Part shown: piece after piece, positions 1 to 57,882 of the stretch | Layout: the number at the start of each line of letters is the position of its first letter | Position numbering within the stretch: the first letter of the stretch is position 1 | Source of the DNA: a virus | Lineage: Duplodnaviria > Caudoviricetes | Direction: 5' to 3' (one strand) | DNA: 57,882 nucleotides | IMG/VR virus record: IMGVR_UViG_3300036885_000119 | Location: 1 to 57,882 of that record | The notes under the pieces: model-generated | The model's input: the letters and a program-made list of their open reading frames with translations, nothing else | What the model was told of the DNA's origin: nothing | Database searches by the model: none | Made by a program: the position numbers and the translations under genes

Positions 1-162
1 ATTTAGCGGCCTGCTTTTGTTTCCAGTACGCTTCCATGCGCTCTAGGCGTCTGCGCAATTCGGGCACATCCCCATACGTTGTTTCGTGGCATATGCCCAG
101 CTCCGGGCATGTGGCGCAGTCCTGGGGAGCGCCGCCAAGCAGGGGGCAGGGGGTGGGAGTGC

Positions 163-303
163 TCATATTTTTAGCTTTTCGCATAATTCCTTTATTGCGG
201 CCTCGTATTGTTCAGGCGTAAGATTGCGCTCTTCTATTTTGCGCTTCTCAGTTTCGTACTCGCGCCACTTTTCAATGCTTGGATATTTGAGCCTCTGCTG
301 CAT
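163..303 (-). CDS. small hypothetical phage protein (46 aa, MQQRLKYPSIEKWREYETEKRKIEERNLTPEQYEAAIKELCEKLKI)
   Basis: Translated by hand (below the ORF-track cut-off). GAGGTG RBS upstream; stop overlaps the next minus-strand ATG (ATGA). Confidence 0.6.
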   Translation of the reverse strand: MQQRLKYPSIEKWREYETEKRKIEERNLTPEQYEAAIKELCEKLKI

Positions 304-346
304 GATGCACCTCGTGGGCCACTCCAGCCCCGATAAGGGTGTTTAT

Positions 347-1640
347 GGCCGAGTTTACGATCCTGCGAACGAGAAAGCCCACGGAGCGAGTCTTCGAGCG
401 TCTTTAGCCGTGGGATGAAAGTGAGCCAGTCTAATTTAAAATAAATCATGCATTTCTTAGGCAAATAGATTATATTAGTCTTATATGCGTAAGACTTTTA
501 AATATAGATTATACCCAACTAAACTTCAAACAACCAAAATGAATAACATTTTGGAACAGACTCGTTGGGTCTATAACGAAACTCTTGCACTTAGAAAAAA
601 TACTTGGGAATCTGAGAAAAAATCTATCTCTCTTTATGCCAGTCAAATAGAACTCACTAAATGGAAAACTGTTAAACCAGAACTTAATGAAGTCTTTTCT
701 CAGGTTCTTCAAAATGCTCAACTCCGAGTTGACCTTGCTTTCAAAGCCTTTTGGCGGCGTTGTAAGGCAGGAGAGAACCCAGGTTTTCCAAGATTTAAAG
801 GTAAAGGTTGGTATCATTCCATAACCTACCCACAGGCCGGATTTAGACTCCATCCTGACGGGGTTTATCTTTCCAAGATCGACCGCGTAAAGATTGTTCT
901 CCATAGACCTGTCGAAGGTACTATTAAAACTTGTACCGTTAAAAAAACTCCTACCGGTAAATGGTATGTTTATTTTTCCTGTGAAACAGAAAAACCTGAG
1001 CCTCTCACAAAAACCGGAAAAATTGCTGGAATTGATTTGGGTCTTATCACCTATATCCAGTGCTCTGATGGGTCTAAAATAGATAAACCTCGATTTTTTA
1101 ATCTTGAACAAAAGGCTTTTGCTCAAGCCAAAAGGCGTGAGAATATAACTTTTAAAGCCAAACATAAAAGAGTTTTGGCTATGATCCATGAGAGGATAAA
1201 AAACAAGAGAGAGGATTTTTGTCATAAGGCTTCCAAGAAACTCGTTGATAAATATGATTTCATTGCTCATGAAAACCTGAATGTTAAAGATATGCTTGAG
1301 CAAAAGAAATATTCTAAAAGCATAGCTGATGCTTCTTGGTCTACTCTGATTCAGTATATGACCGCCAAAGCTGAAAACGCTGGGCGGATCATAGTGGGAG
1401 TAGACCCAAGAGGAACCAGTCAGCGATGCTCGCAGTGTGGCACTACCGTGACTAAGACTATTGAGGTTCGTGTTCATAATTGTCCTCACTGCGGTTTTAA
1501 GACAGGTAGAGATTTAAACTCTGCCTTAGAGATACTCAGACTCGGATTGGAGTCTGTTGAGCGACCTGTGCCTCGCCGTAAGGCGAAAGCACTGGTCAGG
1601 ACTCATGGAAGCCCACGACTTTAGTCGTGGGAGCAGTCAC
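347..1640 (+). mobile_element. IS200/IS605-family (IS1341-type, tnpB-only) element
   Basis: Left-end hairpin CCCACGG...CTTTAGCCGTGGG (~378-414); right-end hairpin CCCACGACTTTAGTCGTGGG ending GAGCAGTCAC at 1640; tnpB between. Left boundary inferred from candidate TAM TTTAT (342-346) and is less certain. Confidence 0.85.
485..1624 (+). CDS. tnpB: RNA-guided endonuclease TnpB
   Basis: N-terminal KTFKYRLYPT; RuvC-I GIDLG; RuvC-II HENLNV; Zn finger CSQC...CPHC; RuvC-III RDLNSA. Catalytic residues appear intact. Confidence 0.95.
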   Translation: MRKTFKYRLYPTKLQTTKMNNILEQTRWVYNETLALRKNTWESEKKSISLYASQIELTKWKTVKPELNEVFSQVLQNAQLRVDLAFKAFWRRCKAGENPGFPRFKGKGWYHSITYPQAGFRLHPDGVYLSKIDRVKIVLHRPVEGTIKTCTVKKTPTGKWYVYFSCETEKPEPLTKTGKIAGIDLGLITYIQCSDGSKIDKPRFFNLEQKAFAQAKRRENITFKAKHKRVLAMIHERIKNKREDFCHKASKKLVDKYDFIAHENLNVKDMLEQKKYSKSIADASWSTLIQYMTAKAENAGRIIVGVDPRGTSQRCSQCGTTVTKTIEVRVHNCPHCGFKTGRDLNSALEILRLGLESVERPVPRRKAKALVRTHGSPRL

Positions 1641-3424
1641 CATATATCTCCCCTTCCTTCTTGTTTTTTTTCTTCTTCTGTTTTTTGTTGGCTAAATGTT
1701 CCTTTAGTAATATCAAACTCCAAAGATTCAACCCCTAAGCAACCGTGATTTTTAAATCTCATTTTTTTACAATGTATATCTGTTAATCCTGTTTTTTCGT
1801 TTCTATAAATAATTATTCCTATGTCCGGCTTATTTCTCCAATGTGCAGAATCGCTTATATCATATAATTCAGGAACCAAATAAGAACCATCTTCGTTCTT
1901 CTTTGGTTTTGCTGGATGTCCAGAAACAATAACGATTTGATTATTTATTCTTGCATAACGGCGCAACTTCATTAAATTATATCCAACAAATTCAGTCAAG
2001 GACATTTCGGTTGGCCGAGTATGTTCAAGTTCATTATATGGATCAATAATTAATCCGTCAATATTCAAATCTTTGGCTGTGTTTAATATCATATCTAAAG
2101 TAACGGACTCGTTGTTGATCCCTATTAATTTATAATGTTCTTCAAGAAATTTCATAGATTCTTCTACGTCACTAAAGTTCATCCTGTTTGATCCAAAGAA
2201 AGACATTTTTTTGTTTTTTTCAGTCAGGTTTTGAATTATAAACGGTGCCGGATAATTTTCCGGTGAATAAATAGCCCAAGTAAAATCATGTGAAACCGCA
2301 AGGTTGTTACTAATATCAAGTATAAATTCTGTTTTTCCGCTACCTGGATAACCAGTAATGACATAAAGTAAAGATGGCACCATTGTAAATATTTTATTAA
2401 TATTATTCCATCCAGTAGACAATCCTGCTTGTTTTCCATTATTATAAAATTGTTTGACACTTTCTAAATATTCCATTACCCCCGAAACGCTTGCAATCTT
2501 ATCACAGTTTATTTCTCTCGGTTGCCCGTCAATCTGTTCACCTATTTTTATGTTTTTATCACCTATAGTATTGGAACAGTTATTAATCGCCCGCTCTATT
2601 GTTATTTGCCCATAGGTATATCCATTAGCAAAATGTACTTTATCCCATTTAGGGCGCATTAATCCTGATTGCCGAAATAAAGAATCTATTTCTATAAAAT
2701 TTCTTGATGTCCAGAAAGCAAGATGATTACATAACGCCATATCTGCGGATGAATGATCTCCTGAATATGCGGAGGTATCTCCTTGCCAAAGAGCCTGTAT
2801 TTTAAATCCGTTTATAGCTTTGAACATTTTTTCTGGAAGATCGTTTATTTTTGTAGTATTATTATTATAATTTAACAATGTTTCTGTTTTATTTTGTTTT
2901 GTTTTTTGTATCATTTCGTAAATTTTATTTATTTCATCTTCGTTTAGTTCTCTAAAATCTTTTTTATTTTGAAAGACGTTTCCAGTAAAAGTAAAATATC
3001 TTTTGCAACCATAAATTTCCGCTTTTTGTGTTTTCACCGAAGGTTTTAAAAGTTTTCCACCACAAAAAACATGGAAGCCATCCCCACTTGGGGATATTTC
3101 GGTGTAACTATTTGCCTCCTCTATTATTTCTAACGCCCAAGGCTCAATAAAATCACTTGCATCACTAAGACAATGGTCAAGATCAATTAAAATAAATGCC
3201 TCCGGCTCAATCCCAGACTGAAACCCTATACCATCAAAATCATTTGAAACGGATAATGCTGTGTTAAAATCCGTCCAGGTTTTTGAATTATTGCTTTCTG
3301 CTTTTCCAAAACTATTTGCCCTATATGGTACTTTCGTTTCTTTACCCTCACGTATTTCACGTTTCCAGACTATCCAATTTGGAACAGATAACATTTTCTC
3401 AGGCACAATAGCAATGTTAACCAT
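1637..3424 (-). CDS. NrS-1-like primase-polymerase fused to a DnaB/Twinkle-like (SF4) helicase
   Basis: AEP motifs IDLDHC, YTEISPSGDGFHVF, RYFTFTG; helical-bundle motif DHSSADMALCNHLAFWT...LFRQSGLMRPKWD; Walker A TGYPGSGKT; LIIDPYN; LYDISDSAHWRNKPD. Confidence 0.88.
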   Translation of the reverse strand: MVNIAIVPEKMLSVPNWIVWKREIREGKETKVPYRANSFGKAESNNSKTWTDFNTALSVSNDFDGIGFQSGIEPEAFILIDLDHCLSDASDFIEPWALEIIEEANSYTEISPSGDGFHVFCGGKLLKPSVKTQKAEIYGCKRYFTFTGNVFQNKKDFRELNEDEINKIYEMIQKTKQNKTETLLNYNNNTTKINDLPEKMFKAINGFKIQALWQGDTSAYSGDHSSADMALCNHLAFWTSRNFIEIDSLFRQSGLMRPKWDKVHFANGYTYGQITIERAINNCSNTIGDKNIKIGEQIDGQPREINCDKIASVSGVMEYLESVKQFYNNGKQAGLSTGWNNINKIFTMVPSLLYVITGYPGSGKTEFILDISNNLAVSHDFTWAIYSPENYPAPFIIQNLTEKNKKMSFFGSNRMNFSDVEESMKFLEEHYKLIGINNESVTLDMILNTAKDLNIDGLIIDPYNELEHTRPTEMSLTEFVGYNLMKLRRYARINNQIVIVSGHPAKPKKNEDGSYLVPELYDISDSAHWRNKPDIGIIIYRNEKTGLTDIHCKKMRFKNHGCLGVESLEFDITKGTFSQQKTEEEKKQEGRGDIW

Positions 3425-4175
3425 TAAGTTCTTTCATTCGTTCTTTTTGTATCTGTTTTTCCCCGGCTGATAAAATGTGTGTTGGCAAAATTATTTTATG
3501 TTTTTCATCTAACCATCGTTGTTGGTTTAAATATGTTGCAGGCATTGGAATGTATTGTCCATTATCTTTTTTCCATTGTTCTGTCTGTTTCTGCCATTCA
3601 AGGGCAATCAATATTAATTGGAGCGTTTCGCCCGGTGATGATATTTTCATCCACGATTTATAAGCTGCGCCCTTACCTTCCTTGCGCGGGTATGAACTCC
3701 AAAACTCCAAAAAAAGCGTTGAAAAATCATTCCCCCCTTGCATTCCCTCTTTAATACAAGAAGCAGAAGCAGAAGCAGAAGCAGAAGCATTAATGTCCGC
3801 CATATCTCCGGACATTTCCGGACAAGTCTTTTTCTTTCTCTCTTCATATTTCCTTTTTGCATCAGCTTCCTTGTAGTTTAACTCACGAAACTTCTGATAA
3901 TTTATTATTCGGTATCCACCATCTACACGCTCAATTCGTTTTCCTTCATTTTGAATAGATCGGCTTTCTGTGTCCGGAGAGGACAGTTCTTCGATTGCCG
4001 CTTTTGTTTCATCAAGTGATAATCTGCAAACAGAAGAAATACCAACAGAAGATACGGGAGCTATTCCATCCGGCTTACATGCGGCGAGTAAAGCAATCCA
4101 CACCTTAAATGTTTTAGGATCACAGGCCATTATTGAAGAAAGTAAAATACCCTCATCAAGTTTAGTATATCCCAC
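3417..4175 (-). CDS. phage replication initiator (replisome-organiser/O-like) protein
   Basis: C-terminal FLEFWSSYPRKEGKGAAYKSW...YIPMPATYLNQQRWLDE signature; ASASAS linker; directly upstream of primase-helicase; GTG start. Confidence 0.8.
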   Translation of the reverse strand: MGYTKLDEGILLSSIMACDPKTFKVWIALLAACKPDGIAPVSSVGISSVCRLSLDETKAAIEELSSPDTESRSIQNEGKRIERVDGGYRIINYQKFRELNYKEADAKRKYEERKKKTCPEMSGDMADINASASASASASCIKEGMQGGNDFSTLFLEFWSSYPRKEGKGAAYKSWMKISSPGETLQLILIALEWQKQTEQWKKDNGQYIPMPATYLNQQRWLDEKHKIILPTHILSAGEKQIQKERMKELNG

Positions 4176-4186
4176 AAAGCCTCAAT

Positions 4187-4287
4187 TAAAAAGCCTGCCT
4201 GTATTCCTGCTCAGGGAAATACAGCTATGCGCCGGAGCTTTGCGCTACGGACAGGCTATAAATTTACGTGGAAATTCCTGAGCATGC
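4187..4287 (-). promoter_or_regulatory. structured 5' leader / attenuator-like element ahead of the replication operon
   Basis: Minus-strand RNA has TGCTCAGG near the 5' end complementary to CCTGAGCA downstream, and an AGCCTGT...GCAGGCT stem followed by TTTTT. Confidence 0.5.
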
Positions 4288-4291
4288 TATA

Positions 4292-4320
4292 ACAATACAA
4301 CAAGCCCATTGCCGTGTCAA
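4292..4320 (-). promoter_or_regulatory. sigma70-type promoter for the replication/early operon
   Basis: TTGACA-17 nt-TATTGT on the minus strand. Confidence 0.7.
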
Positions 4321-4411
4321 GAAAATAATGCTATAGCTGCAATTTATTTTTACAGACAGGTCGTGACAAATAACGCGCTAATAGCGTCCAATATATATAA
4401 GTATTACCTTT

Positions 4412-4463
4412 TTACCGATTTGTGTAAATAGTGCTTGACAACTATTGCTTTTTATCGTAAATT
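4412..4463 (+). promoter_or_regulatory. late promoter with upstream TTAC-N8-GTAA box
   Basis: TTACCGATTTGTGTAAA (4412-4428), 6 nt, TTGACA (4435-40), 17 nt, TAAATT. Same box and spacing recur at 15019. Confidence 0.7.
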
Positions 4464-4518
4464 ACTTATTGACCGTTACAAACCTTAACATGAGCTGCTT
4501 TGCTTGAAGGTGCGTTAT

Positions 4519-4974
4519 ATGGCTGCTGAAGGTGCCCCTCCTAATAACAACTTTGCAGAAAAGTACAAAACCCCAAAAGAACGTCAAGCTTTGTGTGAAA
4601 GATATTGTTCTTACTTGAAAAAAGGCGGGTATCCTTCATATTTTCCAGAGTGTTCTGACAAAACAATAGAACGATATATAAAAGATTTCCCAGTTGATTT
4701 TCCCACCGAAAAGATAGAAGAAGCAGAGCGCGAATACAAGCGTTACTATTTTGACCTTCTTGAGCAGGGTGCAACTGGTAAAATACACGGCTACAACGCG
4801 CCGTCTGCAATCTTTCTCGCAAAAAATATAAATAAATTCCGCGACAATCACGACATTACCTCTGGTGGTGAAAAAATAAAATCAGTACCACCTCAAATTA
4901 TAGTTACCGATCAAGCTACAGCAAGCTTTGTCAAAAAGATGCTGTGTGGGCCGGATGATTCTCCCGAATCTTGA
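4519..4974 (+). CDS. terS: terminase small subunit (putative)
   Basis: Directly upstream of and overlapping TerL; GAPPNNNFA N-terminus, AIFLAKN and DITSGGEKI C-terminal motifs typical of TerS; ATG at 4519 after AAGGTG. Confidence 0.75.
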   Translation: MAAEGAPPNNNFAEKYKTPKERQALCERYCSYLKKGGYPSYFPECSDKTIERYIKDFPVDFPTEKIEEAEREYKRYYFDLLEQGATGKIHGYNAPSAIFLAKNINKFRDNHDITSGGEKIKSVPPQIIVTDQATASFVKKMLCGPDDSPES

Positions 4975-6805
4975 AACCACAACAGTATTTTCTCGTAACC
5001 GCAGGGCGTTCGAGGAGGGTTATAAAGTCATTGTGAATCAGGGTGGAACTTCAAGTAGTAAAACCTATTCAATTCTTCAATTGCTTATCGTATTAGCTGC
5101 ATCATCTTTTTACAATGCTGGTATAATTTCTGTTGTATCTGAATCAATTCCTCACCTTAAGCGCGGAGCAATCCGTGATTTTCAAAAAATAATGGGTGAA
5201 AAGTTTGACGATATGGCGTTCAATAGAACGGATCATATTTACAAGTTTGATAAATCCCAGATGGAGTTTTTCAGCGCGGATGATTCCGCCAGGTTGCGTG
5301 GTGGTAGGAGAAATATTCTTTTTCTCAACGAGTGTAATAACATTACAATGGATTCTTTTGATGAACTTGATGTAAGAACGGAGGGCTGTACTTTTGTTGA
5401 TTATAACCCCGTTTCTGAATTTTGGATACATCAATTACTACAACAAAACGGAATAAACGATTTTACAAAAGATTGTTTTCCAGAAGATCACAAACAAATA
5501 TGCTTTATTCATTCCACCTATATGCAGGCTCGACAGGTTCTTCCCAAAGACACAATAGATAAGATTGAATCACGTAGGGAAAGAGATGTAAATTGGTGGA
5601 ATGTTTATGGCTTGGGTCTTGTGGGTAACATTGAGGGGCTTGTACACCCGCTGTTTACCACTTGTGACGAAATGCCGCTGCCCGGCTCCGGCCCTGAGTT
5701 TTTCGGGCTAGACTTTGGCTTTACTGACGAAACCTCATTGATTAAATGTATGGTGGTCGGTGACCAGCTTTATTGTGATCAGCTAATATACGAAACCGGC
5801 CTCACCAATCCGCAAATTTCCCGCCGTATGGAATCTTTAGGTGTTCGCAAAAACCATGACGAAATATTTGCTGATAGTGCAGAGCCTAAATCAATTAAAG
5901 AAATTGCCTCATACGGATTCAACATAAAGGGTGTGGAAAAAGGTCCAGATAGCGTTCGTGCTGGTATTTTGAAGGTTAATGAATACCGCCAGGTCTGGAC
6001 TAAGCGCAGTGTAGACTCAATCAAAGAGCAGCGCAATTTTCGTTACATTCAGAAAGATGATGGCACTTTTACCGATAAGCCTATGGATGATTTTGGACAT
6101 AGTATGGCTGCTCGTCGCTATGCCGTTATAAGCAAACACCTACAGGCTATCGAGCGCATGAAGTGTTTGGTACATGACATATCAAAGTTTGTTAAGGATG
6201 ATCCGCTGGGTGGGTTCTACGAGGTTATAAACGGCTTTGCGGTGCGTGAAAATTGGGCGACTATTGTCACCTGCCAATGGGATAAGGATAATGGACTTTT
6301 GCATGTTAATTTTGAAGCTACAATGAACACTATTGAGAACATAAAGGCTTACTGCGAATCTGTGAAAAAAGCCATGAATGTAGCGCCGCCCGTAATGAAT
6401 CCTACCAATGGCGCTGCGGTGCAGAACCTTGTGAGCCAGTTAATCGCGCAGAAGGTTCCGGTTGTTATTGACCAGACGTTTGACGCTATTGGAACGTTGT
6501 ATTTTCTTAATAACGTAATTGACCGGCGAAAGTTCACCATGAATAGCCAAGCAGAATCTCTACGACAAGCCATGCAAAGCGATACGGAAGTAAAGAACCT
6601 TTCCCCGCACTTAGAAGCGTTGCTGTATATCGTAAATAACATAGCAATCAAGGTTAAAGCCGAGGACAACAGAAAGCCGCTCAAAATGTTCAGCAAAGAA
6701 AAGTTTGAATACCAGAAGGAACAGGAGCTGACATTAAAGGGGCGCGAGCGTAACCCGGACGGAACGTTGAAACCAATAGATAAAGGATATGCGCAGGGGT
6801 GGTAA
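4955..6805 (+). CDS. terL: terminase large subunit (PBSX-like) with long C-terminal extension
   Basis: NQGGTSSSKT Walker A, LRGGRRNILFLNE Walker B region, DYNP, GLDFGF, DSAEP, HSMAARRYA. Confidence 0.93.
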   Translation: MILPNLETTTVFSRNRRAFEEGYKVIVNQGGTSSSKTYSILQLLIVLAASSFYNAGIISVVSESIPHLKRGAIRDFQKIMGEKFDDMAFNRTDHIYKFDKSQMEFFSADDSARLRGGRRNILFLNECNNITMDSFDELDVRTEGCTFVDYNPVSEFWIHQLLQQNGINDFTKDCFPEDHKQICFIHSTYMQARQVLPKDTIDKIESRRERDVNWWNVYGLGLVGNIEGLVHPLFTTCDEMPLPGSGPEFFGLDFGFTDETSLIKCMVVGDQLYCDQLIYETGLTNPQISRRMESLGVRKNHDEIFADSAEPKSIKEIASYGFNIKGVEKGPDSVRAGILKVNEYRQVWTKRSVDSIKEQRNFRYIQKDDGTFTDKPMDDFGHSMAARRYAVISKHLQAIERMKCLVHDISKFVKDDPLGGFYEVINGFAVRENWATIVTCQWDKDNGLLHVNFEATMNTIENIKAYCESVKKAMNVAPPVMNPTNGAAVQNLVSQLIAQKVPVVIDQTFDAIGTLYFLNNVIDRRKFTMNSQAESLRQAMQSDTEVKNLSPHLEALLYIVNNIAIKVKAEDNRKPLKMFSKEKFEYQKEQELTLKGRERNPDGTLKPIDKGYAQGW

Positions 6806-6807
6806 AA

Positions 6808-6972
6808 ATGTTTGAATCAGCCAAGGCAATTATAGCCCACAGGGAGGAACAAAATGAACCTATTGTGCAAAAAGATATAGATTATATTGCTAAAACATGT
6901 GCAAGTGAAATCATGAAGGTGATTGATGATGTTTATAAAAATAAAAAAGAAGTCAAAAAGGTCTCGGAATGA
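6808..6972 (+). CDS. small hypothetical protein (54 aa)
   Basis: Fills the gap after TerL; ATGA overlap with the next gene. Confidence 0.55.
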   Translation: MFESAKAIIAHREEQNEPIVQKDIDYIAKTCASEIMKVIDDVYKNKKEVKKVSE

Positions 6973-7976
6973 AACTGTATAATCTCGACCAGCACGTTTC
7001 GGTGAACAGCGACCTTGAATTTATCTGGCGTAAACTTGGTCACGAGCTTGATATTGACAGCATTTCCGGCCATTCGTGGGTGATGGGAAGGGAGCGCAAG
7101 CATGTTCCACTGGTTGAAAATAATATTGGCAGTATTGTCGAGAAAGAATTGTGGCGAGAGTTTTATGATACTTACCATGAAAGATTATCAGCTTATGACG
7201 GATACGTATGCTGCTATCCGCCCGTGTTCGCCCTGCTCTACAAGCAATTTACAGACAAGCGCGTTATTGTTCACATACCAATCAGATATGATTTCCCCTA
7301 TACAGACAATGAGCCAAGCCTCAAAGTGCTCAATGATTTTCTTGTCAGTGATCCCGTGATTGTATCAGCTAACAACAAGTTGGACAAGGCTTATTTTGAG
7401 GACCGTACAAATGGCAAGAAAGAGTGTAAATACATTCCGTCGCTGTGTGAATATACCGGGATGAAATGGGCACCAAAGCGCAGTGAGTTTTTGCTGTATG
7501 ATGGATCACGAAAATGGCGCATTGATGGCACGCTGAATAGGTATGACGATTTTCACCCGCATACGTGGAATGATATACAGTCTTTCCGTGGTATTATTCA
7601 TATGCCGTATAATATTTCGACCATGAGCATGTTTGAGCAGTACACCGCCTGCATACCGCTGTTCTATCCGTCGAAAGAGTTTTTACTTAAAATGTACCGG
7701 AGTGGGGCCGGTGTGCTTGAACAATGTTTCTGGTCAACAACACAGCACGGCAAGTACGGATTTGGCACAATAGAATCTGTGCTTGATTTGGCAGATTTCT
7801 ACAGTGAGACATTCCCGCATATTATCACTTTTGATAATCTGGCGCAGCTTGATGATAAGCGGTATGATGATGCGTTTTTGGAGTGGACAAGCACAGAAAT
7901 GGAAAAGGATAACCAATGGAACAGAAGCGTCGTGTACAAGGCGTGGGAAGAAATCCTAAGCGAGTTAAAAAAGTAA
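6969..7976 (+). CDS. glycosyltransferase-like hypothetical protein
   Basis: 335 aa; C-terminal HMPYNISTMSMFEQYTACIPLFYPS resembles a GT-B sugar-binding segment; first gene of the GT island. Confidence 0.5.
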   Translation: MKLYNLDQHVSVNSDLEFIWRKLGHELDIDSISGHSWVMGRERKHVPLVENNIGSIVEKELWREFYDTYHERLSAYDGYVCCYPPVFALLYKQFTDKRVIVHIPIRYDFPYTDNEPSLKVLNDFLVSDPVIVSANNKLDKAYFEDRTNGKKECKYIPSLCEYTGMKWAPKRSEFLLYDGSRKWRIDGTLNRYDDFHPHTWNDIQSFRGIIHMPYNISTMSMFEQYTACIPLFYPSKEFLLKMYRSGAGVLEQCFWSTTQHGKYGFGTIESVLDLADFYSETFPHIITFDNLAQLDDKRYDDAFLEWTSTEMEKDNQWNRSVVYKAWEEILSELKK

Positions 7977-8093
7977 AATGGGACGGAAGATTTCAAAGTC
8001 CTGTTTTAGCTAAGATGGCCAAGTTATTAGTTAAAGCAAATAGAAAAAAACTTGATAGGGAAATATTGGACTTTCTTACTATTGGTGGTTTAG

Positions 8094-8840
8094 GTGAGTA
8101 AGCGCGTCATAAGCTTTTCCTTGTGGGGGCAATCCAAGCAATACTGCTGCGGCGCAATAGCCAACGCCCGTCTTGCGCCCAAGCTGTTCCCCGGCTGGAC
8201 GTGCAGGTTCTACTGTGCTGACGACGTACCAAAGCGCGTTGTAGATGACCTTAAGGCCGAGGGTGCGGAGATAATGCCGGAGCATACTGGCGTGGGCTTT
8301 GTGGGGCTATTCTGGCGGCTCAAGGTGGCGGATGATGTCTATGTTGACCGGTTTATTGTCCGTGATACGGATAGCCGCCTAACGCCACGGGACGCGGCCT
8401 GTGTGAAGGAATGGGAGGAGTCCGGGTTGCCGTTTCACATTATCAGGGATTGTGAGTCGCACGGTGGCTGGATTTTGGGCGCTACATTTGGCATGGTTAA
8501 TTCATTTCTGCCGGAAGTGTGCCATACAACCATGCAGGAGCTTCTTGTAGAGTTTTGGGAGGACTGGTATGTGGGCTTAACTGAGCATGGCTATGAGAGT
8601 GACCGGGGAAAGTTCTATGGAGTCGATCAGGAGTTCCTTTCGAGAAAAATATGGAATTTAATAAGGGACAATCATCTTGCTCATGTTGCTGATTATGCTT
8701 GTTTGAAATTTACAGGAAAAGAAAAACTCGCTCCCCCAATAAATAGAAAACCAGGAGAAAGCAGTTTAACGGCAGAGGCGTATGTTGGACAAGTATGCAA
8801 TTTAGAGCCTGAATGGGAATTATACAGTTATGATTTGTAA
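8094..8840 (+). CDS. putative GT-A glycosyltransferase (ISFSLWG / RDTDSR family)
   Basis: ISFSLWG N-terminus, DxD motif RDTDSRL, HIIRD, GVDQEFL. Confidence 0.65.
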   Translation: MSKRVISFSLWGQSKQYCCGAIANARLAPKLFPGWTCRFYCADDVPKRVVDDLKAEGAEIMPEHTGVGFVGLFWRLKVADDVYVDRFIVRDTDSRLTPRDAACVKEWEESGLPFHIIRDCESHGGWILGATFGMVNSFLPEVCHTTMQELLVEFWEDWYVGLTEHGYESDRGKFYGVDQEFLSRKIWNLIRDNHLAHVADYACLKFTGKEKLAPPINRKPGESSLTAEAYVGQVCNLEPEWELYSYDL

Positions 8841-8982
8841 ATCAATTTATATTTATGCCTTAGTTGATCCCAATACTCATGATGTGAGATATATTGGTAA
8901 ATCGTATAATCCATATCAAAGATTGCTACAACACTGTAATTGTAAGAAGAAATTTTATGTAACATTAAAGATGGGGGTTTAA
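8830..8982 (+). pseudogene. truncated GIY-YIG homing endonuclease remnant
   Basis: IYIYALVDPNTHDVRYIGKSYNPYQRLLQH matches the N-terminus of the intact gene at 20547 (FIYSLADPITFEVRYVGKANDPYRRYCEH); only 50 aa long. Confidence 0.8.
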
Positions 8983-8984
8983 AA

Positions 8985-9281
8985 ATGTCGCTTGAGCGTA
9001 AACCAACCGAATCTTTCGAGCAGTACCAGACCCGCCGCAAGGCAGAAAACCTTACTGAGCGTACTTATCTGCGTGGCATGATTAGTCATCAATCAAAAAA
9101 GATTATTATGTTGACAACACGACAAATGGTTGATGAGGCAAATAAAAACGACTCATTGGCTCGTTATAAACTTGGTGACCATATAATTGTGCATAGCACA
9201 TATAAAACGCCACCAAACACTGTTCCACGATTGGATAAGTGGCAGAGAAGGAAACTGAGAAAAATAGTAGCGAAAGGATAA
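8985..9281 (+). CDS. hypothetical protein
   Basis: 98-aa ORF in operon, with RBS. Confidence 0.6.
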   Translation: MSLERKPTESFEQYQTRRKAENLTERTYLRGMISHQSKKIIMLTTRQMVDEANKNDSLARYKLGDHIIVHSTYKTPPNTVPRLDKWQRRKLRKIVAKG

Positions 9282-9284
9282 ATT

Positions 9285-10400
9285 ATGCCAATTTCTCATC
9301 AGGCCTTTTTTTTCTGGGGACAAAACACAGCGTTGCCTTATACTAGATATTTGACACTTGCCACGTTTCGTTTGCAGCACCCTGATTGGCCTATGGCGTT
9401 GTACCAGTGCCGTTGTGCCGACAAGGATCATTGGGGCTGCGGGATCTTTGTGGACTTCCAGTTCAACGGTGAGGAGCTTGAAAAGCTTTACCGTGAGCTT
9501 GAGACTGAGGGTGTAAAGGTAGAACAAAATCTACGCGATGTTGCCTATGACGTGCTTCTGCACAGTAAAGAGCCTGCGCCGTGGGACTCAATACGGTATG
9601 ACCAGGCCGCTATTAAGGCCGCACTAAAGACTTGCACAACGCAAGAAACACTTACTTCTAAACTGCAAAAAGTTGTGGATAAGCGCATGGCGCGTGAGGC
9701 TCTGCGGCCACAGAAGCATAATTATATCCAGGAAGCGGTGGAACGTCTTGGGGTGGAGCTACGTGAATATGCGCCTGCCGACAAGCGCGTCTATACTATG
9801 CCACCGCCGAACGTGAGCGACATATTTAGCGTGGAGATCCTTGGGCAGCAGGGCGGTTGGTACTTGGACCTGGACCAGGTTGTGTTAAAGCCATTAACCG
9901 GCTTAAGCAACCACTATGATTTTGTTTGTGGCGGGCAAACCGTGTTCTACATTGGCATATTCGGTAGCAAACAGGGCGGGGCTGTGGTTGGTGATTTCTA
10001 CGGAAAGATGCTTGGCAGCTACGATCCAAAGTTCTACAATTCGTCAGGCATATCCGCCATTGTTCATAGCAGCCTTGAGGACAATGCTTGGCTGGCGTGG
10101 TTTAAAGACACGCGCAATGGAACAAACCATATCCTTGAGCAAAATCATTTTTACCCGTTGCTTGCGCCTGACGGCTCAAACAGGTTTTGGAGCGGTAATT
10201 TTGATATTTGCGGCAACGATGCGGCGGGGAGTGAGTGTGTACATTTTTATGGGGGGAACCCTGTCAGCCAGAAATTCTTTAGGGAAATGACACCGGATAA
10301 TATTTTATCTTACGAGGGTGGAGCAAACTGTATGTCAAAATACATAGCAAAGGTTTCCAATGGTGGACAATCGAATAAGAAAATATTCTGCTTTGAATGA
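9285..10400 (+). CDS. DxD glycosyltransferase (GT32/capsular-synthesis-like)
   Basis: FFFWG N-terminus and SDIFSVEILGQQGGWYLDLD motif. Confidence 0.75.
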   Translation: MPISHQAFFFWGQNTALPYTRYLTLATFRLQHPDWPMALYQCRCADKDHWGCGIFVDFQFNGEELEKLYRELETEGVKVEQNLRDVAYDVLLHSKEPAPWDSIRYDQAAIKAALKTCTTQETLTSKLQKVVDKRMAREALRPQKHNYIQEAVERLGVELREYAPADKRVYTMPPPNVSDIFSVEILGQQGGWYLDLDQVVLKPLTGLSNHYDFVCGGQTVFYIGIFGSKQGGAVVGDFYGKMLGSYDPKFYNSSGISAIVHSSLEDNAWLAWFKDTRNGTNHILEQNHFYPLLAPDGSNRFWSGNFDICGNDAAGSECVHFYGGNPVSQKFFREMTPDNILSYEGGANCMSKYIAKVSNGGQSNKKIFCFE

Positions 10401-10406
10401 GGCAAT

Positions 10407-10877
10407 ATGCTGTTTGAAGTAAACGCATCCGACATCTTTGAAATATCCGCGCTGATAGCGGCAGAAGCGGAAACGGGAAGCGTGCTGCCGCGCTGCGTTG
10501 ATTATGTGGCAGATCACTTGCCCAGCTTTGCCATTGTCAGGTGTGACGATAGGATAATTGGTTGCGCATCGTATAGGATATTCTACCAAATAGGCGAGCA
10601 GTCCATAGCTGAAATACGCTCGCTTGTTGTTGACCCGGAATACCGCAAGCAAGGCTACGGCGATTTTCTTATGATGGAAATTGCAAGGGAAATCGGTGAA
10701 AGGTGCATAAAAAGAATGTTTGTGTTTACGCTTGTGCCAGAGTTTTTCAAGCAGTACGGCTTTCATACGGTAGATGATGATTATGTTATAAAAACCACGT
10801 GGCTAGAAGATTGTAAAATTTGTCGCCATAATAACAAGGATTGTAAAGAAATATTCATGGTGAAGGAGGTTATATGA
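10407..10877 (+). CDS. GNAT N-acetyltransferase, short ArgA/amino-acid acetyltransferase-like
   Basis: AEIRSLVVDPEYRKQGYG acetyl-CoA motif, FVFTLVPEFFKQYGF, WLEDCKIC. Confidence 0.85.
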   Translation: MLFEVNASDIFEISALIAAEAETGSVLPRCVDYVADHLPSFAIVRCDDRIIGCASYRIFYQIGEQSIAEIRSLVVDPEYRKQGYGDFLMMEIAREIGERCIKRMFVFTLVPEFFKQYGFHTVDDDYVIKTTWLEDCKICRHNNKDCKEIFMVKEVI

Positions 10878-11053
10878 GTATCATAACCAGGATACTGCTG
10901 ATAGTGTTGGTGTGTTTTGTGGGTGGCGTTTGTGGTTGCTGTTTTGTGCTAGAGGAAGAATGGGCTCGAAGCGACGTTCTTGATTTTGGAATACTGATAT
11001 TGCTATTATTCTGGTTCGTAATGGAACGCTTGAATATGTACGGGAAACAATAA
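10874..11053 (+). CDS. small two-TM membrane protein
   Basis: Hand-translated 59 aa with two hydrophobic stretches; AGGAGG RBS; overlaps both neighbours. Confidence 0.55.
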   Translation: MSIITRILLIVLVCFVGGVCGCCFVLEEEWARSDVLDFGILILLLFWFVMERLNMYGKQ

Positions 11054-11763
11054 TGTTTGATCGCATTAATCTTATGGTGCCGTCATATAAACGGCCTGCA
11101 ATGCTGCGGACGTTTATTGATTCCGCATTGGAAACAGCAACAAATGAAGACAATCTGTGCTGGACAATCTTACTCAATGAAAAGGATGATTCATACAAAG
11201 ATTTTGTTTGGCCTATAAATTGTTGCATACTAAAGGAGAACTCCGGTGAACCAAACTTATCAGCATATTTCAACCAGATGTACAATGAAACGGCGCATAA
11301 AGGTGACGATGTTTTGGTCACTATGCTTGGTGATGATATGGCTTTTGAAACTTCGGGATGGGATGTTCAAATTCTTGCTAAGATTAACGAGAAAAATGGC
11401 ATCGGAATAGTCCACTGTGAGGACGGCTTTTGCTCCCACGGCGCTTGCCCGGTGAATATATTTACTACACGCAAGTTTGTTGAAGCCTGCGGTGGTGAGT
11501 TTATGTGTAGTGCGTTCAAGCGGTTCTGGATGGATGAAATATGGGGGCGGCTGGCGGATATGGCAAAGTGCAATTATTTTCTGCCAAACGTGGTGGTTAA
11601 ACACAACCACACAAGTGGCAAGAACAGCCACGACGAAACATTTCGGCGGTTAGAAAATATGGGTGTGCATGAAATGGCTGGCGGAATTGATGTGGCGCGT
11701 GAGGCTATTTGGCCGTTTATTGAAGTTATGTATGACAACCTATTAGAAAGTGGGTTAATATGA
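11053..11763 (+). CDS. glycosyltransferase family 2-like
   Basis: LMVPSYKRP, MLGDDM (DxD-like), WMDEIW, KHNH. Confidence 0.75.
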   Translation: MFDRINLMVPSYKRPAMLRTFIDSALETATNEDNLCWTILLNEKDDSYKDFVWPINCCILKENSGEPNLSAYFNQMYNETAHKGDDVLVTMLGDDMAFETSGWDVQILAKINEKNGIGIVHCEDGFCSHGACPVNIFTTRKFVEACGGEFMCSAFKRFWMDEIWGRLADMAKCNYFLPNVVVKHNHTSGKNSHDETFRRLENMGVHEMAGGIDVAREAIWPFIEVMYDNLLESGLI

Positions 11764-12113
11764 GCGACCCTATCCATGATGACATGCCTGAAGTCAAACG
11801 TGACACTATGCAGCCGCATGGTGACCGCGTTCTCTTGCGCATGGAGAAGCCCAAACAAAAGGGCGCTATACTAATCCCGGACAGTGTAAAGTCTCTGGAC
11901 AATTGCTGGTATGGCGTTGTGCTCGCCAAGGGCAAAGGCGATAATGCTGACAATATTCCTCTTGGTGTTCGTGTCATGGTGGAAAAGATGTTTAAAATGA
12001 CCGGCGGCATGGAGGGTATGGGAATGAACGGTATTGATTGTGGTGAGCATGGATTAGATGGTAAGGGGTGTATGTTGCTGGATGCAGATAAGGTGCTGGC
12101 GGTGGTGGAATGA
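11760..12113 (+). CDS. groES: GroES-like co-chaperonin
   Basis: MQPHGDRVLLR, GAILIPDS, GVVLAKGKG, LLDADKVLAVVE. Confidence 0.85.
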   Translation: MSDPIHDDMPEVKRDTMQPHGDRVLLRMEKPKQKGAILIPDSVKSLDNCWYGVVLAKGKGDNADNIPLGVRVMVEKMFKMTGGMEGMGMNGIDCGEHGLDGKGCMLLDADKVLAVVE

Positions 12114-12745
12114 AAAATGCTGTTCTTGTTACCGCTATTCCTGACATGGATTGGGTAAAAACTCATGGCGCTATGTGCCTCGAAGTTATTCGCAAGTATT
12201 TTGAGCGGCACAATCATGAATTGATAGTAATTACCGAGAGGCCCAAGGTTGACGCAAAGCACAATTCATGGTTGTGGTTGTTAGGACATAAATTGTATCC
12301 AGGTTATAATTATTTACTTTGTTGGAACCTCGACATATTGCCGCAGCTATTCGATGTGGACATCTTTGATTATCTTGACATGAACCGGATTGCGGCTTGT
12401 GTTGAATTTAATGGCCTTAGTACATTTCCTTATTATCGTTATAATTGCGGACTTGTGGGAATGCCACAAAAGTATCAAGCCTTTTTTGAGGGGTGTTTTA
12501 ATAAATGGGGCAACAATCCCAAAAACTGGCCGTCTTGGGAACAATATTATGTTAATATGGAACTCGGAGAACAGGCAATAGACGTTCAAGAAATACCTCG
12601 CAAGTTCAATACCTTTTATGAAAGTAATGAAAAAGATACTGTTTGCGTTCATTATTCTTTTTCTGTTTACAAGGATAGGGCCCCTCTTGCCACGGACGCA
12701 ATGGAAAAACATTATAAGCGGTTGAAAAAAGTCGGAACAATATGA
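12110..12745 (+). CDS. putative GT-A glycosyltransferase (GT8/GT34-like)
   Basis: NLDI (degenerate DxD), YNCGLV, WEQYYVN, KFN, CVHY. Confidence 0.6.
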   Translation: MKNAVLVTAIPDMDWVKTHGAMCLEVIRKYFERHNHELIVITERPKVDAKHNSWLWLLGHKLYPGYNYLLCWNLDILPQLFDVDIFDYLDMNRIAACVEFNGLSTFPYYRYNCGLVGMPQKYQAFFEGCFNKWGNNPKNWPSWEQYYVNMELGEQAIDVQEIPRKFNTFYESNEKDTVCVHYSFSVYKDRAPLATDAMEKHYKRLKKVGTI

Positions 12746-13656
12746 TCTTCGCGCCACAATTAAAACTTGCTTCACATCCGCAATTTCCAAAGTTCCTTAC
12801 TGGCGAAACCGTTCCGATTATCAATATAGAAATTTCACCTTCGAGCGTATGTGATGCAAAGTGCTCCGCTTGTTTTTACAAGGAAGATAAGAACGTAAAA
12901 GAAAAGTTCATTCACTGGGGGCCATTGTTCGCCTTTCTTCTTGATGCTGACACTCATGGTCTTGAGGCCATAACTTGGAGCGGCGGCGGCGAACCAACCT
13001 TGCACCCGGATTTTTCTGATCTTGTTTTCCGTGTGGCATCACAAACAAAATTGAACCAAGGCTTGTTTACCAATGCTTTGTTAAAACCGAAATACCGAGC
13101 CAGCTTTCTTAAATGGATTCGTGTATCAAAAACAAATGAGTCATGGCCTGACGGACACATATTTTTGCTAAGACAGCAAAATGCCAATGTGGGTTTGTGT
13201 GTTAATTACCGGGGAAAAGAGGACGATTGGGACATTAAGGAGGGCTTGCGGCTTGTTCACAAGATGGAGTTACGGTATCTCCAGGTTCGACCCGCGCTCA
13301 ATATTATGGGCAAGACAATAGAGATTAATCTCCCAGACATTAAAGACGACAAGTTGATTATCACACCTTATAAATTCCACGAATGCTCAAAAAAAGATCG
13401 AGGATATACGCTTTGCCAAGGCTTTCATTTTTCAACCATGATTTGGGAAAACGGCATGATGTCGCCCTGTATGTACATGAGACATCATCAAGAATACAAC
13501 ATTGGCAGCATTTATGAAAATCGCTTTGTGGATTTGTGTGAAAAAATGCCCAAGAGCTTGCCCGTGCTCGATGATTGTCAGATTTGTTGTAAAAATAACG
13601 AGATTAATAAACTGATAAACGATTGCAAAAAATTGGAAGATGTGAGTTTTGTATAA
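12742..13656 (+). CDS. radical SAM protein with SPASM/twitch domain
   Basis: CDAKCSAC (CxxxCxxC), SGGGEPTLHP, C-terminal C...G..SPC...IGSI...CQICC. Confidence 0.9.
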   Translation: MIFAPQLKLASHPQFPKFLTGETVPIINIEISPSSVCDAKCSACFYKEDKNVKEKFIHWGPLFAFLLDADTHGLEAITWSGGGEPTLHPDFSDLVFRVASQTKLNQGLFTNALLKPKYRASFLKWIRVSKTNESWPDGHIFLLRQQNANVGLCVNYRGKEDDWDIKEGLRLVHKMELRYLQVRPALNIMGKTIEINLPDIKDDKLIITPYKFHECSKKDRGYTLCQGFHFSTMIWENGMMSPCMYMRHHQEYNIGSIYENRFVDLCEKMPKSLPVLDDCQICCKNNEINKLINDCKKLEDVSFV

Positions 13657-14208
13657 ATGATACTATCCATCCTTATACCAACACTTTTAGACCGTGCAGA
13701 CATGCTCAAAAATCTTATGTCTGATCTTTACGAGCAAGCGGAATTGATTAATGCTGATTCTGACATTGAGATTGTATGCAACAAAGATAAGGGTGAACAG
13801 ACAACTGGCTACAAGCGCAACAAGCTCCTGAGCGACGCGGTGGGGGAATATATAGTATTCGTGGACGACGATGACAAGGTATCTCACTCTTATTGTAAGC
13901 TGATTATGGATGCACTGGCAAGCAAGCCGGACGTTGTTGGGATAAGAGGGATATATATCGTCAATGGGCAATACAATGGTGTTTTCGAACATTCAATCAA
14001 GCATAAGGCGTGGTCACAAGAGGGAAACAAATATTACCGTTGCCCAAACCATTTAAATCCAGTGCGTCGTGAACTTGCATTACAGGCCGGGTTCCCAAAC
14101 ACAATAATCGGTGAGGACAGGGATTACAGCATGAATCTGTTACCGCTATTGAAGACAGAGGTAATGATCGAAACTCCAATTTACGAATATTACGCGAGGG
14201 CTAAATGA
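13657..14208 (+). CDS. glycosyltransferase family 2
   Basis: LSILIPT, KRN, YIVFVDDDD, GED. Confidence 0.85.
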   Translation: MILSILIPTLLDRADMLKNLMSDLYEQAELINADSDIEIVCNKDKGEQTTGYKRNKLLSDAVGEYIVFVDDDDKVSHSYCKLIMDALASKPDVVGIRGIYIVNGQYNGVFEHSIKHKAWSQEGNKYYRCPNHLNPVRRELALQAGFPNTIIGEDRDYSMNLLPLLKTEVMIETPIYEYYARAK

Positions 14209-14441
14209 CCCACCCCGCGCTACAGGCCGTGAGGTGTCCCAGGCTGCGCAACAAGGGCGGCAGGCACGATACTTTATGTAACGCTCTTGTAATACCGGGA
14301 AAGGATTATGCTTTTTGTCATAAATGTAGTGCGTTTTTCAGGATTATAAGAGTTCCCGGCAAGCCGCTAAAGTTGATTGATATTGATAAGGATGAAATTA
14401 GGTTTATGTGGCTGTTACTGGAATATCAAAATATATCTTGA
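14205..14441 (+). CDS. small Cys-rich (Zn-ribbon-like) protein
   Basis: CP...LC...CHKC; ATGA overlap. Confidence 0.55.
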   Translation: MTHPALQAVRCPRLRNKGGRHDTLCNALVIPGKDYAFCHKCSAFFRIIRVPGKPLKLIDIDKDEIRFMWLLLEYQNIS

Positions 14442-14466
14442 CACACAAGCCGCTTGAGTGTATAAT
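14438..14466 (+). promoter_or_regulatory. perfect consensus sigma70 promoter (moron promoter)
   Basis: TTGACA-17 nt-TATAAT, with ATG 6 nt downstream (leaderless). Confidence 0.85.
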
Positions 14467-14472
14467 ATAAGT

Positions 14473-14613
14473 ATGGATAAAATAAGTAAGTACTTTTCTA
14501 AGATCGGTCGAAAGGGTGGCAAATCCGGGAAGGGAGATTCTAAGCGGCGTGGCAATTCGGATTATTACAGGAGAATAAGAAAAGGGAACAATAAACAAGG
14601 AGGTAAAAAATGA
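14473..14613 (+). CDS. small basic KGG-motif protein, probably leaderless
   Basis: MDKISKYFSKIGRKGGKSGKGDSKRRGNSDYYRRIRKGNNKQGGKK; ATGA overlap with the next gene. Confidence 0.65.
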   Translation: MDKISKYFSKIGRKGGKSGKGDSKRRGNSDYYRRIRKGNNKQGGKK

Positions 14614-15011
14614 AAAAGGTAATTATTTTTTTAGTAGGAGTTTTGTTGTGTTGCAGCAATCCGACAGCACCTAAAACTGCGGTGATAGCTTGGAGGGTTG
14701 TTAAGATTTATTACGATCCACAAATATCACCTCCGTTTGATGACCGGATAGTAAGCAAAGATACCTCAAGAGTTTTATACAGGGACAGCACTGACAGTAT
14801 GTCGTTTAAACAGTTTGGAACATGGCACTCTATACCGGCGTGGTATGGTTCTGAAATAGGTATTCCTACTGGCGATACCATACGTATTTTCTCTAATGGC
14901 ATAAATGATACGTTGCGCTCATATTTTACCTGTAATGGTTTGTTGTATTTTGCCGGTAATGGCGCAGATACTTTGATTGTCACCAAAGACACGACTTGGA
15001 TATTGAATTAA
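14610..15011 (+). CDS. putative lipoprotein
   Basis: MKKVIIFLVGVLLCCSNP signal peptide II/lipobox-like start; AGGAGG RBS. Confidence 0.7.
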   Translation: MKKVIIFLVGVLLCCSNPTAPKTAVIAWRVVKIYYDPQISPPFDDRIVSKDTSRVLYRDSTDSMSFKQFGTWHSIPAWYGSEIGIPTGDTIRIFSNGINDTLRSYFTCNGLLYFAGNGADTLIVTKDTTWILN

Positions 15012-15018
15012 GGTATAA

Positions 15019-15070
15019 TTACCGATTTATGTAAAAAGGTCTTGCATTGTTGATAATTTGATGTTATATT
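15019..15070 (+). promoter_or_regulatory. second late promoter with TTAC-N8-GTAA box
   Basis: TTACCGATTTATGTAAA, 6 nt, TTGCAT, 17 nt, TATATT, upstream of portal. Confidence 0.65.
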
Positions 15071-15140
15071 GAGTTCGAGTATTCATATCTTCAACTGAAT
15101 CTCACCTTATGCCGCTCTTCGGTTCGGTGCCGAGAGCGAC

Positions 15141-17285
15141 ATGCCAGAAAATCAGCTACAAGAAGGTTTGCCAGAGAGTGCCGCTACTGCCGCCGCTGCC
15201 GTTATCGAACGGGCGATGGGTGTCGGACAGCAGAAGGTAAATTTCGTTAATACCCGCTTCCAGAATTGTCTCAACGCTTTAATTCCTCGTCGTGACCGCC
15301 TCTTTTTAAACCTCGACAAATACTGCGGATACCAACTCGACCCAGAGCAGATTAAAAAACTGGACAAGGCCCGCCGTGTGCCTATTGTGATGAATCTTTC
15401 CAAACGCAAGGTTCAGGGGCTTGCTGCGGCAATCGTAAAGAACATCTGGGACATTGACGTGTTGCCTATGGATGGCAAGCGTAATACGCTGATGTATGCT
15501 ATCCAGGACATGATGAAGGTTGACCAGAGTTATTCGCGCTGGGACTACAACTTTCTCATGCACATCATCTATGCGCTGATTTCTGATTCTGTAATGGAGA
15601 TGATTTTTACCAATGAAATTGACCCTATGGGGCGCATAGGGTGGGAAGTGTGCCAGCCAGGGATGGTTGCTTATGATCCTAATTGGAGAACGGGCGTAAG
15701 CAAAGACTTAAATTTTGTTTTCAAATACATGAAGCTCACCGCCGACCAGATCATGCAGCTCTACCCAGACCAAACAGAGAGAATACAAAGAAACCTCCTA
15801 ATGGATTTAACACTGGGCGGAAATTTTGATACTCCAAAAATCTCAGATTACAAAGACTATACACAGTCTAAAACCATGAATGGGCAATATGATGTAGTGG
15901 AATATAATTACGTTGTTGAGGAAGAAGATGTTGTAGAGGTTGCCATTAACGCAAATCTTGAGTTGCCCAAGACCGATGACTACCAAGTTAAAAAGGATTT
16001 CGTTGAAGCAAACAAAATAAAATATGAAGACATTCATTCCATTTATCAAACAATAAAAAAGCCAAAAATTTGCACAATATGTCCTGGTATTGTTCCTGAA
16101 CAACCCCTTTACGACGGATATGATATATTCCAGATCAAACGCCTCAGATTTTTCCCTCTTGCATCAGAGCGTATTGTCGGTGAGCCTTTTGGAATCATGG
16201 ATGTGCTTACTAACATGCAGGATGCTATTAACAAACTGATAAACAACTCACAAGGAATTATTGATTCGGCTGCTCATGGCGGCGGGGCTGTCAATCCTGA
16301 GATTGTTGGTAACGATGATACAAAAATGGAGGAGATTAAAAAGCGTTGGAGCGATCCGTTCTATAAATTCTTTGGCAGCCCTGCCGCTTTTGCATCAGGG
16401 AAGTCAATGTTTTTACCCTTTCCGCACAATGACGTTGATGCCGGGATATTTAATCAGCTTTCTAAAATACTTTATGAATTGAACAATGATGTTCTACCGC
16501 TAAATCCTGCCGCCGAGGGAAAAAGCGAACACGCCGGCGAGCCTGGCATTCTATTCAACATGAAGATGCAAATTATTGAGCAGGCGCAGCTTGTTTTAAT
16601 GAGAAACATAGAGAATTTCCTACTTGAAGCTGGTGAGGCTTATGTTGATGCTGGAAAAATACTCTATAGTAAAACTAAACGAACATTCTATAAGAATGAT
16701 GGCTCGGAAATAGTTATTAATGATATAAAAACTTTACCCAGTGGTGACATTGCAATAGATAACGATTTGGGAAGTTTACAGCGATGCCGCATTGTAGTTA
16801 CTCTCTCCCCGAAATCTCCTAATTCTCAGTTTACAAAGCGCATGACTCACATGGACGTATTGAACCTTCTTTACAAAGACGCTGTGAACAACATTGAGCT
16901 AATAGGCATGACACAGGGAAAAATTCTTGAAACTATTCCGTGTGATGATGAGGAAGAAAAGATACGCGCCCAGATGATTGAGCGGCGTAACCAGCTTGGT
17001 AAGATGAGAATGGATGCAATGCTTAACACGCCTCCTGGCGGCGCACAACAGAAGCCGCCGACGTTGGCTTTCAGGTACGCCGATCTTGAACCCGAAGCAA
17101 AAGTACAGGCATTGAAGAAAATTGGCATAGAGGTGGGGTCACAGCAAGGACAGGAACCAGGGCAACAACAGGGACAGCCGCAACAGCCCCCACATGCCGA
17201 GGCCCAGCAAAAATTACAGCAGAATTTACAACCACTCACAGCTCCGCAAGGGGCAAGCCAGACGGCAAGTCCGTCTCAAACTTAA
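15141..17285 (+). CDS. portal protein (P22-like)
   Basis: 714 aa; Y.G.Q...PIVMN N-terminus, PFGIMDVLTNMQDAINKLIN, Q/P-rich tail; position before scaffold and capsid. Confidence 0.8.
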   Translation: MPENQLQEGLPESAATAAAAVIERAMGVGQQKVNFVNTRFQNCLNALIPRRDRLFLNLDKYCGYQLDPEQIKKLDKARRVPIVMNLSKRKVQGLAAAIVKNIWDIDVLPMDGKRNTLMYAIQDMMKVDQSYSRWDYNFLMHIIYALISDSVMEMIFTNEIDPMGRIGWEVCQPGMVAYDPNWRTGVSKDLNFVFKYMKLTADQIMQLYPDQTERIQRNLLMDLTLGGNFDTPKISDYKDYTQSKTMNGQYDVVEYNYVVEEEDVVEVAINANLELPKTDDYQVKKDFVEANKIKYEDIHSIYQTIKKPKICTICPGIVPEQPLYDGYDIFQIKRLRFFPLASERIVGEPFGIMDVLTNMQDAINKLINNSQGIIDSAAHGGGAVNPEIVGNDDTKMEEIKKRWSDPFYKFFGSPAAFASGKSMFLPFPHNDVDAGIFNQLSKILYELNNDVLPLNPAAEGKSEHAGEPGILFNMKMQIIEQAQLVLMRNIENFLLEAGEAYVDAGKILYSKTKRTFYKNDGSEIVINDIKTLPSGDIAIDNDLGSLQRCRIVVTLSPKSPNSQFTKRMTHMDVLNLLYKDAVNNIELIGMTQGKILETIPCDDEEEKIRAQMIERRNQLGKMRMDAMLNTPPGGAQQKPPTLAFRYADLEPEAKVQALKKIGIEVGSQQGQEPGQQQGQPQQPPHAEAQQKLQQNLQPLTAPQGASQTASPSQT

Positions 17286-17298
17286 CAGAGGAGTAACC

Positions 17299-18585
17299 AT
17301 GCCAGACAAGGCAACACAAGAATTGGACACTGGGGTTGAAATTCCCAATGTCAATGATTTGTCGAAAGAGGAGTTGGAACACGTAGCCGCTTCTACCCCG
17401 GAGCAACTTGCGGCGGAATTGACAGCGCCAGAAGAGGAAGAGGTTCCTGGCGGTGAGGCAGCTCCCGAAGACCAAGCCGCGCCAGAGGAAAAGCAGACTA
17501 CAGTACTAAAAGGGAAATCTAAGCCACAATCTAAAACATCCCCCAGTGAGGCCATTGAGGTTGTTTTGGACGATGGCCGAAAGATAGTCTTTGATAACAA
17601 AGATCAGTTGCTTCAAAACTTCAAATCCTTGCGGATTAGCCTTGATAAATTCAATGCCGAACGCGGCACAACTTATAAGGAACTCCAGAGGATGAGAGAT
17701 TTGGAACAACAGTATACCGCTTTGCAAAGAGAGCTTGAGGACTTGAAGCGTGTCCCCGCTCACCCGCCCAAAGGCCAACAGGCGGCAGCGACGACAGACA
17801 TGGTTCATAAAGCCGAGGAAGCAGGGATAGACCCTAAAGAGTTTTTTAAGGACTTAACCCCTGAAAATTTTGCAGAGAAAATGGCGGAGATTCTTGATAC
17901 TGCCGCCATGCAAGCAGAAAAACGGTTGTCCCCCAGGCTACAGGCAGCCGAGGATGAGAACAAAAAGCTTCGTGAGGAGTTTGGACAAATCCGTACAGAC
18001 ATGACGTATCGTGAGCAGAAAAGCGTTTTTGATTCGCATTACCTTAACCTGATGAATGAGATTACTCAGCTTCAGGCAAAGGTTCCTGCGATAAAGACGC
18101 AATGGACTCCCGAACAGATCAATGCCGCAATACAGCAGTACGGTTCCGAACAAGCCCAGCTTGTTGTTCCTCCTGGTGACTTTGATAAATGGACGATTAT
18201 TGAATCCATGCTCAAGGAAGATTATTGCCCTATTGATAGCCAGGGGCGGCTCGATATTACACAACGTAAACTAAAATCCATTAACAGTGCGTGGGCAGCG
18301 TTTCAGGTTGAACATCCAGAGCTTAACGATCAGACCGTAGCGGCGGCACATACTCAAGGTCAGCAACAGGTTTTAGATCAGGTACAGCGGGTTACGAATA
18401 GACCGCCGACCTTACCTAATAATTTGTCAACGGCCGACACGAATCCCGACGCTATGACTATCGAACAAGCTCAAAAATGGATAAGTACGCCACCGGAAAC
18501 GCTTGCCATTTGGAAACGCACAAAAGACCCGCGATACCAAAAATTCGAGGAGGCGCAGGCTTTCGCGGAAAAGTACGCGGGATAG
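17299..18585 (+). CDS. scaffolding protein (putative)
   Basis: Acidic N-terminus and coiled coils, between portal and capsid; ATG at 17299 after GAGGAG. Confidence 0.65.
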   Translation: MPDKATQELDTGVEIPNVNDLSKEELEHVAASTPEQLAAELTAPEEEEVPGGEAAPEDQAAPEEKQTTVLKGKSKPQSKTSPSEAIEVVLDDGRKIVFDNKDQLLQNFKSLRISLDKFNAERGTTYKELQRMRDLEQQYTALQRELEDLKRVPAHPPKGQQAAATTDMVHKAEEAGIDPKEFFKDLTPENFAEKMAEILDTAAMQAEKRLSPRLQAAEDENKKLREEFGQIRTDMTYREQKSVFDSHYLNLMNEITQLQAKVPAIKTQWTPEQINAAIQQYGSEQAQLVVPPGDFDKWTIIESMLKEDYCPIDSQGRLDITQRKLKSINSAWAAFQVEHPELNDQTVAAAHTQGQQQVLDQVQRVTNRPPTLPNNLSTADTNPDAMTIEQAQKWISTPPETLAIWKRTKDPRYQKFEEAQAFAEKYAG

Positions 18586-18597
18586 AAAGAATTTATT

Positions 18598-19923
18598 ATG
18601 GCAAGTTATACAGCCTTGCAGTCGCAGAACCTTATTACCGCTGCGACCGCATTGAAAATCCAAGCTTTCGAGAAGCTCGTACAGATGAAGAGCCTTCCTG
18701 AGAGTATCTTTTTTCACCTGTCCGGCAATGTCATTGATAAGATGACACCCATTCCCGCCGCGTGGCTGCTTAAGATGCCGCCCGAGGCAGGGCAGGCGCA
18801 CCAAACCAATTTCCCCTTGCTCATGTGGCTTTCGGGACAGGAAACCAAGGGCAATGCCGCTGATGAGATTAATAATGTGGAAGACCCTGTAATCAAGCAG
18901 TTCATCGCTTATTACAACGATGTTTCCCACAGCATGAAGCTCGACCAGTACGGCATTTCCTATCTGGATACTGCTCCTTACGCTATCAAGGACAAGGCTT
19001 CTGATCTTCTGGCGACGTATTGGAAGGAACTCATGGACTACTACATGCAGTTTGCGATACTCTGGCAGGTTTCACCGAACCTTCTGGAGTCGCCGACAAA
19101 CCTTTCAGTATCAGCGCACAGGAACACGTTCGTTAAGGGCGTGAATCTGGCTAACCAGCCGTGGTCAAACTATAACATGAACGCGAACTTTTTCAGCGGT
19201 GTTATTGCGGCCACAATGGATTTAGCGAAAAACGGCCATACAAACCTTTACGAAATGGGTTTTGACTTCCCGTTTGCGCTTACGATTGCAGAGTGGGCGA
19301 ATTATACCGGCAAACTCAAACCCTTTAACCTTGGCGGACGCGGATCGTATATTTATGCGATTCCTTCCAGCCAGGTTACAAGGACATTGAGTCCTATCAG
19401 CAACGGTTCGATGGGAGCGGTTTGGCAGGCAACGACAAAACTGAACACTGAGGAAGCGTCGCTGCCCCTCGTGCTCGGTCGTGCTCGTAATGTCCTGTTT
19501 GTGGAAAACCCGAGATCACCTACTGCCAAAACATACGGCAGCGGCAGCGGTTCAGGTTCCGGCCTTGGAACGACATCGCCGTACAACAGCGTACTTGAAG
19601 TTAAGTACCTGAAACCCGGCGAGAACGACCAACGGCACACCACCGGCGACATCTGGGAACCCGGTTTCCTGATGGGGATGCACGGTATTGCCGAAGTTGA
19701 TGCGGGCGTACATACCGAGTACGAAGTCCAGGATTTCAAAAGGTTCAAAGCAACGGGCCTGTTTGATACGATGGGCTTCAACAGGGTTGAATACGTTCCG
19801 TCGAGTGGACAAACGGTGTCAACGTCCACCTCATCGACAACGCTTGATAACTTTTCAAGCGCGGTTACGTGGTTCTATAAGCAGTCTGCATATTGGAACA
19901 TACAGACTGGTCAGACCTACTAA
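18598..19923 (+). CDS. major capsid protein (putative)
   Basis: 441 aa directly after scaffold, followed by a terminator-like hairpin; assignment is mainly positional. Confidence 0.7.
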   Translation: MASYTALQSQNLITAATALKIQAFEKLVQMKSLPESIFFHLSGNVIDKMTPIPAAWLLKMPPEAGQAHQTNFPLLMWLSGQETKGNAADEINNVEDPVIKQFIAYYNDVSHSMKLDQYGISYLDTAPYAIKDKASDLLATYWKELMDYYMQFAILWQVSPNLLESPTNLSVSAHRNTFVKGVNLANQPWSNYNMNANFFSGVIAATMDLAKNGHTNLYEMGFDFPFALTIAEWANYTGKLKPFNLGGRGSYIYAIPSSQVTRTLSPISNGSMGAVWQATTKLNTEEASLPLVLGRARNVLFVENPRSPTAKTYGSGSGSGSGLGTTSPYNSVLEVKYLKPGENDQRHTTGDIWEPGFLMGMHGIAEVDAGVHTEYEVQDFKRFKATGLFDTMGFNRVEYVPSSGQTVSTSTSSTTLDNFSSAVTWFYKQSAYWNIQTGQTY

Positions 19924-19937
19924 CGGTAGGAAGTAAC

Positions 19938-19970
19938 GGTGGGGGAGACAATTCTCCCTCACCAATTTTT
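19938..19970 (+). terminator. rho-independent terminator-like hairpin after capsid gene
   Basis: GGTGGGGGAGA-CAAT-TCTCCCTCACC-AATTTTT. Confidence 0.6.
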
Positions 19971-19999
19971 AAACAATATTCCCAACATGGGAGGGTTTT

Positions 20000-20524
20000 A
20001 TGGGTTTCCAGGACATTAAACAAATCGCAATGGCGATTAGTGACATGGAGAGCGCAGTTCCCGAACCGATGCCGTACATAGTTTTGAGGCACAAGGATTT
20101 CTCAAAAACAGATGGCGACCAACTCTTCGGTCTTTATGGAATCAGTGTTTTTCAGGGAAGTGGAGTTGGTGGCGGTATCTCCACAGAGGTAAAGGTTAAT
20201 GAGAACAAGCCGTGTACTTTCTATCGGGACAAGCGGACAAATGTTTTGTTTGCCGTTATCCCTGATTGCAAGCACAATAGGGATGTTCTTACCAACCCCA
20301 ATAATGTCCGTCAGCTTTTGACGATTCAAAGAGGAGAGCGGGCGGCACTTTTGACAATCATGGAAGCACCGGAAGATTTAAAGGCGCAGATTGAAAAGGT
20401 GAAAAAGGATATTGCGGAAAAGAAAATTGATCCTACTCCGAAATATCAAAAGATGGACAAGGAAGGCGACCCTTTTAATTACATTGTTTCCGATGTGAAA
20501 ATGCCGATTGATGGCGCTGCTTAA
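20000..20524 (+). CDS. hypothetical protein (head-associated region)
   Basis: 174-aa ORF with GGAGG RBS. Confidence 0.65.
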   Translation: MGFQDIKQIAMAISDMESAVPEPMPYIVLRHKDFSKTDGDQLFGLYGISVFQGSGVGGGISTEVKVNENKPCTFYRDKRTNVLFAVIPDCKHNRDVLTNPNNVRQLLTIQRGERAALLTIMEAPEDLKAQIEKVKKDIAEKKIDPTPKYQKMDKEGDPFNYIVSDVKMPIDGAA

Positions 20525-20546
20525 ACAAATAGTGAGGGGTTTGTTA

Positions 20547-21254
20547 ATGAATACAACTTTTATTTATTCCTTGGCAGACCCCATTACTTTTGAAGTGCGA
20601 TATGTTGGGAAAGCAAACGATCCGTATCGGAGGTATTGTGAGCACTTAATTGATAAAAAGCACACTCACAAAACTTCATGGATTCGCTCTTTATTGAAAC
20701 GGGGGTTGCTTCCAATAAGGCAGATTCTTGAGGAATGCGACAAGACAGAATGGGAGAAAAAAGAGCGCGACTGGATAGCCTTTGAAAAACGGTGTGGGTG
20801 TCAATTAACTAATACCGCCGAAGGTGGAATAGCAAGTTTAGGAATGAAGGGGAAGCGACATTCGGAAAAAACTAAAAGAATAATGAGTTTACATTCTTCT
20901 CTAAGGGGAAAACATTCTCTATTTAGGAACAAGCACCATTCAGAAGAAACAAAAAATAAAATTTCTCAGAGCCATAAAGGTCTAAAACCGTGGCTAGGAA
21001 AACATCATACAGAAGAAACAAAAACAAAAATGGGAGAATCTCATAGGGGAATTAAAATATCAGAAGTAACAAGATTAAAAATGAAAAAATCTCATACTGG
21101 CCATAAGCATACGGAAGAACATAAGAAAAAAATATCACTTTCTCAAAAGGGACGAGCACCAACAATTGGTTTTTCTGGGCGACATCATTCTGAAGAAACT
21201 AAAGAAAAAATGAGAAATACGTTAAAAGATAAATTTAGTAAATTAAGGATTTAA
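20547..21254 (+). CDS. GIY-YIG homing endonuclease with NUMOD3 repeats
   Basis: FIYSL...RYVGK...RYCEH, ERDWI, LTN; repeated (G)KH(H)SEETK.K(I/M)S NUMOD3 motifs. Confidence 0.88.
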   Translation: MNTTFIYSLADPITFEVRYVGKANDPYRRYCEHLIDKKHTHKTSWIRSLLKRGLLPIRQILEECDKTEWEKKERDWIAFEKRCGCQLTNTAEGGIASLGMKGKRHSEKTKRIMSLHSSLRGKHSLFRNKHHSEETKNKISQSHKGLKPWLGKHHTEETKTKMGESHRGIKISEVTRLKMKKSHTGHKHTEEHKKKISLSQKGRAPTIGFSGRHHSEETKEKMRNTLKDKFSKLRI

Positions 21255-21258
21255 ATAT

Positions 21259-21933
21259 ATGACTGTTCAGGAAATTTGCAATTTGCTAATTTTACAAAAT
21301 CCTGATTGGAACACAACCAGGGTTCTTAGTTTGTTAAATCAATTTGTACAGATGGTGCTGAAGGGAGATCAAACCGAAAATCTTGTATTTGATGCTTCAA
21401 CTGGCAAACTCCCTTTCTTGACAACAACGAAGGGCACTTACCTGTATTCTTTGTCTTCCACGTATTACAAATGCAAATATATTCTTGTTGATGTAACAAA
21501 ATGGACTTCTGCTTACGAATATCCTAATAACCCCGCTTTTGGAAGAAACAACACCGAGTATGCGTTCAACACTAATGAGATTATTTTGGGTGGATATAAG
21601 TATCGGCAAGTTCCCGTTGTAATTACCCCGGCTTTCGGCTCTGGTGTTGCTACTGTACTTTTCCAGTTTGACCCGAATACTACTACCAACCTATACTACA
21701 TTTACGGTTATCAGGCTGGAAACCAAATAACATCATTTAGTTCAACATTGCAAATCGAGGAACGTTTTCACATGGATGTCGTGGCGGGTTGCCAGATACT
21801 CATAGATTCTCTCGACAATGGCCGGTTTGAAGATGGATTGAAAACAGTACAAGAGCAATTCGTGTCGAAAATATTATTGCAGAAATATAATAATTCACAT
21901 CCCGACAGTTCCGTTGAAGCTATGGGACTGTAA
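21259..21933 (+). CDS. head-tail adaptor protein (putative)
   Basis: MTVQEI N-terminus, T..GTYLYSL, IEERFH; size and position. Confidence 0.55.
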   Translation: MTVQEICNLLILQNPDWNTTRVLSLLNQFVQMVLKGDQTENLVFDASTGKLPFLTTTKGTYLYSLSSTYYKCKYILVDVTKWTSAYEYPNNPAFGRNNTEYAFNTNEIILGGYKYRQVPVVITPAFGSGVATVLFQFDPNTTTNLYYIYGYQAGNQITSFSSTLQIEERFHMDVVAGCQILIDSLDNGRFEDGLKTVQEQFVSKILLQKYNNSHPDSSVEAMGL

Positions 21934-21942
21934 GGAGTCGTT

Positions 21943-23697
21943 ATGATTCTCCGCATAGAACAACCCGCATGGGTGAGGCAAGAAATGGAAAAATCACAAA
22001 TCCCGCAGCAAAGAACGATTCTCCCGCAGAGCTATTTCACGCAAGGCATTAACTCGCCACAGAAGCCGGGAATGTTTAAGCCAAAGGACGCGCAACGGCA
22101 GCTTGATGATAAAATGGGACAGCGACAGGACGCTATACCAGCCATGTTGCGGCATGGTGAAGAAGTGATACCGCCAGAAGTTATTGCAAAAATGGGGGGA
22201 CGCGAGAATTTTCTATCGGCAATGAATGAAAAACTTGGGCCAACAGGCATTCAGCTTCACGGGGGGAAAGGGCCGGTGACGGGTGGGCAGCCGGAGGAAG
22301 ATGCGCTTCATGGCACGGTTCGGCCTATGGATTACCAACAGCAGCCACAACAGGGGATGGATGGTATGAGGGCGGGTGCTCCGGGCTTTGCAAGAGGAAC
22401 GGCAGGAATCCGATTCAATTTTGCAAAAGGGACACCGCAAGTATCAACGGGCATGACGCAATATCCCGGAGGTATGCTGACAAACACTCGTGAGTCACCG
22501 CTTGGAGCGACGGAAATAGACCCACGGCAGAGACATGCATCAGGAACGACGGGTATTAATCCTGTGCCGAATCAAACAGTAGCGACTCCCCAAGTTAAAC
22601 AAAATACCGCCGCTGCACCAGCACCGGCAGTAGCTGTTCCGCAACAGTCCACAACTTCTACTACTTCAACACAAGCTCCTGTAGTAAATGGCCCGCAGGC
22701 AGCGGCAATAAAGCCTTCGGTTCAGGGAATAGGCTTTTCACCGACGGATGTTACACAGACATCACTCTATAAAACACAGGCAAAAGCCGCTGATGAAGCA
22801 ATACAAAAGCAGGGTGCCGTGGGTGCTATGACTAACGACCAGAATCTTGCACAGCAAGGTATTGGACAGGACACATCGGCGGGTCGGACATCAGCAGCGC
22901 AACAACAAGCTGGAACGGAATCGAAAATAGCGGCGACAAATACTGAGCTTGCCGGGAACGCCCAAAAGCAACAAGCCGCTGACTTACAGACACAGATGCA
23001 GCTTGCTTATCAAAGCGGTGATTGGGGTAGCGTGAATAAGGCTCTCGCCGCAATGGGACAATCGCCAGTTGATTTTACTAACCTTGAGCAGCAGCGGCAA
23101 TCGGGAAATTTGAATGGCGCGGCACAATCACTGTTTAACATTGCCAATTCAATAACAGGCACCGATGCACAGTCCATAGCAACCAAAACCGCGTTATCAA
23201 ACGAGGCAACAGGGCTACTTTCGACAGGATTGAAAACGACCTTGGGAGCACAGTATAATCCGCAAGCCTTAACGGATGCCGTGACTAATGTAGCCGCTGG
23301 CAACATTGCTGATCCTGCGACAAATGCGTTTGTTAATCATGTTGCAAGTGCTCCTTTGGCATGGATACAAAATAGCCAAAATGGGCAACAGTTTGCACAA
23401 AGCCTTGAGAATAATCCTGCGGGTAAGGAATTGCTTGCAGGAGTTAAGGCGGGGAATGCAGAAGCGGTATCTTTAGCAGCCGAACTGTCTACCTATGCAG
23501 CAAGTAATGACAGTGGAGTTCAGTTATCGGCTGACAAGATTGCTTTACTTAATCAGTACGGTGTATATCAGGACATGAGCAAGCTTAATGCGGCTCAAGC
23601 GGCGTATCAGGAAGGCCCGATGAATGCAGCAACTTCTATGAGTTACGGGCTTTCTCCAATGAGTTCAAGCAATAATTCAGCACTTACTCAAACATAG
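21943..23697 (+). CDS. internal virion / DNA ejection protein (putative)
   Basis: A/Q/G-rich; DAIPAMLRHGEEVIP motif and FARGT/FAKGT/HASGT motifs. Confidence 0.55.
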   Translation: MILRIEQPAWVRQEMEKSQIPQQRTILPQSYFTQGINSPQKPGMFKPKDAQRQLDDKMGQRQDAIPAMLRHGEEVIPPEVIAKMGGRENFLSAMNEKLGPTGIQLHGGKGPVTGGQPEEDALHGTVRPMDYQQQPQQGMDGMRAGAPGFARGTAGIRFNFAKGTPQVSTGMTQYPGGMLTNTRESPLGATEIDPRQRHASGTTGINPVPNQTVATPQVKQNTAAAPAPAVAVPQQSTTSTTSTQAPVVNGPQAAAIKPSVQGIGFSPTDVTQTSLYKTQAKAADEAIQKQGAVGAMTNDQNLAQQGIGQDTSAGRTSAAQQQAGTESKIAATNTELAGNAQKQQAADLQTQMQLAYQSGDWGSVNKALAAMGQSPVDFTNLEQQRQSGNLNGAAQSLFNIANSITGTDAQSIATKTALSNEATGLLSTGLKTTLGAQYNPQALTDAVTNVAAGNIADPATNAFVNHVASAPLAWIQNSQNGQQFAQSLENNPAGKELLAGVKAGNAEAVSLAAELSTYAASNDSGVQLSADKIALLNQYGVYQDMSKLNAAQAAYQEGPMNAATSMSYGLSPMSSSNNSALTQT

Positions 23698-23708
23698 AGG
23701 TGATGTAA

Positions 23709-23862
23709 TTGAGTAATACAACCTTTATTTATGCTCTTTGTGACCCAACAACATTGTTCTGGAAAACATTTGTCAGAAGAAACAAAAAGGAAAATTAGCA
23801 AAGCAAATAAAGAGCACGCTATAGTAAGGCAATTAGCCCAAGAAAAGAGAGGTACGCAATGA
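23709..23862 (+). pseudogene. internally deleted GIY-YIG/NUMOD3 endonuclease remnant
   Basis: SNTTFIYALCDPTT joined out of frame to SGKHLSEETKRKISKANK. Confidence 0.8.
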
Positions 23863-24479
23863 TAACCGGAGTTAGATATAGCTATCACGATGGTGGTTCA
23901 GTGGATATTAAGTATCCGCGCCAGAAGTTTGATCAGGGAACATTTCATGATGTTAATCAGGCCAATACCGGAATAGCACCCATAGGTGGCTCTGAAGCTG
24001 TACAGGGTGCGGGTAAAAACGTGATTACTCTATCAAACGGCATGCAAGTAAATGCTCCTTCTGGTTCTTCCTCACAATCTTCTTCTGGTGAACAAATAGG
24101 AACCATGCCAAACGATTTTGTTCAAGCCCCGCAAGTACAGGGTGGTGGCGGTGGAGGGTCAAGTGGTGGTGGTGGCGGCGGTATGGGAGGAATGACCAGT
24201 GGAATATTTGGAGATGTTGCTGCCGTCTACAATGATTTACGCCAAAACACATCTGAAAATCAGCAAGTAGCGAACCAAATTTTCAACCGTAATGTTGGGC
24301 GTAAAAATCTTGCTATGGCTGAGGCTACAACAGCCTCAAATTTGCGTGGGGCTGGGCAAACACAGCAGCAGAATGCGATTCAGTTTGGAGAAAATCAATC
24401 AGACAGAGCGGGACAATTAAAACTTGCCGGTGCGTGGGCTTCTGGGGTCGCTAAAGGATTGACGGCTGGAAGAACATAG
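23859..24479 (+). CDS. Gly/Ser/Gln-rich internal virion protein (putative)
   Basis: Composition and position among ejection-like genes. Confidence 0.5.
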   Translation: MITGVRYSYHDGGSVDIKYPRQKFDQGTFHDVNQANTGIAPIGGSEAVQGAGKNVITLSNGMQVNAPSGSSSQSSSGEQIGTMPNDFVQAPQVQGGGGGGSSGGGGGGMGGMTSGIFGDVAAVYNDLRQNTSENQQVANQIFNRNVGRKNLAMAEATTASNLRGAGQTQQQNAIQFGENQSDRAGQLKLAGAWASGVAKGLTAGRT

Positions 24480-24487
24480 GAGCAAAT

Positions 24488-25969
24488 ATGCCTAGAATAG
24501 TACAGATGTTCAATACGACGACTCTTGATGGTCAGCCAGTTCAAGTTTACCAGACTGATGACGGGAAATATTTGCACTCCGATGATGCACAGAAGGAAAT
24601 TGCCGCAGGTAGATTGGTTGCTCAAAAATCGGATTATCCAGCGCAAAGTTCCGTACAGGGTATAAAAATGCCTGTTAAAACCGCTTCGGAAGAAGTGCGT
24701 GCGCGGGAATACAATCAAGGAGCCACCGCACAAACCAACTTACCTGCTGCACAGGGCATAGCGAATAAATATGATTATTCGCCCGCTGCTTTTCAGACCA
24801 CATTACAACAGGCTGGGGTTGCTGATACAAAAGAAGGACAAAAAGCATATCAGGATTATACTAAAAATATTGCACCAACAGGGGAAGATATTAACAGGCG
24901 CGTTGATTTTGAATTAGGCCCGGTAACCGACGTGGCAAAACAGCATGTTCAAGGGGTGCCGCAGACACCTTTTGAAAAAACTGCTATGTCTCTGGGAGAA
25001 GAAGCTGTTTCTGGTATGCCTGAAAAAGAAGGACAACTTGGCAGGCCAATGGAAAAAACGGAAGCTGATTTTGCCAAGGCGCGTGAAGCGAGTATGCAAC
25101 AGGAGGAAAAGCCGGTTAAAGAAACAACAACAGCAACAGGAAAATCAACTACGGCTGGTGGTGCGGGAATGATTTACAGCGAAACGGATAACCCAATTGA
25201 ATTTGCAATAGCGAGAAAACTTGCTAATGGCGAAATTAATTTCCAACAAGCCATTTCTATTTATCCTGCATTCGGACAAAAGGGCCAAAAGAGAGAAAAT
25301 ATTATCGCTACGGCAATGAAAATAAATCCTAAATTTTCTCCCTCAAGCCAGATGATTGCGTATGGTGGAGAGCAATCTCACGCAAAAGCGGCAGCGCAAC
25401 TCAGGCCAGATGTAGTAAGCGGAAAGGTTGGACAGCAGGCTAGGGGCGGAACGGCGCGACAACTTAATATGCAGCGGCAAGCCGCGCAAAGAGCGACCTC
25501 GACGTTTGATGATGCTCTTAAAAACAGCGGTGGTAAATATGAAAATATTCCAACATGGATGTACCGTGACCTTGCTATGGACTATGCAAAAATACTTACT
25601 TTATCAGGGCAGATTGCAGAGGGTAGCGTTGATAAGGTTATGCAGGCATCGGCTCAGGGGAAATTGAAGGAGCTTTGGAATTATACAACAGGCGACACGA
25701 AAACAACGGCACCGCAAAAGGTTTTAGAGCTTATGCACCAAAGGATAAAATCTCTTGGCGTTGATTTGGATAAGCAATATTACAACCAAGTACAGGGCCA
25801 GAACATGCCAATAACGAGCAATCCGGCAACAAACCCGATGAAAACAACGGGAATACCAACATCTGGCGCGAAAGGTAATGCTCCTACATTGTCAACCCGT
25901 GCAGAAGTGCAGGCGTTACCTTCCGGTGCTCATTTTATTTATAACGGCGTAGAACACGTTAAAAAATAG
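24488..25969 (+). CDS. internal virion / ejection protein (putative)
   Basis: 493 aa; C-terminal EVQALPSGAHFIYNGVEHVK. Confidence 0.5.
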   Translation: MPRIVQMFNTTTLDGQPVQVYQTDDGKYLHSDDAQKEIAAGRLVAQKSDYPAQSSVQGIKMPVKTASEEVRAREYNQGATAQTNLPAAQGIANKYDYSPAAFQTTLQQAGVADTKEGQKAYQDYTKNIAPTGEDINRRVDFELGPVTDVAKQHVQGVPQTPFEKTAMSLGEEAVSGMPEKEGQLGRPMEKTEADFAKAREASMQQEEKPVKETTTATGKSTTAGGAGMIYSETDNPIEFAIARKLANGEINFQQAISIYPAFGQKGQKRENIIATAMKINPKFSPSSQMIAYGGEQSHAKAAAQLRPDVVSGKVGQQARGGTARQLNMQRQAAQRATSTFDDALKNSGGKYENIPTWMYRDLAMDYAKILTLSGQIAEGSVDKVMQASAQGKLKELWNYTTGDTKTTAPQKVLELMHQRIKSLGVDLDKQYYNQVQGQNMPITSNPATNPMKTTGIPTSGAKGNAPTLSTRAEVQALPSGAHFIYNGVEHVKK

Positions 25970-25976
25970 GCAAAAT

Positions 25977-28900
25977 ATGTCTGAAGATATTACCGACCTT
26001 GCTTCACCTGTCGAGGACATATCCGACCTTGCCTCCCCCGTGTCTGGCGCTGCCGGTGGACAACAGCCCGCGCACGTCCAGAACCTTATGTCACGTCTCG
26101 GGCCGCTGCTTATGTCTGGTGCTAAAGCGGCTGTGGGGCCACGCTTTGTACAGGCCGGGAAAGATATTGCAGCAGGCGCAGCGGCGAGATCGGAAAGAAC
26201 AGAAAGAGCGCCCACATTACCAGAGCAGGCGCTAAGTGGACTCGGTGAAGCGGCAGGATTAGCGGTAGGTGTACCGTGGGAGCTTGGAAAAGCAGCAATA
26301 GGAACAACGGCGGATGCGTTAAAATCTATTACTCCGCAACCTGTTCAGCAAGCAATTCAACCAGCAGCGCAAGCCACTGAAAGCGGATTACAAAAGGTTG
26401 TTAGGGGAATTGGAAACATTCCACTTCCTGGCGGTAATAAAGTGAGTGATATTCCAGCGGGTGCGGTAGAAACATGGAAGCAGTTGCCACAAAGAGCAAA
26501 GGATATTACAAGTTCTGTGGGTGACATTTCGATGGTAGCTCCTGTTGGAAAAGGCACACAACTATTGGCTAAAGGTGCGGAAAAACTCGAAAAGGGTATT
26601 GTGGCTCCATTTGCTGAGAGAATGGCAAAGAAAGACATCGTACAAAAACAAGTAAAGGTTGATGAGCAGATAGCGAAAGCGGTAAAAAAGGGTATCAGCA
26701 AGGGAATTAAACCAACAGTTGTCGGAAAGAAAACATTGGCGCGGCATGACAAGTTTTATTTAGATGCTAACGACGCAGTAAAAACCATTGCGGATAACCG
26801 TGATAATGTAAAAATAGTTGATGAAAATGGAGAGTCTGCACCTCACCCAAGAAGCTCGGCTGAAATGGCACAAGCCGTAGATCAGACGAAAAAAATACTT
26901 TACAAGCAATATCACGACATGGCGCTTGCTGCTGGCGATAAAGGTGCTCAACTTGACGTTGCTCCGATCATAGCTAAAATTGACAAAGTAAGCAAGGATT
27001 TGAAAGAAAACCCGGAAACGCGGGCTTATGCCGAATCCTTAAAAGCCGAAATACAGGAATTGCAGGGCCAATCGCCAGAAATTATTGAAGCAAGAATAAA
27101 AGATTTGAATAGTTCCCTTGCTGGTTTTTATGAAGGCCGAACTGCGAAAGCAAAAGCCCGAATTGATGGCTCGGTTGCTAACCTTATGCGGGAAGAACTG
27201 GACAATAAAATAACCGGCGCAGTTGGTGAAGGATATCAGGGGCTAAAGAATAAATATGGCTCGTTGAAAGCAATTGAAAAAGAAGTAAATCACCGCGCTA
27301 TTGTGAACGCTCGTAAAGCGGGGAAAAGTATTATAGACATGACCGATATTTTTACCGGTGGAGATTTGGCCGCCGGTGTTCTTACTATGAATCCATTGCT
27401 GATTGCCAAGGGTGTAGCTGGGCGCGGATTGAAGGAATTATACAAGGCTATCAACAATCCTGACAGGGCTGTCGCTGCAATGTTCAAGAAGGTGTATGGA
27501 TTGTCGGACAGGGCAAAGGTCGTTTCGGGAATGAGAAAAGGCGCGAAAATCCCAGAGCCGCCGCCAGAACCACCCGCTGCTCTACCCGCCCCACAGGGCA
27601 CTATGCAGACGCAATTCATTCCCGGCCAGGAACCGGGCGCACCAGTACCAAAGCCCGGTATACCGCAGACAATTAAGAATCTTGGCAATGAAGGCGGGTA
27701 CATTGATCTAGGGGGGGCTAGTGCTCCCGTCGAGCCACCCCCAACCGCCCCAAAAGGAGCGCCCGGAGCGGCGGCAAAGACCCCGCATGAGCAACTTATT
27801 GAGCGTATTCGTGGGCAAAAGCCATCGGAAGCACCTATTACCCCAGAGATACAGCAGGCGCAGATAGCACAATTACGGACAGAACGTGATGCAAAAGCGA
27901 CGGAAATAGAAGCGCAGAAAAATGCAAAATCTGAGCTATTTCCTGACGAGCCAATAACGCCGGACGAGATAGCATCAAAGAAAAATGATAATAACATAGA
28001 CTTTTTCAAAAAAATAGGTTATACTTATGATGAAGGGAGAAAAGTTTATGCCTACAATCCTGACCCCGCAGATGTTGAGCGAGTATGGTCTGCCTTCGGA
28101 CGCGACAGACGAGATGTTTCACAACGCTCTGAAGAACTCCGTGCTGAAATTGAAGCAAAACGCGCCGCAGAGCAACTCCCCCGTGGTGCCGAAGTTCCAC
28201 CCGTTGAAGGTGCACCAAGTCAAAGCGGTGAAGTCGCCCAAGGTGAGAGCAAGCCGCCACAAGATGTTCTTCCGCAGGGCAGCGAGACTGAGCCGCAAGG
28301 CAGCTTAAGCCCGGAAGACCAAGCCACACAAGACCGCCTGACTCGCATTGCCGAGCGCAAAGAGCGAAAGCCAGGCGAAGTTTATACCCACGACTTAACA
28401 GACAATCCCCAAGCAAACCGCGTATTGTGGCGTGATAATGTGCGCCGACAAGTCAAGTGGCATATTGACCATGACGAAAACGGTACGCTCCGTGACGACA
28501 GGAAAGACCAGTGGGCTTACGTCATGGGTGAGTCTACCAAGACGGGCGAGCCTGTAAACATTACTCCACGAACACAAGGAATATTACAGGGGCACTCGTT
28601 TGAATTTAGTGCTGGTGATTATGGCCCTAGTGAAATGGAATTACGCAGCGAGGAAATGACACCGGATGAAGGAAAGCAATACTGGACAGAGGATTTGGGC
28701 CAGCCTGAAGGCGAAATGCCGGTAACGTGGGATGAGGTTATGCAGGAAATCCGCAGTGCGGAAACAAGCCGTGGACAGGCGGAAAGGGTTACTAAAGGGC
28801 ATGTGGTGAACGCGGGTAAGGTAGAGGATGGTGGGGAAGAAGCTAAGTACGCCGCAGAACAGGACGAAAGAAAATCAGAAGAAGCGTCCCATGAGGAACA

Positions 28901-30686
28901 GGCGGCAATTGAGGGGGAGCGCGGCTCAATGCAGAACGTGATTGATATGTTGAAAGGTGAATCCGGCGCGATAGCCACTGGTGGCAAGGTTGCAGACCCG
29001 CTCTACAGCAACGCCGCAAAAGCCGTGTCCGATATTACTATGCCAAAGGCACCCGCGAGCCAGTGGTTGTCTATGCTCGATCCTGCCAAAGGTAAGGGCA
29101 CCAAGGCCGACGAGATGAAGTGGATCGGGCTGGATGATTACCTAAAGGAAAAGGGCGACCAGACCGTTACCAAGCAGGAGATACAGGATTTCATTGAGCA
29201 GAATAAGGTGAAGTTGGAAGAGGTAACAAAAGGACAAAACCTTGGCAAAATAAATTTGAAAAGTAAATATGCTACTCCAAGAGTTGTGAAGCTTGCGAAA
29301 GAATGGCAGGGTGATGTTGATGATGCTTTGTGGCTGACCCTTGCCAATGATGGTGATGCTTATAGGGAACTTACAAAGAAGTTTCCAGAGCTTGCCAAAG
29401 ATGAAAATTGGGCCTCCACGGTTGCTGATGATGTTTATGGCGGTGGTGGAAATGTGGTTGAAACTAAGTTTGGTTCCTACCAACTCCCCGGCGGCGAAAA
29501 CTACCGGGAAGTGCTGCTGAGGCTGCCGTCGCAAAAAGTAAAAAACGAATATGTTCCAATACTTGAAAATGGCAAATGGACACTCAAGAACAACAAGAAT
29601 GGTGAAGTTTTTTTAGGCGGATTTGAGAATGAGCAAAAAGCAATAGCGGCGGCAAAAGACAGGAATGCAAGAAGTACACCGCAAGAAACCGGTTATCGTT
29701 CCCCCCACTGGGACGAACCCAACGTACTCGCCCACATGCGCCTGAATGACCGCGTTGACGCAGACGGCAAGAAGGTTCTTTTCATAGAAGAGATTCAGAG
29801 CGATTGGCACCAGGCGGGACGGAAGAAGGGGTATAAGTTCCCAAAAAATGACATGCTTGATCTTCCCGAAGGTTATGTCACGCGACAAAGGAATTTAGGC
29901 GGGGTGACATTGTTTAAGGGTGACGAGGCCGTGGGTACATTTAATTCTCGTGAAGCGGCCATAGATGGATTGAATCAGCAACGCACTCCCGCGGCCCCCT
30001 TCTCAAAAACATGGCACGAACTTGCCTTCAAGCGCATATTGCGTGAAGCCGCTGAAAAGGGTTATGACAGGGTGGAATGGACTCCGGGAGAACCGCAAGC
30101 AGAACGGTATGATTTGAGCAAGCAGATAGACAATATCGGGTATCGCCTAGACGGGGACGGAACCTATGAAATAGCTGCAATAAAAGACGGCGAAACAGTT
30201 ATCACCAAGCACGGCCAAACGCCCAATGACCTTGAAGGAATTGTTGGCAAGGACGTGACCACTAAGATTGTTAATGGCGAAGGAACACCCCGCAAGGGCG
30301 GCGGCAACGTAAGGGACTTGTCTGGAGTAGACTTGAAAGTCGGCGGCGAGGGCATGAAGGGCTTCTACGACAAAATCCTTGTCGATTACGCTAACAAGTA
30401 TGGCAAGAAGTGGGGCACAAGTGTAAAAGATGCATACTTAAATGAAACCGCTTCTAATCCAGATTTGCCAATTGCTACAGAATACGCACAGGGTAAAAAG
30501 CCTGTTCACTCCATGACCATCACCCCCGCCATGCGTGCATCTGTTATGGGTGAAGGACAGCCGATGTTCGCCGTTACCGGCGGCGCTGGCATTGCGGGCA
30601 CATTGGCCGCTATGCAGGCCAGTAGAGATAAAAATAAAAAAGGTGTTTCCGATGTTGTTTCACGTATGAAATCTAAACGCAAATAA
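25977..30686 (+). CDS. large ejection / polyvalent-type protein
   Basis: 1569 aa; C-terminal region with NYREVLL, HWDEPNVLAHMR, LFIEEIQSDWHQ, GEGMKGFYD, recognised from large polyvalent phage proteins. Confidence 0.65.
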   Translation: MSEDITDLASPVEDISDLASPVSGAAGGQQPAHVQNLMSRLGPLLMSGAKAAVGPRFVQAGKDIAAGAAARSERTERAPTLPEQALSGLGEAAGLAVGVPWELGKAAIGTTADALKSITPQPVQQAIQPAAQATESGLQKVVRGIGNIPLPGGNKVSDIPAGAVETWKQLPQRAKDITSSVGDISMVAPVGKGTQLLAKGAEKLEKGIVAPFAERMAKKDIVQKQVKVDEQIAKAVKKGISKGIKPTVVGKKTLARHDKFYLDANDAVKTIADNRDNVKIVDENGESAPHPRSSAEMAQAVDQTKKILYKQYHDMALAAGDKGAQLDVAPIIAKIDKVSKDLKENPETRAYAESLKAEIQELQGQSPEIIEARIKDLNSSLAGFYEGRTAKAKARIDGSVANLMREELDNKITGAVGEGYQGLKNKYGSLKAIEKEVNHRAIVNARKAGKSIIDMTDIFTGGDLAAGVLTMNPLLIAKGVAGRGLKELYKAINNPDRAVAAMFKKVYGLSDRAKVVSGMRKGAKIPEPPPEPPAALPAPQGTMQTQFIPGQEPGAPVPKPGIPQTIKNLGNEGGYIDLGGASAPVEPPPTAPKGAPGAAAKTPHEQLIERIRGQKPSEAPITPEIQQAQIAQLRTERDAKATEIEAQKNAKSELFPDEPITPDEIASKKNDNNIDFFKKIGYTYDEGRKVYAYNPDPADVERVWSAFGRDRRDVSQRSEELRAEIEAKRAAEQLPRGAEVPPVEGAPSQSGEVAQGESKPPQDVLPQGSETEPQGSLSPEDQATQDRLTRIAERKERKPGEVYTHDLTDNPQANRVLWRDNVRRQVKWHIDHDENGTLRDDRKDQWAYVMGESTKTGEPVNITPRTQGILQGHSFEFSAGDYGPSEMELRSEEMTPDEGKQYWTEDLGQPEGEMPVTWDEVMQEIRSAETSRGQAERVTKGHVVNAGKVEDGGEEAKYAAEQDERKSEEASHEEQAAIEGERGSMQNVIDMLKGESGAIATGGKVADPLYSNAAKAVSDITMPKAPASQWLSMLDPAKGKGTKADEMKWIGLDDYLKEKGDQTVTKQEIQDFIEQNKVKLEEVTKGQNLGKINLKSKYATPRVVKLAKEWQGDVDDALWLTLANDGDAYRELTKKFPELAKDENWASTVADDVYGGGGNVVETKFGSYQLPGGENYREVLLRLPSQKVKNEYVPILENGKWTLKNNKNGEVFLGGFENEQKAIAAAKDRNARSTPQETGYRSPHWDEPNVLAHMRLNDRVDADGKKVLFIEEIQSDWHQAGRKKGYKFPKNDMLDLPEGYVTRQRNLGGVTLFKGDEAVGTFNSREAAIDGLNQQRTPAAPFSKTWHELAFKRILREAAEKGYDRVEWTPGEPQAERYDLSKQIDNIGYRLDGDGTYEIAAIKDGETVITKHGQTPNDLEGIVGKDVTTKIVNGEGTPRKGGGNVRDLSGVDLKVGGEGMKGFYDKILVDYANKYGKKWGTSVKDAYLNETASNPDLPIATEYAQGKKPVHSMTITPAMRASVMGEGQPMFAVTGGAGIAGTLAAMQASRDKNKKGVSDVVSRMKSKRK

Positions 30687-30706
30687 CTCTCGAAAGGAGT
30701 ATATTT

Positions 30707-30988
30707 ATGGACATGAACCCCGTTGACAGAGAATCGAAACTTAACCCGCGCCCCGGCGTGCCGATCAGGACAGATGTAGACGCTCTGGCATCAAAAATCA
30801 AAGGCGACATTTCGGCGCACAACGACGAGCTTGAGTACCGCAACGCCGACCCGTCACCGGCAAAGATTATAAAGGATGTCAATTATTATCCGGCTGACCG
30901 CGCAGGGCATCCGGTAAAGAAGTTTGATCTTAGCCAGAATATAAACGCTGATGCCAGCGATCCTCACACACCAAAAACAAAGGAGTGA
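30707..30988 (+). CDS. hypothetical protein
   Basis: AAGGAG RBS; shares DALA.KI..D with the next ORF. Confidence 0.6.
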   Translation: MDMNPVDRESKLNPRPGVPIRTDVDALASKIKGDISAHNDELEYRNADPSPAKIIKDVNYYPADRAGHPVKKFDLSQNINADASDPHTPKTKE

Positions 30989-30991
30989 CAA

Positions 30992-31195
30992 ATGGAATGT
31001 TACACGCCAATTAACAAGGGCGCAGACATGCGTATGGACAAAGACGCGCTTGCCCGAAAGATTGATGCTGATTATGCGTCAAAGAAAAAGGACATAAAAG
31101 AGTTGGAAACTGACCCTGTTTCGAGCAACGGCAAGACTGGCCCGACGTATCGAAACGCCACAAAAAACCCAATAGAAGGAGCTTTCAATGTCTAA
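30992..31195 (+). CDS. hypothetical protein
   Basis: AAGGAG RBS; DKDALARKIDAD. Confidence 0.6.
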   Translation: MECYTPINKGADMRMDKDALARKIDADYASKKKDIKELETDPVSSNGKTGPTYRNATKNPIEGAFNV

Positions 31196-31337
31196 TGTAG
31201 AATACGAAAAGGAACTTAAAAAGTACAGCCCGGAATCGGTGAAGTCGCGCATGAATCACCCCAACATGGCAAAGCCGGGAAATGAAAAATGCGCTCCGGT
31301 GAGCAAGCCCACATACCCCACGGGTAGCAAGGAGTAA
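31188..31337 (+). CDS. small hypothetical protein (49 aa)
   Basis: Hand-translated; AAGGAG RBS; fills the operon gap. Confidence 0.5.
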   Translation: MSNVEYEKELKKYSPESVKSRMNHPNMAKPGNEKCAPVSKPTYPTGSKE

Positions 31338-31340
31338 CTT

Positions 31341-31796
31341 ATGAATGGAATGTTTATAAGCAAATCACGCGACCATTATTCAAAGGGAAGTGCGGATTCT
31401 GATTCTACTTCTGATGATAGGGCCGCTGATTTTGAGCGTATTACCGGCATAAAGGAAACCAACGAGGATAGGCGTTGGGTTGACAGCACAAACGCGGAAT
31501 ATATGAAAAGAAAAGCATCAGAGAAACCTTCACCAATTCCAGAACCTTCTGATAGCTCTTATGCAAAATCAAAAAACCGCTTTGGATTTGCCAAGGGTAC
31601 GGTATCGCTTAAGAAGAAAAAGAAGAACAAGTTTGCCAAGGTGATGAAGGAAGGGTACGCTGGTAAGCTACACAGTGGTAAGGCTGGACCTGTTGTAACC
31701 AAACCAGCTCAGATGAAGGCAATAGCGGCAAGTGAGGCCGGAATGTCGCGCAAAATGCCTGCACCATCCGGTATCAGGTTCACACCAAAGGGGTAG
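31341..31796 (+). CDS. basic hypothetical protein
   Basis: KVMKEGYAGKLHSG...KAIAASEA motif; FAKGT. Confidence 0.6.
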   Translation: MNGMFISKSRDHYSKGSADSDSTSDDRAADFERITGIKETNEDRRWVDSTNAEYMKRKASEKPSPIPEPSDSSYAKSKNRFGFAKGTVSLKKKKKNKFAKVMKEGYAGKLHSGKAGPVVTKPAQMKAIAASEAGMSRKMPAPSGIRFTPKG

Positions 31797-33548
31797 TTGA
31801 TGGTAAAAGACATTGTAGAACGCCTTAAAAAGCCCCTCCAGGACGTGCCAGAGGGCATAGGCCAAGTTGTAGGCAAGATTACTGGCAAGGGCCAGGATAA
31901 GCCTATTTCGCATCCTGACGAGGCTCCTAGCCCCAACGTGAGCGAAGAGGCGGTTAACCTTGTGGATAACGGACAGGTAGGCGAGGAAGAGCCGCAGCCA
32001 CCCGCAGAACCCGCTCCTATAGCCGCAAAAACGCTACCTTGGGACAATAAAATAGTGTTTTTCGGCTTTGGCAGCGTGGCGGAGTGTGTTTTACCTATCC
32101 TTTTGCGGCATTTGGAGGTGGATCTTGCCAATATCACCATTTTGGATGCTCTAGACAAGTCAAAAGTGCTTGAGAAGTGGATTGAACAGGGTGTAACCTT
32201 TGTACAGCGGCGCGTGGTAGAGGATAACTTCACCGAAACAATGGAGGAGTTTCTTTCCGAAGGTGATTTGCTCATTGATTTGGCTTACGACATAGATTGC
32301 CGTGAGCTCTTGCAATATTGCCGGGACAACGGAATACTTTACGTGAACACCAGCGTTGAGGAGTGGGACTATACAGAAGGTTTTGATGAGCGCAGCCCTT
32401 ACGATAAGAGTCTTTATGCCAGACAACAGGAACTTGACGAGGAAATCAACTCTTGGCCCGACAACAAAGGCACCACGGCGGTAATTGACCACGGCGCTAA
32501 TCCTGGCCTTATCTCCCACTTCATGAAGCAGGGATTGATTGATCTTGCCAAGAAGCGCGGGGTATCCATTGAATCTACAAAAGAAAACGATTATGCTACC
32601 CTAGCACAGAAGTTGGGCGTAAAGGTGGTACTAGACACCGAACGGGACACGCAGATAAGCAACACGCCACGACAACCAGGGGAATTTTTGAATACATGGA
32701 GTGTATTGGGGTTTGTTGAGGAGGGAACGTCACCGGCAGAACTTGGATGGGGTACACACGAAAAAGAAATGCCGGAAAACTCAACCGTGCCGGATGTTGG
32801 GCCAAAAAATCAGATATTTCTTTCAAGAATGGGGATGGACACTAAAGTGAAAGTTTTTGTTCCTCACAATAAAGATGATACAATTGAGATAACCCAAAAA
32901 GACGTTGACAAAAACAATGAGGCAACGGGCAATAGGGCTGAAATGATTAGTACCACGGAAGAAGGAGACCAAATTGTTGGAGTTTTGATTAGACATGGAG
33001 AAAGTTATTCCATTTCCCGCTTCTTGACAACAAAAGACAATAAATACCGCCCTACAAGTTATTATGGATATTGCATGGCGGATTGCGCCATTGCATCAAT
33101 GAATGAGCTTCGTGGTAATGATTACCGGCCACTGCCTAGACAAAGAATAATTTATGATAATGAGATTGTCGGTGGAGCCGATACGTTAGGGTGCCTAATA
33201 GGAGGATATGATAAAAAACATATTTGGTGGTGTGGAACATCTTTAAATATAAGGGACGCGAAAAGATTAGTTCCTTTACAAAATAGCACAACTATTCAAG
33301 TGAGCATATCTCTTGTTGCGGCTGTTATGTGGGCAATAGAAAATCCCCAAAATGGATTTTGCAGAGTAGAGGATTTGCCACATGATTATATACTTAATAT
33401 TTGTAAACCATATTTGGGCCAATTCATAAGTAAAGAATTTACCTGGAACCCTGGACTGCATGCGACTAATTGGTTTAACGAACGCAAAGATAAGGAAATT
33501 GATAAGGCAAACTTGTGGGGATTTCAGAACTTTTTAGTCAGAGAATAG
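31797..33548 (+). CDS. hss: homospermidine synthase with acidic/Pro-rich N-terminal extension
   Basis: GFGSVA NAD-binding, YVNTSVEEW, HGANPGLISHF, NTWSVLGFVEEG, ELGWGTHE, HGE, NSTTIQV. Confidence 0.92.
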   Translation: MMVKDIVERLKKPLQDVPEGIGQVVGKITGKGQDKPISHPDEAPSPNVSEEAVNLVDNGQVGEEEPQPPAEPAPIAAKTLPWDNKIVFFGFGSVAECVLPILLRHLEVDLANITILDALDKSKVLEKWIEQGVTFVQRRVVEDNFTETMEEFLSEGDLLIDLAYDIDCRELLQYCRDNGILYVNTSVEEWDYTEGFDERSPYDKSLYARQQELDEEINSWPDNKGTTAVIDHGANPGLISHFMKQGLIDLAKKRGVSIESTKENDYATLAQKLGVKVVLDTERDTQISNTPRQPGEFLNTWSVLGFVEEGTSPAELGWGTHEKEMPENSTVPDVGPKNQIFLSRMGMDTKVKVFVPHNKDDTIEITQKDVDKNNEATGNRAEMISTTEEGDQIVGVLIRHGESYSISRFLTTKDNKYRPTSYYGYCMADCAIASMNELRGNDYRPLPRQRIIYDNEIVGGADTLGCLIGGYDKKHIWWCGTSLNIRDAKRLVPLQNSTTIQVSISLVAAVMWAIENPQNGFCRVEDLPHDYILNICKPYLGQFISKEFTWNPGLHATNWFNERKDKEIDKANLWGFQNFLVRE

Positions 33549-33570
33549 GTATATTATATAGTTAGGTATT

Positions 33571-36500
33571 ATGGCACGAAGAACGTTTGAAAAACGCAGC
33601 AGGGCACAGAACCAAGAGCCAATCACTCGTATGCGTGATCAGTTTTTTGGCGAGACATCTGATATGCCTGGTGCCGCTATCGACAAAAAATTCCAGCTTT
33701 CCCTTGTAAATCAGGTTTGTTACGGCAGCTTCGTAAAGTCGCGTGATGGTATAACAGACAGACAAGATGACAATATGGGATTGCCGCCACTATTCGGCGC
33801 TAATCCTGGCAGTTATTATACAATATCATCCATGTCGCAATTGGGAACTACTGTCACCGTAGTTGGTTATAGTTTTACTTCTGCCGATATAGGTAAATTT
33901 GTTTGCTATGATAATAAGGATGGATATTTCAACGGTAGTAATGCTGCAATTTACCAAACGGCTAAAATTACCGACGTGGGGGTTGGGACAGCAAACAATA
34001 CCTGCACAGTAGACTTACCGCAAACTGTTACCAGCCGTATAGGACAGTTTAAATACCCGCTTAACGGACAATGGTTCAATGCTTATAATCAGAAAAATAT
34101 CGTTCATGTAGGGACTACGCTTTACCAGTGTTCTCCGGGGGATTATTCTTGGGCGGCTATAACGCAGGTAGGCGTAAGCCCTATTCCCAACTGCAAAACG
34201 ATAATCAGGGACAATGACAATCTGGTAGTTTTAATTCCAGACAACGATCCTTTCGGCAATAGCTCTCCGACAAATCTTTATCTTGGAATATGGATAATTG
34301 ACACGGAGAACAATCAATACTGGAAGGCCGCAGAAAATAACACTGCTTATCCTCAGTATAGTGTAGATGCACCGCTAAAAAACTGTACAGATGCACCTAT
34401 CACAAATGGTTATAATAGGCGGTATCTTTATACCAAAAGTCGCTTTGTTGGTGATTCGTCAAATTACCCAATATTTGCTAATAGAAATATAAGCACAGAG
34501 AATGAGCTACAACACGAATCGGGCGCACAGCAGTTCGGGCCAACCATAAAAGACCCCGACTATACGCTGCTTGGCACGGCAACTGCTAATGGACAACTGT
34601 ATGGACAATTAACGTTTTACCCAACAATAAGTTATTTTACTCCCGGCAGTACTTATGCTTTTGCTCTTGCGGAATCAGGAGCAGCAGCAAAAACCATACT
34701 GTTCAATATGTCAACAATTACTCCGGTAACTATTGACACCATAAGGGACTCTATTGCGCCGGGAATTATCTCTTATTTTCCTGACATTCTGGTTGAAACT
34801 AACAGCAATAACTCTGGTGTTCCTATAGGGGCGATACGGCTTACCACAACAGTTAACTATTTGAGCTATTTTACGTCGCCTACCGTTCAGCCAATTTCGG
34901 GAACGAACTGGCTAAATGGAGAAACGGGAAATCCTGGGGCTTTACTAAGTGATAATGGAGCACAGACAAACGGAAAACTAATATGCTATCCATCGTTGTC
35001 AAATTTTACACCGGGCGGCACATACGAATTTGATCTTCCTGTCTATGTTAATACTAATACGTGGTCACCAAAGACGGGAACGAATCTTGGCAACCATTAT
35101 GCTGTTTGTTACGGCAATGGTATTTATGTTGCGGTAGGCCCCGGATTGATTCAAACATCTACGGATGGAAATTCATGGACAACCAGGCTTTCGGGCACCT
35201 TTTCCAGTATTCTTTACGCTGTCGCATATTATAGCTATCAAGGTGTTCAAAAATTTGTAGCCGTAGGCCAAGGTGGGGTAATATTAATTTCTGATTCTAC
35301 AGGAACAACGTGGACTCAGAAAACATCAAATACAACACGGGATTTGAAAGGCATAGCACAGGGATATGCGGGTAAACTTGTCGCGGTTGGCGGCAGAGAT
35401 ATTGCTACCTCTGCTGATGCTGGAAATACATGGGCAAAGACGACAATAAATCCGTGCGCAATTGTTTATAACGGCACTAACCTTTATGTGATTGTTGGTC
35501 CTTCTGGCTTAATCCAAACCTCTCCAGACGAAACAACATGGTATACGCAAACATCTGGTACTACAAAAAATATCAACGCAATTATATGGGACGGAACCAA
35601 CTTTGTTGCTGTGGGAGATTACGGAACAATAATTACTTCTACGAATGGGACGGCTTGGATTATACGATCTTCTGGACAAATTAGTAACCTGAAATCGGTT
35701 GCTTTTGCAAATTCAACCTATGTCGCAGTAGGTGATTTAGCAACTATTGTTAGATCAAGCGACTTGGTAACGTGGACAGGTATAGTTCCTTTCACGCCGA
35801 TGGATTTTACTTCAATAACTCATTACACTGGTATATGGGTTGCTGTTGGAAGAAACTCGACGGGTTATCATGTAAATATAGTTTTTTCAAAACAATCCGA
35901 CGCTTCTGCTTGGGGTGGTTATACTTTTCTTCCCCAAAATTACAATTTAAACTCTGTGACAGCAGACTCAAACGGAAACATTACGGTTGTTGGAGATGAT
36001 GGGATAATTGCTTCTGTCCTCGCAAGTTTAATCATGGGAGATGATAGTGTTTTTCAAATACGAACTTCTGGGGTAACTGCTAACTTAAATTCAGTTACAA
36101 ACTATACTAATATTCTAATTGCTGTTGGTGATTCTGGAAAAGTAACAACCTCGACAAATTCAACCACTTGGACACCCAAAACAACAAACATAACCGACAA
36201 TCTTATTTGTGTCGCTTATGGAAATGCCAAATATATCGCAACCACAGATAAGGGAATAATGTATGATTCTTCTGACGCAACAACATGGACTCTGAAAACT
36301 ACTGCAACAATAGGAGGAAGTTTCCGAGGAATTGTCTATACGAGCCAGTACGTGATTGTTGGAGATGCAGGAACAGTATTTACTTCCGCAGACGCATTAA
36401 CGTGGACAAAACGAAGTTTACCCATTGCCAACAATTTACTTGCACTTACTTACGGAAACAGTCTTTATATTACTGTTGGTAGTGGTGGCGCAATTTTCAC

Positions 36501-39500
36501 TTCTGACGATGCCATTACTTGGGAATCGCAACAATCAGGAATTACAACCGACCTATTTTCTATCGCTTATGGCAACGCTCTTTTCAGGGCATCGGGAAAC
36601 GGCGGGAAGATCATTTCTTCGGCAGACGGGATTACTTGGGGCGCGGAAGTGTCCGGGGTGACATCAGACCTTAATTCAATAATTTTTGTCAATTCTGCCA
36701 GTGATTTTGCCACAATAGGTTTTTTGATTTCCGGTTCAAGCACGCCGGTATTTTTAATTTCCGGGCCGCAATGGGATAATGTACAAATAGCTTTTATATT
36801 GTCAGATCAAGACCCTGTTACCATAAACAGCTTGATAGATTCTTTTGCTTCAATAATTACATCGCGGTATCCTGACATAACTATTACGCAGGCGACGGAT
36901 GGAACAGGTGCATGGATACAGGCCATACTAATAGCAACTACAGTACATCAACTAAATTACCTTACTAATTCAGTAGTGCCGGATGTCAGCGGAGCGGGAA
37001 GGCTCAATGCTAATAGTATTGCAAATGGGGCGTTGCTGGTTGATTTGACAACTGTGGCAGCAAAATATTTTAATGATAATTTGTCACCTAATACTAGCGG
37101 TACAGCCTGTGATCCGGCCACGCACTATAGCGTTTATGGTACTGAAGATATAAATACCAATGATGTTCTTACGGTTGGCAACGATCCAAATGCCTTTGCC
37201 CTTCTTGATGATATACCCATAATGAAAGCTTTTTATGGTGATGGCTCTACATCCGGGTTACAAATTACTTCTGGTACGGACATAGGCACTTTCACAACAA
37301 AGCAGGGACATTTTACCACTGCTGACGTGGGAAGAATAATGCCTATTGTGTGGCAGTGGCCATACGGAACAGCCTTTGGATATTATCTTGCATGGGCAAA
37401 AATATTATCTCTTGTATCTGGATCAACAACCTCGGTAAATATCCAACTTACGATTGATGGTGTGAATCCATTTACACTTTTTACATTTATTGACCCTAGT
37501 TATTGCTATGACTACCTTAAAGCTTGGGCAACGATAGAAAGCCATTGGATATTCGATTGTTCATTGTCTGGAAAAACCATGACCGTAAACCATATATGGT
37601 CTACCAACAAAAGTGGAATAAATGGCACCGCACTACAAAACTATACTCTTGGCTCGTATGCTCCTTATGTTCTTACTCCACAAGTAGGCGAACAATGTTT
37701 TCTTGATTATGGCGATATTAGGATTGTTACCACTTATGATAGCATAGCTCAGACAATCACTGTAGATGCTAATTTTGCTACAGAAGCTGCCGCCTGTATG
37801 GCGTTTAGGGCAATGAATTGGTCTTATCTCGATAGCTATACAGATGCTGAAATATCACCCAAAATCGGAAATTTTGGTATCAAAACTCGTTTCATGAGAG
37901 CAATTCCTTGGGACGGATCAAGTCGTTTTTGCGGAGAAATGCTGCCTGGCTTTCTTATTGCAAGTTGTAATATTTCGTACTATTATTCGGAGCTTCCTAA
38001 TAATTACAGATACCTGATTGGAGATTATGACCCAAATCATCAGACCGATAAGGTGTCTGAACCAATTACGGCGTTTAGTTCACATTCCGATGCGGTTGGT
38101 ATATTCTCTTTGAAGTCGTGTCATGTTGTTCAAACCAACCTTGATATAGACTTTACCGATGAATCAAATGGTATGATTGTCAGAGTTCTTCCTCCACCGA
38201 AAATCATTGGAGAAAATAACGGATGTGATGGTATGGATGAATTGTGCAAAATTGACGCTGGTCTATATGCGGTTATACTGTATAAAACTGCGGATATTTG
38301 TTTATTTGACGGAAACTCTTTCGGAGATTCTTTATCGCTTGGTAAAATAAGAAATAAAATTTTTAAACTGTTTGAGAGAACCATTGATTATGATCCTCAA
38401 TATGGGCTATTTGTAAGAGGAAATGACCTATCTGGTCTATGCTATGAAAATAACAGGTTTTATTATATAATACTTCCCGGCATGTTTGCCATTGGGCAGG
38501 GAGAATTTAATGATTTGCCCCTTGGAGAAATGGGTGTTCATTTTATTAACAACAAATTCTCTTATCTGTATAATGCTCTTATTATGAGCAAAACGGGTGA
38601 TTCTGTTCCTGTTCGTGCTGTGCCGGGAGAATTTTTCAGGTTCAATTATGCCGCTATTGACAACTCAAATATGTATGATGATTACTACTACACCTTGTGC
38701 ATTATGGCACCTATTACATCAACCCATATAACCTCTGACGATACCGGAACATCGCAAGCATTTTTTATAGAGCAAATGGAATCTCATATTTTCTTGAACC
38801 CTGATAAATCGAATATTGATCCTGTTGGTGGTGTTTCTTTTATAGATTCTGTTCCGGGAAGCAGTTATCCCGTGACTCCATTAACTATTGCCATGACCGC
38901 ACAAAATGACATAGGGCAAACCGTAACGGTTTCCTCTATGGTAGGTAATAATGATGATATAAATTTCGACTTAAAAGTAAGAGGCCACAGGATAAGGTAT
39001 TCCATTACGTTCAACGGCGCTGGTTGGCAGATGACGGGGCTTCTGTCGTATTACAAATCAAGCGATAAGCGAACACCTACTAATTCTGGAGACACCGAAC
39101 ATACGTCGCAGGCAGTTATTTTGTCGCCGGTAGCCGGAATTGGCCGCACTTCTCAACTTCTTAGCCTCGCTAGTGGAAATGTTTTGCAGGGTATGACCAC
39201 GCTAGGGGTAGGCGCTCTTTCCACTATTGCAAGAATATTAGGGCCGGACGGTAATACTTATTCTGCTTATGTTAATATTGGACAGGTTGGTTTATGTATT
39301 CCTTCAATAATTGACATGACAAATCATGCTTTTGCTATTGGGTTTTGGTATAATCCAGCAGCGGCGACCAGCGCCAATGGTATTGTGATAGAATCTTTAT
39401 TTTTACCATATCAATCAACTATTTCTATTGATGGGGTGACTGGAAAATTAATAGCACACGATCCGGCAGACCCTGACGATTCTGTTACTATTCCGACGAG

Positions 39501-39774
39501 TGGATGGCATTATTTATTAATTCAATATAATAACGGCACTAATAGCAGCCAAGTTAGCGTAGACCTTGGAGCGCCGGTTGTTTTTTCTGCTATAGGGCGA
39601 TTTAATACACAGATTGAAACAGGATTTATTTTTATGCCACATTGTTTACATTCAATCTTTGATCTTCGAGTATTTAATTTGAATGGAGCAGCTTACCCTA
39701 TGCTTGAATCAACTTTAACATACTACTACAATGACGTTTTGGCTGGTGGAAACAGGACGCTATCACAGGCATGA
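33571..39774 (+). CDS. giant tail protein (nozzle-like scaffold with beta-propeller repeat insertion and C-terminal LamG-like domain)
   Basis: 2067 aa; many VAVG..G.I.TS.DG..WT repeats; C-terminal WHYLLI...IFDLRVFN. Confidence 0.65.
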   Translation: MARRTFEKRSRAQNQEPITRMRDQFFGETSDMPGAAIDKKFQLSLVNQVCYGSFVKSRDGITDRQDDNMGLPPLFGANPGSYYTISSMSQLGTTVTVVGYSFTSADIGKFVCYDNKDGYFNGSNAAIYQTAKITDVGVGTANNTCTVDLPQTVTSRIGQFKYPLNGQWFNAYNQKNIVHVGTTLYQCSPGDYSWAAITQVGVSPIPNCKTIIRDNDNLVVLIPDNDPFGNSSPTNLYLGIWIIDTENNQYWKAAENNTAYPQYSVDAPLKNCTDAPITNGYNRRYLYTKSRFVGDSSNYPIFANRNISTENELQHESGAQQFGPTIKDPDYTLLGTATANGQLYGQLTFYPTISYFTPGSTYAFALAESGAAAKTILFNMSTITPVTIDTIRDSIAPGIISYFPDILVETNSNNSGVPIGAIRLTTTVNYLSYFTSPTVQPISGTNWLNGETGNPGALLSDNGAQTNGKLICYPSLSNFTPGGTYEFDLPVYVNTNTWSPKTGTNLGNHYAVCYGNGIYVAVGPGLIQTSTDGNSWTTRLSGTFSSILYAVAYYSYQGVQKFVAVGQGGVILISDSTGTTWTQKTSNTTRDLKGIAQGYAGKLVAVGGRDIATSADAGNTWAKTTINPCAIVYNGTNLYVIVGPSGLIQTSPDETTWYTQTSGTTKNINAIIWDGTNFVAVGDYGTIITSTNGTAWIIRSSGQISNLKSVAFANSTYVAVGDLATIVRSSDLVTWTGIVPFTPMDFTSITHYTGIWVAVGRNSTGYHVNIVFSKQSDASAWGGYTFLPQNYNLNSVTADSNGNITVVGDDGIIASVLASLIMGDDSVFQIRTSGVTANLNSVTNYTNILIAVGDSGKVTTSTNSTTWTPKTTNITDNLICVAYGNAKYIATTDKGIMYDSSDATTWTLKTTATIGGSFRGIVYTSQYVIVGDAGTVFTSADALTWTKRSLPIANNLLALTYGNSLYITVGSGGAIFTSDDAITWESQQSGITTDLFSIAYGNALFRASGNGGKIISSADGITWGAEVSGVTSDLNSIIFVNSASDFATIGFLISGSSTPVFLISGPQWDNVQIAFILSDQDPVTINSLIDSFASIITSRYPDITITQATDGTGAWIQAILIATTVHQLNYLTNSVVPDVSGAGRLNANSIANGALLVDLTTVAAKYFNDNLSPNTSGTACDPATHYSVYGTEDINTNDVLTVGNDPNAFALLDDIPIMKAFYGDGSTSGLQITSGTDIGTFTTKQGHFTTADVGRIMPIVWQWPYGTAFGYYLAWAKILSLVSGSTTSVNIQLTIDGVNPFTLFTFIDPSYCYDYLKAWATIESHWIFDCSLSGKTMTVNHIWSTNKSGINGTALQNYTLGSYAPYVLTPQVGEQCFLDYGDIRIVTTYDSIAQTITVDANFATEAAACMAFRAMNWSYLDSYTDAEISPKIGNFGIKTRFMRAIPWDGSSRFCGEMLPGFLIASCNISYYYSELPNNYRYLIGDYDPNHQTDKVSEPITAFSSHSDAVGIFSLKSCHVVQTNLDIDFTDESNGMIVRVLPPPKIIGENNGCDGMDELCKIDAGLYAVILYKTADICLFDGNSFGDSLSLGKIRNKIFKLFERTIDYDPQYGLFVRGNDLSGLCYENNRFYYIILPGMFAIGQGEFNDLPLGEMGVHFINNKFSYLYNALIMSKTGDSVPVRAVPGEFFRFNYAAIDNSNMYDDYYYTLCIMAPITSTHITSDDTGTSQAFFIEQMESHIFLNPDKSNIDPVGGVSFIDSVPGSSYPVTPLTIAMTAQNDIGQTVTVSSMVGNNDDINFDLKVRGHRIRYSITFNGAGWQMTGLLSYYKSSDKRTPTNSGDTEHTSQAVILSPVAGIGRTSQLLSLASGNVLQGMTTLGVGALSTIARILGPDGNTYSAYVNIGQVGLCIPSIIDMTNHAFAIGFWYNPAAATSANGIVIESLFLPYQSTISIDGVTGKLIAHDPADPDDSVTIPTSGWHYLLIQYNNGTNSSQVSVDLGAPVVFSAIGRFNTQIETGFIFMPHCLHSIFDLRVFNLNGAAYPMLESTLTYYYNDVLAGGNRTLSQA

Positions 39775-40268
39775 AAATATTAATTCCAATGCAGTCCCAG
39801 AAGGGGTTACCTGAAAAAATCATAGATGCTTATGGAGCACAGACTGAAAAAGCCGAGATAATTACAATTGGTGTTCCTTGTGTTAAAGATGATGTACATC
39901 GTTTTTCGGAAGCAAGATCGAGAGAAATATGCAGTTTAATGGCAAAAACGATAAGCGACCCGGTTGTATGCATGGCGGATTCGGATTGTTTGCAGTTGTT
40001 CACTACCAATCTGGCGGAAGCTAAAGCGGAAATAGAAAGAGTGCCAGAATTGGACGCTGTAGCTTTATCAAAGTATGAGATAAGCAAACTTGACTCGGAG
40101 CATGTTGACATTAAATGTATTGTGATAAGAACACAGCTATTAAGCCAAATATCATGGCTTGCACCAACTGATAAATTGTGTTTGTGTTACAAGGTAAGAG
40201 AATACTTAGATGATTTGGATTATTCATTTAGATATTTGGATAATCGAAAACGGGTTTCAATTGTATGA
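39771..40268 (+). CDS. hypothetical protein, GT-A-like
   Basis: ILIP N-terminus and MADSD motif. Confidence 0.45.
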   Translation: MKILIPMQSQKGLPEKIIDAYGAQTEKAEIITIGVPCVKDDVHRFSEARSREICSLMAKTISDPVVCMADSDCLQLFTTNLAEAKAEIERVPELDAVALSKYEISKLDSEHVDIKCIVIRTQLLSQISWLAPTDKLCLCYKVREYLDDLDYSFRYLDNRKRVSIV

Positions 40269-40642
40269 ATACAAAACATACCCCACAGATCGTTGACTTC
40301 AATGATTCCAAGAAAGCCATACGTGCCCTCAAGGGGTCGGTGGATGATGCTTTTCTATTGCTGAACAGACTTGAGAGCAGCATTGGAAAGGTCAAAAGCG
40401 GGGTATCTTCTGTTCAAATATCGGCAAGTATTTCGGCTATTAAGGGTGGTCAACAAAACCAGGGAGGCCAGACACTTATTGTCCGAGAAATACCTATCCT
40501 TACTTCTGCCCCCAATCCGGCTGTGGGGGCGGCGGTTCCCTGGATACTTTTAGGGGATTACGATACTATTCAGCTTGTGTACCCTGACGGATCAAACCAT
40601 AATCGTCAGCTAGTTCTGAGTTCAGTTATATTTACACCATAG
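40265..40642 (+). CDS. hypothetical tail-region protein
   Basis: ATGA overlap; position in operon. Confidence 0.55.
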   Translation: MNTKHTPQIVDFNDSKKAIRALKGSVDDAFLLLNRLESSIGKVKSGVSSVQISASISAIKGGQQNQGGQTLIVREIPILTSAPNPAVGAAVPWILLGDYDTIQLVYPDGSNHNRQLVLSSVIFTP

Positions 40643-40650
40643 GAACCCGT

Positions 40651-41568
40651 ATGAAAAAACTGCTTTTGCTTTTGGCCTTGTGCTTGCCCGCGTTTGCAAC
40701 ACCAGTTAATTATGACACCGTGAATTGTCACGCCCTGCGCGTAACCCGCACAAAGGGTACGCAACCCGGCACGGCAAAATTTGACGCGCTGGGCCAAATT
40801 TGGAGCGCGGCAATTGATACGGCAGACAGCGCAGGCGTGGCGCACCTAGCGGACACCTGCAAGCACGAGAAGGACACGGTGCGGGCTGCGTATAAAGCGG
40901 ACACGGTTCTGCATCCCGTCCTAACCACGATAAAGCAAGGATATGGAATTACCGTTACGCAATCGGTTGACACATTTACCGTGGCCCTTTATACTCCCCC
41001 GGTGATTGCGGCCCTCACCAACACTTCGCCAACGAATTACGCGGGGCAGATGGTAACGGGCGTCACCGTGAATTGGACGCTGACCGGCGCTGCGATAACG
41101 GGCCAGACGCTCACGGATTGCACGCCCGCACTATCCGACCGTACGCACGCATTTACGGGCCTTTCCTTGACCTCCGACAAATACTATACGCTGGCAATCA
41201 CGGACGGCGTTACACCAACGAGCGCCTCGACGTGGCTGTATTTCTACGTGCAGAAATGGTATGGCACAACCACGGATGCTGCGCCGACGGCCGGGGATGT
41301 GCAGGGCGGAACAGGCGGATGGACGTACCAGTATGCGGCGTACAGGGCGTTGGGTGCGACAAACATCACGGGCGGAGGGAATTACATATTTTATGCTTAT
41401 CCTTCATCGTTCGGAACCGTGGCGTTGACCGTGAACGGCTTTGGCTCGACGTGGAACATGACGACGGTGAGCCTAACAAATTCTTATGGTGATACCAGAA
41501 ACTATTACGTGTACACGAGTCCAACTCAAATCGTGGGGAGAATATCTTTAATCGCGGTAGGTAACTAA
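40651..41568 (+). CDS. Thr-rich fibre/adhesin-like protein with N-terminal signal peptide
   Basis: MKKLLLLLALCLPAFA start; C-terminal YIFYAYPSSFG...YYVYTS beta domain. Confidence 0.6.
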   Translation: MKKLLLLLALCLPAFATPVNYDTVNCHALRVTRTKGTQPGTAKFDALGQIWSAAIDTADSAGVAHLADTCKHEKDTVRAAYKADTVLHPVLTTIKQGYGITVTQSVDTFTVALYTPPVIAALTNTSPTNYAGQMVTGVTVNWTLTGAAITGQTLTDCTPALSDRTHAFTGLSLTSDKYYTLAITDGVTPTSASTWLYFYVQKWYGTTTDAAPTAGDVQGGTGGWTYQYAAYRALGATNITGGGNYIFYAYPSSFGTVALTVNGFGSTWNMTTVSLTNSYGDTRNYYVYTSPTQIVGRISLIAVGN

Positions 41569-41569
41569 A

Positions 41570-43165
41570 ATGAAAACAAAAATTTTAATTTTGCTTTTTC
41601 CCTTGTTTCTTTTTGCGGGCGCACCCCCAGCGACTAATGTTGGTGCTATGATAGCTCCAACTGACAGCGCGGATATTTACGGGACTCATAATTCTTTGTG
41701 GGGTCGTGGCGGCTTTCGTGAGGTATTGAACACGACAGCGCGTAATGCCATTCCACCTCTTCGTAGGGTCATGGGTATGCTGGTTTACTGTACGGCGGAC
41801 AGCACGACGTACCAACTCAGGGGCGATACGACTAACACAAGCTGGCAGGTGTACAAGCTGGGCAAATGTGTTCCCGACAGCGCGGGGAAATATCCTGATT
41901 CTCTATTTTTAAAATCGCTCCAGGTAAAAACTATTTACGGACACGACAGCGTGAATACTGATGGCGGCTATTTGAGCAATCTCAACCTGCGCGCCAAATT
42001 AATAATAATGGTAGCTCCCGGCAGCAATAATAAATTATGGTGGTCGCTTGATACGTCGAATAGCCAATATTTTTACCTAACGGCGCAACCAGCGGGGACA
42101 GGAGCGTCACACATTATTTTGGCTGGCGCCTATGACGGGTCAGCAATACAGACGAGTGGTAATTGGACTTTTTCTACCGTAACGCCGGACAGTCTCGGTG
42201 GAAGAACCGCACGATTTTCGGGAGCGCTATATGGGACAAATCTAACATTAACAGGAATGAGCGCAGCAGGGTTTGTGGAGAACAGTTCCTTGGGGTTATT
42301 ATCTACCCGTACTGCTACACAGGCGCTCGGCGACATCGGGGCTTTAGGTCTGCACGCAACGGCGGACTACGCGCTTGACGCGGGCAAAGTGGGGAGCCGT
42401 GCGGCAAGCTATTTCCTGCCGTCAACGGCTGTGCCAAACGGTACGGCGGGTGTATTGGCGGCGTGGAACAAAACCGGCAGCGATACACTCGTGGGAACAA
42501 ATGTAACCGAAACAGGAAGCCTCCTTTACACTACAGACAGCATATTCGTCAACGGGCGCGGTATTCGCACTACCTCATATCTGCAAGGCGATACTATACT
42601 CTGGACAAAAAAACTCAATGCTGATTCCTCCAGAGCCTATGACAATAGGTACGCTGCTAAATTCACCAGCGGCACCGCAAACTATTTCTGGGGAACGCCG
42701 AACGGCAGCGCAGGCGTGCCTTCTCTGCGGGCGTTTGTTGCGGCAGACCTGCCAAACCTCGGCACTGTAAACACAATTGCCATGTTTGGCACGACGGGTC
42801 TGGCGACGAGCGCGATAACGCAGGCGTCGGGTAAGCTTATTGGTATTGACTGCACGCCAGCGGCAGGGAGCACGTTGGCGATAGGCGGAACGAACGCCGC
42901 AGTAACGATTGCATTTCGTGATAATCCAACAGTAACAGACCCCTACACATACACGCCTATTTGCTCCCGTGTAGAATTTCATTCCGCAGGAGTAGTAAAT
43001 GTCACTCTTGCTGCCGGAAGTTTGGCGGAGGGTACTTTACTTTATTGCACCAGAGACGCAGCATCATCTTATGTTATTGTAAATGGACACGACCTTTCCG
43101 GCGCACATGGGGGTGCTGTATTTATTAAAACATATGACAATGGCTGGCAATTTTTTGGAAACTAA
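41570..43165 (+). CDS. tail-fibre-like protein with N-terminal signal peptide
   Basis: MKTKILILLFPLFLFA start; GG.REV...RNAIP..RR..GMLVY motif; GVPSLRAFVAADLP repeat-type motif. Confidence 0.6.
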   Translation: MKTKILILLFPLFLFAGAPPATNVGAMIAPTDSADIYGTHNSLWGRGGFREVLNTTARNAIPPLRRVMGMLVYCTADSTTYQLRGDTTNTSWQVYKLGKCVPDSAGKYPDSLFLKSLQVKTIYGHDSVNTDGGYLSNLNLRAKLIIMVAPGSNNKLWWSLDTSNSQYFYLTAQPAGTGASHIILAGAYDGSAIQTSGNWTFSTVTPDSLGGRTARFSGALYGTNLTLTGMSAAGFVENSSLGLLSTRTATQALGDIGALGLHATADYALDAGKVGSRAASYFLPSTAVPNGTAGVLAAWNKTGSDTLVGTNVTETGSLLYTTDSIFVNGRGIRTTSYLQGDTILWTKKLNADSSRAYDNRYAAKFTSGTANYFWGTPNGSAGVPSLRAFVAADLPNLGTVNTIAMFGTTGLATSAITQASGKLIGIDCTPAAGSTLAIGGTNAAVTIAFRDNPTVTDPYTYTPICSRVEFHSAGVVNVTLAAGSLAEGTLLYCTRDAASSYVIVNGHDLSGAHGGAVFIKTYDNGWQFFGN

Positions 43166-43185
43166 ACTTTAACAGGGGAGGGTTC

Positions 43186-43512
43186 ATGTTTCGTTTCTTA
43201 TTCGTCTTTTTCGCAGTTCTCGCGTTCACGGGTGTGACAATGGCGCAGCAACCCACGCAGCAGCCATTGACTCCTTATCAGGAGCCAAGAGAAATGACCG
43301 GCACTGAAATGTTGGCACAGGCAAACGCCATAATTGCCACAGAAGTAGACCAAAGTTCAACAGTAGTAAAGGCAATTGCGCTCATTCCAAAACTATACAC
43401 GGAAACGTTGCAATTGAAAAAGGAAAAAGCTGATTTACAAAAGCAGGTTTCTGATTTGCAGACGCAACTCGACGCGCTTAAGGCGGCGCAGAAAAAGGTG
43501 GAAAAGAAATAA
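43186..43512 (+). CDS. signal-peptide coiled-coil protein (fibre chaperone-like or spanin-like)
   Basis: Hydrophobic N-terminus ending VTMA; C-terminal heptads LQKQVSDLQTQLDAL. Confidence 0.55.
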   Translation: MFRFLFVFFAVLAFTGVTMAQQPTQQPLTPYQEPREMTGTEMLAQANAIIATEVDQSSTVVKAIALIPKLYTETLQLKKEKADLQKQVSDLQTQLDALKAAQKKVEKK

Positions 43513-43609
43513 ATTATTCCGCGTAGGGCAAATCTCGTGTGCTCAATCTACGGAATAGATAACGGGGCTGCTGCACGGGACACCCCTTTAAATAAAAGGA
43601 GAAAACGAA

Positions 43610-44068
43610 ATGAAGTCAACATTCTGTAAATTTGGATTTCACAAATGGGACTATTCCCCGGTGAAACTCGTCCGGTATTGTAGGGTGCAAGGGTGCGATG
43701 CGCGGCAATTGTATGACGGTAAAATATGGCAAGCGTTCCTGGTTATCCTGACCGTCGTAGCATGTATCATGGCCGCACAGGACAGCACCTCGCAGTATTA
43801 CGATACAACAAACATCAACTGGAAGCGCAGCGTGCAGTCCATCACCCGCGATACGGCAAGTAAAAATGTAACCCTTACAATATCCCCGCAGGCTATGGTG
43901 CGGTTGCAACCGGATACGTCTGGAATTTTATACAACACTCTTGGCGTAAATAATATCTGGAAAAAGAGCAAACAGGAAAGCGACAGCGCCCTTGGAAAGA
44001 GCATGAAAGACCTGATTGACACCGTGTTCACTCACGCGGGCAAAAGTTTAAAGAAGCAGGCAAAATGA
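43610..44068 (+). CDS. hypothetical membrane/exported protein
   Basis: FCKFGFHKW small Cys/His motif plus one TM segment; AAGGAG RBS. Confidence 0.55.
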   Translation: MKSTFCKFGFHKWDYSPVKLVRYCRVQGCDARQLYDGKIWQAFLVILTVVACIMAAQDSTSQYYDTTNINWKRSVQSITRDTASKNVTLTISPQAMVRLQPDTSGILYNTLGVNNIWKKSKQESDSALGKSMKDLIDTVFTHAGKSLKKQAK

Positions 44069-44238
44069 TGAAATATTTACTTATTGTTTTATTTGCGTTT
44101 GCTCTCTGCGCGGCCAAGACGGATACTTTGGAAATGGTCATACATGACAAAACAAAAAGAATTACGTATCCGAAAACTCCGAGGGAAAACACTGAGTTCT
44201 ATAATGTTGTTTTTGTTATCAAACATAAAAAGAATTAA
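44065..44238 (+). CDS. small signal-peptide protein
   Basis: MMKYLLIVLFAFALCAA; ATGA overlap. Confidence 0.5.
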   Translation: MMKYLLIVLFAFALCAAKTDTLEMVIHDKTKRITYPKTPRENTEFYNVVFVIKHKKN

Positions 44239-44340
44239 ATGACAGACGCAGAAGAAATATGTATTGTGATATTGTTTTTTGCAGTGATAGCAAGTGCGGT
44301 TGCGCTGGTATTCATAAAACTATTTAAGGGGTGGTAAAAA

Positions 44341-44688
44341 ATGGAAGAGACCAACAAGGAACATTTTGCGAACGGTTTTGAGCGCAGAGACAAAGATCAC
44401 GACAAAGACCCTTTCGTGCCTGACGAAAAGCCGAACATTCCGGTGTGTCCCTTGCACGACAAGCGTGATATTTTATTCAGTGGAATAACAACCTCCGTTG
44501 ATGGCATTTTGAATCTTGTAAAAGATATTAGAAAATCACAACTGGAAGAAATTACGTTTCGTGCAGAAATAAACAAACGCATTTCCTCCGTAGAAAAGCA
44601 TATTGGAATCACGGCGAAAATAATTATTGGCTTGTGTGCGCTACAACTCATAGAGGTTGTTTTTATTGTTGTTGCTTTAATGCTGTAA
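44341..44688 (+). CDS. C-terminal TM coiled-coil protein (lysis region)
   Basis: ERR motif, coiled coil, C-terminal hydrophobic helix. Confidence 0.55.
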   Translation: MEETNKEHFANGFERRDKDHDKDPFVPDEKPNIPVCPLHDKRDILFSGITTSVDGILNLVKDIRKSQLEEITFRAEINKRISSVEKHIGITAKIIIGLCALQLIEVVFIVVALML

Positions 44689-44697
44689 GGGGTTTTT

Positions 44698-45069
44698 ATG
44701 GCTGATGAAAATGGCTTCGGTTATTACGTTCAGGCCGTACAACAACAACTCACACAGATAGCAAAAACTCTGGAAACAATCCGCGAGGAAAACTTTACAA
44801 AAGCCGATATGAATGTTTTTAAAGAGGACGTTTGTTTTCCGCGTGGAATACAACAGAAAGAAATCAGCGACAAGGTTGAAGGCCACGAAAAGTTCAAAAT
44901 CCAAATTCTCGCCATTGTTATAGTTATCAGTACCCTTATCGGCGGAGGGGCAATTGTGATAAATTTTTTACAAATGCAAAACATGAAAATAGAGCTTAAA
45001 AATACTTCAGCAGTTGAAACCTCCAAAGCAGTGCAGACTATTGCTACGATAGAGAAGGGAAAACAGTAA
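44698..45069 (+). CDS. single-TM protein (lysis region)
   Basis: ILAIVIVISTLIGGGAIVI TM segment; its stop codon is supplied by the IS end. Confidence 0.6.
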   Translation: MADENGFGYYVQAVQQQLTQIAKTLETIREENFTKADMNVFKEDVCFPRGIQQKEISDKVEGHEKFKIQILAIVIVISTLIGGGAIVINFLQMQNMKIELKNTSAVETSKAVQTIATIEKGKQ

Positions 45070-46346
45070 ATTACCACGGGCACAAGGCCCGTGGCTTTAA
45101 ACAACAGGCATCGAGCAGGTATCGCAGTTATGCAACACCATCTCAATAGTACCCGGTTTTCTGGGGGATTTACTTCTCCCCGTATCTATCGAGTTCAACC
45201 CGATAGACATAGAACGTCCTGCAATATTCTTGCTGGCGTTCCAATCCGCGTCTGCGGTATAACCGCAGCTCGTACATTTGAACAAAAAACCGTCCCTGTT
45301 GGATTTGTCAATATGACCGCATCTATGACACATACGAGAAGTATTCTTGGGAGAAACAACCTCCACAGAAACACCCTTGGAAGCAGCCTTATAAGTAACA
45401 CAAAACGTGAATTTTCCATAAGGCCAACGGTTAATCCTACTTCTAAGAGTTTTACCTTTACTCTTAGAGGCTTCTCGTATGTTAGACAAATCCTCAAGAA
45501 CAATTTTTCTTGCACCAACAGAATCAGCCCAATTTACAAGTCTCTTAGAAGCAACATGCACCGCATGTTCAGTTACGGAAGCCTCATGCCCCGACATTCT
45601 CCGAAGGAGTTGTCGAGACGATCTGGTTCCAACTGCTTGTACTTTGGCTCTGGTTCTTCTGATGTTGGAAAGTTTGTTGTTCAGATGATTAGCTTTATAA
45701 AACAATTTGTTGTTATTGAAGTCAGTTGCAACAAAAAGTCTTTTTATTCCTTGATCAACTCCAATAATAGTTCCAGTAGTAAGTGGTTCTGTAATGTCAA
45801 TTTCATAAGAAAGATTTAAATACCATTGATTTTCTTTAATAAATATTTTAGAATCTTTCCAGTTATCAGGAATTGTTCTGGAATCTTGAAAAGAAATAGG
45901 ATCAGACCAAAGAGTAATATTTTTCTTGGTTCGAGCAAAATCTCTCTTCCAGACAATAGGAATGGATTGCTTTTTGTAAATAGACAGATGCCATTCTTTC
46001 TTTGTCTTTTGAGTTTTATATGCAGCAGAAATGGTTCTGAAAAGAGTACAAGTAAGTTGAGAAGGAAGATTAAATTTCTCACGAACTGTTTTATAGTATG
46101 CTTGTGCAAGTCGGTTAGAATTTATTTCCTTGGTTTCAAAAACAATTTTAGAAAGCCAATTGCAGGCAGAAAGCCAGTGTGGAAGCAACTTATCTGCTTT
46201 ATGCTGACCGGTGAATTTAATTTTCATAGTTCGTATTGTTTTCACAGTTAGTAATATAGTATATTTGTATTGAGAGTAGTTAAACAATTTAACTTGGAGG
46301 ACGCAATTCCTCCACGGGGACAAGCCCCGTGGTTTCCTTGCGTAAA
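45066..46346 (-). mobile_element. IS200/IS605-family tnpB-only element, TAM TGAT
   Basis: Minus-strand left end TTTACGCAAGGAAACCACGGGGCTTGTCCCCGTGGAGGAATTGCG; right end AAAGCCACGGGCCTTGTGCCCGTGGTAATTTAC. Removal restores AAA CAA TCA TGA, an ATGA overlap of the flanking genes. Confidence 0.9.
45097..46245 (-). CDS. tnpB: RNA-guided endonuclease TnpB
   Basis: GVDQG, VLEDL, CHRC...CTSC, ADWNAS; likely start GTG 46245 or ATG 46227. Confidence 0.92.
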   Translation of the reverse strand: MKTIRTMKIKFTGQHKADKLLPHWLSACNWLSKIVFETKEINSNRLAQAYYKTVREKFNLPSQLTCTLFRTISAAYKTQKTKKEWHLSIYKKQSIPIVWKRDFARTKKNITLWSDPISFQDSRTIPDNWKDSKIFIKENQWYLNLSYEIDITEPLTTGTIIGVDQGIKRLFVATDFNNNKLFYKANHLNNKLSNIRRTRAKVQAVGTRSSRQLLRRMSGHEASVTEHAVHVASKRLVNWADSVGARKIVLEDLSNIREASKSKGKTLRSRINRWPYGKFTFCVTYKAASKGVSVEVVSPKNTSRMCHRCGHIDKSNRDGFLFKCTSCGYTADADWNASKNIAGRSMSIGLNSIDTGRSKSPRKPGTIEMVLHNCDTCSMPVV

Positions 46347-46349
46347 ATC

Positions 46350-46850
46350 ATGAAAATAATTCACGGTTTCCGCCTTTCAGCGCCGGAGGTTTCTGGCTAT
46401 CCCGACACGGTAAGAATCTACAATGGAAACACCGGGGATATGCTTCTGTATGAATCTACACGGTTCCGTACCAACCCAAATCCTAATAAACCCAGCACGC
46501 AACAGCCCTGGTATAAGGTATACGCCCAGATAGCACCTACTAACGAGCAAGGCATACCGTGGAAATGTGTCGAGACAATCAAGCGCGGCCGGTGTATTGC
46601 CCTGAATGACGAGGGACCTGTTGCCACGACGGGGCCGGATCCCAATAACGAGGGCAAGGCGTTCGCCACTGCCGTGCTGATCCATTGCGGCTTTTCCGAT
46701 ACATGGCCTGGCTCGATGGCTTGCCAAACGATATTCCCGGCGGATTGGGCCGCATTTATAAGCCATTTCACCCTGGGAGAGTCGGGTATATATATTTTAA
46801 CGGACGAAACAGTAAGCGAGGAAGAACAGACTATTATGGAATCACTTTAA
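46350..46850 (+). CDS. putative endolysin (YkuD/L,D-transpeptidase-like catalytic motif)
   Basis: LIHCGFSDTWPGSMACQ (HxG...SxxC); lysis-module position; true start ATG 46350. Confidence 0.6.
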   Translation: MKIIHGFRLSAPEVSGYPDTVRIYNGNTGDMLLYESTRFRTNPNPNKPSTQQPWYKVYAQIAPTNEQGIPWKCVETIKRGRCIALNDEGPVATTGPDPNNEGKAFATAVLIHCGFSDTWPGSMACQTIFPADWAAFISHFTLGESGIYILTDETVSEEEQTIMESL

Positions 46851-46862
46851 CAAGGAGGACGT

Positions 46863-47096
46863 ATGTCAGGAAATATTGTTGCCGAGGCATTGTTGTTAAT
46901 TGAAAGGCCCATTGCAAAAGCGGTTATTTCGGCCGCTGAGGCCGAACTGAAATCCCTAACGCCGGAGCAAATCAAGGCGGCGGCGGATTGGCTCAATTCC
47001 AAGGTCGGCGGCAACAAGCCGTTCGAGGAACAGGGAATGGAATTTATCATCAAGGGAACAATCGGAATTATTGATTTTCTCGAAACCTTAAAATAA
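46863..47096 (+). CDS. hypothetical protein
   Basis: AGGAGG RBS. Confidence 0.6.
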   Translation: MSGNIVAEALLLIERPIAKAVISAAEAELKSLTPEQIKAAADWLNSKVGGNKPFEEQGMEFIIKGTIGIIDFLETLK

Positions 47097-47105
47097 GGAG
47101 GAAGT

Positions 47106-47363
47106 ATGGGATTGATTCAAGCGGTTGTTGCGTTATGGCAGGGGATGAACGGCCATAAGTTTAACAGTGGGGCGGCGATAACGATTTTATCGTTCGCTTT
47201 CCTAAAGGCATTTACGGCTTTTGGAATGACACCGGATCAAGCTACCAGTGACGCGACATACATTATAGGCGCGGTTGGTGTGGTGATAATGCTGGTAGGA
47301 TATGTGCATCAGTGGTATAAAAGTATTCAAGCAAAAAAGGCGATGACTCCAGCCGCAAAGTAG
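47106..47363 (+). CDS. holin (putative)
   Basis: 85 aa, two TM helices, basic C-terminus; last late gene. Confidence 0.6.
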   Translation: MGLIQAVVALWQGMNGHKFNSGAAITILSFAFLKAFTAFGMTPDQATSDATYIIGAVGVVIMLVGYVHQWYKSIQAKKAMTPAAK

Positions 47364-47382
47364 TTCGGTGGTGAATGAGGAG

Positions 47383-47407
47383 GGGCGGTTTGCTACCGCC
47401 CTTTTTT
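47383..47407 (+). terminator. rho-independent terminator at the convergence of late arm and cassette array
   Basis: GGGCGGT-TTGCT-ACCGCCC-TTTTTT. Confidence 0.8.
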
Positions 47408-47752
47408 ACGTTTCGCAATATCGGAGGCACATGGAGGTTGACCGAAACAACAGTAAATATCCGCGCAGGCCTTAGCTATATTTAATACATCATCCTTAGT
47501 GTACGCCATTTTCGGCTGCGGCTGTGTTGGTGGTTTGTTCGCCACCGCTCCGCGCTTGTTGTAAATGGTTGACCTCCTTTGTTTCGGCGACGCATCTTCC
47601 CAGCCGTCTAAATCAAACCACGTCGCTTCGCCTTTTATCGTGTGACAACCCATTAAATCCTTTGCAACAAAACACTCTCTACGCTCATTGTCGTGCGTTA
47701 TTCCTACGAAACGGAATCCTTCGATGTTGGGGAGGTCTTGTAAATGTTTCAT
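47393..47752 (-). CDS. cassette 16 hypothetical protein (degenerate, chimeric 3' end)
   Basis: ORF follows GTTGCCGG leader; 3' end contains a copy of the cassette-14-type end. Confidence 0.6.
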   Translation of the reverse strand: MKHLQDLPNIEGFRFVGITHDNERRECFVAKDLMGCHTIKGEATWFDLDGWEDASPKQRRSTIYNKRGAVANKPPTQPQPKMAYTKDDVLNIAKACADIYCCFGQPPCASDIAKRKKGR

Positions 47753-47790
47753 TTGCGCCGCCTTTCAATTTTCAAAGCCGGTTTTATTTC

Positions 47791-47934
47791 CGGCAACGTC
47801 TACCGCACTGCGCGAAGTTGCGCTATGGCCACTTCTATATAATTGATAGCCACCTGTAAATCTAATGAGCCACCACGCTCGATTAGAGCAGCAGCGTCTT
47901 TAAGCAAAGCAATTTCGGGCTGTGGTTGTTGGAT
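47791..47934 (-). repeat. attC-like site 15
   Basis: ATCCAAC AACCACAGCCCGAAATTGC...GCAACTTCGCGCAGTGCGGTAGAC GTTGCCG. Confidence 0.75.
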
Positions 47935-48123
47935 GCTCGTTGTCGCGGACTCCATTAATTTTAGTGCGGCCCTATTCATTGGTTTTCCACAATAGCAACA
48001 AAAGTTAAATTCTTTATTCGGTTTGAAGTCGGGGTCACAGTCTGGAAAATAAAGCTCTCTGCCACAGTCCGAAATGAAATCATCTGATCCTTTTTCCATG
48101 CGATGAAGTTTGCATAATTCCAT
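47800..48123 (-). CDS. cassette 15 Cys-rich hypothetical protein
   Basis: MELCK...SDCG...FCCYCGKPM; ATG 48123. Confidence 0.65.
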   Translation of the reverse strand: MELCKLHRMEKGSDDFISDCGRELYFPDCDPDFKPNKEFNFCCYCGKPMNRAALKLMESATTSIQQPQPEIALLKDAAALIERGGSLDLQVAINYIEVAIAQLRAVR

Positions 48124-48162
48124 TTGGCCGCACTCTCTTTCTATGGTTCCGCGACTATGGCA

Positions 48163-48341
48163 TCCCAACGGTTGCCGCACTCGCCCGCCGTGCCGCTATG
48201 ACTGCATATAATGGCCGTGTATCGGACAATCCTTATTGACAACCAATGACACGCACGCACTTACAACCACCTTACCGCGAGTTGTCTTTTGATGCAGGCC
48301 GTTCTCTTTGCAAAGGCATGGCGCGGCTGCGGCTGTTGGTG
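48163..48341 (-). repeat. attC-like site 14
   Basis: CACCAAC AGCCGCAGCCGCGCCATGCC...GGCACGGCGGGCGAGTGCGGCAACC GTTGGGA. Confidence 0.75.
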
Positions 48342-48510
48342 GTTCGTTCGCCACCGCTCCTAATGATTTGAGCGCGTCCCCCATTTTTACGGCCTCAGAA
48401 CTTGACAAAGACATATTTACTTCGATGCCGCCGCTTAAAGTGCTAAGAAAAATAATGCTGCCGCGTTTTTCAATGCTCAACTTGGCGCTTAAACAGTTTA
48501 TAATTTCCAT
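48196..48510 (-). CDS. cassette 14 hypothetical protein
   Basis: ATG 48510 after AAGGAG. Confidence 0.6.
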   Translation of the reverse strand: MEIINCLSAKLSIEKRGSIIFLSTLSGGIEVNMSLSSSEAVKMGDALKSLGAVANEPPTAAAAPCLCKENGLHQKTTRGKVVVSACVSLVVNKDCPIHGHYMQS

Positions 48511-48546
48511 GACGCGCTCCTTATAATTTGGTCGGTGGCGTATGAC

Positions 48547-48659
48547 CACCAACGCGTGCGCACCGCACGAAGTGGCGGTCACACGGGTTTAACATTTATG
48601 GTAAGCTCCACTTTGGGGAGCGTCATAGTGACCGACATTTTGTGCTGCGCTTGTTCGAC
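48547..48659 (-). repeat. attC-like site 13
   Basis: GTCGAAC AAGCGCAGCACAAAATGTCGGTCAC...GTGACCGCCACTTCGTGCGGTGCGCACGC GTTGGTG; a second R''-like copy lies at 48714-48720. Confidence 0.7.
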
Positions 48660-48715
48660 GCTGGTGCGTAGGGTGTGCCATTCGTCGTCAGACAAGCGAT
48701 TAGGTGCGCACGCGT

Positions 48716-48958
48716 TCAACGCAAGAGGCGCGCGGTCTTGCGCCGGGCCGCAGGGCCAGAAAGCATACCGCGAGCTTCCTCTGGTTTAAGAGGTCGGCAA
48801 TCTTGCTGCGTTATCCATCCTCTGCTACTTACATCACCTATAACTCTGTAATCCCCACTATTACGAGTGTCCGGTTTGTCATCTACGGCAATTATGGCAC
48901 CAACATAATTTTTGTACCAATAAAAATCACCAGTACATTTTGTTATTTTTACTAACAT
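48716..48958 (-). CDS. cassette 13 hypothetical protein
   Basis: AGGAGG RBS inside the leader inverted repeat. Confidence 0.6.
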   Translation of the reverse strand: MLVKITKCTGDFYWYKNYVGAIIAVDDKPDTRNSGDYRVIGDVSSRGWITQQDCRPLKPEEARGMLSGPAARRKTARLLR

Positions 48959-49003
48959 TGCCGACCTCCTATAAGTGTCTCGCTCTTAGCCCTGCGGACT
49001 TGC

Positions 49004-49119
49004 GTTGAACGTTCGCCACATGAGCGCCGTTATTTTTTTATAATAGATGAGTCTAAAACCCATTCAATTTTCAATGAGTCATATCGTGCAAAATAATGGC
49101 GACTCTGCGGCTGTTGTGC
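49004..49119 (-). repeat. attC-like site 12
   Basis: GCACAAC AGCCGCAGAGTCGCCATTATTTT...AAAATAACGGCGCTCATGTGGCGAAC GTTCAAC. Confidence 0.75.
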
Positions 49120-49257
49120 GGCTGTTTTCGCCGCTTCCAATATTTTTAACCGCGCATTGACTGTATTATACGCATTTTGGTGCAAGGCACCTGCGACACA
49201 CATTACTACTGCCAACACAATATATCCGATTCTTGCAGCCCAGTCTTTTGCGTACAT
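49030..49257 (-). CDS. cassette 12 small membrane protein
   Basis: One N-terminal TM segment; AGGAGG RBS. Confidence 0.6.
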   Translation of the reverse strand: MYAKDWAARIGYIVLAVVMCVAGALHQNAYNTVNARLKILEAAKTAAQQPQSRHYFARYDSLKIEWVLDSSIIKK

Positions 49258-49292
49258 ATTGTTCCTCCTGCGCGGTTTATAATTTGAGGCGG

Positions 49293-49813
49293 AGTTTGAG
49301 AGTCGAGGTAATCATTTTTGGTTCTCAATGTATCGTTGTATGGTTTCTGCTGAGACATTCCCCGCAGTTGCGGCGAAATAACTTCGAGTCCAAAGAGAGG
49401 GGAGCCTTCTTAAAATTGGATATTTATCTCTTAATTCGTGAGAAGTTATTCCTTTACATTCCTTAACAATTTCGTGAGCCGCAGTAGTGGGCCATCCTCG
49501 AACGAATAAATGAACATGGTCTGGCTTTATTGCCAGTTCGAGAACTTCCCACCCTTTATCTTTACATTTTTGCAGGATAAGTGTTCGACAATCTTTTGCA
49601 ATACTACCAACCAAAACAGGCTTTCTCCTTTTCGGTATCCATATAAGATGAAAAACCATTAGGTGTACGCGGTGTTCGTCTCTTTGATATTGCATACTCA
49701 TGTTTATAATATACCATCCATCTACAAGATTGTCAACAACTTTCTCAAATATCTTTGCGGGCCTAACCACCGGGGTTAAAACCCCGTGGATTGCAGCCCG
49801 TCCCCGCGTTCAA
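49293..49813 (-). mobile_element. IS200/IS605-family tnpA-only (probably truncated) element inserted in the cassette 12 leader
   Basis: One end hairpin CCACGGGGTTTTAACCCCGGTGG; no second hairpin; flanked by GGCGG on both sides; removal restores the cassette leader. Confidence 0.8.
49312..49701 (-). CDS. tnpA: Y1 HUH transposase TnpA
   Basis: HLIWIPKRRK, PDHVHLF (HUH), LWTRSYF, IQRYIENQ (catalytic Tyr); TTGACA-17-TATATT promoter at 49708-49736. Confidence 0.95.
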   Translation of the reverse strand: MSMQYQRDEHRVHLMVFHLIWIPKRRKPVLVGSIAKDCRTLILQKCKDKGWEVLELAIKPDHVHLFVRGWPTTAAHEIVKECKGITSHELRDKYPILRRLPSLWTRSYFAATAGNVSAETIQRYIENQK

Positions 49814-49829
49814 GGCGGCGAAAATGCCG

Positions 49830-49964
49830 TCACAACGTTTACGCAACGGTTGAAGTAACTTGCGCACTGCAATCACCTACCGGAAACGAACATATATTAC
49901 CACTCCTACGATCTTTACAAGGAGAATGACAATCGCAAGTTATTTTAACCTTGCGTTGTTGCAC
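49830..49964 (-). repeat. attC-like site 11
   Basis: GTGCAAC AACGCAAGGTTAAAATAACTTGCG...CGCAAGTTACTTCAACCGTTGCGTAAAC GTTGTGA. Confidence 0.78.
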
Positions 49965-50135
49965 GGGGCGCTTCGCCCGAACTGTTCGGCCCGCTTCCGC
50001 TGCATTCAGGGCGGCACATATTTTATGCGCGCTGTGCTTTACTTTGCAAACGCAGAGGCTAAAAGCTCGCTTCACTTCGTCAACGTACCATGTCTCATTT
50101 ATTCCAGGAATAACCTGATACTTTTTGCCGCCCAT
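49839..50135 (-). CDS. cassette 11 hypothetical protein
   Basis: ATG 50135 after AAGGA; reads through its attC. Confidence 0.6.
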   Translation of the reverse strand: MGGKKYQVIPGINETWYVDEVKRAFSLCVCKVKHSAHKICAALNAAEAGRTVRAKRPVQQRKVKITCDCHSPCKDRRSGNICSFPVGDCSAQVTSTVA

Positions 50136-50162
50136 ATAAAATCCTTTCAAGGGCCGAATTGC

Positions 50163-50193
50163 GTGCAACGTGCGCCGTACTGCACGATGTTTG
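50163..50193 (-). repeat. truncated attC-like site 10 (right arm only)
   Basis: CAAACATCGTGCAGTACGGCGCAC GTTGCAC with no upstream AAC or left arm. Confidence 0.6.
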
Positions 50194-50634
50194 CTAGGTC
50201 GCTTCCTCTGTTTTGGGCGCGACCTGTCTTGTCATTGTTTTTTCTATTCCGTCTTTTTCTTGCCCAAGCAAATCAATTTTTGCTTGAACATCTGCCATCA
50301 ATTTTATTTTGTTTTTGTTTTCTTCAGTTGCTTCGTACAAATTTTCGTATCGTTGTTTCGACCGTCCCTTCTGGTCGTCAACAACCCAGGCGTGCCATCC
50401 GTTCTCGAAAAAAACAGAAGTTACGGTATATGTTTTCCACTGTTCACCGGTTCGATACGAATGATATTTTATAATAACATCGAAACGCTTGAAATCTTTT
50501 TTGTCTAAATCATCTATTCGCTTTCTCACTTTTTCCAATTCTTTGTTTTTGTAATCAGAATCTCCGATGCGAACAGTAAACTCGAAATTAAGTTCAGAAA
50601 ACTTGATTATGAAGCCTTTGTATTCTTCTTGCAT
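50194..50634 (-). CDS. cassette 10 hypothetical protein
   Basis: 146 aa; AAGGAG RBS. Confidence 0.7.
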   Translation of the reverse strand: MQEEYKGFIIKFSELNFEFTVRIGDSDYKNKELEKVRKRIDDLDKKDFKRFDVIIKYHSYRTGEQWKTYTVTSVFFENGWHAWVVDDQKGRSKQRYENLYEATEENKNKIKLMADVQAKIDLLGQEKDGIEKTMTRQVAPKTEEAT

Positions 50635-50682
50635 TTTCTTCTCCTTGTCGCGCCCTATTAATTTCAGAGCGGCCTAAATTGT

Positions 50683-50831
50683 GTACAACGGTTCAGGCAC
50701 CCGCCCGAAGTTGCCGCGCCCACGTTTCGATTGCGCACTGAACAACTGACGGATCGGTTATTGTTGTAACTTTTGCAGCACACTCCATTGACGTCGCTAT
50801 GTCGGCAATTTTGTCGCTGCGGTTGTTGGCT
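50683..50831 (-). repeat. attC-like site 9
   Basis: AGCCAAC AACCGCAGCGACAAAATTGCCG...CGGCAACTTCGGGCGGGTGCCTGAACC GTTGTAC (arms partly mismatched). Confidence 0.65.
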
Positions 50832-51019
50832 GCCGGTACTCCGGGAACTGTAGCGGCCAACTCCGATGCGTCTGGAGGTTGCAATCCCGGCACGTTAGCA
50901 ATGATGTGAGTACGTATAAATCTATAAATTCTGCCAAGGTCGGAAACGGTGCAACGCTCCAAATCTTCGTTAATATCCTCAATAAATTTCGCTTTATAAT
51001 CGAAGTCTGTTTTTTCCAC
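50693..51019 (-). CDS. cassette 9 hypothetical protein
   Basis: GTG start after AGGAGG. Confidence 0.55.
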   Translation of the reverse strand: MEKTDFDYKAKFIEDINEDLERCTVSDLGRIYRFIRTHIIANVPGLQPPDASELAATVPGVPAANNRSDKIADIATSMECAAKVTTITDPSVVQCAIETWARQLRAGA

Positions 51020-51058
51020 TTGTAACCTCCTATTTGTAACGCTCTTGGCCGCTATTGC

Positions 51059-51123
51059 AGCCAACGTGCGCCGTTATGCGCTGGCCGGGGTAGTTTCCGG
51101 CTTGCGTATAGCGGCTGTTGTAA
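51059..51123 (-). repeat. attC-like site 8
   Basis: TTACAAC AGCCGCTATACGCAAGCCGG AAACTACC CCGGCCAGCGCATAACGGCGCAC GTTGGCT. Confidence 0.8.
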
Positions 51124-51370
51124 GCCCGTTGTCAACCGCTCCGCTTTTTCTGGCGGCGCATAACTGCTCTATGAAATTAATGATGTCCTTCAAACAACCA
51201 TCGTTAAATATTGTATCCGAAATTGGATAAAAACAGTATGTTCGCCACGCCGAATACCATTTAATTTCACCTAAAAACCCGTTGGTGCGCTTATTGTGGA
51301 TTGACCAACGGCTGGTCTTCCCGGTATCTCCCAGGCACATAAAGCAGATATACTGGTATTCGGTTCTCAT
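51074..51370 (-). CDS. cassette 8 hypothetical protein
   Basis: MRTEYQYI...LGEIKWYSAWRTYCFYP...IFNDGCLKDI; ATG 51370. Confidence 0.7.
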   Translation of the reverse strand: MRTEYQYICFMCLGDTGKTSRWSIHNKRTNGFLGEIKWYSAWRTYCFYPISDTIFNDGCLKDIINFIEQLCAARKSGAVDNGLTTAAIRKPETTPASA

Positions 51371-51404
51371 GCGCCGCCCTTTCAATGGTCGGTTGACTAA
51401 TGGC

Positions 51405-51489
51405 TTACAACGTTCGCGCAACTCGCATGATGCGCGATATAATAAAATCAACAATCCTCTAATCGCGTTTCATGCTTGCGCTGTTGTTG
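51405..51489 (-). repeat. attC-like site 7
   Basis: CAACAAC AGCGCAAGCATGAAACGCGAT...ATCGCGCATCATGCGAGTTGCGCGAAC GTTGTAA. Confidence 0.8.
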
Positions 51490-51650
51490 GCTGTACAGCG
51501 CACCTCCATAATTTTCTGCCGCGCTTTATCTACTATTGCGTACCAGTAGAAAATTACAAATGCACGTGGGAAGCCTGACCAAAAATGCCATTTGCCGCAA
51601 TGCGGATAATTGCAAAATGACTTACTTTCTTTAATAAAACCCTGCCACAT
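51459..51650 (-). CDS. cassette 7 small protein
   Basis: GAGG RBS; 63 aa. Confidence 0.55.
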   Translation of the reverse strand: MWQGFIKESKSFCNYPHCGKWHFWSGFPRAFVIFYWYAIVDKARQKIMEVRCTANNSASMKRD

Positions 51651-51698
51651 AAAAACCTCTCTTAGCGTGGCCTATAATTTTAAGGTGCGCCGTATTGA

Positions 51699-51778
51699 CT
51701 ACAACGTGTGCCGCTTGTTGACGTTTTAATGTTGCTACGACTGCATTAGGCCCGCACCCCAACAAGCGGCTGTTGGTG
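51699..51778 (-). repeat. attC-like site 6
   Basis: CACCAAC AGCCGCTTGTTG...CAACAAGCGGCACAC GTTGTAG. Confidence 0.75.
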
Positions 51779-51815
51779 GCCTGTAAACCAAGCTACCTTG
51801 ATTTTCTGCCGGGCG

Positions 51816-52172
51816 TTAAAATGGTAACTCCTCAAAATCATCATCGTCGTCGTATTGGTATTTATGGGCGGCGGCGAATTCCGCATCTTCGAGCGCCTTG
51901 ACGGTTCCTTTTTGACGTGGAGTCCATTCATCGGGATTAAGTTTTTTAATTTCTTCAACCTCACTTTTTAAACCTGAAAGCATGCACTGCGCCTGAGTAC
52001 GTTTTGAAGCTTCGGACTTTGCCATTTGGTATTGCCGTACTGCTTCATCTGCAAGGCGCTGTGCGGTCTTTCTTAGCTCGTTCGCCGCCGCCGGAGTAGT
52101 AGCTTCGTTGGAGAGCGATACTTCAAAATGGCAGTAGTCGAACGATAACATTATTTTTACGCTTGCACTCAT
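51816..52172 (-). CDS. cassette 6 hypothetical phage protein
   Basis: ASVKIMLSFDYCHFEVSL...LRKTAQRLADEAVRQYQMAK; acidic tail ending DDFEELPF. Confidence 0.7.
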   Translation of the reverse strand: MSASVKIMLSFDYCHFEVSLSNEATTPAAANELRKTAQRLADEAVRQYQMAKSEASKRTQAQCMLSGLKSEVEEIKKLNPDEWTPRQKGTVKALEDAEFAAAHKYQYDDDDDFEELPF

Positions 52173-52224
52173 TGAATGATCCCTTCTAAGCGCCCGGCCT
52201 ATTATTCCGAGCTTGGTTTATGAA

Positions 52225-52360
52225 CACCAACGGTTCGCTAAACGGCTGATAGTTGCCGCATCCGCTCGATAAACTCTCCAACCATTAACGGCAATTCTCG
52301 CTGAGGGATAGCATCAACCTTGACAACGAGAGCGGCAATTTCAGCCTTTAGCTGTTGTGC
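52225..52360 (-). repeat. attC-like site 5
   Basis: GCACAAC AGCTAAAGGCTGAAATTGCCGC...GCGGCAACTATCAGCCGTTTAGCGAACC GTTGGTG. Confidence 0.8.
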
Positions 52361-52474
52361 GCTGTTGGCAATTTCTACAACACGTTCCAGAGCTTGCCAT
52401 GCGTCCAAAGCCTCTTTAACATTACCAGTGATATATGCTACCCTACCAAGGTCTCTAAATTCACTAATGTCCAT
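52238..52474 (-). CDS. cassette 5 hypothetical protein
   Basis: ATG after AAGGAG; about half of the ORF lies inside its attC. Confidence 0.55.
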   Translation of the reverse strand: MDISEFRDLGRVAYITGNVKEALDAWQALERVVEIANSAQQLKAEIAALVVKVDAIPQRELPLMVGEFIERMRQLSAV

Positions 52475-52513
52475 TGGCAAGCTCCTTTCAAATTAAGAGA
52501 AATTGACAATTGC

Positions 52514-52586
52514 GTACAACGTCCGATGCATGGCGAAGTGCGGTACTCCGCATTTGGGGGTACTCCCCGCCATGCATTTGTTAGGC
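52514..52586 (-). repeat. attC-like site 4
   Basis: GCCTAAC AAATGCATGGCG...CGCCATGCATCGGAC GTTGTAC; the ORF stop TAA lies in the R'' box, as in classical cassettes. Confidence 0.8.
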
Positions 52587-52901
52587 GATGTTCTCCACCG
52601 CTTCCTTAGTGTCTTGCGGCGCGTCTTGATTTTCTTCTGTCCATTCCAACCGATCTGTAACTTGATGGTCAACGTGCCGATATGCTAATCCGTCTATCAA
52701 ATCTTTAGGATAGGGAATGTCCGATGCACGGCTTTTGTGTTGCGCATACGCTTCTGATTCGGTAAACAAATGAGCGTTGTCGAGATTGCACGTATACCCT
52801 GACCGCCCCTTACCCCACCACAACAAACAGTTCCCAACAACCTGACGAGCGTCACGCAAATAATAAAGCCGTTCGGGATTTAATGTCTTTCTTGTTTTCA
52901 T
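52581..52901 (-). CDS. cassette 4 hypothetical phage protein
   Basis: YYLRDARQVVGNCLLWW...GYTCNLDNAHLFT...DIPYP. Confidence 0.7.
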   Translation of the reverse strand: MKTRKTLNPERLYYLRDARQVVGNCLLWWGKGRSGYTCNLDNAHLFTESEAYAQHKSRASDIPYPKDLIDGLAYRHVDHQVTDRLEWTEENQDAPQDTKEAVENIA

Positions 52902-52960
52902 GGTTTTCTTTCTTGGTTTTCGCGCCGCCTATAATATCTGGCTTTGCGGTGGAGAATTTC

Positions 52961-53050
52961 GCCTAACGTGTGCCGCACTCGCCAGATGACGCGGCCTATA
53001 AAAAACTACTCCGCCAGTGCTGCCGCGTTTTCTGGCTGCGGCTGTTGTGC
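52961..53050 (-). repeat. attC-like site 3
   Basis: GCACAAC AGCCGCAGCCAGAAAACGCGGC...GCCGCGTCATCTGGCGAGTGCGGCACAC GTTAGGC. Confidence 0.8.
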
Positions 53051-53359
53051 GATAGTTGCAGCCGACTCCTTATTTTCAGGGGTCGAAATAACTTTGCAAA
53101 GAGGAAACTCCCAATCTCTTAAAAAGGCTCTCTGCAAATGCTGCATACTATCCATCCATTCCAACTTTAAACCAGGAACATAAATTGACTTAGTATAAAG
53201 CATCAGATAAAGCTCGTGATGCTTAACGACCATCATTTTAACACCAAGGTACTCAACAAAAGAACCAACTGGAGCAAAGACTTCCACTGCTTTCAAGCGT
53301 TTGCAGAGAGCCTCCCATTCTTCGTCAACTTTAGGAACCGACTTTTTGAACGGCCACAT
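53006..53359 (-). CDS. cassette 3 hypothetical protein
   Basis: MWPFKK start; stop lies in the attC loop. Confidence 0.65.
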   Translation of the reverse strand: MWPFKKSVPKVDEEWEALCKRLKAVEVFAPVGSFVEYLGVKMMVVKHHELYLMLYTKSIYVPGLKLEWMDSMQHLQRAFLRDWEFPLCKVISTPENKESAATIAQQPQPENAAALAE

Positions 53360-53397
53360 TTCGACCCCCTATAATATTTGATCTCGGCTGCAATTTT

Positions 53398-53537
53398 GCA
53401 CAACGTTTGACAAAGGGCGAAGTTAAACCGGATCGTATACCTTACACTTTGTATTGCAACAAAAACCTTCTTGACGAACAAAAGCACAATCTGAAAGCCG
53501 GGAGCAAGGTTTAATTTCGTCACTTTGTTTGTTGGCT
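53398..53537 (-). repeat. attC-like site 2
   Basis: AGCCAAC AAACAAAGTGACGAAATTAAACC...GGTTTAACTTCGCCCTTTGTCAAAC GTTGTGC. Confidence 0.8.
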
Positions 53538-53692
53538 GCGGCTACTGCCGGAACTGTAGCGGCCAACTCCTCTGAATTGAGCGCGGCGTTGTTTGGCACA
53601 AAACAATTGATAGCTATTACAACGCATCTATTGCACGGAAATTCAGATGAAAAACCGGAAACATATTTACACTTATCGCAAATTTGATTCAT
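53423..53692 (-). CDS. cassette 2 Cys-rich hypothetical protein
   Basis: CDKC...PCNRC; AGGAG RBS. Confidence 0.6.
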   Translation of the reverse strand: MNQICDKCKYVSGFSSEFPCNRCVVIAINCFVPNNAALNSEELAATVPAVAAANKQSDEIKPCSRLSDCAFVRQEGFCCNTKCKVYDPV

Positions 53693-53732
53693 AAGCCGCG
53701 CTCCTATTTATAACGCTCTTGGCCGCTATTGC

Positions 53733-53823
53733 AGCCAACGTTCCCCGCATGTGTGCTGGTTGCGCCTATAAACAAGGAAAATCCGCTAACAACTGCGCAA
53801 CTGGCATACTGCGGGTGTTGGCA
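53733..53823 (-). repeat. attC-like site 1
   Basis: TGCCAAC ACCCGCAGTATGCCAGTTGCGC...GCGCAACCAGCACACATGCGGGGAAC GTTGGCT. Confidence 0.8.
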
Positions 53824-54410
53824 GATGTAAAGCCGGATTCCTTATTTTCTGGTGCGCCCATTTGTATTCCGTCTTTTATTTCGTTCCCGAAAGCATCCCA
53901 TCCGCTACGCTTGCGCCGGGCAAACATTTCCAAGTACGGCCCTGGCATAGACTCGCAAAAGTGATAGATTGACTCCGGCTTTCGGGAATGAAATAGATTT
54001 TCAGAAAGAAGTCCAATAAAGCCATTGGGGGGCGGCTTGGGGCTTCCACGCCTACCGATAAGCACCGGTTCAGTACAGCCACGAATCCAGAAACCGATAC
54101 CATACGGCACCTTAATTTCCAATACACCCCAAAGGTTTGTTGAAACACTCGTAACTTTTACCCACGGAAAGCCGGTAACATAATCAAAGCCCCAAGCCTG
54201 CATTAGCGGCAAACAATCTTCCGCAAGTTTTGGCCATGTCGCCCACATTACCAACACGCAATCAGGATCGGTAAATTCGGACACCGGAAGTTGTTTCATA
54301 TCCGAAAGCGACATGGTAGAATACTGGTTTGCCGCCGCCCCCCGACACCCGGAATTAGAATAACTCCACGGTGGATCAGCTAAAATGACTTTGTATTTAT
54401 GGGCGCACAT
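53766..54410 (-). CDS. cassette 1: MT-A70 family N6-adenine methyltransferase
   Basis: VILADPPW, LVMWATWP, WGFDY, GFWIRGCTE, HSRKP, YLEMFAR...GWDAFGNE. Confidence 0.92.
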   Translation of the reverse strand: MCAHKYKVILADPPWSYSNSGCRGAAANQYSTMSLSDMKQLPVSEFTDPDCVLVMWATWPKLAEDCLPLMQAWGFDYVTGFPWVKVTSVSTNLWGVLEIKVPYGIGFWIRGCTEPVLIGRRGSPKPPPNGFIGLLSENLFHSRKPESIYHFCESMPGPYLEMFARRKRSGWDAFGNEIKDGIQMGAPENKESGFTSANTRSMPVAQLLADFPCL

Positions 54411-54436
54411 ATAATCTCGCTCTCCGGCTTTATTTC

Positions 54437-54455
54437 TGCCAACTAGCTATTAGAT
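54437..54455 (-). promoter_or_regulatory. attI-like simple site at the head of the array
   Basis: ATCTAAT-AGCTA-GTTGGCA: L-like box, 5-nt spacer, GTT core, no upstream hairpin. Confidence 0.65.
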
Positions 54456-54468
54456 GATCTATATATAA

Positions 54469-54678
54469 CTATCTCAATGATTTTACGTATCTTTCGGAAA
54501 GACCTAATTTTATCAATTTTTCCTTTGCTGCTTCTTTTAAAAAATGTCCTGCCGATCCGCTTTTCCTTTTGCAGTTAGGATATTTTACGGAATGTAATCG
54601 GCATACCTTGGAAAATTCCAACGACATTAGCACAGTCACTAATGTCATCGCATCGTATGCTTTTGATTGTTTTACCAT
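54469..54678 (-). CDS. small basic protein directly upstream of the attI-like site (possible RHH-like regulator)
   Basis: 69 aa; SAGHFLKEAAKEKL helix; preceded by a very AT-rich promoter-like tract (54680-54742). Confidence 0.55.
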   Translation of the reverse strand: MVKQSKAYDAMTLVTVLMSLEFSKVCRLHSVKYPNCKRKSGSAGHFLKEAAKEKLIKLGLSERYVKSLR

Positions 54679-54861
54679 TTTAATTACCTATATATAAATA
54701 TAATACTAATAATAATAAAAACCTAATTTATTTTATTTATTTTTACGGCCTCGCGCCCAGCACCCAACAACCCGCCAGCAGTACACCCGCCACTGGCAGC
54801 AGTATGACTATCGCCCAAAACATGAGCGTCCAGGCGATGCGGTCAATGTTGTAGTTCGGTT

Positions 54862-55086
54862 TTACCATGTACCTGATCCTCCAGGACTACGCCGCTCAGT
54901 CTCAATCAACTTTTTAACCTTGGGCGTTGTAGATTCCACATGGTTATGCTCTACCAAATCACTTGTATATAGGCGCGGTTGTGCTTTTTTATCAAATATG
55001 CACCACACAACCATGCCGCACTTTTTACATTTGTCAATATGGCCGTGTCGGTCAAGAAAGGCGTGGATGGTAGGTTCGGAAATCAT
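54862..55086 (-). CDS. small Zn-finger-like hypothetical protein
   Basis: CKKCG...H..H. Confidence 0.55.
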   Translation of the reverse strand: MISEPTIHAFLDRHGHIDKCKKCGMVVWCIFDKKAQPRLYTSDLVEHNHVESTTPKVKKLIETERRSPGGSGTW

Positions 55087-55090
55087 AGCT

Positions 55091-55136
55091 TAGACGGCAG
55101 GGAAACCACACGGCTTTAGCCGCAGTGGATTGTTAC
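55091..55136 (+). mobile_element. solo-hairpin IS200/IS605 remnant (46 bp)
   Basis: TAGACGGCAGGGAAACCACACGGCTTTAGCCGCAGTGGATTGTTAC: left-end-type start, one hairpin, right-end-type TTAC. Confidence 0.7.
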
Positions 55137-55471
55137 AACGTTTTCTGTTTTTTTAATATATGCGTTATCGCTTTTATGGTCTCGTTTTTGCCTTTTTTTA
55201 TTAGAAATTGTTTTGCTAGCTTAAATGTTGCAGCAACAGAAAGTTCGCAAACACCTCCGACATAAGCCCCGCCCGTATAGCATGAGCATAAATAGTTTTG
55301 TTTTGATGCAACTGTTTTTCCTTTTTCATTTATATAAAGTTGCCCGTGTATTCCCCACCAATGACCGTACATTTTAAATTTACGGTAGCACCGGATAGAA
55401 ATAAATTTATTTGTACCAGCAAGGTTTATTTTCATATTACCATCCTTATCTGCGTTGTTTTTACTAGCCAA
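55133..55471 (-). CDS. hypothetical protein
   Basis: ORF in the early operon; true start may be the internal MKINL. Confidence 0.55.
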   Translation of the reverse strand: MASKNNADKDGNMKINLAGTNKFISIRCYRKFKMYGHWWGIHGQLYINEKGKTVASKQNYLCSCYTGGAYVGGVCELSVAATFKLAKQFLIKKGKNETIKAITHILKKQKTL

Positions 55472-55656
55472 TACCGTTTGTAGTTCTGACCCGGTTCAAA
55501 CTCACCGACAATCATTTTGCCCTCTGGAAGCAGCTCGGCGTTGATGCGGCTGTTGATCCTGCGTAACTCAGTAGAGTGGTATAACCGCAACGCCTCTAAT
55601 ACTGTAAGAGATTCACCGCGCAGGTAGTGGGCAAGTATTTCAGATTGTGGATTCAT
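55432..55656 (-). CDS. winged helix-turn-helix protein
   Basis: ILAHYLRGESLTVLEAL...L...SRI...YKRYWL. Confidence 0.7.
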   Translation of the reverse strand: MNPQSEILAHYLRGESLTVLEALRLYHSTELRRINSRINAELLPEGKMIVGEFEPGQNYKRYWLVKTTQIRMVI

Positions 55657-55940
55657 GGTTTCCCCTTGTTAAACAATAGCGACATACAATCTAACTCATC
55701 CCGTAAGGTGTAAATTTTTGAGCCTCTCCACCAAATCTTCAGCGCCAGTTGTCCAGGCCGAAGCTTTTTCTTGCCGCTCTTGATCTCCGCTAGATACGTA
55801 ACGTCGCGAAATCCTATTGCAATATCAGGGGCGCTTTCACCGAGTGCGGATAAATCAAACACTGTTGCCCCCAATTTTTGCAGGCAGTGTACGATAGCTG
55901 TGTGGTTTTCGTCTTTGCGTGAGAAGGCGTAGCTTTTCAT
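55653..55940 (-). CDS. PD-(D/E)xK nuclease (VRR-NUC/resolvase-like)
   Basis: DENH..IV...PDIAIG...LAEIKS...LRPGQ. Confidence 0.75.
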   Translation of the reverse strand: MKSYAFSRKDENHTAIVHCLQKLGATVFDLSALGESAPDIAIGFRDVTYLAEIKSGKKKLRPGQLALKIWWRGSKIYTLRDELDCMSLLFNKGKP

Positions 55941-56111
55941 TCCTCCACCACCTCAATTTTCTCCACATATTTTAACGGCGATTGCCCGCGCTTGTTGTCA
56001 ACCTGTTCCTGTAGCCACTCCGTGATGGTTGGCTTGGCCGCTTTCGGGAAGTCTTTGGGATAGTGTAGTATAATTTTCATCTTGCCCGCCGCTGGTTGAA
56101 GGTTGCGCCTG

Positions 56112-56534
56112 TCATACTATCATCACGCTTTCCGGATCTGGTATAACGCATCCCATTTCTGTTGCTGCCCACCGTTGTATTTTTTCGATGTATTCACAAA
56201 ATTGATCTTTCGTTAACCGCGCCGTACTCATAACCGTATCCGGTAAGCCTTGTCGTTTCACAAGGAGAAATTTTATTTTCAGCGCCTCGTGCATTTCTTC
56301 CGGCGTGTACCCGGTATGCGCTGATAACAACTCTACCACCACTCCGAAATAATATCTGTTCTGTTGAAGGCTTCTAACGGTTCCCTTGTTTTTGTGTCCC
56401 ATTGCCAGGAACATTTCCGAGCCTTCTCTTATCCCATACAGATAAGCATTATAACGGTTTTGTTCCCCTCTATCAAAATGAAACTTACCGTCTATTTTTT
56501 TACCAAGAAATTTTGGGACAAATTTATCTTTCAT
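56112..56534 (-). CDS. NinB-like recombination protein
   Basis: RSLQQNRYYFG...GYTPEEMHEALK...STARL...F.EYIEKI...IPDP. Confidence 0.7.
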   Translation of the reverse strand: MKDKFVPKFLGKKIDGKFHFDRGEQNRYNAYLYGIREGSEMFLAMGHKNKGTVRSLQQNRYYFGVVVELLSAHTGYTPEEMHEALKIKFLLVKRQGLPDTVMSTARLTKDQFCEYIEKIQRWAATEMGCVIPDPESVMIV

Positions 56535-56559
56535 AATTAGAAAGGAAGCAATATTTTAA

Positions 56560-56982
56560 TTAAAATGGCAAACTGGAATCTTCACCCGGCTGTCTCCCGG
56601 CTAAAGGATAAGGATTTGGCTGTTTCAGCGGCAAAACCTTATCCGGGACGCTTCCAGCTTTCGGGGCGCGTACACGGATGCCACCGACAAGTTTTCCGGC
56701 ATAGGATACATTCGGGTCATGGTAGAGCACAATCTTTGTACCTATCCAGTTTGTTTCAATGTTGTCATCGAAACCGGTGATGCGGGCGATAATCTGTCCG
56801 TTCGTGATGTTTAACACCAGCGGCTTGTCCAGTTCCGAAAAGTGAAGAGCCGTTTTCATATCCGGCTCAGCTCCCTGCTGTGCCACATTTTCCTGTGTCA
56901 ATGCAGAAATTGTTACCAGACAACCAACGCCAACATCTTCCTTGCGTAAAAAGTTACTTGTCTTGAGATCGGAAAGATTCAT
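56560..56982 (-). CDS. putative single-stranded DNA-binding protein
   Basis: SNFLRKED, KPLVLNITN, WIGTKIVLY, GIRVR, acidic ...SLPF tail. Confidence 0.6.
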   Translation of the reverse strand: MNLSDLKTSNFLRKEDVGVGCLVTISALTQENVAQQGAEPDMKTALHFSELDKPLVLNITNGQIIARITGFDDNIETNWIGTKIVLYHDPNVSYAGKLVGGIRVRAPKAGSVPDKVLPLKQPNPYPLAGRQPGEDSSLPF

Positions 56983-57002
56983 TTTGTACCTCCTGTTAAA
57001 GT

Positions 57003-57494
57003 TTATTTGATCTGTACGTTTTGCATTTCCACAATACGCGCCGGTAAAATTATACCCTGCTTGAGTGCGGCCTTAATTTCGGTGAGCATGGCAGACCGCT
57101 CCACCTTGACGAAACTTTCCGGCAGGGCGTTAATGTCCTGTACCTCCACGCGCTCGGATTTGCGCCATGATATTTTGCCGCACCCGTATTCCAGCTTTTG
57201 ACCTGGCTGTATGATGTAGCCAAGATAATTTTTGTTTCGCTCCGCATTGTTGCGGTGGACTTTGATACGGGATTTGAGCGCGTCCAGCTCCGCCTCTATC
57301 ATATCGGCAAGGGCAAGTTGGTTTTTATAGTACCGGATTGTGCAGTCTATTTTCTTGTCTCTGTCCATTTCGAGCGCGGTTAATTCCGTGTCAAACTCCG
57401 GTAAAATCTCTCCGTTGTGCTCGGCGGCATATTCCTCGGCCCTGTCCTGCGCCAATTGATATGCCGCGTCAATACTGAAAAGAGAAATGTTCAT
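57003..57494 (-). CDS. Siphovirus Gp157-family protein
   Basis: Coiled coil, KISWRKSERVEV.D...LP...IKAALKQG...ARIVE.QNVQIK. Confidence 0.8.
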   Translation of the reverse strand: MNISLFSIDAAYQLAQDRAEEYAAEHNGEILPEFDTELTALEMDRDKKIDCTIRYYKNQLALADMIEAELDALKSRIKVHRNNAERNKNYLGYIIQPGQKLEYGCGKISWRKSERVEVQDINALPESFVKVERSAMLTEIKAALKQGIILPARIVEMQNVQIK

Positions 57495-57498
57495 AAAT

Positions 57499-57755
57499 TA
57501 AACGGCAAGGATACCACATGGCTTTAGCCATTGTGGAGGAATTGCCGCCCCTCTCTTAAAATAAGTGTTGATTTTCTCAATTAAAAAGTATATATTAAAA
57601 CCAGATGAATCAGGCATCTTCTGAGAAAACAAGGCAAACCTGATATTGCATGTTTTCAAGGGCGTACCGTAAATTGCGCTGAAAAATCGGTTAAAGAACA
57701 TAAGGTTCCTAATCAAGTTTAAAGCCCCGCGACTTTAGTCGCAGGGGATATTTAC
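57499..57755 (+). mobile_element. non-autonomous IS200/IS605 derivative (both ends, no intact ORF)
   Basis: Left end TAAACGGCAAGGATACCACATGGCTTTAGCCATTGTGGAGGAATTGCC; right end AAAGCCCCGCGACTTTAGTCGCAGGGGATATTTAC; both resemble the ends of the 45066-46346 element. Confidence 0.8.
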
Positions 57756-57828
57756 TGTGGTGGCTTGTGCAAACAAAACACCCATCTTTATTCACAAAAA
57801 AATCTAATTTTTTAGGAGGTCTACCCAT
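57756..57828 (-). pseudogene. N-terminal remnant of an HNH-type endonuclease cut by the adjacent element
   Basis: GAGG RBS; MGRPPKKLDFFVNKDGCFVCTSHH resembles phage HNH N-termini. Confidence 0.5.
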
Positions 57829-57882
57829 TGTTCACAATAACCTCGATTTACAGTTTGCCGCCTGACATACGCCGGATTCAAC

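What the first reader, a model, noticed from the sequence alone, without database searches (positions are those of the whole stretch)
47393..54455. Phage-borne integron-like cassette array: attI-like site plus 16 attC-bounded gene cassettes, with no integrase
Seen: the distal early arm consists of 16 co-oriented units of about 290-700 bp (one enlarged by an IS). Each starts at an invariant GTT and carries one ORF. Fourteen end in a complete imperfect hairpin of about 65-180 bp framed by AAC...GTT, with bulged bases and a variable loop; units 10 and 16 are degenerate. The bases before each unit's closing AAC match that unit's own opening GTTNNNN (e.g. GTTGGCAGA...TCTGCCAAC; GTTAGGCGA...TCGCCTAAC; GTTGTAAGCC...GGCTTACAAC), not the neighbour's. 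Established: this is the signature of cassettes that excise as circles and re-insert at G/TT, as with IntI acting on attC. No ORF in the window resembles a tyrosine recombinase. Inference: a phage that keeps a shufflable library of early accessory genes and borrows a host IntI or an unrecognised recombinase. Integrons are described mainly in bacterial chromosomes and plasmids, and here the cargo looks like ordinary phage early genes.
Basis: partly seen in the sequence, partly recalled or inferred. Interest (0 to 1): 0.96.

Follow-up and report, generated by a model that had tools for sequence, protein, structure and literature searches.

The report
Phage array of mobile hairpin-bounded gene cassettes
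A peat-soil phage carries a row of about 16 small genes, each followed by an integron-style DNA hairpin, and related natural variants gain, lose and swap whole genes exactly at those hairpins, although no recombination enzyme is encoded nearby.

Summary
Window 47.4-54.45 kb is a minus-strand array of 16 one-gene units. They are separated by 15 imperfect hairpins of the form [arm]AAC-G-3 nt bulge-6 bp helix...loop...helix-T-GTT[arm]. A covariance model of the hairpins hits only this array within the window. It also finds co-oriented arrays in 4 other viral contigs and 61 of 80 metagenome loci. The about 22 nt before each AAC pair with the stretch after the GTT on the other side of the same gene, not with the neighbour's.

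Contigs from other peat and permafrost runs lack cassette 3 exactly, carry cassettes 11 and 13 in foreign contexts, and add a cassette at the array head. All breakpoints fall inside the AAC triplet, which is G|TT on the coding strand at the 3' end of the hairpin, as at an integron attC R' box. The hairpins fold better on the non-coding strand.

No tyrosine, serine or Y1 recombinase was found in a complete relative. A model of attC sites next to intI genes does not detect these sites. The best reading is an integron-like cassette array without an integrase (a CALIN-type array) whose site family differs from the attC sites compared here. The recombinase is unknown. Cargo includes orphan DNA methyltransferases and radical-SAM genes.

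The parts
47393..54443 (-). Whole cassette array: 16 one-gene units, transcribed right to left in window coordinates
   Evidence: ORFs; AAC and GTT cores; R1 hits
54441..54468 (-). Array head junction (attI-like). The last AAC core is followed by non-hairpin sequence that runs up to the stop codon of the 69-aa gene.
   Evidence: About 25 nt are conserved with the head junction of contig G005 (a TATATA stretch, then AATA-2 nt-TA next to GTTG on the coding strand). In run X11 a contig continues after base 54443 into a new hairpin-type sequence, so an extra cassette sits at this point (table 7).
54469..54678 (-). 69-aa gene directly upstream of the array; no family assigned
   Evidence: 49% identical to the gene at the same position in G005; no Pfam match
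54679..54745 (-). AT-rich stretch upstream of the 69-aa gene; a possible promoter region for the array (inferred)
   Evidence: Seen directly in the sequence; not tested
53739..54442 (-). Cassette 16: MT-A70 DNA methyltransferase (ORF 53766-54410) plus hairpin 53737-53819
   Evidence: PF05063 E=3e-23; arms 53817-53837 and 54423-54443 are 90% complementary (I4); R1 62.6 bits
53404..53738 (-). Cassette 15: ORF 53423-53692 plus hairpin 53402-53533. It shares both arms and the 5' leader with cassette 8, but not the ORF or the hairpin.
   Evidence: (D6, D9)
52967..53403 (-). Cassette 14: ORF 53006-53359 plus hairpin 52965-53046. The same cassette is present in G005.
   Evidence: 97.3% identity over 449 nt to G005. 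The homology starts at the 7 bases ending in the AAC core and ends 5 bases after the next AAC core.
52520..52966 (-). Cassette 13: ORF 52581-52901 plus hairpin 52518-52582
   Evidence: Arms are 91% complementary (I2). Contigs covering exactly 52518-52968 sit inside foreign sequence in runs X13 (3405 nt, depth 22.8) and X11 (table 8).
52231..52519 (-). Cassette 12: ORF 52238-52480, weak hairpin 52229-52356
   Evidence: R1 30.7 bits, E=1.6e-5; the arm pair ranks first
51705..52230 (-). Cassette 11: ORF 51816-52172 plus hairpin 51703-51774
   Evidence: Contigs covering exactly 51702-52231 in runs X16 (depth 29.9, foreign flanks) and X11
51411..51704 (-). Cassette 10: ORF 51459-51650 plus hairpin 51409-51485
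51065..51410 (-). Cassette 9: ORF 51074-51454 (as listed) plus hairpin 51063-51119
   Evidence: Arms are 86% complementary (I3)
50689..51064 (-). Cassette 8: ORF 50693-51064 plus hairpin 50687-50827
50169..50688 (-). Cassette 7: ORF 50194-50634; degenerate short hairpin 50167-50212
   Evidence: R1 18.8 bits, E=0.021; weak arm match
49836..50168 (-). Cassette 6: ORF 49839-50168 plus hairpin 49834-49960
49010..49835 (-). Cassette 5: ORF 49030-49257 plus hairpin 49008-49115, with an IS inserted in its 5' leader
   Evidence: The arms pair across 680 nt (I11)
49283..49808 (-). IS200-type insertion (Y1 transposase ORF 49312-49770); a passenger, absent from some natural variants
   Evidence: PF01797 E=4.5e-35. 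Joint 49282->49809 (526 nt replaced by one A) in runs X10, X11 and X13 (tables 5 and 5c).
48553..49009 (-). Cassette 4: ORF 48716-48958 plus hairpin 48551-48654
48169..48552 (-). Cassette 3: ORF ending at 48196 plus hairpin 48167-48337. It is precisely absent from natural variants.
   Evidence: Joint 48164->48549 skips 384 nt, with 6 shared letters at the joint. Seen in runs X10, X11 (a 3464-nt contig spanning 46611-48164 and 48549-50458) and X13.
47797..48168 (-). Cassette 2: ORF 47800-48180 (as listed) plus hairpin 47795-47930
   Evidence: (71.5 bits)
47393..47796 (-). Cassette 1, the distal end of the array: ORF 47393-47752. Its GTT arm is a copy of cassette 3's, and no model-supported hairpin lies to its left.
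   Evidence: D8, 96%; no R1 hit left of 47785; a bidirectional terminator-like hairpin lies at about 47383-47405

Best explanation
This is an integron-type array of mobile single-gene cassettes, carried in the early arm of a phage that encodes no integrase.

**Cassette structure (shown).** Read on the coding (minus) strand, each cassette starts just inside a GTT core. It then holds a leader arm, a ribosome-binding site and one ORF. Next comes a second arm ending in AAC that pairs with the leader arm. The cassette ends with an imperfect hairpin of 50-170 nt that closes at the next GTT.

**Exchange (shown from natural variants).** Exchange happens inside that closing GTT, which is the AAC on the + strand. 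This is the same position and polarity as G|TT in the R' box of an integron attC site. Whole cassettes are lost, gained at the array head, and moved between phages at that triplet.

**Strand (inferred).** The strand that folds is the non-coding one, as with the attC bottom strand.

**Circle intermediate (inferred).** A circular intermediate would explain why a cassette's own two ends are complementary: in a circle they extend the hairpin stem by about 20 bp.

**Recombinase (unknown).** The enzyme is supplied in trans. The most likely candidate is a structure-recognising tyrosine recombinase of the integron-integrase kind from the host. Less likely is an unrecognised phage protein.

**Function (inferred from cargo).** The array is a shufflable library of early accessory genes, rich in DNA-modification genes that would counter host restriction.
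For: **1. Site family.**
- R1 found 47 matches in 259,924 nt of 15 sources. All were clustered and co-oriented within each contig, except one weak stray (E=0.98). Of the 15 window hits, all 15 lie inside the array.
- One of 26 terminase-related viral records carries a further array, with 10 sites.
- R1 found 208 matches in 80 metagenome loci. Sites were located in 61 loci, and all 61 are strand-consistent.

**2. Helix covariation.** On 111 sites, 97.2% of cells pair, against 78.4% in shuffles and 32-55% when partners are slid. All 6 pairs of the inner helix show double changes.

**3. Own-end pairing.**
- In the five viral arrays, the true adjacent arm is the top-ranked partner in 32 of 46 pairs.
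- In the metagenome arrays, 98 of 136 adjacent pairs exceed the 99th percentile of random partners.
- Arms across one hairpin, which come from different cassettes, exceed it in only 2 of 197.

**4. Breakpoints.**
- Loss of cassette 3 at the two AAC cores, with 6 shared letters, in 3 runs.
- A joint 53400->54440, with 4 shared letters.
- Single cassettes 11 and 13 inside foreign contigs that start and end at AAC cores.
- An added cassette after base 54443.
- Contig ends in run X10 at 48170, 48549, 51066, 52232, 53740 and 54442.
- Combining the flanks confines the exchange to the 3-nt AAC.
- Across arrays, 23 of 77 internal homology ends lie within 8 nt of an AAC core (2.1% expected). Only 3 lie that close to a GTT core.

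**5. Horizontal transfer.** Cassette 14 is 97.3% identical in G005, while shared backbone proteins are 47-49% identical.

**6. Strand.**
- The non-coding strand is the more stable in 39 of 52 viral sites and 176 of 199 metagenome sites (Wilcoxon p=2e-26).
- A G.T pair next to the core is present in 106 of 108 sites.
- The longest ORF lies on the opposite strand in 106 of 132 cassettes.
- attC sites next to intI genes show the same bias: bottom strand more stable in 19 of 28. They also show the same layout, AAC-G, a 3-4 nt bulge, then the helix.

**7. No local enzyme.**
- No PF00589 in G000, G002 (100% complete), G004, G005 or G007.
- No PF00239 in G002, G004, G005 or G007.
- No PF01797 in G002, G004 or G005.
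- No recombinase family among the 67 G002 ORFs scanned.
- No IntI-like hit by tblastn in the 80 metagenome loci.
Against: - No circular cassette junction was seen. Only assembled contigs could be laid, and these cannot show rare forms.
- The recombinase is unidentified.
- Model R2, built from 7 attC sites beside intI genes in the order of the best-matching host candidate, finds further attC sites in those integron loci. Some of these are about 140 nt long, a size not used in training. It gives no hit at E<=1 in the phage arrays, and at most 11.8 bits with filters off. In reverse, R1 finds nothing beside those intI genes, nor in phages TJE1 and P12002L.
- In the array form, the stem at the core is only about 5 bp. 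The single-base bulges of those attC sites are not in the same place.
- 3 of 77 homology ends lie at GTT cores and 51 lie at neither core.
- Cassettes 8 and 15, and a recurrent roughly 150-nt hairpin-plus-arm module in the metagenome loci, share arms or hairpins while carrying different ORFs. Exchange at the AAC core alone does not explain this.
- The window is only 74% complete.
Confidence: 0.75

Rival explanations
1. PeSL-like regulatory cassettes. On this reading the repeats are conserved expression signals (stem-loops with or without promoters) between early genes. Shuffling is ordinary homologous or microhomology recombination between them, helped by the phage's own annealing proteins, as described for T4-type hyperplastic regions.
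For: - The array sits in an early, hyperplastic-looking arm.
- The complete relative G002 encodes RecT, a RecQ-like helicase and an SbcC-like ATPase.
- The window has Sipho_Gp157 at its edge.
- Conserved stretches such as the 12-nt run ending in GTTG could serve as microhomology.
- Some homology ends lie away from the cores.
- The PeSL papers were seen as search listing and abstract starts only (PMC2839356, PMC4122927).
Against: - Breakpoints concentrate in the 3-nt AAC core, not in the longer conserved run at the GTT side: 23 ends against 3.
- Loss of cassette 3 uses only 6 shared letters.
- Sigma-70-type promoters are not enriched (12 found, 11.6 expected), and no terminator-like site lies on the coding strand.
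- This model gives no reason for own-end complementarity.
- It gives no reason for the non-coding-strand folding bias either.
Confidence: 0.1
2. RNA-level elements. On this reading the paired arms bracket each ORF in the early polycistronic transcript (for example as RNase III processing stems) and the hairpins stabilise mRNA ends. Modularity would then be a by-product of selection for intact stem pairs.
For: - The arms flank each ORF, running from leader to ORF 3' end, with covarying pairing of about 22 nt and an internal loop.
- Peat metatranscriptome runs hold part of the stretch.
Against: - The structure is better on the strand complementary to the mRNA: 176 of 199 and 39 of 52 sites.
- The conserved G.T pairs next to the core would be A.C mismatches in the mRNA.
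- This model does not predict exact cassette loss and gain at one triplet.
Confidence: 0.05
3. Cassettes mobilised by an IS200/IS605-type Y1 (HUH) transposase acting on single-stranded hairpins, as with palindrome-associated or REP-type elements. The tnpA inside the array would be the enzyme.
For: - A Y1 transposase gene lies inside cassette 5 (PF01797).
- Two TnpB genes lie elsewhere in the window.
- An IS607-type pair lies beside one metagenome array.
- These enzymes act on single-stranded hairpins (established knowledge of the family, recalled).
Against: - No Y1 transposase in G002 (complete), G004 or G005.
- The element is a discrete 526-nt insertion that is absent from natural variants.
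- Its own end hairpin looks unlike the array hairpins (by eye).
Confidence: 0.03

Closest known systems
Integron gene cassettes and attC sites, in particular attC clusters lacking an integrase (CALINs) reported in virulent phages (Qi et al. 2023, PMC9892861; section 3.4 and passages read)
   Same: - One ORF per unit, followed by an imperfect hairpin framed by AAC...GTT.
- Crossover at G|TT on the coding strand at the 3' end of the hairpin.
- Folding favoured on the non-coding (bottom) strand.
- The same AAC-G, 3-4 nt bulge, helix layout as attC sites beside intI genes.
- Co-oriented array with insertion at the head.
- No integrase in the phage.
- DNA methyltransferases as cargo.
   Different: - Not detected by a model of attC sites taken beside intI genes, and the reverse search also fails. 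R1 also finds nothing in TJE1 or P12002L.
- In array form the core stem is only about 5 bp. However, about 20 further bases of a cassette's own two ends pair.
- The arrays are much larger than the published phage cases: 16 units here against 2-4 sites there.
- They recur in many environmental phage contigs, including a 202-kb contig.
- Cassette turnover is seen directly in natural populations.
- IntegronFinder and HattCI could not be run here. Supplementary Table S1 of that paper, which lists the 17 CALINs, could not be seen.
PeSL mobile regulatory cassettes of T4-type phages (PMC2839356, PMC4122927; search listing and abstract starts only)
   Same: Small early ORFs of unknown function separated by conserved stem-loop motifs in a hyperplastic phage region. 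The motifs mark the boundaries of gene gain, loss and replacement. Minicircles have been proposed.
   Different: - PeSLs are defined by a strong sigma-70-like early promoter plus a terminator stem-loop, and they recombine by homology.
- Here neither promoters nor terminators are enriched.
- Here the exchange is confined to one triplet on one side of the hairpin.
- Here the cassette ends are self-complementary.
Sedentary chromosomal integrons as stores of anti-phage defence cassettes (bioRxiv 10.1101/2024.07.02.601686; search listing only)
   Same: Large arrays of small cassettes of mostly unknown function, serving the phage-host conflict. Similar recombination sites are attached to unrelated ORFs.
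   Different: Those arrays are bacterial, lie next to intI, and carry defence genes. This array is on the phage side, has no integrase, and carries DNA-modification genes that look like counter-defence.

Membership tests
Integron (complete) | An integron-integrase gene (intI) next to the array | tested here: not met
   No PF00589 in the window at E<=1, nor in G002 (100% complete), G004, G005 or G007. No IntI-like tblastn hit in the 80 metagenome loci, 269,518 nt.
Integron (complete) | An attI site at the array head where new cassettes enter | tested here: inconclusive
   The head junction is conserved between G000 and G005. One natural variant has an extra cassette exactly after base 54443. 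No enzyme-binding evidence.
attC site / CALIN | Inverted cores ending in AAC and starting with GTT that frame an imperfect hairpin with a variable loop | tested here: met
   AAC and GTT are invariant in 108 of 108 aligned sites, and the inner 6-bp helix covaries. Spacers are 44-169 nt. The four bases after GTT follow GNNN rather than the RRRY consensus quoted in PMC9892861.
attC site / CALIN | Cassette boundary at G|TT of the 3' (R') core, so that a cassette's first bases complement its own 5' (R'') core | tested here: met
   Breakpoints are confined to the AAC triplet. Own-end pairing is seen in 32 of 46 and 98 of 136 adjacent pairs.
attC site / CALIN | The bottom (non-coding) strand is the folded, recombining strand | tested here: inconclusive
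   The folding bias favours the non-coding strand: 39 of 52 and 176 of 199 sites. attC sites beside intI genes show the same bias, 19 of 28. Recombination itself was not assayed.
attC site / CALIN | Recognition by an attC covariance model | tested here: not met
   Only a home-made model could be used (R2, 7 attC sites beside intI genes of one bacterial order). It gave no hit at E<=1 in 5 phage arrays and at most 11.8 bits with filters off. IntegronFinder's general model was not available.
attC site / CALIN | Extrahelical bases and unpaired central spacer in the canonical positions | tested here: inconclusive
   The 3-4 nt bulge after AAC-G matches. The single-base bulges of the intI-linked sites lie on the other half of the hairpin.
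PeSL regulatory cassettes | Sigma-70-like early promoter plus terminator stem-loop in each repeat | tested here: not met
   12 promoter-like sites against 11.6 expected. There are 9 terminator-like sites against 8.4 expected, none on the coding strand. This is a simple consensus scan only.
IS200/IS605-derived palindromic elements | A cognate Y1 transposase in genomes that carry the repeats | tested here: not met
   PF01797 is absent from G002, G004 and G005. In the window it lies in a polymorphic 526-nt insertion.
Xer-dependent modules (pdif-type) | 28-bp XerC/XerD sites in inverted orientation flanking each module | not tested
   Considered only from recalled consensus. A resemblance of one arm was not general across arms. 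No Xer-site model was run.

The most novel reading that the evidence does not exclude
This would be a phage-side counterpart of the integron, with four distinguishing features:
- a distinct, widespread family of hairpin recombination sites that models of the attC sites compared here do not see;
- cassettes whose own ends pair over about 25 bp in the circle form;
- a recombinase that is not a recognisable integron integrase encoded in cis: either an unknown phage protein, or a host enzyme recruited by structure alone;
- a role in maintaining, in virulent phages up to jumbo size, a shufflable early-gene library of counter-defence functions (orphan C5, N4/N6 and MT-A70 methyltransferases, radical-SAM enzymes, and many small unknowns).
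Probability: 0.35. Interest if true: 0.9.

Novelty: new variant of a known kind. Interest (0 to 1): 0.8.

Why it matters
**If the reading holds.** Virulent phages would not depend only on illegitimate or homologous recombination to renew their accessory early genes. They would use an integron-like, site-specific cassette system. This would give a concrete mechanism for the 'hyperplastic regions' and ORFan turnover seen in phage genomes. It would also mirror the recent finding that bacterial integrons store anti-phage defences, with a phage-side store of counter-defence genes.

**What it makes testable.**
- The sites are short (about 100 nt) and the exchange point is known to within three bases. 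Candidate recombinases can therefore be tested directly.
- The cassettes are a ready-made list of candidate anti-restriction and anti-defence genes.
- The site model gives a way to find such arrays in metagenomes: 208 hits in 80 loci here.

Tried and rejected
**Searches that found nothing useful**
- Megablast of the array against named phages: no match.
- Rfam: only two sub-threshold chance hits.
- Relatives through the 173-aa gene left of the array: none.
- Relatives through the 69-aa head gene: only G005.
- The first DNA-pattern scan also returned G001 and G003. These are high-GC contigs without arrays by R1, so I treated them as chance matches. The integrase found in G003 is irrelevant.
- RNAalifold on the MAFFT alignment predicted no pairs because the loops do not align. 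I supplied the basal helices myself.

**Host candidates (leads only)**
- The terminase is nearest to Bacteroides and Flavobacterium phages, at only about 37% identity.
- The IS transposase is nearest to Chloroflexota MAGs, including one from a peat experiment, at 65-74%.
- R1 found nothing in 5 such genomes, but only 150 candidates per genome were scored.
- Integron integrases above the curated cut-off occur in 37 of the 101 genomes sampled from that order. R1 found nothing in 12 regions beside them.
- I rejected 'the phage sites are simply the host order's attC type'.

**Other rejected readings and failed tools**
- A tandem array of inverted-repeat transposons is rejected. Each hairpin's two halves covary with each other, and a hairpin travels with one gene.
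- Insertion of a small element into terminator palindromes is rejected. The complementary arms flank the gene, not the hairpin.
- My own regex-plus-folding detector recovered only about 60% of known sites, so I dropped it.
- Parts of the array without cover in some runs (table 2) are not evidence of absence.
- Supplementary files were not consulted because they are closed. Supplementary Tables S1 and S2 of PMC9892861 list further phage CALINs that might include relatives of this family.

Full report
**What the window is.**
The window is a whole IMG/VR virus record: 57,882 nt, linear, estimated 74% complete. It carries terminase, portal and very large tail-type genes on the + strand, and primase-helicase genes on the - strand. 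GC and AT skew switch sign at about 47 kb. All plausible genes from 47.4 kb to the right end lie on the minus strand. Sequencing runs that hold the stretch are peat and permafrost metagenomes. There are 20 runs from 17 studies, and 9 of them may be the source itself.

On the + strand the region reads as a chain. Each link is a GTT followed by an arm, one minus-strand ORF, an arm ending in AAC, and a hairpin, and then the next GTT.
- There are sixteen AAC cores and fifteen hairpins.
- Each hairpin has the same base. AAC and the following G pair with T-GTT, with a G.T pair next to the core. Three bases then bulge on the 5' side. A 6-bp helix follows, then a variable and often long imperfect stem.
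- The sequences of the helices differ from hairpin to hairpin but stay complementary.
- The ORFs often run on through the arm, the core and part of the hairpin. They do so in two different frames or stop inside the core, so the conservation is at the nucleic-acid level.
- I built a covariance model from 13 hairpins, with only the 11 basal pairs annotated (R1). It hits 15 places in the window, all inside 47785-53829 and all on the + strand.

**The own-end rule holds and is general.**
- The roughly 22 nt after each GTT pair with the roughly 22 nt before the next AAC, across the gene. The pairing comes as two helical segments around a small conserved mismatch (I2, I3, I4, I11).
- In the window, the true partner is the best of all 15 candidates in 12 of 14 cases.
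- Over five viral arrays it is the best in 32 of 46 cases.
- In independent metagenome arrays, 98 of 136 adjacent pairs exceed the 99th percentile of random partners. Arms on either side of one hairpin, which belong to different cassettes, exceed it in only 2 of 197.
It extends well beyond the 7 bases known for integron cassettes (that comparison is recalled, not tested).

**Relatives.**
- A structured DNA pattern taken from the hairpin base found 7 stretches in viral contigs.
- R1 then showed co-oriented arrays in G002, G004, G005 and a 4.3-kb contig, but none in G001 or G003. G002 is 62,880 nt with direct terminal repeats, 100% complete and 56% GC.
- Among 26 records with a related terminase, one (G007) has 10 sites. 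Four complete relatives have none.
In the 80 loci returned, R1 finds 208 sites. Sites were located in 61 loci, always on one strand per locus, with up to 10 per locus and a median cassette size of 336 nt.
- One array lies in a 202-kb contig next to NAD-salvage, class II ribonucleotide reductase, dUTPase and GH108 lysozyme genes. This suggests a jumbo phage.
- On 111 of these sites, the inner helix shows double compensatory changes at 6 of 6 pairs. 97.2% of cells pair, against 78.4% in shuffles and 32-55% for slid partners. That alignment is fitted to the model, which favours the structure.

**Direct evidence that cassettes move, and where.**
- Cassette 14 (window 52961-53409) is 97.3% identical to a stretch of G005. 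G005's shared backbone proteins are only 47-49% identical to the window's.
- The homology begins at the 7 bases ending in one AAC core and ends 5 bases after the next.
- I laid Logan contigs of four other runs on 46000-56000. They show:
  - a form lacking exactly 384 nt between the AAC cores of cassettes 2 and 3, with six shared letters at the joint. It occurs in three runs, once in a 3464-nt contig that otherwise differs from the window by three letters;
  - a joint from the AAC of cassette 14 to the last AAC (four shared letters; whether other DNA lies between is not known);
  - contigs that cover exactly cassette 13 (52518-52968) or exactly cassette 11 (51702-52231), embedded in unrelated sequence at higher depth;
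  - a contig that runs past the last AAC (54443) into a new hairpin-type sequence instead of the head junction, which is an extra cassette at the head;
  - contig ends in run X10 at 48170, 48549, 51066, 52232, 53740 and 54442, as expected if the assembly graph branches at the cores.
- Flanks that differ up to the base before AAC, and flanks that differ from the base after it, together confine the exchange to the triplet.
- Across all arrays, 23 of 77 internal ends of 90%-or-better homology blocks lie within 8 nt of an AAC core (2.1% expected). Three lie that close to a GTT core, and 51 lie at neither. With wider bins, 24 of 40 left ends are at AAC cores.
- Many right ends fall inside ORF 3' parts. 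They reflect a recurrent hairpin-plus-arm module of about 150 nt attached to different ORFs.

**Polarity.**
Because the genes are on the other strand, the + strand AAC is the coding-strand GTT that closes the hairpin downstream of each ORF. A cassette is therefore leader arm, ORF, arm-AAC and hairpin, ending at G|TT. This is the integron arrangement (G|TTRRRY as quoted in PMC9892861).
- The hairpins are more stable on the non-coding strand in 39 of 52 viral sites and 176 of 199 metagenome sites.
- The G.T pair next to the core is present in 106 of 108 sites.
- As a positive control I took attC sites lying beside integron-integrase genes in bacterial genomes. There the bottom strand is the more stable in 19 of 28. 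Its layout is the same: AAC-G paired, a 3-4 nt bulge, then the helix.

**What it is not.**
- *Not a complete integron.* There is no tyrosine recombinase in the window, in complete G002, or in G004, G005 or G007. There is no serine recombinase in G002, G004, G005 or G007. I scanned 67 of the 74 G002 ORFs of 90 aa or more, leaving out two that cross piece boundaries and five terminal-repeat duplicates. None matches a recombinase family. Only RecT, a RecQ-like helicase, HNH and SbcC-like proteins turned up.
- *Not run by the IS200-type TnpA in cassette 5.* That gene sits in a 526-nt insertion that natural variants lack, and the family is absent from G002, G004 and G005.
- *Not a PeSL-type promoter-terminator cassette* by a simple scan.
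- *Not the attC type of the best host candidate.* The IS transposase is nearest to Chloroflexota MAGs at 65-74%, which is only a weak lead. In that order, 37 of 101 sampled genomes have an integron integrase above the curated cut-off. However, R1 finds nothing beside 12 of those genes. A model built from 7 of their attC sites finds further attC sites there, some about 140 nt long, yet nothing in the phage arrays.
- R1 also finds nothing in phages TJE1 and P12002L, two of the published phage CALIN carriers.

**Cargo and setting.**
- In the window, cassette 16 encodes an MT-A70 methyltransferase. The other 13 cassette ORFs scanned or inspected have no family.
- Across arrays the recurrent cassette families are C5 cytosine methyltransferases (12 loci), N4/N6 methyltransferases (8 loci) and radical-SAM proteins (12 loci). 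A 130-160-aa family without annotation occurs in 11 loci.
- In both G000 and G005 the array follows a conserved 69-aa gene, with a conserved junction of about 25 nt. Both arrays end in a similar last hairpin.
- In G002 the array lies at the genome end and partly inside the 3.4-kb terminal repeat (repeat length derived from duplicated hits). All G002 genes point the same way. This would make the array among the first DNA to enter and be expressed (inference).

**What remains unexplained.**
- Cassettes 8 and 15 share both arms and the leader but have unrelated ORFs and unrelated hairpins.
- In the metagenome loci, one hairpin-plus-arm module is joined to several different ORFs.
- A few blocks start at the GTT core (G004 against L208 and L238).
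- Exchange at the AAC core alone does not produce these patterns. They resemble the long-known but unexplained reuse of one attC type on unrelated genes in chromosomal integrons (recalled).

**Verdict.**
Population-level evidence now backs it. The concept of integrase-less attC clusters in virulent phages is already in print (Qi et al. 2023). What appears new is:
- a distinct and widespread site family;
- the long self-pairing of cassette ends;
- the size of the arrays;
- the direct view of cassette turnover.

My literature searches turned up no description of these. This covers only the held library and not supplementary files.

Noticed in passing
window 485-1624 (+) and 45097-46323 (-): Two TnpB/OrfB-type transposase-like genes (phrog_506, E=7.5e-99 and 1.3e-42) lie outside the array. 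A TnpB family is also shared with three metagenome array loci, and an IS607-type serine recombinase plus TnpB pair sits beside the array in L261. IS200/605/607 elements seem to gather in or near these arrays.
   Followed up: partly
window 49283-49808: The IS200-type element is polymorphic in nature. Contigs in three runs join 49282 to 49809 with a single A in between. A strong sigma-70-like promoter (TTGACA-17-TATATT with TG) lies upstream of its tnpA.
   Followed up: partly
window 50680-51080 and 53395-53755: Cassettes 8 and 15 share the GTT-side arm (with an extra small hairpin inside it) and the leader plus AAC-side arm at 84-94% identity. Their ORFs and hairpins are unrelated.
   Followed up: partly
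window 12742-13656 (+); L019 2225-3190; L113 12248-13438: A radical-SAM protein family occurs as a backbone gene in the window and in G002, but as an array cassette in G004 and G007. The same kind of gene can therefore sit inside or outside the array.
   Followed up: partly
L010-L013 (G002): The complete relative G002 carries glycosyltransferases, a DegT-type aminotransferase, an FkbM-type methyltransferase, a Mom-family protein and radical-SAM genes. This suggests DNA hypermodification. Part of its array lies inside the 3.4-kb direct terminal repeat.
   Followed up: no
L216 (10.4 kb of a 202,460-nt metagenome contig): Four array hairpins lie next to NAD synthase, nicotinate phosphoribosyltransferase, class II ribonucleotide reductase, dUTPase and a GH108 lysozyme. 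This is probably a jumbo phage carrying the same cassette system.
   Followed up: partly
genomes G037-G136 (order of G032): Integron integrases above NCBIfam's cut-off were found in 37 of 101 sampled genomes of this order, which is Chloroflexota judging by the titles of the seed MAGs. Cassette arrays with attC sites of about 60 and about 120-140 nt lie beside them.
   Followed up: partly
window 25977-30686 (+) and 33571-39774 (+): Two very large ORFs (1569 and 2067 aa) lie in the late region. The first is 47% identical over 574 aa to a G005 protein. Otherwise they were not examined.
   Followed up: no
window 48192-48317: Contigs in three runs match the base of hairpin 2 but skip its 124-nt apical part; the intervening sequence is unknown. 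The loop of a hairpin may therefore vary within the population while its base is kept.
   Followed up: no

What the first reader, a model, noticed from the sequence alone, without database searches (positions are those of the whole stretch)
47935..54443. Cassettes are wrapped in their own two-part terminal inverted repeat, far longer than the 7-bp R'/R'' match
Seen: the 5' end is [outer arm ~20 nt from GTT]-[spacer, often ATTATAG/TTATAA]-[inner arm 7-11 nt at the RBS or start codon]. The 3' end is the mirror image, with a purine-rich spacer usually ending (A)GGAG or GGAA. Cassette 1: GTTGGCAGAAATAAAGCCGGA..GTGCGCCCAT / ATGGGCGCAC..TCCGGCTTTACATCTGCCAAC. Cassette 3: GTTGTGCAAAATTGCAGCCGA..GGGGTCGAAAT / ATTTCGACCCC..TCGGCTGCAACTATCGCACAAC. 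Cassette 14: GTTGGTGGTCATACGCCACCG..GAGCGCGTC / GACGCGCTC..CGGTGGCGAACGAACCACCAAC. Arm sequences differ between cassettes yet stay complementary within each, which is covariation. Inference: in the excised circle the attC hairpin would extend by about 45 bp with a conserved asymmetric internal loop. This could be an enlarged recombination substrate, a footprint of the still-unknown mechanism of cassette creation, or an mRNA panhandle that sequesters the RBS.
Basis: partly seen in the sequence, partly recalled or inferred. Interest (0 to 1): 0.9.

Follow-up and report, generated by a model that had tools for sequence, protein, structure and literature searches.

The report
Phage gene cassettes with self-pairing ends
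A peat phage carries sixteen integron-type mobile gene cassettes, and the two ends of each cassette pair with each other far beyond the short match known for ordinary cassettes, a pairing that evolution keeps intact and whose purpose is not yet known.

Summary
On the minus strand, 54443 to about 47526, lie 16 cassettes separated by attC-like hairpins. The contig holds no integrase. Each cassette's first about 21 nt pair with its last about 21 nt. A second GC-rich arm of 8-12 nt lies about 35 nt in from each end. Own ends pair at -48.1 kcal/mol against -28.7 for mismatched ends.

The same design recurs in 409 candidate cassettes from 109 contigs: phages, two bacterial MAGs and metagenomes. It is absent from 10 Vibrio chromosomal-integron cassettes, where pairing stops at 8-11 nt, the length already in print.

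Homologous cassettes show 32 compensated double changes against 18 disruptive ones, so pairing is maintained. Natural variants lack exactly cassette 14, or cassettes 1+2, with breakpoints at the GTT sites. The cassettes are therefore mobile units.

- The first 12 nt are a conserved R arm with two fixed mismatches.
- The internal loop is about 14 x 14 nt, so it is symmetric in length.
- About 23 bp are added, not 45.

The function is unresolved. My best guess is a closing clamp on the folded single-stranded recombination site of the excised cassette. An mRNA panhandle is not excluded. I rate it a new variant of a known kind.

The parts
47526..54443 (-). Array of 16 cassettes separated by attC-like hairpins; no integrase in the contig
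54440..54450 (-). Head of the array: ...CTA|GTTGGCAG, with no attC upstream. It acts as an insertion point, because a natural variant joins it directly to cassette 3
   Evidence: joint 53400->54440 skipping 1039 nt in runs X18 and X13
53817..54443 (-). Cassette 1 (MT-A70 DNA methyltransferase). Outer arms are the first and last ~21 nt. Inner arms are 54408-54399 and 53861-53852 (10 nt)
53531..53739 (-). Cassette 2. Inner arms are 53703-53695 and 53587-53579 (9 nt). The 3' outer arm carries an insertion. The outer arms are shared with cassette 9
53044..53404 (-). Cassette 3. Inner arms are 53368-53358 and 53089-53079 (11 nt). The same cassette plus its downstream attC occurs in another viral contig (G008)
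52580..52967 (-). Cassette 4. Inner arms are 52928-52921 and 52623-52616 (8 nt)
52354..52520 (-). Cassette 5 (167-nt mini-cassette; its ORF runs on through the 122-nt attC). Inner arms are 52484-52475 and 52399-52390 (10 nt)
51772..52231 (-). Cassette 6. Inner arms are 52198-52191 and 51815-51808 (8 nt). The stop codon lies before the 3' inner arm
51486..51705 (-). Cassette 7. The inner arm is imperfect (7 nt with one A.C), at about 51671-51665 and 51524-51518, read by eye
51117..51411 (-). Cassette 8. Inner arms are 51378-51369 and 51161-51152 (10 nt)
50825..51065 (-). Cassette 9. The inner arm is 11 nt with one A.C mismatch, at about 51030-51020 and 50880-50870. The 3' outer arm carries an inserted small hairpin
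50179..50689 (-). Cassette 10. Inner arms are 50655-50647 and 50223-50215 (9 nt). Its attC is almost wholly deleted, with 9 nt left before the next GTT
49958..50169 (-). Cassette 11. Inner arms are 50133-50126 and 50016-50009 (8 nt). The 3' outer arm carries an insertion
49113..49836 (-). Cassette 12. Inner arms are 49277-49269 and 49156-49148 (9 nt). The 5' end is split between outer arm and spacer by an IS
49283..49808 (-). IS200/IS605-type insertion (Y1 transposase ORF 49312-49770) inside cassette 12. It is not part of the repeat design
   Evidence: Pfam PF01797, E 4.5e-35; empty-site contigs in runs X10 and X13 (joint 49282->49809)
48714..49010 (-). Cassette 13. Inner arms are 48968-48957 and 48801-48790 (12 nt). 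The 3' outer arm carries an insertion
48335..48553 (-). Cassette 14. Inner arms are 48519-48511 and 48378-48370 (9 nt). The cassette plus its attC (384 nt) is exactly absent in natural variants
47928..48169 (-). Cassette 15. Inner arms are 48134-48126 and 47971-47963 (9 nt)
47526..47797 (-). Cassette 16. It does not fit: no inner arm, and its 3' outer arm is like that of cassette 14 (a probable hybrid)

Best explanation
The region is an integrase-less array of integron-type cassettes in a phage genome. Each unit is a gene plus the attC-like hairpin downstream of it, and units are exchanged at G|TT. When a cassette is single-stranded and its own two ends meet, in the excised circle or when looped out of the array, the ends continue the attC stem outward. 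The continuation has four parts: a conserved 12-nt R arm with two fixed mismatches, a cassette-specific 10-bp stem, a roughly 14 x 14-nt loop with conserved motifs, and a cassette-specific GC-rich stem of 8-12 bp. Shown: the design exists, is specific to each cassette's own ends, is kept by compensatory change, and the cassettes move as units. Inferred: the helix acts as a clamp on the folded recombination site. It holds the R arm double-stranded only in the free cassette, so the free cassette is a strong substrate for re-insertion. The same site in the array, flanked by two different cassettes, folds weakly. The recombinase would be supplied by the host.
For: 1. Own ends pair far better than mismatched ends in the window.
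2. In 409 unique candidate cassettes from 109 contigs, positions 12-21 pair at about 0.70 against about 0.27 for shuffled partners. The 10-bp stem is perfect in 173 of 409. An inner arm scoring 8 or more occurs in 269 of 409 against 11 of 409 with shuffled partners.
3. In array context, the 3' arm of cassette n pairs with the 5' arm of n+1 at 7 or more of 9 positions in 3 of 271 junctions. For own ends the figure is 168 of 271.
4. The geometry is tied to the crossover site. In the first 10 contigs, 77 of 122 candidate cassettes had a detected inner arm. Among those 77, the arm starts 33-37 nt from GTT in 55 and ends 33-37 nt from AAC in 59. The start codon lies anywhere from -7 to +64 nt from the arm.
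5. Selection. In 29 homologous cassette pairs there are 32 compensated double changes, 3 double-broken and 15 one-sided. The substitution rate is 0.073 in stems against 0.143 in cassette interiors.
6. The R arm plus outer stem is more stable on the non-coding strand in 234 of 252 cassettes. That is the strand which a crossover at the GTT box implies is cleaved (Bouvier 2009 passages).
7. Mobility. Runs X10 and X13 hold contigs lacking exactly cassette 14 (384 nt, 6 nt of ambiguity at CGTTGG). Runs X18 and X13 lack exactly cassettes 1+2 (1039 nt). Cassette 3 plus its downstream attC is shared with contig G008 at 97.3% identity, while the upstream attC differs.
8. Folding. The in-silico circle gives -51.6 kcal/mol against -35.4 in array context over 13 cassettes. 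Whole cassettes fold as panhandles with z = -5.4 and -5.0.
9. One cassette with an antisense gene (L331) keeps perfect arms at 35/35 nt.
Against: - No experiment or read-level datum shows a circle or a folded strand.
- The strand test is driven largely by the conserved mismatches at positions 10-11.
- In the variable outer stem, G.T (15) and A.C (21) mismatches do not differ.
- For the inner-arm region the coding strand is slightly more stable (166 against 81 cassettes, 0.9 kcal/mol). This may reflect purine-rich flanks, or it may reflect RNA pairing.
- The inner arm often overlaps the Shine-Dalgarno sequence or the start codon.
- The closest pair (cassette 3, window against G008) has two uncompensated arm changes.
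- The attC bulges and the longer spacer lie on the arm opposite to that of canonical attC sites, so rules learned from IntI1 and VchIntIA may not apply.
- About a third of candidate cassettes lack one or both arms. Some of these are false or hybrid calls.
- The compensatory counts could partly reflect replacement of whole arm pairs. The 29 pairs are also not independent.
Confidence: 0.45

Rival explanations
1. mRNA panhandle. In the transcript, each cassette's 5' leader pairs with its 3' end. This closes the message, hides the ribosome-binding region (inner arm) and/or protects or marks the RNA for processing. Ribosomes that read through the 3' arm would reopen it.
For: The inner arm frequently includes GGAG or the start codon. 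The coding-strand RNA of cassette 3 folds into the same panhandle, z = -6.2. The inner-arm region is slightly more stable on the coding strand (166 against 81 cassettes). The longest ORF reads through the 3' arms into the attC in 174 of 238 cassettes. RNA-library contigs cover parts of the array, although DNA carry-over is not excluded.
Against: The distance from inner arm to start codon varies from -7 to +64 nt, while the distance to GTT is fixed. The outer arm carries conserved A.A and A.C mismatches in the RNA sense and is weaker on that strand in 234 of 252 cassettes. Stops are not significantly avoided in the ORF frame across the arms (28 of 96 against 76 of 192, p = 0.09). One cassette with a reversed gene keeps the arms. 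Sigma-70-like promoters are not enriched (12 found against 11.6 expected).
Confidence: 0.25
2. Array-state single-strand structure. On single-stranded array DNA, each cassette loops out as a panhandle. This either brings two neighbouring attC sites together to favour single-cassette excision, or competes with attC folding and so keeps the array quiet.
For: It uses the same pairing as the best explanation. Whole cassettes fold as panhandles. Single-cassette and two-cassette losses are seen in nature.
Against: The panhandle takes the R boxes away from both flanking attC hairpins, which canonical recombination needs (Bouvier 2009 passages). No data separate this reading from the circle reading.
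Confidence: 0.12
3. Footprint of cassette birth or of a copying process, without present function. The arms are made complementary when a cassette is created, or are re-homogenised by repair in a hairpin. The constant geometry reflects that mechanism.
For: Many stems are perfect (173 of 409 outer; 13 of 16 inner in the window) although the arm sequences are unrelated between cassettes. The two spacers look like direct repeats of one motif (GAAATTATAG and AGAAAATTAAGGA), as a duplication would leave. ORFs run through the 3' arm, as if gene ends had been overwritten. Arm pairs are shared by cassettes with different interiors: cassettes 2 and 9, a G010 pair, and joints inside cassettes 1, 4 and 9.
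Against: One-sided changes are about ten-fold rarer than the interior substitution rate predicts (my arithmetic). Compensated changes dominate (32 against 18). A passive relic would decay. A hairpin-repair process would itself need the fold to form.
Confidence: 0.12
4. Chance, or shared ancestry of repeats: the arms are simply part of one repeated element.
For: Positions 1-4 and 8-12 are conserved across cassettes and therefore pair in any combination.
Against: The variable positions pair only with their own partner. There are 135 distinct R-arm pairs among 241 good cassettes.
Confidence: 0.01

Closest known systems
Integron gene cassettes with attC sites (canonical, e.g. Vibrio VCR cassettes, class 1 cassettes)
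   Same: Small, mostly single-gene units. A hairpin site follows each gene, with RYYYAAC ... GTTRRRY boxes, an inner L stem and unpaired spacers. Exchange occurs at G|TT. The own R' and R'' boxes are complementary in the free cassette.
   Different: Own-end pairing in ordinary cassettes stops at 9-11 nt (Bouvier 2009). My 10 Vibrio cassettes stop at 8-11 nt and have no inner arm. Here pairing runs to 21 nt plus a second 8-12-bp stem. The bulge and the longer spacer lie on the L'-R' arm in 369 and 451 of 458 sites. That is the arm opposite to the extrahelical bases of VCR. The recombinase found next to related arrays lacks the integron-integrase insertion.
CALINs (clusters of attC sites lacking an integrase) in phage genomes, Qi et al. 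2023 (PMC9892861)
   Same: attC clusters without an integrase in phages, including methyltransferase cassettes. Phage attC sites were shown to be recombined by IntI1.
   Different: [quoted passage not shown] Here there are 16 cassettes, and up to about 24 in related contigs. I could not see its supplementary tables.
Terminal inverted repeats of MITEs and foldback elements
   Same: A short unit flanked by inverted repeats that can fold back.
   Different: MITE repeats are the same in all copies and serve as transposase sites. Here the arms differ between units, and the breakpoints lie at GTT/GTT direct sites, not at the repeat tips.
Processing stems that bracket a whole gene in RNA (e.g. the RNase III stems flanking 16S rRNA; recalled, not tested)
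   Same: Long-range 5'-3' pairing that encloses a gene, with an internal loop.
   Different: No evidence here of RNA ends or processing. The outer arm is weaker in the RNA sense.

Membership tests
Integron cassette / attC site | Inverse core RYYYAAC at the start and core GTTRRRY at the end of the site | tested here: met
   G1, T2 and T3 are present in 408, 407 and 409 of 409 cassettes, with C, A, A opposite. Position 4 is G or A in 406 of 409.
Integron cassette / attC site | Inner L''/L' stem separated from the R boxes by unpaired spacers; variable terminal structure | tested here: met
   Site lengths in the window are 51-165 nt, apart from cassette 10, whose attC is almost wholly deleted (9 nt left). 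The stem is 6 bp, a bulge, then 6 bp. Spacers are 1 and 4 nt in 272 of 458 sites.
Integron cassette / attC site | Extrahelical bases on the R''-L'' arm, which select the bottom strand (Bouvier 2009) | tested here: not met
   The first asymmetric bulge is on the L'-R' arm in 369 of 458 sites, on the R''-L'' arm in 39, and absent in 50. The longer spacer is on the L'-R' side in 451 of 458. The canonical arm is taken from passages of PMC2727003.
Integron cassette / attC site | Unit of exchange is the gene plus its downstream attC, with the crossover in the R' box (G|TT) | tested here: met
   Cassette 3 is shared with G008 from 5 nt before its GTT to 7 nt after the next GTT. The downstream attC identity is 1.0 and the upstream is 0.36. 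Natural deletions of 384 nt and 1039 nt end in the GTT boxes.
Integron cassette / attC site | Recognised by the IntegronFinder / HattCI attC models | not testable with these tools
   Neither model is available here. Rfam has no attC family, and the Rfam scan of 44000-57882 found nothing significant.
Integron (complete) | Integron integrase with the IntI-specific insertion next to the array | tested here: not met
   There is no PF00589 match in the window or in 5 related viral records, one of them a complete 213-kb genome. There is no TIGR02249 match in 3 further viral records. In 3 contigs (one MAG contig, L283, and two metagenome contigs, L422 and L405) the gene directly upstream of the array is a Xer-like recombinase. 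For the L283 enzyme the score is below the TIGR02249 cut-off (149 against 265 bits) and about 30 residues of the IntI insertion are missing. The L422 and L405 enzymes were compared only by tblastn and alignment (33-35% identity to L283). One MAG (G007) does hold a true IntI on a separate 1.8-kb contig.
CALIN | Two or more attC sites in a row without an integrase nearby | tested here: met
   At least 14 sites lie in 7 kb and no tyrosine recombinase is in the contig.
MITE / foldback transposable element | The same terminal inverted repeat in all copies; movement with the repeat tips as ends | tested here: not met
   Arms differ between cassettes (135 distinct R-arm pairs in 241). Breakpoints lie at direct GTT sites.
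Phage promoter/stem-loop shuffling cassettes (T4-type PeSL; recalled) | An early promoter plus a stem-loop between units | tested here: not met
   There are 12 sigma-70-like promoter sites against 11.6 expected, and 9 terminator-like sites against 8.4 expected.

The most novel reading that the evidence does not exclude
These arrays represent a separate branch of integron-like systems in peat and sediment bacteria (one MAG is labelled Chitinivibrionales) and their phages. They would be served by a Xer-like recombinase without the IntI insertion. Their attC sites have inverted asymmetry. Their real substrate would be a 'whole-junction' hairpin that exists only when a cassette's own ends meet. 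That would be a built-in switch telling free cassettes from integrated ones, kept by selection on cassette-specific stems.
Probability: 0.3. Interest if true: 0.85.

Novelty: new variant of a known kind. Interest (0 to 1): 0.7.

Why it matters
Integron recombination is understood from a few proteobacterial sites in which only the roughly 60-140-nt attC hairpin counts. Here a large natural family shows selection on pairing well outside that site, so the cassette as a whole takes part in a fold. If the fold acts in recombination, it gives a simple physical reason why a free cassette and an integrated one behave differently, and it is directly testable by mutate-and-compensate assays. If it acts in RNA, it is a new way for promoterless cassettes to control their own expression. 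It also bears on the open question of how cassettes are made, because the arms overlap both gene ends. Finally, it shows large, active cassette arrays in phages, with population-level gain and loss of cassettes.

Tried and rejected
- A 14-mer scan of viral contigs gave 119 single, mostly chance matches and was not used further.
- blastn of the array against 50,697 phage records found nothing.
- A simple regex attC finder had a high background, about one hit per 2-3 kb. I replaced it with position weight matrices built from 82 sites.
- Mismatch-type tests for strand of action were inconclusive for the variable stems. The outer stem has G.T 15 against A.C 21. Inner arms with one mismatch have 4 against 3. 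Helix-flank counts were dominated by conserved spacer letters.
- The test for stop-codon avoidance in the ORF frame was not significant.
- RNAalifold on 24 mini-cassettes failed. MAFFT put gaps inside the R box and no pair was predicted, so no tool-made covariation table exists and the covariation counts are from my scripts.
- Sigma-70 promoter and terminator scans showed no enrichment.
- Rfam gave no family.
- Pfam found no domain in cassettes 2-16 or in five upstream small ORFs. The only hit was one sub-threshold DUF2586 match.
- Virus Rctr41k, which has an IntI-like gene, shows no array of this type.
- A viral-contig scan with the three array-adjacent recombinases found only 12 distant relatives at 21-34% identity.
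- RNA-library contigs (runs X18, X19) cover parts of the array but cannot show transcript ends or strand.
- Literature. Searches found no description of cassette-end pairing beyond 9-11 nt. 'integron + attC + panhandle' returned 0 papers. Term searches inside PMC3053210, the 2026 bioRxiv preprint 10.64898/2026.03.17.712381 and PMC11641012 gave nothing relevant. Subscription journals and supplements were not searchable.
- Structure prediction, complex prediction, protein-homology searches and the protein atlas were not used.

Full report
**What is there**

The window is a whole IMG/VR virus record of 57,882 bp, estimated 74% complete. It encodes a terminase, an NrS-1-type primase-polymerase fused to a DnaB-like helicase, two TnpB-like proteins and structural genes on the plus strand.

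From 54443 down to about 47526 the minus strand carries 16 short units. Each begins with GTT and ends with AAC. The units are separated by hairpin sites of 51-165 nt, apart from cassette 10, whose site is almost wholly deleted with 9 nt left. These sites have the layout of integron attC sites...NNNNAAC, a 1-nt spacer, a 6-bp stem, a bulge, 6 bp more, a variable tip, then the mirror half with a 4-nt spacer and GTTNNNN.

Cassette 1 encodes an MT-A70 DNA methyltransferase. Cassettes 2-16 have no Pfam domain. No tyrosine recombinase is in the contig.

**The observation**

RNAduplex between each 5' end (62 nt) and each 3' end (80 nt) gives a mean of -48.1 kcal/mol for the 16 own pairs. The 240 mismatched pairs give -28.7 (sd 6.0). 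The own partner ranks first in 13 of 16 cassettes either way. Without the 7-nt R box the figures are -38.2 against -24.0.

A perfect inner arm of 8-12 nt is found in 13 of 16 cassettes. In 9 of those 13 it lies 33-39 nt from GTT and 35-36 nt from AAC. The other four are cassettes 2, 11 and 13, whose 3' side is longer because of insertions, and cassette 12, whose 5' side is split by an IS. Cassettes 7 and 9 have a single A.C mismatch (read by eye). Cassette 16 does not fit.

Whole cassettes fold as panhandles well beyond shuffled controls:
- Cassette 3, DNA of the plus strand: z = -5.4, with 0 of 100 shuffles as good.
- Cassette 14: z = -5.0, with 0 of 200 shuffles as good.
- Cassette 3 RNA in the coding sense: z = -6.2.

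**Generality**

Pattern scans built from the attC core found related arrays in other viral contigs, in two bacterial MAG contigs and in metagenome contigs. One of the viral contigs is a complete 213-kb genome with terminal repeats.

I called sites with two weight matrices built from 82 sites. This gave 440 candidate cassettes, 409 of them unique, in 109 contigs: 10 viral, 2 MAG and 97 metagenome. The 31 duplicates were dropped. False and hybrid calls were not removed.

Counting from the ends inward, the pattern is as follows:
- Positions 1-9 pair.
- Positions 10-11 are a fixed mismatch. In 241 well-paired cassettes, A.A occurs in 189 and A.C in 231.
- Positions 12-21 pair at about 0.70, against about 0.27 with shuffled partners.
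- The signal then stops until the inner arm.

The 10-bp stem is perfect in 173 of 409. An inner arm scoring 8 or more is present in 269 of 409, against 11 of 409 with shuffled partners. Both spacers have a modal length of 14 nt. In array context, where the 3' arm of one cassette meets the 5' arm of the next, 3 of 271 junctions pair at 7 or more of 9 variable positions. For own ends the figure is 168 of 271.

**Is this ordinary?**

Bouvier et al. 2009 state that for most cassettes self-pairing extends beyond the 7-nt boxes 'to a total of 9-11 consecutive complementary nt' (passage).

I tested 10 cassettes of a Vibrio anguillarum chromosomal-integron fragment carried by phage Va_90-11-286_p16, a record named in Qi et al. 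2023. Own-end pairing is 100% at positions 1-8, 80% at position 9 and 50-60% at positions 10-11, then falls to background. There is no inner arm: the longest own complement is 5-7 nt, against a cross mean of 5.9.

So the first 9-12 nt here are the known phenomenon. In this family they form a conserved 12-nt R arm, GTTNNNNGCAAT / ACAGCNNNNAAC. The 10-bp stem, the conserved loop and the inner stem are not. I found no description of them in six full-text searches. Subscription journals and supplements were out of reach.

**The cassettes are mobile units with canonical boundaries**

Cassette 3 occurs in viral contig G008 at 97.3% identity over 449 nt. The match runs from 5 nt before its GTT to 7 nt after the next GTT. 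The downstream attC is identical and the upstream one is unrelated.

Contigs from peat DNA runs laid on the array show the following:
- A form lacking exactly cassette 14 plus its attC. The skip is 384 nt, equal to 48553 minus 48169, with 6 nt of ambiguity. It appears in runs X10 and X13.
- A form lacking exactly cassettes 1+2. The skip is 1039 nt, equal to 54443 minus 53404, with 4 nt of ambiguity. It appears in runs X18 and X13.
- The empty site of the IS200/IS605 insertion in cassette 12.

Some of these runs may be the source of the window. The variants, however, are forms other than the window.

**The pairing is maintained**

Among 29 homologous cassette pairs (68-99.9% identity over at least 85% of their length), I followed base pairs that are intact in one member. 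In the other member 534 were unchanged and 10 fell in gaps. There were 32 double changes that keep a Watson-Crick pair (13 in the R box, 9 in the outer stem, 10 in the inner arm). There were 3 double changes that break the pair and 15 one-sided changes (5 A.C, 1 G.T, 9 other).

The substitution rate is 0.073 at stem positions against 0.143 in cassette interiors. At the interior rate, one-sided changes should be roughly ten times commoner than seen (my arithmetic).

Three caveats apply. The pairs overlap in clusters. Wholesale swapping of arm pairs would look like compensation. The closest pair (cassette 3) shows two uncompensated changes.

**Which molecule folds?**

For a DNA role:
- The geometry is tied to GTT and AAC, not to the start codon, which lies -7 to +64 nt from the arm.
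- The R arm plus outer stem is more stable on the non-coding strand in 234 of 252 cassettes, by a mean of 3.7 kcal/mol. This is mainly because the fixed A.A/A.C mismatch becomes T.T/T.G there.
- A crossover in the GTT box implies cleavage of that strand.
- One cassette with an antisense ORF of 134 codons keeps perfect arms at 35/35 nt.

For an RNA role:
- The inner arm often holds GGAG or the start codon.
- The inner region is slightly more stable in the coding sense (166 against 81 cassettes).
- The longest ORF runs through the 3' arms into the attC in 174 of 238 cassettes. Stop avoidance there is not significant, however.

Mismatch-type counts in the variable stems do not decide the question.

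**Best reading and its limits**

I take the helix to be part of the folded single-stranded recombination site of the free cassette. It would be a clamp that closes the 12-nt R arm only when a cassette's own ends meet. In silico, the free junction folds at -51.6 kcal/mol against -35.4 in the array, over 13 cassettes. Cassettes 10, 12 and 16 were left out of that comparison. This is inference, and I give it 0.45. The mRNA panhandle (0.25), an array-state loop (0.12) and a birth or repair footprint (0.12) remain open.

**Departures from canonical integrons**

Two departures make rules from IntI1 uncertain here.
1. The bulge and the longer spacer lie on the L'-R' arm in 369 and 451 of 458 sites. 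The extrahelical bases of VCR lie on the R''-L'' arm. Moving them shifts strand choice and crossover to the R'' box. Here, nevertheless, the crossovers lie in the GTT box.
2. In three contigs (L283, L422, L405) the gene directly upstream of the array, on the same strand, is a Xer-like recombinase of 274-288 residues. The L283 enzyme scores below the integron-integrase cut-off and lacks about 30 residues of the IntI insertion. The L422 and L405 enzymes were compared only by tblastn and alignment, at 33-35% identity to L283.

No such gene is in any of the viral contigs. A host enzyme acting in trans is therefore the likely agent.

Noticed in passing
window 49283-49808 (minus strand): An IS200/IS605-type element (Y1 transposase, PF01797) sits between the outer arm and the spacer of cassette 12. 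Contigs of two peat DNA runs show the empty site.
   Followed up: partly
window 485-1624 (+) and 45097-46323 (-): Two TnpB / Cas12f-like ORFs (OrfB_IS605 plus TNB domains) lie in the phage, one of them just downstream of the array.
   Followed up: no
window ~49760-49800, ~55100-55140, ~57505-57545, ~57720-57750: There are four similar short hairpins of the form GG..ACCAC..GG.TTTA.CC..GTGG. One lies at the end of the IS. They may be IS605-family end or guide structures.
   Followed up: no
all attC-like sites of the family (458 analysed); window examples 53740-53816 and 52968-53043: The bulge and the longer spacer lie on the L'-R' arm. That is the arm opposite to the extrahelical bases of canonical attC sites, although crossovers are in the GTT box.
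   Followed up: partly
L283:249-1115, L422:552-1376, L405:5643-6470: A Xer-like tyrosine recombinase lies immediately upstream of arrays of this type, on the same strand. The L283 enzyme lacks the integron-integrase insertion; the other two were compared to it only by tblastn and alignment. The first cassette starts 25-115 nt after its stop codon.
   Followed up: partly
window cassettes 1, 3, 5, 14 and 174 of 238 cassettes in the data set: The longest ORF reads through the 3' inner arm, spacer, outer arm and R'' box, in varying frames. It ends typically 30-45 nt inside the attC, so the arms are usually coding at the 3' end.
   Followed up: partly
window 52354-52520 and 88 of 409 cassettes: There is a class of mini-cassettes of about 150-170 nt (GTT..AAC), in which the arms take up most of the length. 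Some are followed by a conserved attC of about 120 nt (AGCTAAAGG... type) that the ORF runs through.
   Followed up: no
5' spacers (about 22-35 nt from GTT) and 3' spacers (about 22-35 nt from AAC): The two spacers resemble each other as direct repeats (..GAAATTATAG and AGAAAATTAAGGA). On the non-coding strand the 5' spacer reads TATAAT in 113 of 409 cassettes, and it lies unpaired in the predicted loop.
   Followed up: partly
window cassettes 2 and 9; joints inside cassettes 1, 4 and 9 in runs X10 and X13; G010 pair 20728/46563: The same arm pairs enclose different or strongly diverged interiors. Arms are either better conserved than their cargo or exchanged as modules.
   Followed up: partly
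window 50170-50215 and 47526-47600: Cassette 10 has lost almost its whole attC and is fused to cassette 11. Cassette 16 carries a 3' outer arm like that of cassette 14. Both look like scars of illegitimate or off-register recombination.
   Followed up: no
L443 (KX853513.1, Virus Rctr41k) 4680-5678: A deposited virus record encodes a protein 42.7% identical to the MAG's true integron integrase, annotated only as 'integrase-like'. No array of the present type follows it.
   Followed up: partly

Follow-up and report, generated by a model that had tools for sequence, protein, structure and literature searches.

The question raised by this locus is how a gene comes to be joined to the recombination site with which it travels, since the birth of an integron cassette, in which a site is joined to an unrelated gene, is an unsolved question. 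The window (the whole stretch of 57,882 nucleotides analysed here) is the 57.9-kb record of a tailed phage from peat, and a sequence-only reading of it had proposed that one cassette shell carries unrelated genes in two cassettes, numbered 2 and 9, with cargo swapped inside the outer repeat. Here the site is extensive and can be identified both before and behind the gene, so that its re-use by different genes can be read from the sequence.

The listing of core sites and the cassette table place 16 cassettes in an array of ~7 kb (47393..54443 (-), where (-) marks the minus strand here and below), in the early region of the phage genome and with small early genes as cargo. An MT-A70 methylase cassette comes first (53740-54443 (-)), a C5 methylase being among the cargo in the related phage G003, and a terminator near 47372-47405 closes the last cassette. 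The start of the array is AT-rich, ends in ..TA/GTTG and is without a hairpin (54444..54471 (-)); it is a candidate insertion (attI-like) point, and runs X14 and X11 have other cassettes there, with loose ends at 54440/54443. Cassette borders consist of ACGTTR/YAAC cores with bulged, attC-like hairpins, and a core site occurs at every junction. All ten matches of a shell detector in the 57.9-kb record fell inside the array, against five single matches in total in a control of 46 unrelated 8-kb genome loci. The peat samples contain population variants. Directly upstream, within 56112..57494 (-), lie homologous-recombination genes encoding NinB/Orf (56112-56534 (-); phrog_72, E 9e-14) and Siphovirus Gp157 (57003-57494 (-); Pfam PF05565, E 8e-21).

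An inverted repeat peculiar to the cassette, the shell, surrounds each ORF. Its outer stem is ~22 nt long and carries a fixed mismatch, A.A/A.C, at positions 10-11; after a conserved internal loop comes an inner stem of 7-10 bp, within which the ribosome-binding site often lies. A cassette spans from one core, (AC)GTTRnnn, to the next. At its end stand nnnYAAC and a hairpin that is bulged and attC-like; the palindrome continues past the core, with half of the lower stem 5' of the ORF and half 3'. Cassette-specific complementarity of 20-50 nt flanks the ORF in 13 of the 16 window cassettes, and in 13 of 16 the best partner for the first 50 nt is the 3' part of the same cassette (mean score 15.9 for self pairings; mean 8.7 and maximum 13 for cross pairings). 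The lowest DNA fold energy belonged to the own 5' arm with the own 3' part in 11 of 15, by a mean margin of 11.3 kcal/mol. Over 38 cassettes from five phages, a set partly chosen by arm pairing and hence subject to ascertainment bias, GTT/AAC is invariant (38/38), the RRRY/RYYY part of the consensus is loosely kept (e.g. GTTGTGC), shell positions 4-7 and 9 hold several Watson-Crick pair types, the observed pairing being reached by none of 500 shuffles, position 11 is A.C in 25, and the distal 10 bp are paired at nine or more positions in 31, compared with 1.9% of cross pairs. The shells are cassette-specific and covary. Near-identical outer shells are found in only 3 of 703 cassette pairs, general conservation between cassettes being limited to motifs of 6-12 nt. 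G.T pairs have no strand bias (89 vs 102), so selection at the DNA level and at the RNA level are indistinguishable, and a search of Rfam returned 0 matches at gathering score. The reading frames continue across the 3' arm and the core and enter the hairpin, inside which 26 of the 38 stop; the loop thus encodes a C-terminal tail.

Cassettes 2 (50690..51065 (-)) and 9 (53405..53739 (-)) begin with a common leader that comprises the core ACGTTG, the outer arm, the internal loop and the Shine-Dalgarno sequence. Its copies at 51027..51067 (-) and 53701..53741 (-) agree at 40 of 41 nt, as the sequence-only reading had it, and a repeat finder extends the match to 47 nt at 94%. In cassette 9 the 5' outer arm lies at 53718-53739, the internal loop at 53704-53717, the ORF at 53423-53692, the 3' outer arm with a mini-hairpin at 53531-53570 and the translated hairpin (the 'tail' module) at 53405-53530; the same parts of cassette 2 are at 51044-51065, 51031-51043, 50693-51019 (from a GTG start, the open frame being listed as 50693-51064), 50825-50864 and 50690-50824. 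The common 3' ends reported earlier are 84% identical over 58 nt (50807-50864 vs 53513-53570) and in gene orientation both read GGAGTTGGCCGCTACAGTTCC..GCAGCCAACAA. The small inserted hairpin that had been noticed there is indeed present, only in the 3' arm and without a 5'-arm counterpart; its stem change is compensatory (CGG-AGTA-CCG in cassette 2, GGC-AGTA-GCC in cassette 9), and both ORFs translate it, as ASELAATVP in 50693-51064 and SEELAATVP in 53423-53692. Inner arms differ in just the way described (GGAGGTTGCAA at 50874-50884 with TTGTAACCTCC at 51020-51030 in cassette 2; GAGCGCGGC at 53579-53587 with GCCGCGCTC at 53695-53703 in cassette 9). As to the ORF bodies, which had also been said to differ, BLASTP gives an E of 0.054, for an alignment that depends on the shell-coded linker, and their DNA has a local score of 14, the median over 703 cassette pairs being 16; judged by sequence comparison, the bodies are unrelated. 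The claimed difference between the two attC hairpins holds for the loops, which are unrelated, but not for the bases of the stems, which still match (..GAC-AAATT.. / ..AACTTCG..).

Cataloguing the cargo of this shell family, recognised by its mini-hairpin, shows that re-use is not confined to one pair. At least eight unrelated bodies carry it in the window, the complete phage G007 (four copies) and five metagenome contigs, at least six of them additional to those of cassettes 2 and 9, and one body occurs in two shell variants with three tails (for the MRKIHL.. body, the variants of L134 and L084_C). A second, independent case is the cassette at 48170-48553: a cassette of G006 C332, which is a phage contig found in a Chitinivibrionales MAG, has the same shell (identity 0.91/1.00) around another body. 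The breakpoints are not scattered but fall where stem and loop meet: on the 5' side similarity ends after ATAGGAG, and on the 3' side in the A-rich internal loop before GGAG. Modular re-use of shells beyond the earlier proposal is therefore supported. What that proposal had claimed of cargo stands in so far as shell and cargo are separate; a swap inside a resident shell is one way to obtain this, but the data agree just as well with re-use of the shell at the time a new cassette originates.

A further module that can be swapped, and that is translated, is the hairpin loop, which the sequence-only reading had not recognised. All ten proteins with the cassette-9-type body diverge directly after (A)AN into about nine tails, and the joint between body and tail falls at the Asn encoded by the core AAC, the only nearly invariant column. 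P0004 consists of the cassette-9 body and the cassette-2 tail, and P0002, P0014 and P0015 of other bodies with cassette-2 or cassette-9 tails, these chimeric proteins being drawn from short metagenome contigs in which mis-joining at common shells is possible in principle. Many combinations of body and tail exist, and the core-coded Asn is the joint in them. A protein linker can be encoded by a DNA recombination structure and a protein domain by its loop, and with shell and loop both coding, cassette exchange at the DNA level becomes shuffling of protein domains in phage early genes.

Movement of whole cassettes by recombination in the core is another observation absent from the earlier reading. 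The 384-nt cassette 'cm3' (48170..48553 (-)) is exactly absent from an otherwise identical X11 contig, whose joint of 48164 to 48549 skips 384 nt, with six letters (CCAACG) in common and 0 mismatches over 865 + 1910 nt. A contig from an RNA library joins 53400 to 54440 and so skips 1039 nt, the combined length of cassettes 9 and 10, with no more than 25 nt on the shorter side of the joint; joints in contigs with the same arms and other content likewise have mostly short sides (23-31 nt), and no circular cassette junctions were seen in the contigs searched. Cassette 8 (52968..53404 (-)) has its ORF, shell and downstream hairpin all in common with the distant phage G004, at 97.3% over 449 nt, against 71-83% for the other blastn matches between window and G004. 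This block begins at CAAAC/GTTGTGC and stops after ACGTTAGGC, its limits lie within 7-9 nt of the cores, and the neighbours are unrelated. For the cassette 9 homologue in G007 (85.5% over 359 nt) the block limits are the cores, and again the neighbours differ. The moving unit takes along its downstream hairpin and leaves the upstream one. Gain and loss concern whole cassettes, and the joint falls within the 6-nt core.

A search in cis came up without a recombinase: the integrase family PF00589 is absent from the window and from the complete genomes G002 and G007, and PF00239 and PF01797 are absent in G002, G003, G004 and G007. Integron integrases above the cut-off are found in 30 of 151 genomes of the candidate host phylum, the host link being based on one metagenomic bin; the phage L' motif is not enriched in the MAG outside its related phage contig (26 matches vs 38 for a control pattern). 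On balance, we consider it probable that the locus is an integrase-free array of CALIN type, in which shell and hairpin are recombined by an enzyme acting in trans and shells are re-used and bodies and tails reassorted by homology. Were a cassette cut out as a circle, its shell and hairpin would form a single long hairpin, the crossover site lying mid-way, and together they would constitute a cis-acting element for folding and recombination. In the form of folded single-stranded DNA, this element may be the target of a structure-specific recombinase provided in trans, the likeliest candidate for which appears to be a host integron integrase. The formation of new cassettes would re-use shells, and identical shells would provide portable homology by which the NinB/Orf, Gp157 module could then reassort bodies and tails.

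A distinctly less probable account gives the shells and hairpins of early genes a regulatory role at the RNA or DNA level (as processing sites, as a means to sequester the ribosome-binding site, or as PeSL-like promoter/terminator units) and takes shuffling to be a by-product of relaxed NinB/Orf-Gp157 recombination at these short, conserved sequences, without a structure-specific recombinase. It draws on the recombination genes directly upstream of the array, on the integrase not found in the window, complete G002 and G007, on the inner stem, in which a ..CTC.. segment 3' of the body is the partner of the ribosome-binding site in cassettes 2, 9, L084_A and L084_C, on the 25-40 nt of common arm that suffice for tail exchange within one shell family, and on the reported precedent of PeSL cassettes in T4-like phages (PMC2839356, PMC4122927). 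It sits badly, however, with the exact loss of a cassette with six common letters at the joint and with the limits of the cassette-8 block, both of which leave too little homology for recombination of the annealing type. Shuffles contain about as many sigma-70-like promoters (12 observed vs 11.6, under a model that may not be the host's) and terminators (9 vs 8.4), and gene-strand cassette leaders hold no promoter- or terminator-like sites except the IS200 one. Furthermore, the hairpins are translated as part of the ORFs, and the early proteins of the window, NinB and Gp157 included, have no tblastn match in G002, G003, G006 C332 or L084, all four with the same cassette architecture.

There is also a minor but appreciable chance that a clade of peat phages possesses an integrase-free, structure-guided system, in which body, shell and translated loop, each closed by a stem, would be exchanged at 4-6-nt cores, either by an unknown enzyme or by template switching between hairpins. 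If so, it would be a combinatorial engine for the assembly of proteins with two domains that serve host takeover or anti-defence, and would allow cassette birth to be watched in nature.

Far less likely is that each cassette is a small non-autonomous transposon, with the arms as terminal inverted repeats and a mover such as the IS200/IS605 proteins of the window. The arms do look like terminal inverted repeats of 20-50 nt with GTTG/CAAC ends, and one Y1 TnpA and two TnpB genes are present in the window; yet the IS200 copy (49283..49808 (-); Y1 transposase at 49312-49770 (-), Pfam Y1_Tnp E 4.5e-35) is inserted in the leader of the cassette 49011-49836 and is polymorphic: the arms of that cassette (49113-49134 / 49815-49836) span it, and run X11 has the empty site. 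It came in secondarily and does not drive the array. Nor would such a transposon explain why Y1_Tnp is missing from G002, G003, G004 and G007, why the downstream hairpin moves and the upstream one does not, or why cassettes are confined to one head-to-tail array per genome and found nowhere else in the genomes. That cassettes 2 and 9 are a diverged simple duplication, or an artefact of chance or assembly, is barely credible: they do lie 2.7 kb apart in one array, but the shell is 84-98% identical around bodies at background similarity, one of them Cys-rich (CxxC..CxxC) and the other not, the array word share is 0.94-1.00 across ten runs, and divergence along the whole length, which the sequence-only reading had named as the case against itself, is refuted by the body comparison and by the same shell family, which encloses other bodies in five metagenome contigs and in a complete genome of independent assembly.

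Comparison with known systems helps to place the array. IS200/IS605 elements transpose as single strands in a hairpin-dependent manner, with folded hairpins beside a short cleavage motif and ends that are not inverted repeats. The array resembles them in its hairpins beside a short motif and in the Y1 transposase gene of the window, but that gene is secondary and polymorphic, and PF01797 is absent in G002, G003, G004 and G007. PeSLs of T4-type phages are described (PMC2839356, PMC4122927) as composite promoter-terminator stem-loop motifs. They flank small variable early genes, which they allow to be shuffled as modules with no gene for a dedicated recombinase. Small early phage genes, stem-loop flanks and the lack of a recombinase gene are common to both, whereas the array here has coding hairpins and joints of six common letters only; long conserved direct repeats between units, such as would permit homologous exchange between PeSLs, are all but missing from it (3/703 pairs; motifs of 6-12 nt).

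Sedentary chromosomal integrons likewise put one recombination element on unrelated cargo, with a bulged hairpin and unit-wise gain and loss, and their RYYYAAC/GTTRRRY cores are those of the phage array. As a control we used a true chromosomal array beside an IntI gene in genome G023, of the same phylum as the candidate host; it illustrates that one attC type on unrelated genes is routine in such integrons, and attC conservation is taxon-specific according to Ghaly et al. (2021, PMC8352920). In the control array the 12 attC sites are nearly identical to one another, and own ends pair best in 0 of 11 cassettes; most phage shells, in contrast, differ from one another, the palindrome extends to both sides of the core, and IntI adjoins only the control. 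A classical cassette has its site only at the 3' end, with just TTRRRY upstream of the ORF, which is not the arrangement found here. In classical integrons the strand that folds and is recombined by IntI is the bottom one, the ORFs being on the top strand. The phage hairpins have their spacer (1 vs 4 nt) and bulge asymmetry on the sense strand, the single G023 control on the antisense strand, so the phage hairpins look inverted relative to a classical cassette.

Phage CALINs, according to Qi et al. (2023, PMC9892861), are same-orientation cassettes with attC-type hairpins and without an integrase, found in virulent phages too; their cargo includes DNA methyltransferases, and methylases are discussed there as a phage route past host restriction. 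The array conforms to the CALIN type in its same-orientation sites with R'' ..YAAC, a bulged hairpin of about 50-150 nt and R' GTTR.., and orientation, attC-type hairpins, absence of an integrase and methylase cargo are common to both. What sets it apart from the CALINs described there is its 16 cassettes, the extended repeats that enclose the ORFs, the translated hairpins and the reassortment of bodies and tails. A phage attC cluster without an integrase is already known, and the extended, cassette-specific shells are a variant of it.

The outer repeat of cassettes 2 (50690-51065) and 9 (53405-53739), both on the minus strand, led the sequence-only reading to propose that one cassette shell carries unrelated genes and that cargo can be swapped inside it. 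The specific finding of a shared shell is correct and is one visible facet of a larger system. Positions 53701-53741 agree with 51027-51067 at 40 of 41 nucleotides, within a repeat that extends to 47 nt at 94%, and the shared 3' pieces (50807-50864 and 53513-53570) match at 84% over 58 nt. The inner arms, the two linker peptides and the mini-hairpin, which is confined to the 3' arm, are as first described, and the proteins are unrelated beyond the shared linker (BLASTP E 0.054), with body DNA scoring at background. The downstream hairpins had been held to differ: their loops are indeed unrelated, but their stem bases remain similar.

Near-identical outer shells are rare, occurring in just three of 703 cassette pairs: cassette 8 (52968-53404) with its copy in the related phage G004, where the body is the same; cassettes 2 and 9; and the cassette at 48170-48553 with one on C332, a phage contig from a metagenome-assembled genome (MAG), where arms, inner arm and stem bases are common and body and hairpin loop are unrelated. 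Before this comparison, G000 48553/47526 (a cross-cassette hit in the window), G003 2779-3868 and 6802-7194, and G004 25000-26011 were dropped; cassettes 2 and 9, whose mini-hairpin defeats the detector, were entered manually, which was not possible for cassette 47798-48169. The mini-hairpin-arm pattern recurs in IMG/VR as four copies in the related phage G007 and in no other record, and in a metagenome scan on five true contigs among ten hits. The other five fall by chance inside long ORFs, two of which are purine-nucleoside-phosphorylase-like and two MurG-like on a reading of their translations alone. Counted with the window's own cassettes, these copies place one shell family on at least eight unrelated bodies, represented by cassette 9 and L084_B, cassette 2, L084_A and L132, L084_C and L134, L084_D, L127, L128, and L130 (L084_A-D being cassettes of G007 and the other L-numbers metagenome contigs). 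Within this family the distal stem occurs in covarying versions, GCGGCCAA/TTGGCCGC and CCCGGTGA/TCACCGGG, and the mini-hairpin stem in three compensating versions; L134 carries the L084_C body in the other distal-stem version, and L130 joins the cassette-9 inner arm to a different body. On the 5' side similarity stops after ..ATAGGAG; on the 3' side it is lost in the A-rich loop that precedes GGAG; in the C332 pair it gives out within the inner arms. The breakpoints coincide with the borders between stem and loop, without the scatter that would have told against the swapping proposal. The 29-nt leader, searched as an exact string, had no counterpart in viral_contigs (that of G007 has one letter changed). 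With blastn the complete array matched none of 50,697 phage records, and scanning metagenomes at the protein level with cassette 9 brought up nothing.

The window is an entire virus record of IMG/VR, linear and 57,882 bp long, which CheckV estimates to be 74% complete. On its plus strand lie the large terminase, the portal and structural genes together with a TnpB gene, and on its minus strand a primase-helicase and replication initiator at the left end and, from about 57.5 to 47.4 kb, a row of small early genes headed by a Siphovirus Gp157 gene (57003-57494, minus) with NinB/Orf (56112-56534, minus) near its start. Two TnpB (OrfB_IS605 / Cas12f-like TNB) genes are present in all, at 485-1624 (+) and 45097-46323 (-), neither adjoining a TnpA. 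Searches of the window returned no Rfam families and no tRNAs. Read in gene orientation from 54443 to 47393, the array comprises 16 chained units, each beginning (AC)GTTR. A leader containing an A/T-rich ..ATAGG motif and the ribosome-binding site comes first; the ORF follows, then a stretch that can pair with the leader, then YAAC and a bulged hairpin, 50-180 nt long, that reaches the next ACGTTR. The first unit encodes an MT-A70 methylase and is preceded by an AT-rich, hairpin-free stretch. Promoters and terminators of consensus type are about as common as in shuffled sequence. An IS200-type element (49283-49808, with its Y1 TnpA at 49312-49770) sits inside one cassette leader; because the cassette arms span it and the site is empty, with one extra A, in a contig of sequencing run X11, it is a later insertion. 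The hairpin at 49765-49793, upstream of this TnpA, is repeated at 55104-55132 (72%), where no transposase adjoins it. Part or all of the array is present in 17 rows for DNA runs, of which 15 are peat metagenomes; ten of the 17 contain 0.94-1.00 of its sampled words. In a peat metatranscriptome library (X18), contigs span 47300-47466, 48916-49327, 50229-50551, 51913-52166 and 54440-54676 at depths of 30-121; given possible DNA carry-over, they do not prove transcription of the array.

The shell, an inverted repeat surrounding each ORF, is real and cassette-specific. When cassettes were delimited by core sites alone, the first 50 nt paired best with their own downstream part in 13 of the 16 window cassettes (self mean 15.9, cross mean 8.7, top cross 13), own-arm pairing being absent from c1, c0 and cm5. 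A detector of arm pairs anchored on GTTR..YAAC scored ten hits in the record, all within the array, and five single hits across 46 unrelated 8-kb genome loci. Across 38 cassettes from five phage genomes, outer-stem positions 4-7 and 9 show several Watson-Crick pair types, and none of 500 shuffles reached the observed pairing. Positions 10-11 form a conserved mismatch (A.A in 18/38, A.C in 25/38), and in the next 10 bp of stem at least nine positions are paired in 31/38 cassettes against 1.9% of cross pairs. As this set was chosen partly by arm pairing, the core-site-defined test is the cleaner of the two. In 11 of 15 cases a 3' part folded at the lowest energy when joined to the 5' arm of its own cassette; a strand test based on G.T pairs gave no signal. 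Beyond the outer stem lies a conserved internal loop (..TTGAA..ATAGG on the 5' side; A-rich and ending ..GGAG/GGAA on the 3' side), followed by a GC-rich inner stem that varies between cassettes. The inner stem of several cassettes (53695-53703/53579-53587, 51020-51030/50874-50884, and cassettes A and C of L084) sets the GGAG of the ribosome-binding site against a ..CTC.. segment behind the body, a pairing that would occlude the site if formed in RNA.

Cassettes are gained and lost as units, with joints inside the core. Cassette 8 matches its G004 counterpart at 97.3% over 449 nt, against 71-83% for other blastn matches between the genomes, and the similarity begins at CAAAC|GTTGTGC and ends directly after ACGTTAGGC, with unrelated neighbours on both flanks. 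The cassette-9 homologue in G007 (85.5% over 359 nt) is likewise bounded by cores and has different neighbours. Three further observations come from contigs: a 3,464-nt contig from X11 is without precisely the 384-nt cassette 48170-48553, shows no flank differences and has its joint in the shared CCAACG; an RNA-library contig joins 53400 to 54440 across a shorter side of 25 nt, skipping the 1,039 nt of cassettes 9 and 10; and loose ends at 54440/54443 reflect different cassettes at the array head in other samples. This comparison used contigs alone, in which uncovered array parts in runs X14, X16 and X18 carry no meaning, and the joints 49856>53816, 50181>53530 and 51393>52237 have short sides that are not safely interpretable.

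Exchange extends to the proteins, whose bodies and tails reassort at the core and at shell edges. The frame crossing the 3' arm passes YAAC and stops within the hairpin in 26/38 cassettes and at the core in 2/38, with 10/38 unclear. Ten proteins in a collection of 5.8 billion have a cassette-9-type body, and all ten keep it as far as ..(A)AN, after which about nine different tails follow; the Asn, coded by the core AAC, is the sole nearly invariant alignment column. Among collection proteins, P0004 combines a cassette-9-type body with a cassette-2-type tail, P0002, P0014 and P0015 place cassette-2 or cassette-9 tails on other bodies, and P0003 follows the cassette-2 body as far as the inner arm before a different end. 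Since such chimeric proteins come from short contigs, mis-joins at shared shells are possible for any one of them; in the complete genome of G007, however, three adjacent cassettes of one family each have a body and a tail of their own. A frequent form of tail opens with ..SDEIA and closes with ..QLRAxx, stretches coded by complementary hairpin arms, so that the peptide is constrained by DNA pairing. Tails of the form ..SDEIA / ..AQLRAxx* are found in the window at 50690-50824 and 47798-47925 and in the homologues P0007, P0008 and P0010.

Relatives were found with a junction pattern taken from the window, and the same architecture is present in four further IMG/VR records (G002, G003, G004 and G007) and on C332, a phage-like contig of 56.7 kb that was assigned to a Chitinivibrionales MAG (G006) by binning. 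The pattern also matched G001/L005, L008 and L009 in viral_contigs, which have no array and are chance matches, as are 46 of 47 hits in genome_contigs. G002 (62,880 bp) and G007 (57,822 bp) are complete; G002 shares its terminase with the window at 52% identity, and C332 has structural genes in common with both the window and G002. The exact 3,437-bp terminal repeat of G002 (1-3437 = 59444-62880; loci L013-L016) includes the first cassettes of its array, an arrangement reminiscent of phages such as T5 or SPO1, whose terminal repeats carry host-takeover genes. Among the cargo of G003 (L010 137-3190, large cassettes of the same shell) are a C5 DNA methylase, a radical-SAM protein and a protein with a PAPS-reductase domain. 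An anti-restriction role of the kind that Qi et al. discuss suits the methylase; a similar role for the other two is a guess. The window's early proteins have no detectable conservation in the relatives, among which no conserved early protein emerged as a recombinase candidate. Searches detected no tyrosine recombinase in the window, G002 or G007, and no serine recombinase or Y1 transposase in G002, G003, G004 or G007. Searches for related loci gave none with the 173-aa protein at 46329-46850 and two distant loci with Gp157.

Cassettes move as units, shells covary cassette by cassette and are re-used as families, and bodies and tails reassort; around these observations a mechanism may be proposed in which the entire palindrome would act in cis, recognised as folded single-stranded DNA. 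The 3' arm, core, hairpin, core and 5' arm that make it up would be contiguous solely in the excised circle, with the crossover site in the middle; because that site would be central, half of the element is leader and half the 3' end of a gene. The recombining enzyme would be supplied in trans, perhaps by a host integron integrase, perhaps by another factor. Shared shells would in addition offer 25-58 nt of homology at which phage functions of the NinB/Orf type could exchange tails and bodies, for example by unequal exchange among neighbouring cassettes of one family. The stems may also, or instead, act at the RNA level.

Integron integrases above the curated cut-off occur in 30/151 genomes of the phylum to which the MAG with the related phage contig belongs. 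The MAG itself, on contigs C460, C410 and C420 (L071-L073), has a full integron integrase (345.6 bits against a cut-off of 265), encoded on a 1.8-kb contig with ..GGACGTTAAAC, a possible attI, upstream, and two partial ones; outside the phage contig the MAG shows no excess of the phage L' motif. In the control genome G023, the integrase adjoins a classical array of 12 near-identical attC sites of about 127 nt, and in none of the 11 cassettes do the two ends find their best pairing with each other, from which it follows that the extended shell is not a general trait of integron cassettes. The larger ORFs of this integron lie opposite to the strand with the 1-nt / 3-nt spacer pattern, whereas in the phage array it is the sense strand that shows CAAC-A-stem..stem-ACAC-GTTG and a 3'-side bulge; the apparent inversion is a lead drawn from one control (locus L121). 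The published literature searched gave no account, for phage arrays, of an extended palindrome that is two-sided, differs from cassette to cassette and contains a conserved mismatch, of hairpin loops translated as exchangeable tails, or of the size and population dynamics of such arrays. Other elements are familiar: phage-borne, integrase-less attC clusters with methylase cargo are already described (PMC9892861), attC types specific to a taxon are routinely found on unrelated genes in integrons (PMC8352920, and the G023 control), and stem-loop-mediated modular shuffling of phage early regions is known under the name of PeSLs.
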